Origin: Eledone cirrhosa | Lineage: Eukaryota | Direction of reading: 5' to 3' | DNA: 64,000 nt | Assembly (NCBI GenBank): GCA_964016885.1 | Contig: OZ024760.1 | Location: 30,628,001-30,692,000 of the forward strand | In this document: positions 1-64,000 of the stretch, piece by piece | Layout of the letters: the number at the start of each line of letters is the position of its first letter | How positions within the stretch are numbered: position 1 is the stretch's first letter | The notes under the pieces: model-generated | The model's database searches: none | The model's input: the letters and a program-made list of their open reading frames with translations, nothing else | What the model was told of the DNA's origin: nothing | Position numbers and translations under genes: made by a program

Positions 1-1139
1 GTAATGTAATGTAATGTAATGTAATGTAACGTAATGTAATGTAATGTAATGTAATGTAATGTAATGTAATGTAATGTGTAATGTAATGTAATGTAATGTA
101 ATGTAATGTGTAATGTAATGTGTAATGTAATGTAATGTAATGTAATGTAATGTGTAATGTAATGTAATGTAATGTAATGTAATGTAATGTAATGTGTAAT
201 GTAATGTAATGTAATGTAATGTGTAATGTAATGTAATGTAATGTAATGTAATGTGTAATGTAATGTAATGTAATGTAATGTGTAATGTCATGTAATGTAA
301 TGTAATGTGTAATGTAATGTAATGTAATGTCATGTAATGTAATGTGTAATGTAAGGTAATGTAATGTAATGCAATGTAATGTAATGTGTAATGTAATGTA
401 ATGTAATGTAATGTATTGTAATGTGTAATGTAATGTAATGTAATGTAATGTAATATAATGTAATGTAATGTGTAATGTAATGTAATGTAATGTAATGTGT
501 AATGTAATGTAATGTAATGTAATGTAACGTAATGTAATGTAATGTAGTGTAATGTAATGTGTAATGTAATGTGTAATGTAATGTAATGTAATGTAATATA
601 ATCTAATGTAATGTAATCTAATGTGTAAAGTAATGTAATGTAATATAATGTAATGAGTAATGTAATGTAATGTAATGTAATGTAATGTGTAACGTAACGT
701 AATGTAATGTAATGTAATGTAATGTAATGTGTAATGTGTAATGTGTAATGTAATGTAATGTAATGTAATGTAATGTAATGTGTAATGTAATGTAATGTAA
801 CGTAATGTAATGTAATGTAATGTAATGTGTAATGTAATGTAATGTAATGTAATATAATGTAAAGTGTAACGTAATGTAATGTAATGTAATGTGTAATGTA
901 ATGTAATGTAATGTAATGTAATATAATGTAATGTAATGTAATGTAATGTAATGTAATGTAGTGTAATATAATGTAATATAATGTAATGTGTAATGTAATG
1001 TAATGTAATGTGTAATGTAATGTAATGTAATGTAATGTAATGTGTAATGTCATGTAATGTAATGTAATTGAATGTAATGTAATGTGTAATGTAAGGTAAC
1101 GTAATGTAATGTAATGTAATGTAATGTGTAATGTAATGT

Positions 1140-3330
1140 AATGTAATGTGTAATTTAATGTAATGTAATGTAATGTAATGTAATGTAATGTGTAATGTAA
1201 TGTAATGTAATGTAATGTAATGTGTAATGTAATGTAATGTAATGTAATGTAATGTAATGTAATGTATGGTAATGTAATGTAATGTAATGTAATGTGTAAT
1301 GGAATGTAATGTAATGTAATGTAATGTAATATAATGTGTAATGTAATGTAATGTAATGTAATGTAATGTAATGTAATGTGTAATGTAATGTAATGTAATG
1401 TAATATAATATAATATAATATAATATAATATAATATAATATAATATAACATAATATAATATGTAATGTAATGTAATGTAATGTAATGTAATGTAATGTGT
1501 AATGTAATGTAATGTAATGTAATGTAATGTAATGTAATGTAATGTAATGTGTAATGTAATGTAATGTAACGTAATGTAATGTAATGTAATGTAATGTGTA
1601 ATGTAATGTAATGTAATGTAATGTAATGTAATGTCTAATGTAATGTATGTAATGTAATGTAATGTAATGTGTAATGTAATGTAATGTAATGTAATGTAAT
1701 GTGTAATGTAATGTGTAATATAATTTAATGTAATGTAATGTAATGTAATGTAATGTAATGTGTAATGTAATGTGTAACGTAATGTAATGTAACGTAATGT
1801 AATGTACTGTGTAATGTAATGTAATGTAATGTAATGTAATGTAATGTACAGTAATGTAATGTGTAATGTAATGTAATGTGTAATGTAATGTAATGTATAA
1901 TGTAATGTAATGTAATGTAATGTAATGTGTAACGTAATGTGTAACGTAATGTAATGTAATGTAATGTAATGTAATGTAATGTAATGTAAAGTGTAATGTG
2001 TAACGTGTAATGTAATGTAATGTAATGTAATGTAATGTAATGTAATGTAATGTGTAATGTAATGTAATGTAATGTAATGTAATGTAATGTGTAATGTGTA
2101 ACGTGTAATGTAATGTAATGTAATGTAATGTAATGTAATGTAATATAATGTAATGTAATGTGTAATGTAATGTAATGTAATGTAATGTGAAATGTAATGT
2201 AATGTAATGTAATGTAATGTAATGTGTAATGTAATGTAATGTAATGTGTAATGTAATGTAATGTAATGTAATGTAATGTAATGTAATGTAATGTAATGTA
2301 ATGTAATGTGTAATTTAATGTAATGTAATGTAATGTAATGTAATGTAATGTGTAATGTAATGTAATGTAATGTAATGTAATGTGTAATGTAATGTAATGT
2401 AATGTAATGTAATGTAATGTAATGTATGGTAATGTAATGTAATGTAATGTAATGTGTAATGGAATGTAATGTAATGTAATGTAATGTAATATAATGTGTA
2501 ATGTAATGTAATGTAATGTAATGTAATGTAATGTAATGTGTAATGTAATGTAATGTAATGTAATATAATATAATATAATATAATATAATATAATATAATA
2601 TAATATAACATAATATGTAATGTAATGTAATGTAATGTAATGTAATGTAATGTGTAATGTAATGTAATGTAATGTAATGTAATGTAATGTAATGTAATGT
2701 AATGTGTAATGTAATGTAATGTAACGTAATGTAATGTAATGTAATGTAATGTGTAATGTAATGTAATGTAATGTAATGTAATGTGTAATGTAATGTGTAA
2801 TATAATTTAATGTAATGTAATGTAATGTAATGTAATGTAATGTAATGTGTAATGTAATGTGTAACGTAATGTAATGTAACGTAATGTAATGTACTGTGTA
2901 ATGTAATGTAATGTAATGTAATGTAATGTAATGTACAGTAATGTAATGTGTAATGTAATGTAATGTGTAATGTAATGTAATGTATAATGTAATGTAATGT
3001 AATGTAATGTAATGTGTAACGTAATGTGTAACGTAATGTAATGTAATGTAATGTAATGTAATGTAATGTAATGTAAAGTGTAATGTGTAACGTGTAATGT
3101 AATGTAATGTAATGTAATGTAATGTAATGTAATGTAATGTAATGTGTAATGTAATGTAATGTAATGTAATGTAATGTAATGTGTAATGTGTAACGTGTAA
3201 TGTAATGTAATGTAATGTAATGTAATGTAATGTAATATAATGTAATGTAATGTGTAATGTAATGTAATGTAATGTAATGTGAAATGTAATGTAATGTAAT
3301 GTAATGTAATGTAATGTGTAATGTAATGTA
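1140..3330. repeat. ~1.1-1.16 kb tandem higher-order duplication
   Basis: Identical translated ORFs at 1155..1451 and 2315..2611 (offset 1160). The rare words gtactgt, gtacagt and gtgaaat appear in the same order in both halves. Confidence 0.85.
1421..1461. repeat. (ATAAT)n island (first of ~29)
   Basis: Pure AT pentamer tract. Others start near 2561, 7977, 8473, 9525, 10304, 13206, 16604, 18023, 18839, 21667, 22421, 30509, 32483, 33872, 34708, 37294, 37899, 39516, 41556, 42162, 43774, 48436, 50438, 54395, 56325, 58279, 61333 and 62080. Confidence 0.93.
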
Positions 3331-6300
3331 ATGTAATGTAATATGTAATGTAAGGTAACGTAATGTAATGTAATGTAATGTAATGTAATGTGTAATGTAA
3401 TGTAATGTAATGTAATGTGTAATTTAATGTAATGTAATGAAATGTAATGTAACGTAATGTTTAATGTAATGTAATGTAATGTAATGTGTAATGTGTAATG
3501 TAATGTAATGTAATGTAATGTGTAATGTAATGTAATATAATGTAATGTAATGTAATGTAATGTATGGTAATGTAATGTAATGTGTAATGTAATGTAATGT
3601 AATGTAATGTAATGTAATGTAATGTAATGTAATGTAATGTAAGTAATGTACTGTGTAATGTCATGTAATGTAATATGAAGTGTAATGTAATGTAATGTAA
3701 TGTAAAGTAATGTAACGTGTAATGTAACGTAATGTAATGTAATCTAACGTGTAATGTAATGTAACGTAATGTAATGTAATGTAATGCAATGTAATGTAAT
3801 GTGTAAAGTAATGTAATGTAATATAATGTAACGTGTAATGTAATGTAATGTAATGTAATGTAATGTAATGTGTAATGTAATGTAATGTGTAATGTAATGT
3901 AATGTACTGTGTAATGTCATGTAATGTAATATGAAGTGTAATGTAACGTAATGTAATGTAATGTAATGTAATGTAATGTAATGTAATGTAATGTCTAGTG
4001 TAATGTAACGTAATGTAATTTAATGTGTAATGTAATGTAATGTAATGTAATGTGTAATGTAATGTGTAATGTAATGTAATGTAATGTAATGTAATGTAAT
4101 GTAATGTAATATAATGTAATGTGTAATGTAATGTGTAATGTAATGTAATGTAACGTAATGTAATGTACTGTAACGTAATGTAATGTAATGTGTAATATAA
4201 TGTAATGTAATGTAATGTAATGTAATGTAATGTGTAATGTAATGTAATGTGTATGTAATGTAATGTATAATGTAATGTAATGTAATGTAATGTAACGTAA
4301 TGTAATGTAATGTAATGTAATGTAATGTAATGTAATGTGTAATGTAATGTAATGTGATGTAATGTGTAATGTAATGTAATGTAATGTAATGTAATGTAAT
4401 ATAATGTAATGTAATATAATGTAATGTAATGTGTAATGTAATGTAATGTAATGTAATGTGATGTAATATAATGTGTAATGTAATGTAATGTAATGTAATG
4501 TGTCATGTAATGTAATGTAATGTAATGTGTAATGTAATGTAATGTAATGTAATGTGTAATGTAAGGTAACGTAATGTAATGTAATGTAATGTGTAATGTA
4601 ATGTAATGTAAAGTAATGTGTAATGTAATGTAATGTAATGTAATGTAATGTAATGTGTAATGTAATGTAATGTAACGTAATGTAATGTAATGTAATGTGT
4701 AATGTAATGTAATGTAATGTAATGTAATGTAATGTAATGTAATGTAATGTAATGTGTAATGCAATGTAATGTAATGTAATGTAACGTAATGTAATGTAAT
4801 GTAATGTAATGTAATGTAACGTGTAATGTAATGTAATGTAATGTAATGTAATGTGTAATGTAATGTGTAATGTAATGTAATGTAATGTAATGTGTAATGT
4901 AATGTAATGTAATGTAATGTAATGTAATGTAATGTGTAATGTAATGTAATGTAATGTAATGTAATGTAATGTGTAATGTAATGTAATGTAATGTAATGTA
5001 ATGTTATGTAATGTGTAATGTAATGTAATGTAATGTAATGTGTAATGTAATGTAATGTAATGTAATGTGTAATGTCATGTAATGTAATGTAATGTGTAAT
5101 GTAATGTAATGTAATGTCATGTAATGTAATGTGTAATGTAAGGTAATGTAATGTAATGCAATGTAATGTAATGTGTAATGTAATGTAATGTAATGTAATG
5201 TAATCTAATGTAATGTAATGTATTGTAATGTAATGTGTAATGTAATGTAATGTAATGTAATGTAATGTAATGTAATGTAATGTAATGTAATGTGTAATGT
5301 AATGTAATGTAATGTAATGTGTAATTTCATTTAATGTAATGTAATGTAATGTAATGTAATGTAATGTAGTGTAATGTAATGTGTAATGTAATGTGTAATG
5401 TAATGTAATGTAATGTAATATAATCTAATGTAATGTAATCTAATGTGTAAAGTAATGTAATGTAATATAATGTAATGAGTAATGTAATGTAATGTAATGT
5501 AATGTAATGTAATGTAATGTAATGTGTAACATAACGTAATGTAATGTAATGTAATGTAATGTAATGTGTAATGTGTAATGTGTAATGTAATGTAATGTAA
5601 TGTAATGTAATGTGTAATGTAATGTAATGTAACGTAATGTAATGTAATGTAATGTAATGTGTAATGTAATGTAATGTAATGTAATATAATGTAAAGTGTA
5701 ATGTATTGTAATGTAATGTAATGTGTAATGTAATGTAATGTAATGTAATGTAATATAATGTAATGTAATGTAGTGTAATGTAATGTAATGTAGTGTAATA
5801 TAATGTAATATAATGTAATGTGTAATGTAATGTAATGTAATGTAATGTGTAATGTAATGTAATGTAATGTAATGTGTAATGTCATGTAATGTAATGTAAT
5901 GTAATGTGTAATTTAATGTAATGTAATGTATTGTAATGTAATGTAATGTAATGTAATGTAATGTAATGTAATGTAATGTAATGTAATGTAATGTAATGTA
6001 ATGTAATGTAATGTAATGTAATGTATGGTAATGTAATGTAATGTAATGTAATGTGATGTAATATAATGTGTAATGTAATGTAATGTAATGTAATGTGTCA
6101 TGTAATGTAATGTAATGTGTAATGTAATGTAATGTAATGTAATGTGTAATGTAAGGTAACGTAATGTAATGTAATGTAATGTGTAATGTAATGTAATGTA
6201 AAGTAATGTGTAATGTAATGTAATGTAATGTAATGTAATGTAATGTGTAATGTAATGTAATGTAACGTAATGTAATGTAATGTAATGTGTAATGTAATGT

Positions 6301-8700
6301 AATGTAATGTAATGTAATGTAATGTAATGTGTAATGCAATGTAATGTAATGTAATGTAACGTAATGTAATGTAATGTAATGTAATGTAACGTGTAATGTA
6401 ATGTAATGTAATGTAATGTAATGTGTAATGTAATGTGTAATGTAATGTAATGTAATGTAATGTGTAATGTAATGTAATGTAATGTAATGTAATGTGTAAT
6501 GTAATGTAATGTAATGTAATGTAATGTGTAATGTAATGTAATGTAATGTAATGTAATGTGTAATGTAATGTAATGTAATGTGTAATGTAATGTAATGTAA
6601 TGTAATGTGTAATGTCATGTAATGTAATGTGTAATGTAATGTAATGTAATGTCATGTAATGTAATGTGTAATGTAATGTGTAATGTAAGGTAATGTAATG
6701 TAATGCAATGTAATGTAATGTGTAATGTAATGTAATGTAATGTAATGTAATCTAATGTAATGTAATGTATTGTAATGTAATGTGTAATGTAATGTAATGT
6801 AATGTAATGAAATGTAATGTAATGTAATGTAATGTAATGTGTAATGTAATGTAATGTAATGTAATGTGTAATTTCATTTAATGTAATGTAATGTAATGTA
6901 ATGTAATGTAGTGTAATGTAATGTGTAATGTAATGTGTAATGTAATGTAATGTAATGTAATATAATCTAATGTAATGTAATCTAATGTGTAAAGTAATGT
7001 AATGTAATATAATGTAATGAGTAATGTAATGTAATGTAATGTAATGTAATGTAATGTAATGTAATGTGTAACATAACGTAATGTAATGTAATGTAATGTA
7101 ATGTAATGTGTAATGTGTAATGTGTAATGTAATGTAATGTAATGTAATGTAATGTGTAATGTAATGTAATGTAACGTAATGTAATGTAATGTAATGTAAT
7201 GTAATGTGTAATGTAATGTAATGTAATGTAATATAATGTAAAATGTAACGTATTGTAATGTAATGTAATGTGTAATGTAATGTAATGTAATGTAATGTAA
7301 TGTAATATAATGTAATGTAATGTAATGTAATGTAATGTAATGTAGTGTAATATAATGTAATATAATGTAATGTGTAATGTAATGTAATGTAATGTAATGT
7401 AATGTGTAATGTAATGTAATGTAATGTAATGTGTAATGTCATGTAATGTAATGTAATGTAATGTGTAATTTAATGTAATGTAATGTAATGTAATGTAATG
7501 TAATGTAATGTAATGTAATGTAATGTAATGTAATGTAATGTAATGTAATGTAATGTAATGTAATGTAATGTAATGTATGGTAATGTAATGTAATGTAATG
7601 TAATGTAATGTAATGTAATGTATGGTAATGTAATGTAATGTAATGTAATGTGTAATGGAATGTAATGTAATGTAATGTAATGTATTGTAATGTAATGTAA
7701 TGTGTAATGTAATGTAATGTAATATAATGTAATGTAATGTAATGTAATGTAATGTAATGTAATGTATGGTAATGTAATGTAATGTGTAATGTAAGGTAAC
7801 GTAATGTAATGTAATGTGTAATGTAATGTAATGTAATGTGTAATTTAATGTAATGTAATGTATTGTAATGTAATGTAATGTAATGTAATGTAATGTAATG
7901 TAATGTAATGTAATGTAATGTAATGTAATGTAATGTAATGTAATGTAATGTGTAATGTAATGTAATGTAATGTAATGTAATATAATATAATATAATATAA
8001 TATAATATAATATAATATAATATAATATAACATAATATAATATGTAATGTAATGTAATGTAATGTAATATAATGTAATGTAATGTGTAATGTAATGTAAT
8101 GTAACGTAATGTAATGTAATGTAATGTGTAATGTAATGTAATGTAATGTAATGTGTAATGTAATGTAACGTAATGTAATGTAACGTAATGTAATGTAATG
8201 TAACGTAATGTAATGTAATGTAATGTGTAATGTAATGTAATTTAATGTAATGTAATGTAATGTAATGTAATGTAATGTGTAATGTAACGTAATGTAATGT
8301 GTAATGTAATGTAATGTAATGTAATGTAATGTAATGTAATGTAACGTAATGTAACGTGTAATTTAATGTAATGTAATGTGTAATGTAATGTAATGTGTAA
8401 TGTAATGTAATGTAATGTAATGTAATGTAATGTGTAATATAATGTAATGTAATGTAATGTAATATGTAATGTAATATAATATAATATAATATAATATAAT
8501 ATAATATAATATAATATAATATACTATGTAATGTAATGTAATGTAATGTAATGTAAAGTAACGTAATGTTTAATGTAATGTAATGTGTAATGTACTGTAA
8601 TTTTTTCTACTTTAGGCACAAGGCCAGCAATTACCCAGTGCATTACTGGTACTTTATTTTATCGACCCCGTAAGGATGAAAGGCAAAGTCAACCTCGGCG

Positions 8701-8712
8701 GGATTTGAACTC
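8701..8712 (-). promoter_or_regulatory. Pol III type-2 B box (representative)
   Basis: GAGTTCAAATCC matches the GTTCRANNC B-box consensus. It is conserved in 14 of 15 copies; the 36108 copy is truncated within it. Confidence 0.8.
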
Positions 8713-8763
8713 ATATCGTAAAGGGACATAACTATGCTGGAAAGCATGGCGTCCGATCCTCTA

Positions 8764-8775
8764 CCAATAATGCCA
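8764..8775 (-). promoter_or_regulatory. Pol III type-2 A box-like motif (representative; present in all full-length copies)
   Basis: TGGCATTATTGG here and TGGCAGTATYGG in other copies, starting 11 nt from the element 5' end, the position expected for a tRNA A box. Confidence 0.65.
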
Positions 8776-10588
8776 ATCCACCGCCAATGTGTAATGTAAT
8801 GTAATGTAATGTAATGTAATGTAATGTAATGTAATGTAATGTAATGTAATGTAATGTAATGTAATGTGTATTGTAATGTAATGTAATGTAATGTAATGTA
8901 TAATGTAATGTAATGTAACGTAATGTGTAATGTAATGTAATGTAATGTAATATAATGTAATGTAATGTAATGTAATGTAATGTAATGTCATGTAATGTAA
9001 TGTAATGTAATGTAATGTAATGTAATGTGTAATGTAATGTAATGTAATGTAATGTAATGTAATGTGTAATGTCATGTAATGTAATGTAATGTGTAATGTA
9101 ATGTAATGTAATGTGTAATGTAAGGTAACGTAATGTAATGTAATGTAATGTGTAATGTAATGTAATGTAATGTGTAATTTAATGTAATGTAATGTAATGT
9201 AATGTAATGTAACGTGTAATGTAATGTAATGTAATGTAATGTAATGTAATGTAATGTAATGTAATGTGTAATGTGTAATGTAATGTAATGTAATGTAATG
9301 TAATGTAATGTAATGTGTAATGTAACGTAATGTAATGTAATGTAATGTAATGTAATGTATGGTAATGTAACGTAATGTAATGTGTAATGAAATGTAATGT
9401 AATGTAATGTAATGTAATGTAATGTAATCTAATGTAATGTAATGTAATGTAATGTAATGTGTAATGTAATGTAATGTAATGTAATGTAATGTAATGTAAT
9501 GTAATGTAATGTGTAATGTAATGTAATATAATATAATATAATATAATATAATATAATATAATATAATATAATATAATATAATATAACATAACATAATATA
9601 ATATGTAATGTAATGTAAAGTAATGTAATGTAAAGTGTAATGTAATGTAATGTAATGTAATGTAATGTAATGTAATGTGTAATGTAATGTAATGTAATGT
9701 GTAATGTAATGTAATGTAATGTAATGTAATGTAATGTAATGTAATGTAATGTGTAATGTAATGTAATGTAATGTGTAATGTAATGTAATGTAATGTAATG
9801 TAATGGAATGTAATGTAATGGAATGTAATGTAATGTAATGTGTAATGTAATGTAATGTAATGTGTAATGTAATGTAATGTAATGTATAATGTAATGTAAT
9901 GTAATGTAATGTGTAATGTCATGTAATGTAATGTGTAATGTAATGTAATGTAATGTAATGTAATGTAATGTAATGTAATGTAATGTAATGTAATGTAATG
10001 TATAATGTAAGGTAACGTAATGTAATGTAACGTAATGTAATGTGTAATATAATGTAATGTAATGTAATGTGTAATGTAATGTAATGTAATATAATGTAAT
10101 GTGTAATGTAATGTAATTTAATGTAATGTAATGTAATGCAATGTGTAAGGTGTAATGTAATGTAATCTAATGTAATATATTGTAATGTGTAATGTAATGT
10201 GTAATGTAATGTAATGTAATGTAATGTGTAATGTAATGTAATGTAATGTAATGCAATGTAATGTAATGTAATGTGTAATGTAATGTAATGTGTAATGTAA
10301 TGTAATATAATATAATATAATATAATATAATATAATATAATATAATATAATATAACATAATATAATATGTAATGTAATGTAATGTAATGTAATGTAATGT
10401 AACGTAATGTAATGTGTAATGTAATGTAATGTATAATGTAATGTAATGTAATGTAATGTAAAGTAATGTAATGTGTAACCTAATGTAATGTAATGTAATA
10501 TAATGTAATGTAATGTAATGTAATGTAATGTAATGTAATGTGTAATGTGTAATGTAATGTAATGTAATGTAATGTAATGTAATGTGTA

Positions 10589-10666
10589 ATTACTGGTACT
10601 TTATTTTATCGACCCCGTAAGGATGAAAGGCAAAGTCAACCTCGGCGGGATTTGAACTAAGATCGT
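10589..10666 (-). mobile_element. 78-bp internal SINE fragment (B box + central domain; no A box, no 3' tail)
   Basis: attactggtactttattttatcgacc...gggatttgaactaagatcgt, flanked by satellite on both sides. Confidence 0.88.
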
Positions 10667-13600
10667 GTAATGTGTAATGTGTAATGTGTAATGTAATGTA
10701 ATGTAATGTAACGTAATGTAATGTGTAATGTAATGTAATGTAATATAATGTAATGTAATGTAATGTAATGTAATGTAATGTAATGTAATGTAATGTAACG
10801 TAATGTAATGTGTAATGTAATGTAATGTAATGTAATGTAACGTGTAAGTTAATGTAATGTAATGTAATGTAATGTAATGTGTAATGTAATGTGTAATGTG
10901 TAATGTGTAATGTAATGTAATGTAATGTAATGTAATGTGTAATGTAATGTAATATATAATGTAATGTAATGTAATGTAATATAATGTAATTTAATGTAAT
11001 GTAATGTAATGTAATGTATTGTAATGTGTAATGTAATGTAATGTAATATAATGTGTAAGTTAATGTAATGTAATGTAATGTAATGTAATGTAATGTAATG
11101 TAATGTAATGTAATGTAATGTGTAATGTAATGTAATGTAATGTAATGTAATGTAATGTAATGTAATGTAATGTGTAATGTAATGTAATGTAATGTAATGT
11201 AATGTAATATGTAATGTAATGTAATGTAATGTAATGTAATGTGTAATGTAATGTAATGTAATGTAATGTAATGTAATGTAATGTAATGTGTAATGTAATG
11301 TAATGTGTAACGTAATGTAATGTAATGTATTGTGTAATGTCATGTAATGTAATGTAATGTGTAATGTAATGTAATGTAATGTAATGTAATGTGTAATGTA
11401 AGGTGATGTAATGTAATGTAATGTCATGTAATGTAATGTAATGTGTAATGTAATGTAATGTAATGTAATCTAATGTAATGTAATGTATTGTAATGTAATG
11501 TAATGTAATGTAATGTAATGTAATGTAATGTAATGTAATGTAACGTGTAATGTAATGTAATGTAATATGTAATTTCATGTAATTTAATGTAATGTAATGT
11601 AATGTAATGTAATGTGTAATGTATAATGTAATGTAATGTAATGTAATGTAATGTAATGTAATCTGTAATGTAATGTGTAATGTAATGTAATGTAATGTAA
11701 CGTTTAATGTAACGCAATGTAATGTAATGTAATGTGTAATGTAATGTAATGTAATTTAATGTAATGTAATGTAATGTAATGTAATGTAATGTAATGTAAT
11801 GTAATGTGTAATGTGTAATGTAATGTGTAATGTAATGTAATGTAACGTAATGTAATGTAATGTAATATGTAATGTAATGTGTAATGTAATGTAATGTAAC
11901 GTAATGTAATGTAATGTGTAATGTAATGTTATGTAATGTAATGTAATGTAATGTAATGTAATATGTAATGTAATGTAATGTGTAATGTAATGTAATGTAT
12001 AATGTAATGTAATGTAATGTAATGTAATGTAATGTAATGTAATGTGTAATGTAACGTAATGTAATGTAATGTAATGTAATGTGTAATGTAATGTAATGTA
12101 ATGTAATGTAATGTAATGTAATGTAATGTGTAATGTATTGTAATGTAACGTAATGTAATGTAATGTAATATGTAATGTAATGTAATGTAATGTGTAATGT
12201 AATGTGTAATGTAATGTAATGTAACGTAATGTAATGTAATGTGTAATGTAATGTAATGTTATGTAATGTAATGTAATGTAATGTAATGTAATGTAATGTA
12301 ATGTAATGTAATGTAATGTAATGTAATGTAATGTAATGTGTAATGTAATGTAATGTGTAACGTAATGTAATGTATAATGTAATGTAATGTAATGTAATGT
12401 AATGTAATGTAATGTGTAACGTAATGTAATGTAATGTAATGTAATGTGTAATGTAACGTAATGCAATGTAATGTAATGTAATGTAATGTGTAATGTAATG
12501 TAATGTAATGTAATGTAATGTGTAATGTAACGTAATGTAATGTAATGTAATGTAATGTGTAATGTAATGTAATGTAATGTAATGTAATGTAATGTGTAAT
12601 GTATTGTAATGTAATGTAATATAATGTAATGTAATGTAATGTATGTGTAATGTAATGTAATGTAATGTGTAATGTGATGTAATGTAATGTAATGTGTAAT
12701 GTAATGTAATGTAATGTAATGTAATGTAATGTAATGTAATGTGTAATGTAATGTAATGTAATGTAATGTATAATGTAATGTTATGTAATGTAATGTAATG
12801 TAATGTAATGTAATGTAATGTAATGTAATGTAATGTAATGTATAATGTAAGGTAACGTAATGTAATGTAACGTAATGTAATGTGTAATATAATGTAATGT
12901 AATGTAATGTGTAATGTAACGTAATGTAATGTAATGTAATGTGTATTGTAATGTAATGTAATGTAATGTAATGTAATGTAATGTAATGTAATGTAATGTG
13001 TAAGGTGTAATGTAATGTAATGTAATGTAATATAATGTGTAATGTAATGTAATGTAATGTGTAATGTAATGTAATGTAATGTGTAATGTAATGTAATGTA
13101 ATGTAATGTAATGTGTAATGTAATGTAATGTAATGTAATGTAATGTAATGTAATGTAATGTAATTTGGAATGTAATGTAATGTAATGGGTAATGTAATGT
13201 AATGTAATATAATATAATATAATATAATATAATATAATATAATATAATATAATATAATATAACATAATATAATATGTAATGTAATGTAATGTAATGTAAT
13301 GTAATGTAATGTGTAATGTCATGTAATGTAATGTAATGTAATGTAATATAATGTAATGTAATGTAATGTAATGTAATGTAATGTAATGTAATGTGTAATG
13401 TAAGGTAACGTAATGTAATGTAATGTAATGTAATGTGTAATGTAATGTAATGTAATGTAATGTAATGTAATGTATAATGTAAGGTAACGTAATGTAATGT
13501 AACGTAATGTAATGTGTAATATAATGTAATGTAATGTAATGTGTAATGTAACGTAATGTAATGTAATGTAATGTAATGTGTATTGTAATGTAATGTAATG

Positions 13601-16600
13601 TAATGTAATGTAATGTAATGTAATGTAATGTGTAATGTAATGTAATGTAATGTAATGTGAAATATAATGTAATGTAATGTAATGTAATGTAATGTGTAAC
13701 GTAATGTAATGTGTAATGTAATGTAATGTAATGTAATGTAATGTAATGTGTAATGTAATTTAATGTAATGTAATGTGTAATGTAATGTAATGTAATGTAA
13801 TGTAATGTAATGTAATATAATGTAATGTAATGTGTAATGTAATGTAATGTAATGTAATGTGTAATGTAATGTAATGTAATGTAATGTAATGTGTAATGTA
13901 ATGTAATGTAACGTAATGTAATGTGTAATGTCATGTCATGTAATGTAATGTAATGTGTAATGTAATGTAATGTAATGTAATATGTAATGTAAGGTAACGT
14001 AATGTAATGTAATGTAATGTAATGTAATGTAATGTGTAATGTAATGTAATGTAATGTAATGTGTAATTTAATGTAATGTAATGAAATGTAATGTAACGTA
14101 ATGTTTAATGTAATGTAATGTAATGTGTAATGTGTAATGTAATGTAATGTAATGTAATGTAATGTGTAATGTAATGTAATGTAATGTAATGTAATGTATG
14201 GTAATGTAATGTAATGTAATGTGTAATGTAATGTAATGTAATGTAATGTAATGTAATGTAATGTAATGTAAGTAATGTACTGTGTAATGTCATGTAATGT
14301 AATATGAAGTGTAATGTAATGTAATGTAATGTAAAGTAATGTAACGTGTAATGTAACGTAATGTAATGTAATCTAACGTGTAATGTAATGTAATGTAATG
14401 TAATGTAATGTAATGTAATGTGTAAAGTAATATAATGTAATATAATGTAACGTGTAATGTAATGTAATGTAATGTAATGTAATGTAATGTAATGTAATGT
14501 AATGTAATGTAATGTAATGTAATGTGTAATGTAATGTGTAATGTAATGTAATGTACTGTGTAATGTCATGTAATGTAATATGAAGTGTAATGTAATGTAA
14601 TGTAATGTAATGTAACGTGAATATGTAACGTAATGTAATGTAATGTAATGTAATGTAATGTAATGTAATGTAATGTAATGTAATGTAATGTCTAGTGTAA
14701 TGTAACGTAATGTAATGTAATGTGTAATGTAATGTAATGTAATGTAATGTGTAATGTAATGTGTAATGTAATGTAATGTAATGTAATGTAATGTAATGTA
14801 ATGTAATGTAATGTGTAATGTAATGTGTAATGTAATGTAATGTAACGTAATGTAATGTAATGTAACGTAATGTAATGTAATGTGTAATATAATGTAATGT
14901 AATGTAATTTAATGTAATGTAATGTGTAATGTAATGTAATGTGTAATGTAATGTAATGTATAATGTAATGTAATGTAATGTAATGTAACGTAATGTAATG
15001 TAATGTAATGTAATGTAATGTAATGTAATGTAATGTAATATAATGTAATGTAATATAATGTAATGTAATGTGTAATGTAATGTAATGTAATGCAATGTAA
15101 TGTAATATAATGTGTAATGTAATGTAATGTAATGTAATGTGTCATGTAATGTAATGTAATGTGTAATGTAATGTAATGTAATGTAATGTGTAATGTAAGG
15201 TAACGTAATGTAATGTAATGTAATGTGTAATGTAATGTAATGTAAAGTAATGTGTAATGTAATGTAATGTAATGTAATGTGTAATGTAATGTAATGTAAC
15301 GTAATGTAATGTAATGTAATGTGTAATGTAATGTAATGTAATGTAATGTAATGTAATGTAATGTAATGTGTAATGTAATGTAATGTAATGTAATGTAACG
15401 TAATGTAATGTAATGTAATGTAATGTAATGTAACGTGTAATGTAATGTAATGTAATGTAATGTAATGAGTAAGGTAATGTGTAATGTAATGTAATGTAAT
15501 GTAATGTAATGTGTAATGTAATGTAATGTAATGTAATGTAATGTGTAATGTAATGTAATGTAATGTAATGTAATGTGTAATGTAATGTAATGTAATGTAA
15601 TGTAATGTAATGTGTAATGTAATGTAATGTAATGTAATGTGTAATGTAATGTAATGTAATGTAATGTGTAATGTCATGTAATGTAATGTAATGTGTAATG
15701 TAATGTAATGTAATGTCATGTAATGTAATGTGTAATGTAAGGTAATGTAATGTAATGCAATGTAATGTAATGTGTAATGTAATGTAATGTAATGTGTAAT
15801 TTCACTTAATGTCATGTAATGTAATGTAATGTAATGTGTAATGTCATGTAATGTAATGTAATGTGTAATGTAATGTAATGTAATGTCATGTAATGTAATG
15901 TGTAATGTAATGTAATGTAATGTAATGTAATATAATCTAATGTAATGTAATCTAATGTGTAAAGTAATGTAATGTAATATAATGAGTAATGTAATGTAAT
16001 GTAATGTAATGTAATGTAATGTAATGTGTAACGTAACGTAATGTAATGTGTAATGTGTAATGTGTAATGTAATGTAATGTAATGTAATGTAATGTGTAAT
16101 GTAATGTAATGTAACGTAATGTAATGTAATGTAATGTGTAATGTAATGTAATATAATGTAAAGTGTAACGTAATGTAATGTAATGTAATGTGTAATGTAA
16201 TGTAATGTAATGTAATGTAATATAATGTAATGTAATGTAATGTAATGTAATATAATGTAATGTAATGTAATGTAGTGTAATATAATGTAATATAATGTAA
16301 TGTGTAATGTAATGTAATGTAATGTAATGTGTAATGTCATGTAATGTAATGTGTAATGTAAGGTAACGTAATGTAATGTAATGTAATGTGTAATTTAATG
16401 TAATGTAATGTAACGTAATGTGTAATGTAATGTAATGTAATGTAATGTAATGTGTAATGTAATGTAATGTAATGTGTAATGGAATGTAATGTACTGTAAT
16501 GTGTAATGGAATGTAATGTAATGTAATGTAATGTAATGTGTAATGTAATGTAATGTAATGTAATGTAATGTAATGTAATGTGTAATGTAATGTAATGTAA

Positions 16601-17130
16601 TGTAATATAATATAATATAATATAATATAATATAATATAATATAACATAATATAATATAATATAATATGTAATGTAATGTAATGTAATGTAATGTGTAAT
16701 GTAATGTAATGTAATGTAATGTAATGTAATGTGTAATGTAATGTAATGTAATGTAATGTGTAATGTAATGTAACGTAATGTAATGTAATGTAATGTAATG
16801 TAATGTAATGTAATGTGTAATGTAATGTAATTTAATGTTATGTAATGTAATGTAATGTAATGTAATGTAATGTAATGTAATGTAATGTAATGTAATGTAA
16901 TGTGTAATGTAACGTAATGTAATGTGTAATGTAATGTAATGTGTAATTTAATGTAATGTAATGTGTAATGTAATGTAATGTAATGTGTAATGTAATGTAA
17001 TGTAATGTAATGTAATGTGTAATATAATGTAATGTAACGTAATGTTTAATGTAATGTAATGTAATATAATGTGTAATATAATGTAATGTAACGTAATGTT
17101 TAATGTAATGTAATGTGTAATGTACTGTAA

Positions 17131-17315
17131 TTTTTTCTACTTTAGGCACAAGGCCAGCAATTACCCAGTGCATTACTGGTACTTTATTTTATCGACCCCG
17201 TAAGGATGAAAGGCAAAGTCAACCTCGGCGGGATTTGAACTCAGATCGTAAAGGGACATAACTATGCTGCAAAGCATGGCGTCCGACCCTCTACCAATAC
17301 TGCCAATCCACCGCC
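17131..17315 (-). mobile_element. SINE-like element, full length, subtype A
   Basis: Near-identical to 8601-8785; private variant atgctgcaaagc. Confidence 0.88.
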
Positions 17316-19128
17316 AATGTGTAATGTAATGTAATGTAATGTAATGTAATGTAATGTAATGTAATGTAATGTAATGTAATGTAATGTAATGTAATGTAAT
17401 GTAATGTAATGTAATGTAATGTATAATGTAATGTAATGTAACGTAATGTGTAATGTAATGTAATGTAATGTAATATAATGTAATGTAATGTAATGTAATG
17501 TCAAGTAATGTAATGTAATGTAATGTAATGTAATGTGTAATGTAATGTAATGTAATGTAGTGTAATGTAATGTGTAATGTCATGTAATGTAATGTAATGT
17601 GTAATGTAATGTAATGTAATGTGTAATGTAAGGTAACGTAATGTAATGTAATGTAATGTGTAATGTAATGTAATGTAATGTAATGTGTAATTTAATGTAA
17701 TGTAATGTAATGTAATGTAATGTAATGTGTAATGTAATGTAATGTAATGTAATGTAATGTAATGTAATGTGTAATGTGTAATGTAATGTAATGTAATGTA
17801 ACGTAATGTAATGTGTAATGTAACGTAATGTAATGTAATGTAATGTAATGTATGGTAATGTAACATAATGTAATGTGTAATGAAATGTAATGTAATGTAA
17901 TGTAATGTAATGTAATCTAATGTAATGTAATGTAATGTAATGTAATGTAATGTAATGTGTAATGTAATGTAATGTAATGTAATGTAATGTAATGTAATGT
18001 AATGTGTAATGTAATGTAATGTAATATAATATAATATAATATAATATAATATAATATAATATAATATAATATAATATAATATAATATAACATAACATAAT
18101 ATAATATGTAATGTAATGTAATGTAATGTAATGTAAAGTGTAATGTAATGTAATGTAATGTAATGTAATGTAATGTGTAATGTAATGTAATGTAATGTAA
18201 TGTGTAATGTAATGTAATGTAATGTAATGTAATGTAATGTAATGTAATGTGTAATGTAATGTAATGTAATGTAACGTAATGTAATGTAACGTAATGTGTA
18301 ATGTAATGTAATGTAATGTGTAATGTAATGTAATGTAATGTAATGTAATGGAATGTAATGTAATGTGTAATATAATGTAATGTAATGTGTAATGTAATGT
18401 AATGTAATGTATAATGTAATGTAATGTAATGTAATGTGTAATGTCATGTAATGTAATGTGTAATGTAATGTAATGTAATGTAATGTAATGTAATGTAATG
18501 TAATGTATAATGTAAGGTAACGTAATGTAATGTAACGTAATGTAATGTGTAATATAACGTAATGTAATGTAATGTGTAATGTAATGTAATGTAATGTAGT
18601 GTAATGTAATGTAATGTGTATTGTAATGTAATGTAATGTAATGTAATGTAATGTAATGCAATGTGTAAGGTGTAATGTAATGTAATGTAATGTAATGTAA
18701 TGTAATATAATGTAATGTGTAATGTAATGTGTAATGTAATGTAATGTAATGTGTAATGTAATGTAATGTAATGTAATGTAATGCAATGTAATGTAATGTA
18801 ATGTGTAATGTAATGTAATGTAATGTGTAATGTAATGTAATATAATATAATATAATATAATATAATATAATATAATATAATATAACATAATATAATATGT
18901 AATGTAATGTAATGTAATGTAATGTAATGTAATGTAATGTAACGTAATGTAATGTGTAATGTAACGTAATGTATAATGTAATGTAATGTAATGTAAAGTA
19001 ATGTAATGTGTAACCTAATGTAATGTAATGTAATATAATGTAATGTAATGTAATGTAATGTAATGTAATGTAATGTAATGTGTAATGTGTAATGTAATGT
19101 AATGTAATGTAATGTAATGTAATGTGTA

Positions 19129-19206
19129 ATTACTGGTACTTTATTTTATCGACCCCGTAAGGATGAAAGGCAAAGTCAACCTCGGCGGGATTTGAACTCA
19201 GATCGT
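19129..19206 (-). mobile_element. 78-bp internal SINE fragment
   Basis: Same breakpoints as 10589-10666. Confidence 0.88.
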
Positions 19207-20779
19207 GTAATGTGTAATGTGTAATGTGTAATGTAATGTAATGTAATGTAATGTAACGTAATGTAATGTGTAATGTAATGTAATGTAATATAATGTAATG
19301 TAATGTAATGTAATGTAACGTAATGTAATGTGTAATGTAATGTAATGTAATGTAATGTGTAATGTAATGTAATGTAATGTGTAATGTGTAATGAGTAATG
19401 TAATGTAATGTAATGTAATGTGTAATGTAATGTAATGTATAATGTAATGTAATGTAATGTAATATAATGTAATGTAATGTAATGTAATGTAATGTAATGT
19501 GTAATGTAATGTAATGTAATATAATGTGTAAGTTAATGTAATGTAATGTAATGTAATGTAATGTAATGTAATGTAATGTAATGTGTAATGTAATGTAATG
19601 TAATGTAATGTAATGTAATGTAATGTGTAACGTAATGTGTAATGTAATGTCATGTAATGTAATGTGTAATGTAATGTAATGTAATGTAATGTAATGTAAT
19701 GTAATGTAATGTGTAATGTAATGTAATGTAATGTAATGTAATGTGTAATGTAATGTAATGTAATGTAATGTCATGTAATGTAATGTAATGTGTAATGTAA
19801 TGTAATGTAATGTAATGTAATGTAATGTGTAATGTAAGGTGATGTAATGTAATGTAATGCAATGTAATGTAATGTGTAATGTAATGTAATGTAATGTAAT
19901 CTAATGTAATGTAATGTATTGTAATGTAATGTAATGTAATGTAATGTAATGTAATGTAATGTAATGTAATGTAATGTAATGTAACGTGTAATGTAATGTA
20001 ATGTAATGTAATATGTAATTTCATGTAATTTAATGTAATGTAATGTAATGTAATGTAATGTGTAATGTGTAATGTAATGTAATGTAATGTAATGTAATGT
20101 AATGTGTAATGTAATGTGTAATGTAATGTAATGTAATGTAACGTTTAATGTAACGCAATGTAATGTAATGTAATGTGTAATGTAATGTAATGTAATGTAA
20201 GGTAATGTAATGTAACGTAATGTAATGTCTAATGTAATGTAATGTAATGTAATATAATGTGTAATGTAATGTAATGTGATGTAATGTAATGTGTAATGTA
20301 ATGTGTAATGTAATGTAATGTAACGTAATGTAATGTAATGTAATGTGTAATGTAATGTGTAATGTAATGTAATGTAACGTAATGTAATGTAATGTGTAAT
20401 GTAATGTAATGTAATGTAATGTAATGTAATGTAATGTAATGTAATGTAATGTAATGTAATGTAATGTAATGTAATGTAATGTAATGTAATGTAATGTAAT
20501 GTGTAATGTAATGTGTAATGTAATGTAATGTATAATGTAATGTAATGTAATGTAATGTAATGTAATGTAATGTAATGTAATGTGTAACGTAATGTAATGT
20601 AATGTAATGTAATGTAATGTGTAATGTAACGTAATGTAATGTAATGTAATGTAATGTAATGTAATGTGTAATATAATGTAATGTAACGTAATGTTTAATG
20701 TAATGTAATGTAATGTAATGTGTAATATAATGTAATGTAACGTAATGTTTAATGTAATGTAATGTGTAATGTACTGTAA

Positions 20780-20964
20780 TTTTTTCTACTTTAGGCACAA
20801 GGCCAGCAATTACCCAGTGCATTACTGGTACTTTATTTTATCGACCCCGTAAGGATGAAAGGCAAAGTCAACCTCGGCGGGATTTGAACTCAGATCGTAA
20901 AGGGACATAACTATGCTGGAAAGCATGGCGTCCGACCCTCTACCAATACTGCCAATCCACCGCC
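20780..20964 (-). mobile_element. SINE-like element, full length, subtype A
   Basis: ttttttctactttaggcac...ccaatccaccgcc, 185 bp. Confidence 0.88.
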
Positions 20965-22705
20965 AATGTGTAATGTAATGTAATGTAATGTAATGTAATG
21001 TAATGTAATGTAATGTAATGTAATGTAATGTAATGTAATGTAATGTAATGTAATGTAATGTAATGTATAATGTAATGTAATGTAACGTAATGTGTAATGT
21101 AATGTAATGTAATGTAATATAATGTAATGTAATGTAATGTAATGTCAAGTAATGTAATGTAATGTAATGTAATGTAATGTGTAATGTAATGTAATGTAAT
21201 GTAGTGTAATGTAATGTGTAATGTCATGTAATGTAATGTAATGTGTAATGTAATGTAATGTAATGTGTAATGTAAGGTAACGTAATGTAATGTAATGTAA
21301 TGTGTAATGTAATGTAATGTAATGTAATGTGTAATTTAATGTAATGTAATGTAATGTAATGTAATGTAATGTGTAATGTAATGTAATGTAATGTAATGTA
21401 ATGTAATGTAATGTGTAATGTGTAATGTAATGTAATGTAATGTAACGTAATGTAATGTGTAATGTAACGTAATGTAATGTAATGTAATGTAATGTAATGT
21501 ATGGTAATGTAACATAATGTAATGTGTAATGAAATGTAATGTAATGTAATGTAATGTAATGTAATCTAATGTAATGTAATGTAATGTAATGTAATGTAAT
21601 GTGTAATGTAATGTAATGTAATGTAATGTAATGTAATGTAATGTAATGTGTAATGTAATGTAATGTAATATAATATAATATAATATAATATAATATAATA
21701 TAATATAATATAATATAATATAATATAACATAACATAATATAATATGTAATGTAATGTAATGTAATGTAATGTAAAGTGTAATGTAATGTAATGTAATGT
21801 GTAATGTAATGTAATGTAATGTAATGTAATGTAATGTAATGTAATGTGTAATGTAATGTAATGTAATGTAACGTAATGTAATGTAACGTAATGTGTAATG
21901 TAATGTAATGTAATGTGTAATGTAATGTAATGTAATGTAATGTAATGGAATGTAATGTAATGTGTAATATAATGTAATGTAATGTGTAATGTAATGTAAT
22001 GTAATGTATAATGTAATGTAATGTAATGTAATGTGTAATGTCATGTAATGTAATGTGTAATGTAATGTAATGTAATGTAATGTAATGTAATGTAATGTAT
22101 AATGTAAGGTAACGTAATGTAATGTAACGTAATGTAATGTGTAATATAACGTAATGTAATGTAATGTGTAATGTAATGTAATGTAATGTAGTGTAATGTA
22201 ATGTAATGTGTATTGTAATGTAATGTAATGTAATGTAATGTAATGTAATGCAATGTGTAAGGTGTAATGTAATGTAATGTAATGTAATATAATGTAATGT
22301 GTAATGTAATGTGTAATGTAATGTAATGTAATGTGTAATGTAATGTAATGTAATGTAATGTAATGCAATGTAATGTAATGTAATGTGTAATGTAATGTAA
22401 TGTAATGTGTAATGTAATGTAATATAATATAATATAATATATTATAATATAATATAATATAATATAATATAACATAATATAATATGTAATGTAATGTAAT
22501 GTAATGTAATGTAATGTAATGTAACGTAATGTAATGTGTAATGTAACGTAATGTATAATGTAATGTAATGTAATGTAAAGTAATGTAATGTGTAACCTAA
22601 TGTAATGTAATGTAATATAATGTAATGTAATGTAATGTAATGTAATGTAATGTAATGTGTAATGTGTAATGTAATGTAATGTAATGTAATGTAATGTAAT
22701 GTGTA

Positions 22706-22783
22706 ATTACTGGTACTTTATTTTATCGACCCCGTAAGGATGAAAGGCAAAGTCAACCTCGGCGGGATTTGAACTCAGATCGT
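22706..22783 (-). mobile_element. 78-bp internal SINE fragment
   Basis: Same breakpoints as 10589-10666 and 19129-19206. Confidence 0.88.
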
Positions 22784-23809
22784 GTAATGTGTAATGTGTA
22801 ATGTGTAATGTAATGTAATGTAATGTAATGTAATGTAACGTAATGTAATGTGTAATGTAATGTAATGTAATATAATGTAATGTAATGTAATGTAATGTAA
22901 CGTAATGTAATGTGTAATGTAATGTAATGTAATGTAATGTGTAATGTAATGTAATGTAATGTGTAATGTGTAATGAGTAATGTAATGTAATGTAATGTAA
23001 TGTGTAATGTAATGTAATGTATAATGTAATGTAATGTAATGTAATATAATGTAATGTAATGTAATGTAATGTAATGTAATGTAATGTGTAATGTAATGTA
23101 ATGTAATATAATGTGTAAGTTAATGTAATGTAATGTAATGTAATGTAATGTAATGTAATGTAATGTAATGTGTAATGTAATGTAATGTAATGTAATGTAA
23201 TGTAATGTAATGTGTAACGTAATGTGTAATGTAATGTCATGTAATGTAATGTGTAATGTAATGTAATGTAATGTAATGTAATGTAATATAATGTAATGTA
23301 ATGTGTAATGTAATGTAATGTAATGTAATGTAATGTGTAATGTAATGTAATGTAATGTAATGTCATGTAATGTAATGTAATGTGTAATGTAATGTAATGT
23401 AATGTAATGTAATGTAATGTGTAATGTAAGGTGATGTAATGTAATGTAATGCAATGTAATGTAATGTGTAATGTAATGTAATGTAATGTAATCTAATGTA
23501 ATGTAATGTATTGTAATGTAATGTAATGTAATGTAATGTAATGTAATGTAATGTAATGTAATGTAATGTAATGTAACGTGTAATGTAATGTAATGTAATG
23601 TAATATGTAATTTCATGTAATTTAATGTAATGTAATGTAATGTAATGTAATGTGTAATGTGTAATGTAATGTAATGTAATGTAATGTAATGTAATGTGTA
23701 ATGTAATGTGTAATGTAATGTAATGTAATGTAACGTTTAATGTAACGCAATGTAATGTAATGTAATGTGTAATGTAATGTAATGTAATGTAATGTAATGT
23801 AATGTAACG

Positions 23810-26800
23810 TAATGTAATGTCTAATGTAATGTAATGTAATGTAATATAATGTGTAATGTAATGTAATGTGATGTAATGTAATGTGTAATGTAATGTGTAA
23901 TGTAATGTAATGTAACGTAATGTAATGTAATGTAATGTGTAATGTAATGTGTAATGTAATGTAATGTAACGTAATGTAATGTAATGTGTAATGTAATGTT
24001 ATGTAATGTAATGTAATGTAATGTAATGTAATGTAATGTAATGTAATGTAATGTAATGTAATGTAATGTAATGTAATGTAATGTAATGTAATGTAATGTG
24101 TAATGTAATGTGTAATGTAATGTAATGTATAATGTAATGTAATGTAATGTAATGTAATGTAATGTAATGTAATGTGTAACGTAATGTAATGTAATGTAAT
24201 GTAATGTAATGTGTAATGTAACGTAATGTAATGTAATGTAATGTAATGTAATGTAATGTAATGTAATGTAATGTAATGTAATGTAATGTGTAATGTGTTG
24301 TAATGTAACGTAATGTAATGTAATGTAATATGTAATGTAATGTAATGTAATGTGTAATGTAATGTGTAATGTAATGTAATGTAATGTAATGTAATGTAAT
24401 GTAATGTAATGTAATGTAATGTAATGTGTAATGTAATGTAATGTGTAATGTAATGTAATGTATAATGTAATGTAATGTAATGTAATGTAATGTAATGTAA
24501 TGTGTAACGTAATGTAATGTAATGTAATGTAATGTAATGTGTAATGTAACGTAATGTAATGTAATGTAATGTAATGTAATGTGTAATGTAACGTAATGTA
24601 ATGTAATGTAATGTAATGTAATGTAATGTGTAATGTAATGTAATGTAATGTAATGTAATGTGTAATGTAACGTAATGTAATGTAATGTAATGTAATGTGT
24701 AATGTAATGTAATGTAATGTAATGTAATGTAATGTGTAATGTAATGTAATGTAATGTAATGTAATGTAATGTAATGTATGTGTAATGTAATGTAATGTAA
24801 TGTAATGTGTAATGTAATGTAATGTAATTTAATGTAATGTGTAATGTAATGTAATGTAATGTAATGTAATGTAATGTAATGTGTAATGTAATTTAATGTA
24901 ATGTAATGTATAATGTAATGTAATGTAATATAATGTGTAATGTAATGTAATGTAATGTAATGTAATGTAATGTAATGTAATGTAATGTAACGTATAATGT
25001 AAGGTAACGTAATGTAATGTAACGTAATGTAATGTGTAATATAATGTAATGTAATGTAATGTGTAATGTAACGTAATGTAATGTAATGTAATGTGTATTG
25101 TAATGTAATGTAATGTAATGTAATGTAATGTAATGTAATGTGTAAGGTGTAATGTAATGTAATGTAATGTAATATAATGTAATGTGTAATGTAATGTAAT
25201 GTAATGTGTAATGTAATGTAATGTAATGTGTAATGTAATGTAATGTAATGTAATGTGAAATGTAATGTAATGTAATGTAATGTAATGTAATGTGTATTGT
25301 AATGTAATGTGTAATGTAATGTAATGTAATGTAATGTAATGTAATGTAATGTGTAATGTAATGTAATGTAATGTAATGTGTAATGTAATGTAATGTAATG
25401 TAATGTAATATAATGTAATGTAATGTGTAATGTAATGTAATGTAATGTAATGTGTAATGTAATGTAATGTAATGTAATGTAATGTGTAATGTAATGTAAT
25501 GTAATGTAATGTAATGTGTAATGTCATGTCATGTAATGTAATGTAATGTGTAATGTAATGTAATGTAATATGTAATGTAAGGTAACGTAATGTAATGTAA
25601 TGTAATGTAATGTAATGTGTAATGTAATGTAATGTAATGTAATGTGTAATTTAATGTAATGTAATGAAATGTAATGTAACGTAATGTGTAATGTAATGTA
25701 ATATAATGTAATGTAATGTGTAATGTAATGTAATGTAATGTAATGTAATGTATGGTAATGTAATGTAATGTAATGTGTAATGTAATGTAATGTAATGTAA
25801 TGTAATGTAATGTAATGTAATGTAATGTAAGTAATGTACTGTGTAATGTCATGTAATGTAATATGAAGTGTAATGTAATGTAATGTAATGTAAAGTAATG
25901 TAACGTGTAATGTAACGTAATGTAATGTAATCTAACGTGTAATGTAATGTAATGTAATGTAATGTAATGTAATGTGTAAAGTAATGTAATGTAATATAAT
26001 GTAACGTGTAATGTAATGTAATGTAATGTAATGTAATGTAATATAATGTAATGTAATGTAATGTGTAATGTAATGTAATGTGTAATGTAATGTAATGTAA
26101 CGTAATGTAATGTAATGTAACGTAATGTAATGTAATGTGTAATATAATGTAATGTAATGTAATTTAATGTAATGTAATGTGTAATGTAATGTAATGTGTA
26201 ATGTAATGTAATGTATAATGTAATGTAATGTAATGTAATGTAACGTAATGTAATGTAATGTAATGTAATGTAATGTAATGTAATTTAATGTGTAATGTAA
26301 TGTAATGTGATGTAATGTGTAATGTAATGTAATGTAATGTAATGTAATGTAATATAATGTAATGTAATATAATGTAATGTAATGTGTAATGTAATGTAAT
26401 GTAATGCAATGTAATGTAATATAATGTGTAACGTAATGTAATGTCTAATGTAATGTAATGTAATGTAATATAATGTGTAATGTAATGTAATGTGATGTAA
26501 TGTAATGTGTAATGTAATGTGTAATGTAATGTAATGTAACGTAATGTAATGTAATGTAATGTGTAATGTAATGTGTAATGTAATGTAATGTAACGTAATG
26601 TAATGTAATGTGTAATGTAATGTTATGTAATGTAATGTAATGTAATGTAATGTAATGTAATGTAATGTAATGTAATGTAATGTAATGTAATGTAATGTAA
26701 TGTGTAATGTAATGTGTAATGTAATGTAATGTATAATGTAATGTAATGTAATGTAATGTAATGTAATGTAATGTAATGTGTAACGTAATGTAATGTAATG

Positions 26801-28980
26801 TAATGTAATGTAATGTGTAATGTAACGTAATGTAATGTAATGTAATGTAATGTAATGTAATGTAATGTAATGTAATGTAATGTAATGTAATGTGTAATGT
26901 GTTGTAATGTAACGTAATGTAATGTAATGTAATATGTAATGTAATGTAATGTAATGTGTAATGTAATGTGTAATGTAATGTAATGTAATGTAATGTAATG
27001 TAATGTAATGTAATGTAATGTAATGTGTAATGTAATGTAATGTGTAATGTAATGTAATGTATAATGTAATGTAATGTAATGTAATGTAATGTAATGTAAT
27101 GTGTAACGTAATGTAATGTAATGTAATGTAATGTGTAATGTAACGTAATGTAATGTAATGTAATGTAATGTAATGTAATGTGTAATGTAATGTAATGTAA
27201 TGTAATGTAATGTGTAATGTAACGTAATGTAATGTAATGTAATGTAATGTGTAATGTAATGTAATGTAATGTAATGTAATGTAATGTGTAATGTAATGTA
27301 ATGTAATGTAATGTAATGTAATGTAATGTATGTGTAATGTAATGTAATGTAATGTAATGTGTAATGTAATGTAATGTAATTTAATGTAATGTGTAATGTA
27401 ATGTAATGTAATGTAATGTAATGTAATGTAATGTGTAATGTAATTTAATGTAATGTAATGTATAATGTAATGTAATGTAATATAATGTGTAATGTAATGT
27501 AATGTAATGTAATGTAATGTAATGTAATGTAATGTAATGTAACGTATAATGTAAGGTAACGTAATGTAATGTAACGTAATGTAATGTGTAATATAATGTA
27601 ATGTAATGTAATGTGTAATGTAACGTAATGTAATGTAATGTAATGTGTATTGTAATGTAATGTAATGTAATGTAATGTAATGTAATGTAATGTGTAAGGT
27701 GTAATGTAATGTAATGTAATGTAATATAATGTAATGTGTAATGTAATGTAATGTAATGTGTAATGTAATGTAATGTAATGTGTAATGTAATGTAATGTAA
27801 TGTAATGTGAAATGTAATGTAATGTAATGTAATGTAATGTAATGTGTATTGTAATGTAATGTGTAATGTAATGTAATGTAATGTAATGTAATGTAATGTA
27901 ATGTGTAATGTAATGTAATGTAATGTAATGTGTAATGTAATGTAATGTAATGTAATGTAATATAATGTAATGTAATGTGTAATGTAATGTAATGTAATGT
28001 AATGTGTAATGTAATGTAATGTAATGTAATGTAATGTGTAATGTAATGTAATGTAATGTAATGTAATGTGTAATGTCATGTCATGTAATGTAATGTAATG
28101 TGTAATGTAATGTAATGTAATATGTAATGTAAGGTAACGTAATGTAATGTAATGTAATGTAATGTAATGTGTAATGTAATGTAATGTAATGTAATGTGTA
28201 ATTTAATGTAATGTAATGAAATGTAATGTAACGTAATGTGTAATGTAATGTAATATAATGTAATGTAATGTGTAATGTAATGTAATGTAATGTAATGTAA
28301 TGTATGGTAATGTAATGTAATGTAATGTGTAATGTAATGTAATGTAATGTAATGTAATGTAATGTAATGTAATGTAATGTAAGTAATGTACTGTGTAATG
28401 TCATGTAATGTAATATGAAGTGTAATGTAATGTAATGTAATGTAAAGTAATGTAACGTGTAATGTAACGTAATGTAATGTAATCTAACGTGTAATGTAAT
28501 GTAATGTAATGTAATGTAATGTAATGTGTAAAGTAATGTAATGTAATATAATGTAACGTGTAATGTAATGTAATGTAATGTAATGTAATGTAATATAATG
28601 TAATGTAATGTAATGTGTAATGTAATGTAATGTGTAATGTAATGTAATGTAACGTAATGTAATGTAATGTAACGTAATGTAATGTAATGTGTAATATAAT
28701 GTAATGTAATGTAATTTAATGTAATGTAATGTGTAATGTAATGTAATGTGTAATGTAATGTAATGTATAATGTAATGTAATGTAATGTAATGTAACGTAA
28801 TGTAATGTAATGTAATGTAATGTAATGTAATGTAATTTAATGTGTAATGTAATGTAATGTGATGTAATGTGTAATGTAATGTAATGTAATGTAATGTAAT
28901 GTAATATAATGTAATGTAATATAATGTAATGTAATGTGTAATGTAATGTAATGTAATGCAATGTAATGTAATATAATGTG
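23810..28980. repeat. 2552-bp near-perfect tandem duplication (SINE-free)
   Basis: ORF pairs 24829/27381, 25529/28081 and 26164/28716 translate identically, all at offset 2552. Confidence 0.9.
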
Positions 28981-31900
28981 TAATGTAATGTAATGTAATG
29001 TAATGTGTCATGTAATGTAATGTAATGTGTAATGTAATGTAATGTAATGTAATGTGTAATGTAAGGTAACGTAATGTAATGTAATGTGTAATGTAATGTA
29101 ATGTAAAGTAATGTGTAATGTAATGTAATGTAATGTAATGTGTAATGTAATGTAATGTAACGTAATGTAATGTAATGTAATGTGTAATGTAATGTAATGT
29201 AATGTAATGTAATGTAATGTGTAATGTAATGGAATGTAATGTAACGTAATGTAATGTAATGTAATGTAATGTAATGTAACGTGTAATGTAATGTAATGTA
29301 ATGTAATGTAATGTGTAATGTAATGTTTAATGTAATGTAATGTAATGTAATGTAATGTGTAATGTAATGTAATGTAATGTAATGTAATGTAATGTGTAAT
29401 GTAATGTAATGTAATGTAATGTAATGTGTAATGTAATGTAATGTAATGTAATGTAATGTAATGTAATGTGTAATGTAATGTAATGTAATGTAATGTGTAA
29501 TGTAATGTAATGTAATGTAATGTAATGTGTAATGTCATGTAATGTAATGTAATGTGTAATGTAATGTAATGTAATGTCATGTAATGTAATGTGTAATGTA
29601 AGGTAATGTAATGTAATGCAATGTAATGTAATGTGTAATGTAATGTAATGTAATGTGTAATTTCATTTAATGTCATGTAATGTAATGTAATATAATGTAA
29701 TGTAATGTAATGTAGTGTAATGTAATGTGTAATGTAATGTGTAATGTAATGTAATGTAATGTAATGTAATATAATCTAATGTAATGTAATCTAATGTGTA
29801 AAGTAATGTAATGTAATATAATGTAATGAGTAATGTAATGTAATGTAATGTAATGTAATGTGTAACGTAACGTAATGTAATGTGTAATGTGTAATGTAAT
29901 GTAATGTAATGTAATGTAATGTAATGTGTAATGTAATGTAATGTAATGTAATGTAATGTAATATAATGTAAAGTGTAACGTAATGTAATGTAATGTAATG
30001 TAATGTAATGTAATGTAATGTAATGTAATGTAATATAATGTAATGTAATGTAATGTAATGTAATGTAATGTAATGTAATGTAGTGTAATATAATGTAATA
30101 TAATGTAATGTGTAATGTAATGTAATGTAATGTAATGTGTAATGTAATGTAATGTAATGTAATGTAATGTAATGTAATGTGTAATGTCATGTAATGTAAT
30201 GTAATGTAATGTAATGTAATGTAATGTGTAATGTAAGGTAACGTAATGTAATGTAATGTAATGTGTAATTTAATGTAATGTAATGTAATGTAATGTAATG
30301 TGTAATGTAATGTAATGTAATGTAATGTAATGTAATGTAATGTGTAATGTAATGTAATGTAATGTAATGTAATGTAATGTGTAATGGAATGTAATGTACT
30401 GTAATGTGTAATGGAATGTAATGTAATGTAATGTAATGTAATGTGTAATGTAATGTAATGTAATGTAATGTAATGTAATGTAATGTGTAATGTAATGTAA
30501 TGTAATGTAATATAATATAATATAATATAATATAATATAATATAATATAATATAATATGTAATGTAATGTAATGTAATGTAATGTAATGTAATGTAATGT
30601 GTAATGTAATGTAATGTAATGTAATGTAATGTGTAATGTAATGTAATGTAATGTGTAATGTAATGTAACGTAATGTAATGTAACGTAATGTAATGTAATG
30701 TAACGTAATGTAATGTAATGTAATGTGTAATGTAATGTAATGTGTAATGTAATGTAATGTATAATGTAATGTAATGTAATGTAACGTAATGTAATGTAAT
30801 GTAATGTAATGTAATTTAATGTGTAATGTAATGTAATGTGATGTAATGTGTAATGTAATGTAATGTAATGTAATGTAATGTAATGTAATGTAATATAATG
30901 TAATGTAATATAATGTAATGTAATGTGTAATGTAATGTAATGTAATGCAATGTAATGTAATATAATGTGTAATGTAATGTAATGTAATGTAATGTGTCAT
31001 GCAATGTAATGTAATGTGTAATGTAATGTAATGTAATGTAATGTGTAATGTAAGGTAACGTAATGTAATGTAATGTAATGTGTAATGTAATGTAATGTAA
31101 AGTAATGTGTAATGTAATGTAATGTAATGTAATGTGTAATGTAATGTAACGTAATGTAATGTAATGTAATGTGTAATGTAATGTAATGTAATGTAATGTA
31201 ATGTAATGTAATGTGTAATGTAATGGAATGTAATGTAACGTAATGTAATGTAATGTAATGTAATGTAATGTAACGTGTAATGTAATGTAATGTAATGTAA
31301 TGTAATGTGTAATGTAATGTTTAATGTAATGTAATGTAATGTAATGTAATGTGTAATGTAATGTAATGTAATGTAATGTAATGTAATGTGTAATGTAATG
31401 TAATGTAATGTAATGTAATGTGTAATGTAATGTAATGTAATGTAATGTAATGTAATGTAATGTGTAATGTAATGTAATGTAATGTAATGTGTAATGTAAT
31501 GTAATGTAATGTAATGTGTAATGTCATGTAATGTAATGTAATGTGTAATGTAATGTAATGTAATGTCATGTAATGTAATGTGTAATGTAAGGTAATGTAA
31601 TGTAATGCAATGTAATGTAATGTGTAATGTAATGTAATGTAATGTGTAATTTCATTTAATGTCATGTAATGTAATGTAATATAATGTAATGTAATGTAAT
31701 GTAGTGTAATGTAATGTGTAATGTAATGTGTAATGTAATGTAATGTAATGTAATGTAATATAATCTAATGTAATGTAATCTAATGTGTAAAGTAATGTAA
31801 TGTAATATAAAGTAATGAGTAATGTAATGTAATGTAATGTAATGTAATGTGTAACGTAACGTAATGTAATGTGTAATGTTAAATGTAATGTAATGTAATG

Positions 31901-32560
31901 TAATGTAATGTAATGTAATGTGTAATGTAATGTAATGTAACGTAATGTAATGTAATGTAATGTAATGTGTAATGTAATGTAATGTAATGTAATGTAATGT
32001 AATGTAATATAATGTAAAGTGTAACGTAATGTAATGTAATGTAATGTAATGTAATGTAATGTAATGTAATATAATGTAATGTAATGTAATGTAATGTAAT
32101 GTAATGTAATGTAGTGTAATATAATGTAATATAATGTAATGTGTAATGTAATGTAATGTAATGTAATGTGTAATGTAATGTAATGTAATGTAATGTAATG
32201 TAATGTGTAATGTCATGTAATGTAATGTAATGTAATGTGTAATTTAATGTAATGTAATGTAATGTAATGTGTAATGTAATGTAATGTAATGTAATGTAAT
32301 GTAATGTGTAATGTAATGTAATGTAATGTAATGTAATGTAATGTGTAATGGAATGTAATGTACTGTAATGTGTAATGGAATGTAATGTAATGTAATGTAA
32401 TGTAATGTGTAATGTAATGTAATGTAATGTAATGTAATGTAATGTAATGTAATGTAATGTGTAATGTAATGTAATGTAATGTAATATAATATAATATAAT
32501 ATAATATAATATAATATAATATAATATAATATAATATGTAATGTAATGTAATGTAATGTA
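28720..32560. repeat. ~2.0 kb tandem duplication
   Basis: aatttcatttaatgtcat at ~29659 and ~31648. The ggaatgtaatgtactgt word and an AATAT island occur in both halves. Confidence 0.75.
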
Positions 32561-32925
32561 ATGTAATGTGTAATGTAATGTAATGTAATGTAATGTAATG
32601 TGTAATGTAATGTAATGTAATGTAATGTGTAATGTAATGTAACGTAATGTAATGTAACGTAATGTAATGTAATGTAACGTAATGTAATGTAATGTGTAAT
32701 GTAATGTAATTTAATGTTATGTAATGTAATGTAATGTAATGTAATATAATGTGTAATGTAACGTAATGTAATGTGTAATGTAATGTAATGTGTAATTTAA
32801 TGTAATGTAATGTGTAATGTAATGTAATGTAATGTGTAATGTAATGTAATGTAATGTAATGTAATGTGTAATATAATGTAATGTAACGTAATGTTTAATG
32901 TAATGTAATGTGTAATGTACTGTAA

Positions 32926-33110
32926 TTTTTTCTGCTTTAGGCACAAGGCCAGCAATTACCCAGTGCATTACTGGTACTTTATTTTATCGACCCCGTAAGG
33001 ATGAAAGGCAAAGTCAACCTCGGCGGGATTTGAACTCAGATCGTAAAGGGACATAACTATGCTGGAAAGCATGGCGTCCGACCCTCTACCAATACTGCCA
33101 ATCCACCGCC
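32926..33110 (-). mobile_element. SINE-like element, full length, subtype A
   Basis: 185 bp; private variant ttctgcttt. Confidence 0.88.
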
Positions 33111-35499
33111 AATGTGTAATGTAATGTAATGTGTAATGTAATGTAATGTAATGTAATGTAATGTAATGTAATGTAATGTAATGTAATGTAATGTAATGTG
33201 TATTGTAATGTAATGTAATGTAATGTAATGTAATGTATAATGTAATGTAATGTAACGTAATGTGTAATGTAATGTAATGTAATGTAATATAATGTAATGT
33301 AATGTAATGTAATGTAATGTCATGTAATGTAATGTAATGTAATGTAATGTAATGTAATGTAATGTAATGTGTAATGTAATGTAATGTAATGTAATGTAAT
33401 GTTTAATGTCATGTAATGTAATGTAATGTGTAATGTAATGTAATGTAATGTGTAATGTAAGGTAACGTAATGTAATGTAATGTAATGTGTAATGTAATGT
33501 AATGTAATGTAATGTAATGTGTAATTTAATGTAATGTAATGTAATGTAATGTAATGTAATGTGTAATGTAATGTAATGTAATGTAATGTAATGTAATGTA
33601 ATGTAATGTGTAATGTGTAATTTAATGTAATGTAATGTAACGTAATGTAATGTGTAATGTAACGTAATGTAATGTAATGTAATGTAATGTAATGTATGGT
33701 AATGTAACATAATGTAATGTGTAATGAAATGTAATGTAATGTAATGTAATGTAATGTAATCTAATGTAATGTAATGTAATGTAATGTAATGTAATGTAAT
33801 GTAATGTGTAATGTAATGTAATGTAATGTAATGTAATGCAATGTAATGTGTAATGTAATGTAATGTAATGTAATATAATATAATATAATATAATATAATA
33901 TAATATAATATAATATAATATAATATAATATAATATAATATAATATAATATAACATAACATAATATAATATGTAATGTAATGTAATGTAATGTAATGTAA
34001 AGTGTAATGTAATGTAATGTAATGTAATGTAATGTAATGTGTAATGTAATGTAATGTAATGTAATGTGTAATGTAATGTAATGTAATGTAATGTAATGTA
34101 ATGTAATGTAATGTAATGTAATGTAATGTAATGTGTAATGTAATGTAATGTAATGTAACGTAATGTAATGTAACGTAATGTGTAATGTAATGTAATGTAA
34201 TGTGTAATGTAATGTAATGTAATGTAATGTAATGGAATGTAATGTAATGTAATGTGTAATATAATGTAATGTAATGTGTAATGTAATGTAATGTAATGTA
34301 TAATGTAATGTAATGTAATGTAATGTGTAACGTCATGTAATGTAATGTGTAATGTAATGTAATGTAATGTAATGTAATGTAATGTATAATGTAAGGTAAC
34401 GTAATGTAATGTAACGTAATGTAATGTGTAATATAACGTAATGTAATGTAATGTGTAATGTAATGTAATGTAATGTAGTGTAATGTAATGTAATGTGTAT
34501 TGTAATGTAATGTAATGTAATGTAATGTAATGTAATGCAATGTGTAAGGTGTAATGTAATGTAATGTAATGTAATGTAATATAATGTAATGTGTAATGTA
34601 ATGTGTAATGTAATGTAATGTAATGTGTAATGTAATGTAATGTAATGTAATGCAATGTTATGTAATGTAATGTGTAATGTAATGTAATGTAATGTGTAAT
34701 GTAATGTAATATAATATAATATAATATAATATAATATAATATAATATAATATAACATAATATAATATGTAATGTAATGTAATGTAATGTAATGTAATGTA
34801 ATGTAACGTAATGTAATGTGTAATGTAACGTAATGTATAATGTAATGTAATGTAATGTAAAGTAATGTAATGTGTAACCTAATGTAATGTAATGTAATAT
34901 AATGTAATGTAATGTAATGTAATGTAATGTAATGTGTAATGTGTAATGTAATGTAATGTAATGTAATGTAACGTAATGTAATGTGTAATGTAATGTAATG
35001 TAATATAATGTAATGTAATGTAATGTAATGTAATGTAACGTAATGTAATGTGTAATGTAATGTAATGTAATGTAATGTAACGTGTAAGTTAATGTAATGT
35101 AATGTAATGTAATGTGTAATGTAATGTAATGTAATGTGTAATGTGTAATGTGTAATGTAATGTAATGTAATGTAATGTAATGTAATGTGTAATGTAATGT
35201 AATGTATAATGTAATGTAATGTAATGTAATATAATGTAATGTAATGTAATGTAATGTAATGTAATGTAATGTGTAATGTAATGTAATGTAATATAATGTG
35301 TAAGTTAATGTAATGTAATGTAATGTAATGTAATGTAATGTAATGTAATGTGTAATGTAATGTAATGTAATGTAATGTAATGTAATGTAATGTAATGTGT
35401 AATGTAATGTAATGTAATGTAATGTGTAATGTAATGTAATGTAATGTAATGTAATGTAATGTAATGTAATGTAATGTGTAATGTAATGTAATGTGTAAC

Positions 35500-38400
35500 G
35501 TAATGTAATGTAATGTAATGTGTAATGTCGTGTAATGTAATGCAATGTAATGTAATGTGTAATGTAATGTAATGTAATGTAATGTAATGTAATGTAATGT
35601 AATGTAATGTAATGTAATGTAACGTGTAATGTAATGTAATGTAATGTAATATGTAATTTCATGTAATTTAATGTAATGTAATGTAATGTAATGTAATGTG
35701 TAATGTGTAATGTAATGTAATGTAATGTAATGTAATGTAATGTGTAATGTAATGTGTAATGTAATGTAATGTAATGTAACGTTTAATGTAACGCAATGTA
35801 ATGTAATGTAATGTGTAATGTAATGTAATGTAATGTAATGTAATGTAACGTAATGTAATGTCTAATGTAATGTAATTTAATGTAATGTAATGTGTAATGT
35901 AATGTAATGTAATGTAATGTAATGTAATGTAATGTAATGTAATGTAATGTAATGTGAAATGTAATGTGTAATGTAATGTAATGTATAATGTAATGTAATG
36001 TAATGTAATGTAATGTAATGTAATGTAATGTAATGTAATGTAATGTGTAACGTAATGTAATGTAATGTAATGTAATGTAATGTGTAATGTAACGTAATGT
36101 AATGTAATTGTTTCTACTTTAGGCACAAGGCCAGCAAATTACCCAGTGCATTACTGGTACTTTATTTTATCGACCCCGTAAGGATGAAAGGCAAAGTCAA
36201 CCTTGGTGGGATGTAATGTAATGTAATGTAATGTAATGTAATGTGTAATGTAATGTAATGTAATGTAATGTAATGTAATGTAATGTGTAATGTGTTGTAA
36301 TGTAACGTAATGTAATGTAATGTAATATGTAATGTAATGTAATGTAATGTGTAATGTAATGTGTAATGTAATGTAATGTAATGTAATGTAATGTAATGTA
36401 ATGTAATGTAATGTGTAATGTAATGTAATGTGTAATGTAATGTAATGTATAATGTAATGTAATGTAATGTAATGTAATGTAATGTAATGTGTAACGTAAT
36501 GTAATGTAATGTAATGTAATGTGTAATGTAACGTAATGTAATGTAATGTAATGTAATGTAATGTAATGTGTAATGTAATGTAATGTAATGTAATGTAATG
36601 TAATGTGTAATGTAACGTAATGTAATGTAATGTAATGTAATGTGTAATGTAATGTAATGTAATGTAATGTAATGTAATGTAATGTGTAATGTATTGTAAT
36701 GTAATGTAATGTAATGTAATGTAATGTAATGTAATGTAATGTAATGTATGTGTAATGTAATGTAATGTAATGTAATGTGTAATGTAATGTAATGTAATGT
36801 AATGTAATGTGTAATGTAATGTAATGTAATGTAATGTAATGTAATGTAATGTGTAATGTAATGTAATGTAATGTAATGTATAATGTAATGTAATGTAATA
36901 TAATGTGTAATGTAATGTAATGTAATGTAATGTAATGTAATGTAATGTAATGTAATGTATAATGTAAGGTAACGTAATGTAATGTAACGTAATGTAATGT
37001 GTAATATAATGTAATGTAATGTAATGTGTAATGTAACGTAATGTAATGTAATGTAATGTAATGTAATGTAATGTAATGTAATGTAATGTAATGTGTAAGG
37101 TGTAATGTAATGTAATGTAATGTAATATAATGTAATGTGTAATGTAATGTAATGTAATGTGTAATGTAATGTAATGTAATGTGTAATGTAATGTAATGTA
37201 ATGTAATGTAATGTAATGTAATGTAATGTAATGTAATGCAATGTAATGTAATGTAATGTGTAATGTAATGTAATGGGTAATGTAATGTAATGTAATATAA
37301 TATAATATAATATAATATAATATAATATAATATAATATAATATAATATAATATAACATAATATAATATGTAATGTAATGTAATGTAATGTAATGTAACGT
37401 AATGTAATGTGTAATGTCATGTAATGTAATGTAATGTAATGTAATATAATGTAATGTAATGTAATGTAATGTAGTGTAGTGTAATGTGTAATGTAAGGTA
37501 ACGTAATGCAATGTAATGTAATGTAATGTGTAATGTAATGTAATGTAATGTAATGTAATGTAATGTATAATGTAAGGTAACGTAATGTAATGTAACGTAA
37601 TGTAATGTGTAATATAATGTAATGTAATGTAATGTGTAATGTAACGTAATGTAATGTAATGTAATGTAATGTGTATTGTAATGTAATGTAATGTAATGTA
37701 ATGTAATGTAATGTAATGTAATGTAATGTGTAAGGTGTAATGTAATGTAATGTAATATAATGTAATGTGTAATGTAATGTAATGTAATGTGTAATGTAAT
37801 GTAATGTAATGTAATGTGTAATGTAATGTAATGTAATGTAATGTAATGCAATGTAATGTAATGTGTAACGTAATGTAATGTAATGTGTAATGTAATGTAA
37901 TATAATATAATATAATATAATATAATATAATATAATATAATATAATATAACATAATATAATATGTAAGGTAATGTAATGTGTAATATAATGTAATGTAAT
38001 GTAATGTAATGTGTAATATAATGTAATGTAATGTAATGTAATGTAATGTGTAATGTAATGTTTAATGTAATGTCATGTAATGTAATGTGTAATGTAATGT
38101 AATGTAATGTAATGTAATGTAATGTAATGTAATGTAATGTGTAATGTAATGTAATGTAATGTGTAATGTAATGTAATGTAATGTAATGTAATGTAATGTG
38201 TAACGTAATGTAATGTAATGTAATGTGTAATGTCATGTAATGTAATGTAATGTGTAATGTAATGTAATGTAATGTAATGTAATGTAATGTAATGTGTAAT
38301 GTAATGTGTAATGTAATGTAATGTAACGTAATGTAATGTAATGTAATGTGTAATGTAATGTAATGTAATGTAATGTAATGTAATGTAATGTAATGTAATG

Positions 38401-41400
38401 TAATGTAATGTAATGTGTAATGTAATGTGTAATGTAATGTAATGTAATGTATAATGTAATGTAATGTAATATAATGTAATGTAATGTAATGTAATGTAAT
38501 GTGTAACGTAATGTAATGTAATGTAATGTAATGTGTAATGTAACGTAATGTAATGTAATGTAATGTAATGTGTAATGTAATGTAATGTAATGTGTAATGT
38601 AATGTGTAATGTAATGTAATGTAACGTAATGTAATGTAATGTGTAATGTAATGTTATGTAATGTAATGTAATGTAATGTAATGTAATGTAATGTAATGTA
38701 ATGTAATGTAATGTAATGTAATGTAATGTGTAATGTAATGTAATGTGTAATGTAATGTAATGTATAATGTAATGTAATGTAATGTAATGTAATGTAATGT
38801 AATGTAATGTGTAACGTAATGTAATATAATGTAATGTGTAACGTAATGTAATGTAATGTAATGTGTAATGTAATGTAATGTAACGTAATGTAATGTAATG
38901 TAATATGTAATGTAATGTAATGTAATGTGTAATGTAATGTAATGTAATGTAATGTAATGTGTAATGTATTGTAATGTAATGTAATGTAATGTAATGTAAT
39001 GTAATGTATGTGTAATGTAATGCAATGTAATGTAATGTGTAATGTAATGTAATGTAATGTAATGTAATGTGTAATGTAATGTAATGTAATGTAATGTGTA
39101 ATGTAATGTAATGTAATGTATAACGTAATGTAATGTAATATAATGTGTAATGTAATGTAATGTAATGTAATGTAATGTAATGTAATGTATAATGTAAGGT
39201 AACGTAATGTAATGTAACGTAATGTAATGTGTAATATAATGTAATGTAATGTAATGTGTAATGTAACGTAATGTAATGTAATGTAATGTGTATTGTAATG
39301 TAATGTAATGTAATGTAATGTAATGTAATGTAATGTAATGTAATGTGTAAGGTGTAATGTAATGTAATGTAATGTAATATAATGTAATGTGTAATGTAAT
39401 GTAATGTGTAATGTAATGTAATGTAATGTAATGTGTAATGTAATGTAATGTAATGTAATGCAATGTAATGTAATGTAATGTGTAATGTAATGTAATGGGT
39501 AATGTAATGTAATGTAATATAATATAATATAATATAATATAATATAATATAATATAATATAATATAATATAATATAATATAACATAATATAATATGTAAT
39601 GTAATGTAATGTAATGTAATGTAATGTGTAATGTAATGTAATGTAATGTAATGTAATGTAATGTAATGTAATGTGTAATGTAATGTAATGTAATGTAATG
39701 TGTAATGTAATGTAATGTAATGTAATGTAATGTAATGTAATGTAATGTAATGTGTAATGTAATGTAATGTGTAACGTAATGTAATGTAATGTAATGTGTA
39801 ATGTCGTGTAATGTAATGTAATGTGTAATGAAATGTAATGTAATGTAATGTAATGTAATGTAATGTGTAATGTAAGGTGATGTAATGTAATGTAATGCAA
39901 TGTAATGTAATGTGTAATGTAATGTAATGTAATGTAATGTAATGTAATGTAATGTAATGTAATGTAATGTAATGTAATGTAACGTGTAATGTAATGTAAT
40001 GTAATGTAATATGTAATTTCATGTAATTTAATGTAATGTAATGTAATGTAATGTAATGTGTAATGTGTAATGTAATGTAATGTAATGTAATGTAATGTAA
40101 TGTAATGTGTAATGTAATGTGTAATGTAATGTAATGTAATGTAACGTTTAATGTAACGCAATGTAATGTAATGTAATGTGTAATGTAATGTAATGTAATG
40201 TAATGTAATGTAACGTAATGTAATGTCTAATGTAATGTAATTTAATGTAATGTAATGTGTAATGTAATGTAATGTAATGTAATGTAATGTAATGTAATGT
40301 AATGTAATGTAATGTAATGTGAAATGTAATGTGTAATGTAATGTAATGTATAATGTAATGTAATGTAATGTAATGTAATGTAATGTAATGTAATGTAATG
40401 TAATGTAATGTGTAACGTAATGTAATGTAATGTAATGTAATGTAATGTGTAATGTAACGTAATGTAATGTAATGTAATGTAATGTGTAATGTAATGTAAT
40501 GTAATGTAATGTAATGTGTAATGTAATGTAATGTAATGTAATGTAATGTAATGTAATGTGTAATGTGTTGTAATGTAACGTAATGTAATGTAATGTAATA
40601 TGTAATGTAATGTAATGTAATGTGTAATGTAATGTGTAATGTAATGTAATGTAATGTAATGTAATGTAATGTAATGTATTGTAATGTGTAATGTAATGTA
40701 ATGTGTAATGTAATGTATAATGTAATGTAATGTAATGTAATGTAATGTAATGTAATGTGTAACGTAATGTAATGTAATGTAATGTAATGTGTAATGTAAC
40801 GTAATGTAATGTAATGTAATGTAATGTAATGTAATGTGTAATGTAATGTAATGTAATGTAATGTAATGTAATGTGTAATGTAACGTAATGTAATGTAATG
40901 TAATGTAATGTGTAATGTAATGTAATGTAATGTAATGTAATGTAATGTAATGTGTAATGTATTGTAATGTAATGTAATGTAATGTAATGTAATGTAATGT
41001 AATGTAATGTAATGTATGTGTAATGTAATGTAATGTAATGTAATGTGTAATGTAATGTAATGTAATGTAATGTAATGTGTAATGTAATGTAATGTAATGT
41101 AATGTAATGTAATGTAATGTGTAATGTAATGTAATGTAATGTAATGTATAATGTAATGTAATGTAATATAATGTGTAATGTAATGTAATGTAATGTAATG
41201 TAATGTAATGTAATGTAATGTAATGTAATGTATAATGTAAGGTAACGTAATGTAATGTAACGTAATGTAATGTGTAATATAATGTAATGTAATGTAATGT
41301 GTAATGTAACGTAATGTAATGTAATGTAATGTAATGTAATGTAATGTAATGTAATGTAATGTAATGTAATGTGTAAGGTGTAATGTAATGTAATGTAATG

Positions 41401-43860
41401 TAATATAATGTAATGTGTAATGTAATGTAATGTAATGTGTAATGTAATGTAATGTAATGTGTAATATAATGTAATGTAATGTAATGTAATGTAATGTAAT
41501 GCAATGTAATGTAATGTAATGTGTAATGTAATGTAATGGGTAATGTAATGTAATGTAATATAATATAATATAATATAATATAATATAATATAATATAATA
41601 TAATATAATATAATATAACATAATATAATATGTAATGTAATGTAATGTAATGTAATGTAACGTAATGTAATGTGTAATGTCATGTAATGTAATGTAATGT
41701 AATGTAATATAATGTAATGTAATGTAATGTAATGTAGTGTAGTGTAATGTGTAATGTAAGGTAACGTAATGCAATGTAATGTAATGTAATGTGTAATGTA
41801 ATGTAATGTAATGTAATGTAATGTAATGTATAATGTAAGGTAACGTAATGTAATGTAACGTAATGTAATGTGTAATATAATGTAATGTAATGTAATGTGT
41901 AATGTAACGTAATGTAATGTAATGTAATGTAATGTGTATTGTAATGTAATGTAATGTAATGTAATGTAATGTAATGTAATGTAATGTAATGTGTAAGGTG
42001 TAATGTAATGTAATGTAATATAATGTAATGTGTAATGTAATGTAATGTAATGTGTAATGTAATGTAATGTAATGTAATGTGTAATGTAATGTAATGTAAT
42101 GTAATGTAATGCAATGTAATGTAATGTGTAACGTAATGTAATGTAATGTGTAATGTAATGTAATATAATATAATATAATATAATATAATATAATATAATA
42201 TAATATAATATAACATAATATAATATGTAAGGTAATGTAATGTGTAATATAATGTAATGTAATGTAATGTAATGTGTAATATAATGTAATGTAATGTAAT
42301 GTAATGTGTAATGTAATGTTTAATGTAATGTCATGTAATGTAATGTGTAATGTAATGTAATGTAATGTAATGTAATGTAATGTAATGTAATGTAATGTGT
42401 AATGTAATGTAATGTAATGTGTAATGTAATGTAATGTAATGTAATGTAATGTAATGTGTAACGTAATGTAATGTAATGTAATGTGTAATGTCATGTAATG
42501 TAATGTAATGTGTAATGTAATGTAATGTAATGTAATGTAATGTAATGTAATGTGTAATGTAATGTGTAATGTAATGTAATGTAACGTAATGTAATGTAAT
42601 GTAATGTGTAATGTAATGTAATGTAATGTAATGTAATGTAATGTAATGTAATGTAATGTAATGTAATGTAATGTGTAATGTAATGTGTAATGTAATGTAA
42701 TGTAATGTATAATGTAATGTAATGTAATATAATGTAATGTAATGTAATGTAATGTAATGTGTAACGTAATGTAATGTAATGTAATGTAATGTGTAATGTA
42801 ACGTAATGTAATGTAATGTAATGTAATGTGTAATGTAATGTAATGTAATGTGTAATGTAATGTGTAATGTAATGTAATGTAACGTAATGTAATGTAATGT
42901 GTAATGTAATGTTATGTAATGTAATGTAATGTAATGTAATGTAATGTAATGTAATGTAATGTAATGTAATGTAATGTAATGTAATGTGTAATGTAATGTA
43001 ATGTGTAATGTAATGTAATGTATAATGTAATGTAATGTAATGTAATGTAATGTAATGTAATGTAATGTGTAACGTAATGTAATGTAATGTAATGTGTAAC
43101 GTAATGTAATGTAATGTAATGTGTAATGTAATGTAATGTAACGTAATGTAATGTAATGTAATATGTAATGTAATGTAATGTAATGTGTAATGTAATGTAA
43201 TGTAATGTAATGTAATGTGTAATGTATTGTAATGTAATGTAATGTAATGTAATGTAATGTAATGTATGTGTAATGTAATGCAATGTAATGTAATGTGTAA
43301 TGTAATGTAATGTAATGTAATGTAATGTGTAATGTAATGTAATGTAATGTAATGTGTAATGTAATGTAATGTAATGTATAACGTAATGTAATGTAATATA
43401 ATGTGTAATGTAATGTAATGTAATGTAATGTAATGTAATGTAATGTATAATGTAAGGTAACGTAATGTAATGTAACGTAATGTAATGTGTAATATAATGT
43501 AATGTAATGTAATGTGTAATGTAACGTAATGTAATGTAATGTAATGTGTATTGTAATGTAATGTAATGTAATGTAATGTAATGTAATGTAATGTAATGTA
43601 ATGTGTAAGGTGTAATGTAATGTAATGTAATGTAATATAATGTAATGTGTAATGTAATGTAATGTGTAATGTAATGTAATGTAATGTAATGTGTAATGTA
43701 ATGTAATGTAATGTAATGCAATGTAATGTAATGTAATGTGTAATGTAATGTAATGGGTAATGTAATGTAATGTAATATAATATAATATAATATAATATAA
43801 TATAATATAATATAATATAATATAATATAACATAATATAATATGTAATGTAATGTAATGT
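35500..43860. repeat. ~4.26 kb tandem higher-order duplication
   Basis: Identical ORFs 37417..37953 and 41680..42216 (offset 4263). Shared words gtcgtgt, gtagtgtagt and gggtaat. Confidence 0.85.
36108..36212 (-). mobile_element. 5'-truncated SINE copy (105 bp; 3' tail intact, cut within B box)
   Basis: ttgtttctactttaggcac...gtcaaccttggtgggat, then satellite. Variants gcaaattacc and ccttggtggg. Confidence 0.88.
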
Positions 43861-46800
43861 AATGTAATGTAATGTAATGTAATGTGTAATGCCATGTAAT
43901 GTAATGTAATGTAATGTAATATAATGTAATGTAATGTAATGTAATGTAATGTAATGTAATGTGTAATGTAAGGTAACGTAATGTAATGTAATGTAATGTA
44001 ATGTGTAATGTAATGTAATGTAATGTAATGTAATGTAATGTAATGTAATGTATAATGTAAGGTAACGTAATGTAATGTAACGTAATGTAATGTGTAATAT
44101 AATGTAATGTAATGTAATGTAATGTGTAATGTAACGTAATGTAATGTAATGTAATGTAATGTGTATTGTAATGTAATGTAATGTAATGTAATGTAATGTA
44201 ATGTAATGTGTAAGGTGTAATGTAATGTAATGTAATGTAATATAATGTAATGTGTAATGTAATGTAATGTAATGTGTAATGTACTGTAATGTAATGTAAT
44301 GTGTAATGTAATATAATGTAATGTAATGTAATGCAATGTAATGTAATGTAATGTGTAACGTAATGTAATGTAATGTGTAATGTAATGTAATGTAATGTGT
44401 AATGTACTGTAATGTAATGTAATGTGTAATGTAATATAATGTAATGTAATGTAATGCAATGTAATGTAATGTAATGTGTAACGTAATGTAATGTAATGTG
44501 TAATATAATGTAATGTAATGTAATGTAATGTGTAATGTAATGTTTAATGTAATGTCATGTAATGTAATGTGTAATGTAATGTAATGTAATGTAATGTAAT
44601 GTAATGTAATGTAATGTAATGTGTAATGTAATGTAATGTAATGTAATGTGTAATGTAATGTAATGTAATGTAATGTAATGTAATGTAATGTAATGTAATG
44701 TGTAACGTAATGTAATGTAATGTAATGTGTAATGTCATGTAATGTAATGTAATGTAATGTAATGTAATGTAATGTAATGTAATGTAATGTAATGTAATGT
44801 AATGTAATGTGTAATGTAAGGTAATGTAATGTAATGTAATGCAATGTAATGTAATGTGTAATGTAATGTAATGTAATGTAATGTAATGTAATGTAATGTA
44901 TTGTAATGTAATGTAATGTAATGTAATGTAATGTAATGTAATGTAATGTAATGTAATGTGTAATGTAATGTAATGTAATGTAATGTAATGTGTAATGTAA
45001 TGTAATGTAATGTAATGTAATGTGTAATGTAATGTAATGTAATGTAATGTAACGTGTAATGTAATGTAATGTAATGTAATATGTAATTTCATGTAATTTA
45101 ATGTATTGTAATGTAATGTAATGTAATGTAATGTAATGTAATATAATGTGTAATGGGTAATGTAATGTAATGTAATGTGTAATGTAATGTGTAATGTAAT
45201 GTAATGTAATGTAATATAATCTAATGTAATGTAATGTAAAAAGTAATGTAATGTAATATAATGTAATGTACTGTAATGTAATGTGTAATGTAATGTAATG
45301 TGTAATGTAATGTAATGTAATGTGTAATGTCATGTAATGTAATATGATGTGTAATGTAATGTACTGTAATGTAATGTAATGTAATGTAACGTTTAATGTA
45401 ACGCAATGTAATGTAATGTAATGTAATGTAATGTGTAATGTAATGTAATGTAATGTAATGTAATGTAATGTAATGTAATGTAATGTAATGTCTAATGTAA
45501 TGTAATGTAATGTAATGTAATGTGTAATGTAATGTAATGTAATGTAATGTAATGTGTAATGTAATGTGTAATGTAATGTAATGTAACGTAATGTAATGTA
45601 ATGTAATGTGTAATGTAATGTGTAATGTAATGTAATGTAACGTAATGTAATGTAATGTGTAATGTAATGTTATGTAATGTAATGTAATGTAATGTAATGT
45701 AATGTAATGTAATGTGTAATGTAATGTAATATAATGTAATGTGTAATGTAATGTAATGTATAATGTAATGTAATGTAATGTAATGTAATGTAATGTAATG
45801 TAATGTAATGTAATGTAATGTGTAACGTAATGTAATGTAATGTAATGTAATCTGTAATGTAACGTAATGTAATGTAATGTAATGTAATGTAATGTGTAAT
45901 GTATTGTAATGTAACGTAATGTAATGTAATGCAATGTGTTAATGTGATGTAATGTAATGTGTAATGTAATGTAATGTAATGTAATGTAATGTAATGTAAC
46001 GTAACGTAATGTAATGTAATGTATGTGTAATGTAATGTAATGTAATGTAACGTGTAATGTAATGTAATGTAATGTAATGTAATGTGTAATGTAATGTAAT
46101 GTAATGTAATGTATAATGTAATGTAATGTAATGTAATGTAATGTAATGTGTAATGTAATGTAATGTAATGTAATGTAATGTGTAATGTATTGTAATGTAA
46201 TGTAATGTAATGTAATGTAATGTAATGTATGTGTAATGTAATGTAATGTAATGTAATGTGTAATGTAATGTAATGTAATGTAATGTAATGTAATGTAATG
46301 TGTAATGTAATGTAATGTAATGTAATGTGTAATGTAATGTAATGTGTAACGTAATGTAATGTAATGTAATGTAATGTAATGTAATGTAATGTGTAATGTA
46401 ATGTAATGTAATGTAATGTAATGTAATGTAATGTAATGTAATGTAATGCAATGTGTAATGTAATGTAATGTAATGTAATGTGTAACGTAATGTAATGTAA
46501 TGTAATGTAATGTAATGTGTAATGTGTAATGTAATGTAATGTAATGTAATGTAATGTAATGTGTAATGTAATGTAATGTAATGTAATGTAATGTAATGTA
46601 ATGTAATGTGTAATGTAATGTAATGTAATGTAATGTGTAATGTAATGTAATGTAATGTAATGTGTAATGTAATGTAATGTAATGTAATGTAATGTAATGT
46701 AATGTGTAATGTAATGTAATGTAATGTAATGTAATGTGTAATGTAATGTGTAATGTAATGTAATGTAACGTAATGTAATGTAATGTAATGTGTAATGTAA

Positions 46801-48854
46801 TGTGTAATGTAATGTAATGTAACGTAATGTAATGTAATGTGTAATGTTATGTAATGTAATGTAATGTAATGTAATGTAATGTAATGTAATGTAATGTAAT
46901 GTGTAATGTAATGTAATGTAATGTGTAATGTAATGTAATGTATAATGTAATGTAATGTAATGTAATGTAATGTAATGTAATGTAATGTAATGTAATGTGT
47001 AACGTAATGTAATGTAATGTAACGTAATGTAATGTAGTGTAATGTAATGTAATGTAATGAGTAATGTATTGTAATGTAACGTAATGTAATGTAATGTAAT
47101 GTGTAATGTAATGTAATGTAATGTGTAATGTAATGTAATGTAATGTAATGTAATGTAATGTAACGTGTAATGTAATGTAATGTAATGTAATGTAATGTGT
47201 AATGTAATGTAATGTAATGTAATGTAATGTGTAATGTAATGTAAAGTAATGTAATGTATAATGTAATGTAATGTAATGTAATGTGTAATGTAATGTAATG
47301 TAATGTAATGTAATGTAATGTAATGTAATGTAATGTAAAGTAATGTAACGTAATGTTTAATGTAATGTAATGTGTAATGTAATGTAATCTGTAATATAAT
47401 GTAATGTAATGTGATGTAATGTAATGTAATGTGTAATGTAATGTAATGTAATGTAATGTAATGTAATGTAATGTAATGTAATGTGTAATGTAATGTAATG
47501 TGTAATGTAATGTAATGTATAATGTCATGTAATGTAATGTAATGTAATGTAATGTAATGTGTAACGTAAGGTAATGTAATGTAATGTAATGTAATGTTAT
47601 GTGTAATGTGTAATGTGTAATGTAATGTAATGTAATGTAATGTAATGTGTAATGTAATGTAATGTAACGTAATGTAATGTAGTGTAATGTAATATGTAAT
47701 GTAATATAATGTAATGTAATGTAATGTAATGTGTAATGTAATGTAATGTAATGTAATGTGTCATGTAATGTAATGTAATGTAATGTGTAATGTAATGTAA
47801 TGTAATGTAATGTAATGTAATGTAATGTAATGTGTAATGTAATGTAATGTAATGTAATGTAATGTGTAATGTAATGTGTAATGTAATGTGTAATGTAATG
47901 TAATGTAATGTGTAATGTAATGTAATGTAATGTAATGTAATATAATGTAATGTAATGTGTAATGTAATGTAATGTAATGTAATGTAATGTAATGTAATGT
48001 AATGTAATGTGTAATGTAATGTAATCTAATGTAATGTAATGTGTAATGTAATTTAATGTAATGTAACGTGTAATATCATGTAATGTAATGTAATGTGTAA
48101 TGTAATGTAATGTAATGTGTAATGTTAGGTAACGTAATGTAATGTAATGTAATGTAATGTGTAATGTAGTGTAATGTAATGTGTAATTTAATGTAATGTA
48201 ATGTAATGTAATGTGTAATGTAATGTAATGTAATGTAATGTAATGTGTAATATGTAATGTAATGTAATGTGTAATATGTAATGTAATGTAATGTAATGTA
48301 ATGTAATGTAATGTAATGTAATGTGCAATGTAATGTAATGTAATGTAATGTAATGTATGGTAATGTAATGTAACGTAATGTGTAATGTAATGTAATGTAA
48401 TGTAATGTAATGTGTAATGTAATGTAATGTAATGTAATATAATATAATATAAAATAATATAATATAATATAATATAATATAACATAATATAATATAATAT
48501 AATATAATATGTAATGTAATGTAACGTGTAATGTAATGTAATGTAATGTAATGTAATGTAATGTGTAATGTAATGTATTGTAATGTAATGTAATGTAATG
48601 TAATGTGTAATGTAATGTAATGTAATGTAATGTAATGTAATGTGTAATGTAATGTAATGTGTAATGTAATGTAATATAATGTTATGTGTAATGTAATGTA
48701 ATGTAATGTAATGTAATGTAATGTAATGTAATGTAACGTGTAATATAATGTAATGTAATGTGTAATGTAATGTAAGGTAATGTAATGTAATGTAATGTAA
48801 TGTAATGTAGTGTAACGTAATGTTTAATGTAATGTAATGTGTAATGTAATGTAA

Positions 48855-49039
48855 TTGTTTCTACTTTAGGCACAAGGCCAGCAATTACCCAGTGCATTAC
48901 TGGTACTTTATTTTATCGACCCCGTAAGGATGAAAGGCAAAGTCAACCTCGGCGGGATTTGAACTCAGATCGTAAAGGGACGTAACTATGCTGGAAAACA
49001 TGGCGTCCGACCCTCTACCGATACTGCCAATCCACCGCC
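48855..49039 (-). mobile_element. SINE-like element, full length, subtype B
   Basis: Diagnostic ttgtttc, gggacgtaac, ggaaaacatgg, ctaccgatac. Confidence 0.88.
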
Positions 49040-50685
49040 AATGTGTAATGTAATGTAATGTAATGTAATGTGTTAAGTAATGTAATGTAATGTGTAATGT
49101 AATGTAATGTGTAATGTAATGTAATGTAACGTAATGTAATGTAATCTGTAATGTAATGTAATGTAATGTAATGTAATGTGTAATGTAATGTAATGTAATG
49201 TAAAGTAATGTAATGTAATGTATAATGTAATGTAATGTAATGTAATGTGTAACGTAATGTAATGTAATGTAATGTAATGTGTAATGTGTAATGTGTAATG
49301 TAATGTAATGTAATGTAATGTAATGTGTAATGTAATGTAATGTAACGTAATGTAATGTAATGTAATGTAATGTAATGTAATGTAATGTAATGTAATGTAA
49401 TGTAATGTGTAATGTAATGTAATGTGTAATGTAATGTAATGTAACGTAATGTAATGTAATCTGTAATGTAATGTAATGTAATGTAATGTGTAATATAATG
49501 CAATGTAATGTAATGTAATGTAATGTAATCTGTAATGTAATGTGTAATGTAATGTGTAATGTAATGTAATGTGTAATGTAATGTAATGTAATGTATAATG
49601 TAATGTAATGTAATGTAATGTGTAACGTAATGTAATGTAATGTAATGTAATGTGTAATGTGTAATGTAATGTAATGTAATGTAATGTAATGTGTAATGTA
49701 ATGTAATGTAACGTAATGTAATGTAATGTAATGTAACGTAATGTAATGTAGTGTAATGTAATGTAATGTAATGTAATGTAATGTAATGTAATGTAATGTG
49801 TAATGTAATGTAATGTAAGGTAATGTGCAATGTAATGTAGTGTAATGTAATGTAATGTAATGTGTAATGTAATGTAATGTAATGTAATGTGTAATGTAAT
49901 GTAATATAATGTAATGTAATGTGTAATGTAATGTAATCTAATGTAATGTAATGTGTAATGTAATGTAATGTAATGTAATGTGTAATGTAATGTAATGTAA
50001 TGTAATGTAATGTAATGTAATGTGTAATGTAATGTAATGTAATGTAATGTGTAATGTAATGTAATATAATGTAATGTAATGTGTAATGTAATGTAATCTA
50101 ATGTAATGTAATGTGTAATGTAATTTAATGTAATGTAATGTGTAATATCATGTAATGTAATGTAATGTGTAATGTAATGTAATGTGTAATGTAAAGGTAA
50201 CGTAATGTAATGTAATGTAATGTAATGTGTAATGTAATGTAATGTAATGTAATGTGTAATATGTAATGTAATGTAATGTAATGTAATGTGTAATGTGTAA
50301 TGTAATGTAATGTAATGTAATGTATGGTAATGTAATGTAATGTAATGTAATGTATGGCAATGTAATGTAATGTAATGTGTAATGTAATGTAATGTAATGT
50401 AATGTGTAATGTAATGTAATGTAATGTAATGTAATGTAATATAATATAATATAATATAATATAATATAATATAATATAATATAATATAATATGTAATGTA
50501 ATGTAATGTGTAATGTAATGTAATGTATTGTAATGTAATGTAATGTAATGTGTAATGTAATGTAATGTAATGTGTAATGTAATGTAATGTGTAATGTAAT
50601 GTAATGTAATGTAATGTGTAATGTAATGTAATGTAATGTAATGTAATGTAATGTTTAATGTAATGTAATGTGTAATGTAATGTAA

Positions 50686-50870
50686 TTGTTTCTACTTTAG
50701 GAACAAGGCCAGCAAATACCCAGTGCATTACTGGTACTTTATTTTATCGACCCCGTAAGGATGAAAGTCAAAGTCAACCTCGGTGGGATTTGAACTCAGA
50801 TCGTAAAGGGACGTAACTATGCTGGAAAGCATGGCGTCTGACCCTCTACCGATACTGCCAATCCACCGCC
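50686..50870 (-). mobile_element. SINE-like element, full length, subtype C
   Basis: Diagnostic gcaaataccc and gtctgaccc; private ttaggaac, aaagtcaaag, ctcggtggg. Confidence 0.88.
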
Positions 50871-53800
50871 AATGTGTAATGTAATGTAATGTAATGTGTT
50901 AAGTAATGTAATGTAATGTGTAATGTAATGTAATGTGTAATGTAATGTAATGTAACGTAATGTAATGTAATGTAATCTGTAATGTAATGTAATGTAATGT
51001 AATGTAATGTAATGTAATGTGTAATGTAATGTAATGTAATGTAAAGTAATGTAACGTAATGTAATGTGTAATGTAATGTAATGTATAATGTAATGTAATG
51101 TATAATGTAATGTAATGTAATGTAATGTAATGTAATGTAATGTAATGTGTAACGTAATGTAATGTAATGTAATGTAATGTAATGTAATGTAATGTGTAAT
51201 ATGTAATGTAATGTAATGTAATGTAATGTAATGTAAGGTAATGTGTAATGTAATGTAATGTAATGTAATGTAATGTAATGTAATGTAATGTGTAATGTAA
51301 TGTAATGTAATGTAATGTGTAATGTAATGTAATGTAATGTAATGTAAAGTAATGTGTAATGTAATGTAATGTAATGTAATGTAATGTAATGTAATGTAAC
51401 GTGTAATGTAATGTAATGTAATGTACTGTACAGTAATGTGTATTGTCATGTAATGTAATGTAATGTAATGTAATGTAATGTAATCTGTAATGTAATGTAA
51501 TGTAATGTAATGTAATGTGTAATGTAATGTAATGTAATGTAATGTAATGTAATGTAATGTGTAATGTAATGTAATGTGTAATGTAATGTAATGTATAATG
51601 TAATGTAATGTAATGTAATGTAATGTAATGTGTAACGTAATGTAATGTAATGTAATGTGTAATGTGTAATGTAATGTAATGTGTAATGTAATGTAATGTA
51701 ACGTAATGTAATGTAGTGTAATGTAATGTGTAATGTAATGTAATGTAATGTAATGTAATGTAATGTAATGTAATGTAATGTGTAATGTAATGTAATGTAA
51801 TGTAATGTGTAATGTAATGTAATGTAATGTAATGTAATGTAATGTAATGTAATGTGTAATGTAATGTAATGTAATGTAATGTAATGTGTAATGTAATGTA
51901 ATGTAATGTAATGTAATGTAATGTGTAATGTAATGTAATTTAATGTAATGTGTAATGTAATGTAATGTAATGTAATATAATGTAATGTAATGTGTAACGT
52001 AATGTAATGTAATGTAATGTAATGTAATGTAATGTAATGTAATGTAATGTGTAATTCAATGTAATGTAATGTAATGTAATGTAATGTAATGTGTAATGTA
52101 ATGTAATGTAATGTAATGTAATGTAATGTGTAATATGTAATGTAATGTAATGTAATGTAATGTAATGTGTAATGTAATGTAATGTAATGTAACGTAATGT
52201 AATGTAATGTAATGTAATGTAATGTAATGTAATGTATGGTAATGTAATGTAATGTAATGTGTAATGTAATGTAATGTAATCTAATGTGTAATGTAATGTA
52301 ATGTAATGTAATGTGCAATGTAATGTAATGTAATGTAATGTAATGTGTAATGTGTAATGTGTAATGTAATGTAATGTAATGTAATGTAATGTGTAATGTA
52401 ATGTAATGTAACGTAATGTAATGTAGTGTAATGTAATGTGTAATGTAATGTAATGTAATGTAATGTAATGTAATGTAATGTGTAATGTAATGTAATGTAA
52501 TGTAATGTGTAATGTAATGTAATGTAATGTAATGTGTAATGTAATGTAATGTAATGTAATGTAATGTAATGTAATGTAATGTAATGTGTAATGTAATGTA
52601 ATGTAATGTGTAATGTAATGTGTAATGTAATGTAATGTAACGTAATGTAATGTAATGTAATGTGTAATGTAATGTGTAATGTAATGTAATGTAACGTAAT
52701 GTAATGTAATGTGTAATGTAATGTTATGTAATGTAATGTAATGTAATGTAATGTAATGTAATGTAATGTAATGTAATGTGTAATGTAATGTAATGTAATG
52801 TGTAATGTAATGTAATGTATAATGTAATGTAATGTAATGTAATGTAATGTAATGTAATGTAATGTAATGTAATGTAATGTAATGTAATGTGTAACGTAAT
52901 GTAATGTAATGTAATGTAATGTGTAATGTAACGTAATGTAATGTAATGTAATGTAATGTAATGTAATGTAATGTAATGTGTAATGTATTGTAATGTAACG
53001 TAATGTAATGTAATGTAATGTGTAATGTAATGTAATGTAATGTGTAATGTAATGTAATGTAATGTAATGTAATGTAATGTAACGTGTAATGTAATGTAAT
53101 GTAATGTAATGTGTAATGTAATGTAATGTAATGTAATGTAATGTGTAATGTAATGTAATGTAATGTAATGTATAATGTAATGTAATGTAATGTGTAATGT
53201 AATGTAATGTAATGTAATGTAATGTAATGTAATGTAATGTAATGTAAAGTAATGTAACGTAATGTTTAATGTAATGTAATGTGTAATGTAATGTAATCTG
53301 TAATACAATGTAATGTAATGTGATGTAATGTAATGTAATGTGTAATGTAATGTAATGTAATGTAATGTAATGTAATGTAATGTAATGTAATGTAATGTAA
53401 TGTGTAATGTAATGTAATGTGTAATGTAATGTAATGTATAATGTCATATAATGTAATGTAATGTAATGTAATGTAATGTGTAACGTAATGTAATGTAATG
53501 TAATGTAATGTAATGTTATGTGTAATGTGTAATGTGTAATGTAATGTAATGTAATGTAATGTAATGTAATGTGTAATGTAATGTAATGTAACGTAATGTA
53601 ATGTAGTTTAATGTAATGTGTAATGTAATGTAATGTAATGTAATGTAATGTGTAATGTAATGTAATGTAATGTAATGTGTCATGTAATGTAATGTAATGT
53701 AATGTGTAATGTAATGTAATGTAATGTAATGTAATGTAATGTAATGTGTAATGTAATGTAATGTAATGTAATGTAATGTGTAATGTAATGTGTAATGTAA

Positions 53801-54818
53801 TGTGTAATGTAATGTAATGTAATGTAATGTGTAATGTAATGTAATGTAATGTAATGTAATATAATGTAATGTAATGTGTAATGTAATGTAATGTAATGTA
53901 ATGTAATGTAATGTAATGTAATGTGTAATGTAATGTAATCTAATGTAATGTAATGTGTAATGTAATTTAATGTAATGTAATGTGTAATATCATGTAATGT
54001 AATGTAATGTGTAATGTAATGTAATGTAATGTGTAATGTTAGGTAACGTAATGTAATGTAATGTAATGTAATGTGTAATGTAATGTAATGTAATGTGTAA
54101 TTTAATGTAATGTAATGTAATGTAATGTGTAATGTAATGTAATGTAATGTAATGTAATGTGTAATATGTAATGTAATGTAATGTAATGTAATGTAATGTA
54201 ATGTAATGTAATGTGCAATGTAATGTAATGTAATGTAATGTAATGTATGGTAATGTAATGTAACGTAATGTGTAATGTAATGTAATGTAATGTAATGTAA
54301 TGTGTAATGTAATGTAATGTAATGTAATGAAATGTAATGTGTAATGTAATGTAATGTAATGTAATGAAATGTAATGTGTAATGTAATGTAATGTAATATA
54401 ATATAATATAATATAAAATAATATAATATAATATAATATAATATAACATAATATAATATAATATAATATAATATGTAATGTAATGTAACGTGTAATGTAA
54501 TGTAATGTATTGTAATGTAATGTAATGTGTAATGTAATGTATTGTAATGTAATGTAATGTAATGTGTAATGTAATGTAATGTAATGTAATGTAATGTAAT
54601 GTGTAATGTAATGTAATGTGTAATGTAATGTAATATAATGTAATGTGTAATGTAATGTAATGTAATGTAATGTAATGTAATGTAATGTAATGTAACGTGT
54701 AATATAATGTAATGTAATGTGTAATGTAATGTAAGGTAATGTAATGTAATGTAATGTAATGTAATGTAATGTAGTGTAACGTAATGTTTAATGTAATGTA
54801 ATGTGTAATGTAATGTAA

Positions 54819-55003
54819 TTGTTTCTACTTTAGGCACAAGGCCAGCAATTACCCAGTGCATTACTGGTACTTTATTTTATCGACCCCGTAAGGATGAAAG
54901 GCAAAGTCAACCTCGGCGGGATTTGAACTCAGATCGTAAAGGGACGTAACTATGCTGGAAAACATGGCGTCCGACCCTCTACCGATACTGCCAATCCACC
55001 GCC
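54819..55003 (-). mobile_element. SINE-like element, full length, subtype B
   Basis: Appears identical to 48855-49039. Confidence 0.88.
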
Positions 55004-56324
55004 AATGTGTAATGTAATGTAATGTAATGTAATGTGTTAAGTAATATAATGTAATGTGTAATGTAATGTAATGTAATGTGTAATGTAATGTAATGTAACG
55101 TAATGTAATGTAATCTGTAATGTAATGTAATGTAATGTAATGTAATGTGTAATGTAATGTAATGTAATGTAAAGTAATGTAATGTAATGTATAATGTAAT
55201 GTAATGTAATGTAATGTAATGTAATGTAATGTAATGTGTAACGTAATGTAATGTAATGTAATGTAATGTGTAATGTGTAATGTAATGTAATGTAATGTAA
55301 TGTAATGTGTAATGTAATGTAATGTAACGTAATGTAATGTAATGTAATGTAATGTAATGTAATGTAATGTGTAATGTAATGTAATGTGTAATGTAATGTA
55401 ATGTAACGTAATGTAATGTAATCTGTAATGTAATGTAATGTAATGTAATGTGTAATATGTAATGTAATGTAACGTAATGTAATGTAATGTAATGTAATCT
55501 GTAATGTAATGTGTAATGTAATGTGTAATGTAATGTAATGTGTAATGTAATGTAATGTAATGTATAATGTAATGTAATGTAATGTAATGTGTAACGTAAT
55601 GTAATGTAATGTAATGTGTAATGTGTAATGTAATGTAATGTAATGTAATGTAATGTAATGTGTAATGTAATGTAATGTAACGTAATGTAATGTAATGTAA
55701 TGTAACGTAATGTAATGTAGTGTAATGTAATGTAATGTAATGTAATGTAATGTAATGTAATGTAATGTGTAATGTAATGTAATGTTAGGTAATGTGTAAT
55801 GTAATGTAGTGTAATGTAATGTAATGTAATGTAATGTGTAATGTAATGTAATGTAATGTAATGTGTAATGTAATGTAATGTAATGTAATGTAATGTAATG
55901 TAATGTGTAATGTAATGTAATGTAATGTAATGTAATGTGTAATGTAATGTAATATAATGTAATGTAATGTGTAATGTAATGTAATCTAATGTAATGTAAT
56001 GTGTAATGTAATTTAATGTAATGTAATGTGTAATATCATGTAATGTAATGTAATGTGTAATGTAATGTAATGTAATGTGTAATGTAAGGTAACGTAATGT
56101 AATGTAATGTAATGTAATGTAATGTAATGTGTAATGTAATGTAATGTAATGTAATGTGTAATATGTAATGTAATGTAATGTAATGTAATGTGTAATGTGT
56201 AATGTAATGTAATGTAATGTAATGTATGGTAATGTAATGTAATGTAATGTAATGTATGGCAATGTAATGTAATGTAATGTGTAATGTAATGTAATGTAAT
56301 GTAATGTGTAATGTAATGTAATGT

Positions 56325-56434
56325 AATATAATATAATATAATATAATATAATATAATATAATATAATATAATATAATATAATATAATATAATATAATATA
56401 ATATAATATAATATAATATAATATAATATAATAT
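56325..56434. repeat. Longest (ATAAT)n island (~110 bp)
   Basis: More than 20 consecutive ATAAT units ending in aatatgtaat. Confidence 0.93.
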
Positions 56435-56667
56435 GTAATGTAATGTAATGTGTAATGTAATGTAATGTAATGTAATGTATTGTAATGTAATGTAATGTAA
56501 TATATTGTAATGTAATGTAATGTAATGTAATGTAATGTGTAATGTAATGTAATGTGTAATGTAATGTAATGTGAAATGTAATGTAATGTAATGTAATGTA
56601 ATGTAATGTGTAATGTAATGTAATGTAATGTAATGTTTAATGTAATGTAATGTGTAATGTAATGTAA

Positions 56668-56852
56668 TTGTTTCTACTTTAGGCACAAGGCCAGCAAATA
56701 CCCAGTGCATTACTGGTACTTTATTTTATCGACCCCGTAAGGATGAAAGGCAAAGTCAACCTCGGCGGGATTTGAACTCAGATCGTAAAGGGACGTAACT
56801 ATGCTGGAAAGCATGGCGTCTGACCCTCTACCGATACTGCCAATCCACCGCC
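56668..56852 (-). mobile_element. SINE-like element, full length, subtype C
   Basis: gcaaataccc and gtctgaccc shared with the 50686 copy. Confidence 0.88.
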
Positions 56853-58643
56853 AATGTGTAATGTAATGTAATGTAATGTGTTAAGTAATGTAATGTAATG
56901 TGTAATGTAATGTAATGTGTAATGTAATGTAATGTAACGTAATGTAATGTAATGTAATCTGTAATGTAATGTAATGTAATGTAATGTAATGTAATGTAAT
57001 GTGTAATGTAATGTAATGTAATGTAAAGTAATGTAACGTAATGTAATGTGTAATGTAATGTAATGTATAATGTAATGTAATGTAATGTAATGTAATGTAA
57101 TGTAATGTAATGTAATGTGTAACGTAATGTAATGTAATGTAATGTAATGTAATGTAATGTGTAATATGTAATGTAATGTAATGTAATGTAATGTAATGTG
57201 TAATGTAATGTAATGTAATGTAATGTAATGTAATGTAATGTAATGTAATGTGTAATGTAATGTAATGTAATGTAATGTGTAATGTAATGTAATGTAATGT
57301 AATGTAAAGTAATGTGTAATGTAATGTAATGTAATGTAATGTAATGTAATGTAATGTAATGTAACGTGTAATGTAATGTAATGTAATGTACTGTACTGTA
57401 ATGTGTATTGTCATGTAATGTAATGTAATGTAATGTAATGTAATGTAATCTGTAATGTAATGTAATGTAATGTAATGTAATGTAATGTGTAATGTAATGT
57501 AATGTAATGTAATGTAATGTAATGTGTAATGTAATGTAATGTGTAATGTAATGTAATGTATAATGTAATGTAATGTAATGTAATGTAATGTAATGTGTAA
57601 CGTAATGTAATGTAATGTAATGTGTAATGTGTAATGTAATGTAATGTGTAATGTAATGTAATGTAACGTAATGTAATGTAGTGTAATGTAATGTGTAATG
57701 TAATGTAATGTAATGTAATGTAATGTAATGTAATGTAATGTAATGTAATGTGTAATGTAATGTAATGTAATGTGTAATGTAATGTAATGTAATGTAATGT
57801 AATGTAATGTAATGTAATGTAATGTGTAATGTAATGTAATGTAATGTAATGTAATGTAATGTGTAATGTAATGTAATGTAATGTAATGTAATGTAATGTG
57901 TAATGTAATGTAATTTAATGTAATGTGTAATGTAATGTAATGTAATGTAATATAATGTAATGTAATGTGTAACGTAATGTAATGTAATGTAATGTAATGT
58001 AATGTAATGTAATGTGTAATTCAATGTAATGTAATGTAATGTAATGTAATGTAATGTGTAATGTAATGTAATGTAATGTAATGTAATGTAATGTGTAATA
58101 TGTAACGTAATGTAATGTAATGTAATGTAATGTGTAATGTGTAATGTAATGTAATGTAATGTAATGTAATGTAATGTAATGTAATGTATGGTAATGTAAT
58201 GTAATGTAATGTGTAATGTAATGTAATCTAATGTGTAATGTAATGTAATGTAATGTGTAATGTAATGTAATGTAATGTAATATAATATAATATAATATAA
58301 TATAACATAATATAATATAATATAATATAATATGTAATGTCATGTAATGTGTAATGTAATGTAATGTAATGTAATGTAATGTAATGTAATGTATTGTAAT
58401 GTAATGTATTGTAATGTAATGTAATGTGTAATGTAATGTAATGTAATGTAATGTGTAAAGTAATGTAATGTGTAATGTAATGTAATGTAATGTGTAATGT
58501 AATGTAATGTAATGTAATGTAATGTAATGTAACGTAACGTGTAATGTAATGTAATGTAATGTAATGTAATGTAATGTAATGTAATGTAATGTAATGTAGT
58601 GCAATGTAATGTTTAATGTAATGTAATGTGTAATGTAATGTAA

Positions 58644-58828
58644 TTGTTTCTACTTTAGGCACAAGGCCAGCAATTACCCAGTACATTACTGGTACTTTAT
58701 TTTATCGACCCCGTAACGATGAAAGGCAAAGTCAACTTTGGCGGGATTTGAACTCAGATCATAAAGGGACGTAACTATGCTGGAAAGCATGGCGTCCGAC
58801 CCTCTACCGATACTGCCAATCCACCGCC
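58644..58828 (-). mobile_element. SINE-like element, full length, subtype D
   Basis: Private variants cccagtacatt, gtaacgatg, aactttggcg, gatcataaag. Confidence 0.88.
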
Positions 58829-61104
58829 AATGTGTAATGTAATGTAATGTGTTAAGTAATGTAATGTAATGTGTAATGTAATGTAATGTGTAATGTAATG
58901 TAATGTAACGTAATGTACTGTAATGTAATCTGTAATGTAATGTAATGTAATGTAATGTAATGTAATGTAATGCAATGTGCAATGTAATGTAATGTAATGT
59001 AAAGTAATGTAACGTAATGTAACGTGTAATGTAATGTAATGTATAATGTAATGTAATGTAATGTAATGTAATGTAATGTAATGTAATGTTTAACGTAATG
59101 TAATGTAATGTAATGTAATGTAATGTAATGTAACGTGTAATATGTAATGTAATGTAATGTAATGTAATGTAATGTAATGTAATGTAATGTAATGTAATGT
59201 GTAATGTAATGTAATGTAATGTAATGTAATGTGTAATGTAATGTAATGTAATGTAATGTAATGTAATGTGTAATGTAATGTAATGTAATGTAATGTAATG
59301 TAATGTAATGTAATGTAATGTAATGTAACGTGTAATGTAATGTAATGTAATGTATAATGTAACGTAATGTAATGTAATGTGTAATGTCATGTAATGTAAT
59401 GTGTAATGTAATGTAATGTAATATAATGTAATGTAATGTAATGTAATGTAATGTAATGTAATGTAATGTAATGTAATGTAATGTAATGTAATGTAATGTA
59501 ATGTAATGTATAATGTAAGGTAACGTAATGTAATGTAACGTAATATAATGTGTAATATAATGTAATGTAATGTAATGTAATGTAATGTAATGTAATGTAA
59601 TGAAATGTAATGTAATGTAATGTAATGTGTAAGGTGTAATGTAATGTAATGTAATGTAATGTAATGTAATGTAATGTGATGTGTAATGTAATGTAATGTA
59701 ATGTAATGTAATGTGTAATGTAAGGTAATGTAATGGAATGCAATGTAATGTAATGTGTAATGTAATGTAATGTAATGTAATGTAATGTAATGTAATGTAA
59801 TGTAATGTGTAATGTAATGTAATGCAATGTAATGTAATGTGTAATGTAATGTAATGTAATGTAATGTGTAATGTAAGGCAATGTAATGTAATGTAATGTA
59901 ATGTGTAATGTAATGTAATGTAATGTAATGTGGAATGTAATGTAACGTAATGTAATGTAATGTAATGTGTAATGTAATGTAATGTAATGTAATGTAATAT
60001 AATGTGTAATATAATGTAATGTAATGTAATGTAATGTAATGTAGTATAATGTAATGTAATGTAATGTAATGTAAGGTAATGTAAGGTAATGTAATGTAAT
60101 GTGTAATATAATGTAATGTAATGTAATGTAATGTAATATAATGTGTAACGTAATGTAATGTAATGTAATGTAATGTAATATAATGTGTAATGTAATGTAA
60201 TGTAATGTAATGTAATGTAATGTAATGTAATGTAATGTAATGTAATGTAAGGTAATGTAATGTAATGTAATGTGTAATGAAATGTAATGTAATGTGTAAC
60301 GTAATGTAATGTAATGTAATGTAATGTAATATAATGTGTAATGTAATGTAATGTAATGTGTAATGTAATGTAATGTAATGTAATGTAATCTAATGTAATG
60401 TGTAATGTAATGTGTAATGTAATGTAATGTAATGTAATGTAATATAATGTAATGTAACGTGTAATGTAATGTAATGTAATGCAATGTTATGTAATGTAAT
60501 GTAATGTAATGTAATGTTATGTAATGTAATGTGTAATGTAATGTACTGTAATGTAATGTAATGTAGTGTAATGTAATGTAATGTGTAATGTAATGTAACG
60601 TAATGTGTATTGTAATGTAATGTAATGTAATGTATTGTAATGTAATGTAATGTAATGTGTAATGAAATGTAATGTGTAATGTAATGCATGTAATGTAATG
60701 TAATGTAAAGTGTAATGTAATGTAATGTAATGTAGTGTAATGTAATGTAATGTGATGTGTAACGTGTAATGTAATGTAATGTAATGTAATGTAATGTGTA
60801 ATGTAATGTAATGTAATGTAATATAATCTAATGTAATGTAATGTAATGTGTAATGTAATGTAATATAATGTAATGTGTAATGTAATGTACTGTGTAATGT
60901 CATGTAATGTAATATAATGTGTAATGTAATGTAATGTAATGTAATGTGTAATGTAATGTAATGTAATGTGTAATGTAATGGAATGTAATGTAATGTGTAA
61001 TGTAATGTGTAATGTAATGTAATGTAATGTAATGTAACGTAACGTGTAATGTAATGTGTAATGTAATATAATGTAATGTAAAGTAATGTAATGTAATGTA
61101 ATGT

Positions 61105-61108
61105 AAAA
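61105..61108 (-). terminator. Possible Pol III terminator (T4) immediately 3' of SINE copy 61112
   Basis: The minus strand reads ...GTAGAAACAATTATTTTAC. T4 runs are very rare elsewhere on this strand. Confidence 0.35.
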
Positions 61109-61111
61109 TAA

Positions 61112-61296
61112 TTGTTTCTACTTTAGGCCCAAGGCCAGCAATTACCCAGTGCATTACTGGTACTCTATTTTATCGACCCCGTAAGTATGAAAGGCAAAGA
61201 CAACCTCGGCGGGATTTGAACTCAGATCGTAAAGGGACATAACTATGCTGGAAAGCATGACATCCGACCCTCTACCGATACTGCCAATCCACCGCC
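61112..61296 (-). mobile_element. SINE-like element, full length, subtype E
   Basis: Diagnostic tactctatt, gtaagtatg, aaagacaacc, catgacatcc, and flank cgccatttgt. Confidence 0.88.
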
Positions 61297-61843
61297 ATTT
61301 GTAATGTAATGTAATGTAATGTAATGTAATGTAATATAATATAATATAATATAATATAATATAATATAATATAATATAATATAATATAATATTGTATAAT
61401 ATAATATGTAATGTAATGTAATGTAATGTAATGTGTAATGTAATGTAATGTAATGTAATTTAATGTAACGTAATGTAATGTAATGTAATGTGTAATGTAA
61501 TGTAATGTAATGTGTAATGTAATGTAATGTAATGTAATGTAATGTAATGTAATGTAATGTAATGTAATGTAATGTATAATGTAAGGTAACATAATGTCAT
61601 GTAACGTAATATAATGTGTAATATAATGTAATGTAATGTAATGTATTGTAATGTAATGTAATGTAATATATTGTAATGTAATGTAATGTAATGTAATGTA
61701 ATGTGTAATGTAATGTAATGTGTAATGTAATGCAATGTGTAATGTAATGTAATGTAATGTAATGTAATGTAATGTGTAATGTAATGTAATGTAATGTAAT
61801 GTAATGTAATGTTTAATGTAATGTAATGTGTAATGTAATGTAA

Positions 61844-62028
61844 TTGTTTCTACTTTAGGCACAAGGCCAGCAATTACCCAGTGCATTACTGTTACTCTAT
61901 TTTATCGACCCCGTAAGTATGAAAGGCAAAGACAACCTCGGCGGGATTTGAACTCAGATCGTAAAGGGACATAACTATGCTGGAAAGCATGACATCCGAC
62001 CCTCTACCGATACTGCCAATCCACCGCC
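61844..62028 (-). mobile_element. SINE-like element, full length, subtype E
   Basis: Shares subtype E variants with 61112; located 732 bp to the right. Confidence 0.88.
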
Positions 62029-64000
62029 ATTTGTAATGTAATGTAATGTAATGTAATGTAATGTAATGTAATGTAATGTAATATAATATAATATAATATA
62101 ATATAATATAATATAATATAATATAATATAACATTGTATAATATAATATGTAATGTAATGTAATGTAATGTAATGTGTAATGTAATGTAATGTAATGTAA
62201 TTTAATGTAACGTAATGTAATGTAATGTAATGTAATGTAATGTAATGTAATGTAATGTAATGTAATGTAATGTAATGTAATGTAATGTAATGTAATGTAA
62301 TGTATAATGTAAGGTAACGTAATGTCATGTAACGTAATATAATGTGTAATATAATGTAATGTAATGTAATGTAATGTAATGTAATGTAATGTAATGAAAT
62401 GTAATGTAATGTAATGTAATGTGTAAGGTGTAATGTAATGTAATGTAATGTAATGTAATGTAATGTAATGTAATGTAATGTAATGTAATGTAATGTAATG
62501 TAATGTAATGTAATGTGATGTGTAATGTAATGTAATGTAATGTAATGTAATGTGTAATGTAAGGTAATGTAATGGAATGCAATGTAATGTAATGTGTAAT
62601 GTAATGTAATGTAATGTAATGTAATGTAATGTAATGTAATGTGTAATGTAATGTAATGTAATGTAATGTAATGTAATGTGTAATGTAAGGTAATGTAATG
62701 TAATGCAATGTAATGTAATGTGTAATGTAATGTAATGTAATGTAATGTAATGTGTAATGTAAGGCAATGTAATGTAATGTAATGTAATGTGTAATGTAAT
62801 GTAATGTAATGTAATGTGGAATGTAATGTAACGTAATGTAATGTAATGTAATGTAATGTGTAATGTAATGTAATGTAATGTATTGTAATGTGTAATGTAA
62901 TGTAATTAAATGAAACGTAATGTGTAATGTAATGTAATGTAATGTGTAATGTAATGTAATGTAATGTAATGTAATGTAATGTAATGTGTAATGTAATGTA
63001 ATGTAATGTAATGTAATGTAATATGTAATGTAATGTTTAATGTAATGTAATGTAATGTAATGTAATATAATGTGTAATATAATGTAATGTAATGTAATGT
63101 AGTATAATGTAATGTAATGTAATGTAATGTAAGGTAATGTAAGGTAATGTAATGTAATGTGTAATGTAATGTAATGTAATGTAATGTAATGTAATATAAT
63201 GTGTAACGTAATGTAATGTAATGTAATGTAATGTAATATAATGTATAATGTAATGTAATGTAATGTAATGTAAGGTAATGTAATGTAATGTAATGTAATG
63301 TAATGTAATGTAATGTAAGGTAATGTAATGTAATGTAATGTAATGTGTAATGAAATGTAATGTAATGTGTAACGTAATGTAATGTAATGTAATGTAATGT
63401 AATGTGATATAATGTGTAATGTAATGTAATGTAATGTGTAATGTCATGTAATGTAATGTAATGTAATGTAATCTAATGTAATGTGTAATGTAATGTGTAA
63501 TGTAATGTAATGTAATGTAATGTAATGTAATGTAATATAATGTAATGTAACGTGTAATGTAATGTAATGTAATGCAATGTTATGTAATGTAATGTGTAAT
63601 GTAATGTAATGTAATGTAATGTAATGTTATGTAATGCAATGTGTAATGTAATGTACTGTAATGTAATGTAATGTAGTGTAATGTAATGTAATGTGTAATG
63701 TAATGTAACGTAATGTGTAATATAATGTAATGTAATGTAATGTATTGTAATGTAATGTAATGTAATGTGTAATGAAATGTAATGTGTAATGTAATGTGAT
63801 GTAATGTAATGTAATGTAAAGTGTAATGTAATGTAATGTAATGTAGTGTAATGTAATGTAATGTGATGTGTAACGTGTAATGTAATGTAATGTAATGTAA
63901 TGTAATGTAATGTGTAATGTAATGTAATGTAATGTAATATAATCTAATGTAATGTAATGTAATGTGTAATGTAATGTAATATAATGTAATGTGTAATGTA

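What the first reader, a model, noticed from the sequence alone, without database searches (positions are those of the whole stretch)
36108..36212. 5'-truncated SINE at a site that is empty in paralogous blocks: possible secondary insertion into the satellite
Seen: the copy sits between gtgtaatgtaacgtaatgtaatgtaat and a downstream marker gtgttgtaatgtaacg (~36292). The same context is SINE-free in the 4.26-kb partner block (~40450-40570) and at ~24210-24300 and ~26815-26905. The copy keeps the exact 3' end, is cut within the B box with an 'at' microhomology, and lacks the gtttaat...gtgtaat flank shared by most full-length copies. Established: an intact 3' end with a truncated 5' end is typical of target-primed reverse transcription. 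Inference: either an independent insertion guided by the ATTAC tail pairing with the GTAAT target (satellite homing), or ectopic gene conversion from another copy.
Basis: partly seen in the sequence, partly recalled or inferred. Interest (0 to 1): 0.7.

Follow-up and report, generated by a model that had tools for sequence, protein, structure and literature searches.

The report
Young SINE landed in satellite DNA
A small jumping-gene copy sits inside a long block of simple repeated DNA and is identical to 14 copies scattered elsewhere in the genome, so it most likely jumped in recently by the ordinary route; its family shows no sign of seeking out this repeat.

Summary
A 104-nt, 5'-truncated tRNA-type SINE (36109-36212, minus strand) fills a site that is empty in the only three paralogues found in 1.26 Mb read. 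It matches 14 copies on other contigs exactly and none of the other 164 SINE hits in the array, so local gene conversion is very unlikely. Flanks group as ((filled, 40565),(24295, 26899)), so one recent gain is the simplest history; a 15-bp target duplication fits. Homing is not supported. ATTAC is target DNA, not tail: of 63,723 exact family 3' ends, 51,689 are followed by ATTAT and 892 by ATTAC, and 0 of 30 sampled ATTAC cases lie in such arrays. In the array about 22 independent insertions all face one way, 9 of them on rare ATTAT monomers (3.5% of sites), and event density is no higher than the genome mean. The partner LINE was not identified and raw reads were not checked. The scan had no note on this sequence; it noted a retroposed insertion in another satellite of this genome. 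Ordinary biology, low interest.

The parts
36109..36212 (-). 5'-truncated SINE copy, positions 81-184 of the family; member of a very young sub-subfamily
   Evidence: 15 exact copies genome-wide, 14 of them on other contigs
36211..36212 (-). 2-nt microhomology at the 5' junction, within the B-box-like motif
   Evidence: Sequence against full-length copies; B-box consensus recalled
36094..36108 (.). Three pentamers at the SINE 3' junction: target site, one copy of the likely 15-bp target duplication; its first four bases on the minus strand match the family's 3' overlap
   Evidence: L003: duplication 15, gap 0; length cannot be fixed uniquely in a periodic target
36213..36227 (.). Other copy of the likely 15-bp target duplication (first three of six pentamers)
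36292..36307 (+). Variant-monomer marker that identifies the paralogous site
   Evidence: 4 occurrences in 1.262 Mb
40459..40564 (.). Empty site in the sister block (4.27-kb duplication), with an extra 32-bp unit block
24223..24294 (.). Empty site, outgroup paralogue C (13 pentamers and one 7-mer)
26827..26898 (.). Empty site, outgroup paralogue D (13 pentamers and one 7-mer)
1..64000 (.). Host pentamer (GTAAT) satellite with 7-mer variants; part of an array of at least 1.25 Mb on G000:C21

Best explanation
This is a 5'-truncated copy of an abundant tRNA-type SINE, identical to 14 copies on other contigs, that was most likely inserted recently and independently into the satellite by target-primed reverse transcription. 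Inferred steps: a LINE-encoded enzyme nicked the satellite at a pyrimidine-ATTA site; the SINE RNA's ATT-type 3' end paired with four target bases, which fixes the orientation; reverse transcription stopped 104 nt in; the cDNA joined the target through a 2-nt microhomology, leaving a duplication of about 15 bp. The insertion probably post-dates the 4.27-kb block duplication. The satellite pentamer is a second-best target (the family prefers ATTAT), and is hit because it offers about 190,000 such sites, not because the element homes to it. The mobilising LINE is not identified; a young CR1-type LINE with the same kind of tail is a candidate only.
For: Exact 104-nt match: 15 places, this one and 14 on C2, C3, C4, C5, C10, C11, C24 and C92. 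13 of those 14, checked against the 14th, match over 551 further upstream bases up to their own 5' ends, so the group is very young. In the array, 1 of 165 hits carries the copy's diagnostic haplotype; of 153 hits aligned over at least 95 nt the nearest other differs at 2 sites. Blocks A and B differ by 3 true substitutions in about 3,870 aligned bases and share two bases against C and D. Target duplications of 9 bp or more flank 38 of 59 dispersed copies; all 38 begin ATTA and 35 of 38 follow C or T. 51,689 of 63,723 exact 3' ends are followed by ATTAT, 892 by ATTAC. All 165 array hits share one orientation. About 22 events, 9 on ATTAT monomers that are 3.5% of sites (binomial P about 3e-8). 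Per-site use of ATTAC: 6.9e-5 in the array, about 0.8-1.1e-4 genome-wide.
Against: The target is periodic, so the duplication length and the exact pre-insertion allele cannot be fixed; the sister site has an extra 32-bp block and five rather than six leading pentamers. The flank grouping rests on few substitutions. No LINE sharing the SINE's 3' sequence was found in 30 RT loci or 30 tail-only loci. The 22 events are my hand grouping of 32 junction keys. Array expansion dilutes events per kb, so a higher rate per unit time could be hidden; 2 copies of the 917-copy young subfamily lie in the array against 0.37 expected (P 0.054; 0.31 without this copy). Raw reads were not examined.
Confidence: 0.82

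Rival explanations
1. Same retrotransposition, but earlier: the SINE entered the common ancestor of blocks A and B and was then deleted precisely from B by slippage or unequal exchange between flanking pentamers.
For: Pentamer flanks allow a clean deletion, and B has been rearranged at this very site (extra 32-bp block). The sequence divergence of the SINE group is too low to date against the 0.08% between A and B.
Against: Needs two events instead of one; C and D are empty; no second copy of this junction exists in 1.216 Mb of array.
Confidence: 0.08
2. Satellite homing: the SINE carries an ATTAC tail that pairs with the pentamer and directs it to such arrays.
For: All 165 array hits face one way; the 18 copies followed by three ATTAC units all lie in this array; only one insert of another kind was seen in 1.216 Mb.
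Against: 81% of 3' ends are followed by ATTAT, 1.4% by ATTAC; 27 of the 892 ATTAC cases are in the part of the array read; 0 of the first 30 on C1 lie in ATTAC arrays, and in 15 of 30 the ATTAC recurs at the 5' side as part of the target duplication; 13 of 22 events have an exact 3' 24-mer against 25.9 expected at genome density; ATTAT monomers are preferred about 19-fold per site within the array.
Confidence: 0.04
3. Blocks A and B are two alleles assembled in tandem, or the insert is an assembly error; the SINE would then be a heterozygous insertion or not real.
For: A and B are 99.9% alike in substitutions, and satellite arrays are hard to assemble (general knowledge).
Against: A and B also differ by several unit-count changes along 4 kb; the insert has the family's correct 3' target overlap and a rare haplotype, which an error would hardly produce.
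Confidence: 0.04
4. Ectopic gene conversion from another SINE copy in the array, for example the eight copies truncated one base further along (about 33-57 kb past the window's right end).
For: Those copies end at position 81 against 82 here in the numbering and have three pentamers at the 3' side; chimeric copies do occur in the array (61845).
Against: It needs 3 or more changes that all coincide with the diagnostics of the dispersed group; in the tree none of the 21 other array representatives falls with this copy (weak support 86/79); dispersed donors lack satellite flanks.
Confidence: 0.02

Closest known systems
SINEs and LINEs with 3' microsatellite tails that overlap the target (RTE-, CR1- and L2-related; PMC6007223, abstract and sections 15 and 18 read)
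   Same: The target duplication starts with the bases of the 3' repeat; the paper describes an overlap of one to several bp between element end and target for CR1, L2 and RTE clades, read as RNA-target pairing that primes reverse transcription.
   Different: The overlap here is longer and stricter (ATTA in 38 of 38 duplications). Most duplications here are 13-22 bp, whereas that paper found most animal RTE-related ones no longer than 13 bp. Its T-stretch about 10 nt upstream is not evident here (38 sites).
5'-truncated LINE-mediated inserts joined by annealing (PMC4245944, abstract only)
   Same: 5' truncation with a short microhomology and a target duplication; the abstract describes annealing and direct 5'-end joining.
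   Different: That work is on de novo L1 and zebrafish LINE inserts in cell lines; here it is a genomic SINE copy with an unknown partner.
Microsatellite-targeting non-LTR elements such as Dong (R4 clade) in TAA repeats (target specificity recalled; PMC3774820 passages show Dong flanked by TAA repeats)
   Same: AT-rich, ATT/TAA-type target preference.
   Different: This SINE inserts at short ATTAT sites all over the genome, mostly outside repeat arrays, and disfavours the host pentamer; no R4/Dong partner was found or searched for specifically.
Octopus tRNA-derived SINEs (OR2 named as a CORE SINE in PMC4758252, passages; 11.6% SINE content and 4,544 recently active, mostly unclassified SINE insertions in Octopus vulgaris in PMC13282606, passages)
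   Same: A very abundant, recently active tRNA-type SINE in a large animal genome. That the host is an octopus is my recall of the SINE's sequence plus earlier AI notes; not tested here.
   Different: No published consensus could be compared, so the family and its central domain (a Deu/Nin-like or Sauria-like body, from memory) are unassigned.
SINE-derived satellites of squamates (PMC10702118, search listing and start of abstract only)
   Same: SINE sequence amplified in tandem arrays; here one older insertion has about 73 copies and another about 25 through block duplication.
   Different: The satellite unit here is a pentamer unrelated to the SINE; the SINEs are passengers, and the focal copy is single.

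Membership tests
tRNA-derived SINE | Short (under 500 nt), non-coding, dispersed in high copy number | tested here: met
   184 nt full length; 63,723 exact 3' ends genome-wide
tRNA-derived SINE | tRNA-related head with A and B boxes | tested here: inconclusive
   A- and B-box-like motifs are visible in full-length copies (consensus recalled), but ARAGORN and Rfam find no tRNA in the window and the fold of the head is not a cloverleaf
tRNA-derived SINE | Target-site duplications, fixed 3' end, variable 5' truncation | tested here: met
   38 of 59 dispersed copies with duplications of 9 bp or more; 5' starts from 1 to 129
tRNA-derived SINE | Pol III transcription | not testable with these tools
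   No stranded small-RNA or Pol III data examined
SINE with a LINE-derived 3' tail (RTE, CR1, L2 or R4 partner) | 3' sequence shared with an autonomous LINE in the same genome | tested here: inconclusive
   The 30 best RVT_1 loci are one CR1-type family with the same ATT-repeat tail but no shared 3' sequence; 30 of 257 tail-only matches were SINE variants or very short SINE copies. 150 of 118,944 RT candidates were scored, so other LINEs were not seen
RTE-related SINE insertion signature (PMC6007223) | T-stretch about 10 nt upstream of the duplication; duplications mostly no longer than 13 bp | tested here: not met
   At -10, A 16 and T 15 of 38; most duplications are 13-22 bp. Small sample
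Deu/Nin, Meta, CORE, V or Ceph SINE superfamilies | Conserved central domain | not tested
   No domain consensus was available in the passages read; resemblance to a Deu/Nin- or Sauria-like body is recalled only
Repeat-homing non-LTR element (Dong type) | Most insertions lie in one tandem repeat | tested here: not met
   58 of 63,723 exact 3' ends lie in the 1.216 Mb of array read, and they collapse to 13 events
Repeat-homing non-LTR element (Dong type) | Element tail equals the target repeat | tested here: not met
   ATTAT follows 51,689 ends, ATTAC 892; ATTAC recurs in the 5' duplication in 15 of 30 cases

The most novel reading that the evidence does not exclude
The megabase pentamer array is a selective sink for this one SINE family: it admits it in one orientation only, through a near-cognate four-base overlap, excludes almost every other mobile element, and is hit faster per unit time than array expansion lets one see. 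The 22 or so events and their later amplification would then be both a natural target-specificity library and an internal clock for satellite turnover.
Probability: 0.12. Interest if true: 0.5.

Novelty: new member of a known kind. Interest (0 to 1): 0.2.

Why it matters
As it stands, little: it is one recent copy among more than 63,000, placed by a known mechanism. Its use is as a marker. It shows that the family was active after or around a 4.27-kb satellite duplication whose copies differ by only 0.08%, and the array gives a clean in-genome measure of target preference (ATTAT over ATTAC by about 19-fold per site, strict orientation). If polymorphic insertions proved enriched in the array, it would be a case of a satellite acting as a selective SINE sink.

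Tried and rejected
ARAGORN and Rfam on the window: no hits. ATTAC as a tail: rejected. Local donor for conversion: none among 165 array hits. More paralogues of the site to root the flank tree: none beyond the four in 1.262 Mb. Partner LINE: RVT_1 search gave one young CR1-type family without shared 3' sequence; its target duplications could not be read clearly in 10 fetched copies; a tail-only pattern gave SINE variants in 30 of 30 loci looked at, of 257 matches. RTE-type T-stretch upstream of the cut: not seen. The SINE tree (76 rows: 22 array representatives, 54 of 59 dispersed copies, five under 100 nt left out) is poorly resolved, and L001-L030 were chosen for likeness to the focal copy, so only the absence of other array copies from its group is informative. 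Paper searches turned up no description of this family or this satellite in their listings; seven searches do not show that none is in print, and supplements were not opened. PMC11062924 (passages) gave only a methods note on polymorphic elements in human centromeres and is not relied on. Whether other arrays of this pentamer exist elsewhere in the genome was not determined. Raw reads and expression were not examined.

Full report
Setting. The window is G000:C21:30,628,001-30,692,000 in a 3.0-Gb assembly of 1,796 contigs. It is one pentamer satellite (GTAAT, with 7-mer variants), with no tRNA gene or Rfam match. I read the contig without a break from 29.740 to 31.002 Mb: the array ends at 30.956 Mb and starts between 29.653 and 29.700 Mb. 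That the host is an octopus is recalled from the SINE's sequence and repeated in earlier AI notes; I did not test it.

The observation. The insert lies at 36109-36212 on the minus strand. It has the family's exact 3' end and starts at position 81 of 184, inside the B-box-like motif, with two bases that fit both SINE and satellite (B-box consensus recalled). The downstream marker occurs four times in 1.262 Mb, all in the window: 24295 (C), 26899 (D), 36292 (A, filled) and 40565 (B). Between the upstream variant monomer and the marker, C and D have 13 pentamers and a 7-mer; B has 5, 7-mer, 5, 7-mer, 7, 7-mer; A has 3, SINE, 6, 7-mer, 7, 7-mer. 10 of 11 full-length copies in the window share a left flank that this copy lacks.

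Gain or loss. A and B differ by 4 substitutions in 3,877 aligned bases, one of them an alignment artefact inside the SINE, so 3 (0.08%), plus unit-count changes. In 800 bp downstream, C and D show no substitution between them and both differ from A and B at the same two sites. With ((A,B),(C,D)) and only A filled, one gain on A is the shortest history. Gain before the A-B duplication with loss from B needs two steps but cannot be excluded, because B is rearranged at the site and pentamer flanks allow clean deletion. A perfect 15-bp duplication flanks the copy; in a periodic target this fits but does not prove a target duplication.

Where it came from. The copy differs from the usual array copy by one extra base near the 3' end and two substitutions after the B box. 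The exact 104-mer occurs 15 times in the genome: here and on C2, C3 (2), C4 (4), C5 (2), C10 (2), C11, C24 and C92. 13 of these 14, compared with the 14th, match over 551 further upstream bases up to their own 5' ends, so the group is very young and is still making copies with different truncation points. In the array, 1 of 165 hits has this haplotype; of 153 hits aligned over at least 95 nt the nearest other differs at 2 sites and 24 at 3. A tree of 76 copies places it with dispersed copies and none of 21 other array representatives, with weak support and a sample biased towards look-alikes. Conversion from a local copy is therefore very unlikely, and the dispersed look-alikes have no satellite flanks to pair with.

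Tail and target. The family's exact 3' 24-mer occurs 63,723 times; 51,689 (81%) are followed by ATTAT and 892 (1.4%) by ATTAC. Among 59 dispersed copies not chosen for their flanks, 38 have a duplication of 9 bp or more; all 38 begin ATTA, 36 ATTAT, and the base before is C in 18 and T in 17. Among the first 30 ATTAC-followed copies on C1 (three are one tandem triplicate), none lies in an ATTAC array, and in 15 the ATTAC recurs at the 5' side within the duplication. The ATTAC units next to the focal copy are thus target DNA. The inferred RNA end is ATT-type and pairs with four target bases here. Such 3' overlaps are described for CR1, L2 and RTE elements and read as priming by RNA-target pairing (PMC6007223, abstract and sections 15 and 18 read); 5' joining by annealing is described in PMC4245944 (abstract only).

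Is there homing? All 165 hits in 1.216 Mb of array face one way, while the 7 hits beyond the array's end lie on both strands. This follows from strand asymmetry: one strand has 189,339 ATTAC and 6,965 ATTAT sites, the other 299 and 73. The 165 hits fall into 32 junction keys, which I grouped by hand into about 22 events; one event has about 73 copies through block duplication. 9 of 22 sit on ATTAT monomers, 3.5% of sites (binomial P about 3e-8), a preference of about 19-fold per site. Use of ATTAC per site is 6.9e-5 in the array and roughly 0.8-1.1e-4 genome-wide, the latter from site densities in 272 kb and 64 kb of sampled DNA. 13 of the 22 events have an exact 3' 24-mer against 25.9 expected at genome density. 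Against this reading: expansion of the array dilutes events per kb; 2 of the 917 exact copies of the young subfamily lie in the array against 0.37 expected (P 0.054; 0.31 without the focal copy); the 18 copies followed by three ATTAC units are all in this array, though most are duplicates of few events; and almost no other element is present. Whether other arrays of this pentamer exist was not determined. On balance the satellite is a dense field of second-best targets, not a home.

Partner. The 30 best RVT_1 loci belong to one young endonuclease-RT LINE, CR1-type by a recalled motif, which ends in an ATT repeat but shares no 3' sequence with the SINE. Only 150 of 118,944 candidates were scored. 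A search for the tail without the SINE body gave 257 matches; the 30 examined were SINE variants or very short copies. The RTE-type T-stretch upstream of the cut is not evident and duplications are mostly 13-22 bp. The partner is open.

Comparison and verdict. It works like an ordinary LINE-mobilised SINE with a microsatellite-type tail, and unlike true repeat-homing elements such as Dong (specificity recalled; PMC3774820 passages show TAA-repeat flanks). Abundant, recently active and mostly unclassified SINEs are reported for Octopus vulgaris (PMC13282606, passages). The central domain could not be assigned from the passages read (PMC4758252, PMC5786205, PMC11481361); supplements were not opened and may hold the consensus sequences. 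The scan's index had nothing for this SINE sequence and noted a retroposed insertion in another satellite of this genome. Verdict: real, recent, independent insertion (about 0.9 including the earlier-gain variant); homing and local conversion not supported; new member of a known kind; interest 0.2.

Noticed in passing
G000:C21 about 29.70-30.956 Mb: The satellite array is at least 1.25 Mb long, keeps one strand orientation throughout, and in the 1.216 Mb read holds 165 hits of one SINE family and only one other insert of 45 bp or more apart from variant-monomer runs.
   Followed up: yes
window 10591-10664, 19131-19204, 22708-22781 (three more left of the window): 74-bp SINE copies that lack both ends; the 3' end stops at an internal site in phase with the satellite and the 5' side has four 7-mers in a row. 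Internal priming or a later deletion; not resolved.
   Followed up: partly
window 61845-62031: Looks chimeric: left flank of the common full-length class, right flank and variants of the 61107 class, which points to unequal exchange within SINE copies in the array.
   Followed up: partly
G000:C21:30726742, 30774853, 30783589, 29770792, 30950142: Other independent insertions whose target duplications (about 15-20 bp) carry variant monomers and can therefore be read directly.
   Followed up: partly
L264-L293, L324-L333: A young CR1-type LINE (endonuclease and RT, many copies with a 945-aa open frame, about 4.9 kb, copies 95.7-99.96% alike) ends in an ATT repeat; the SINE has inserted into its tail (L004, L023) and 3' UTR (L287). 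Clade name rests on a recalled C-terminal motif.
   Followed up: partly
L001-L030, L069-L098, L114-L143: 5' truncation points of dispersed copies seem to cluster around positions 63-99 of 184, near the B box, where this copy and an eight-copy array class also end. Small sample, partly biased by the query.
   Followed up: no
L294, L299, L305, L309-L312: A longer relative of the SINE with about 30 extra bases before the tail; its signature motifs were not found in the array but occur 14 times in 272 kb of SINE-centred loci.
   Followed up: partly
G000:C21:30346513-30346581: A single 69-bp insert unrelated to this SINE, probably a fragment of another repeat.
   Followed up: no
window, e.g. 1405-1459, 33875-33969, 56328-56432; G000:C21 30.11-30.32 Mb: Runs of variant pentamers (A-for-G type in the window, C-for-T type further left) form local sub-arrays that mark higher-order blocks.
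   Followed up: no
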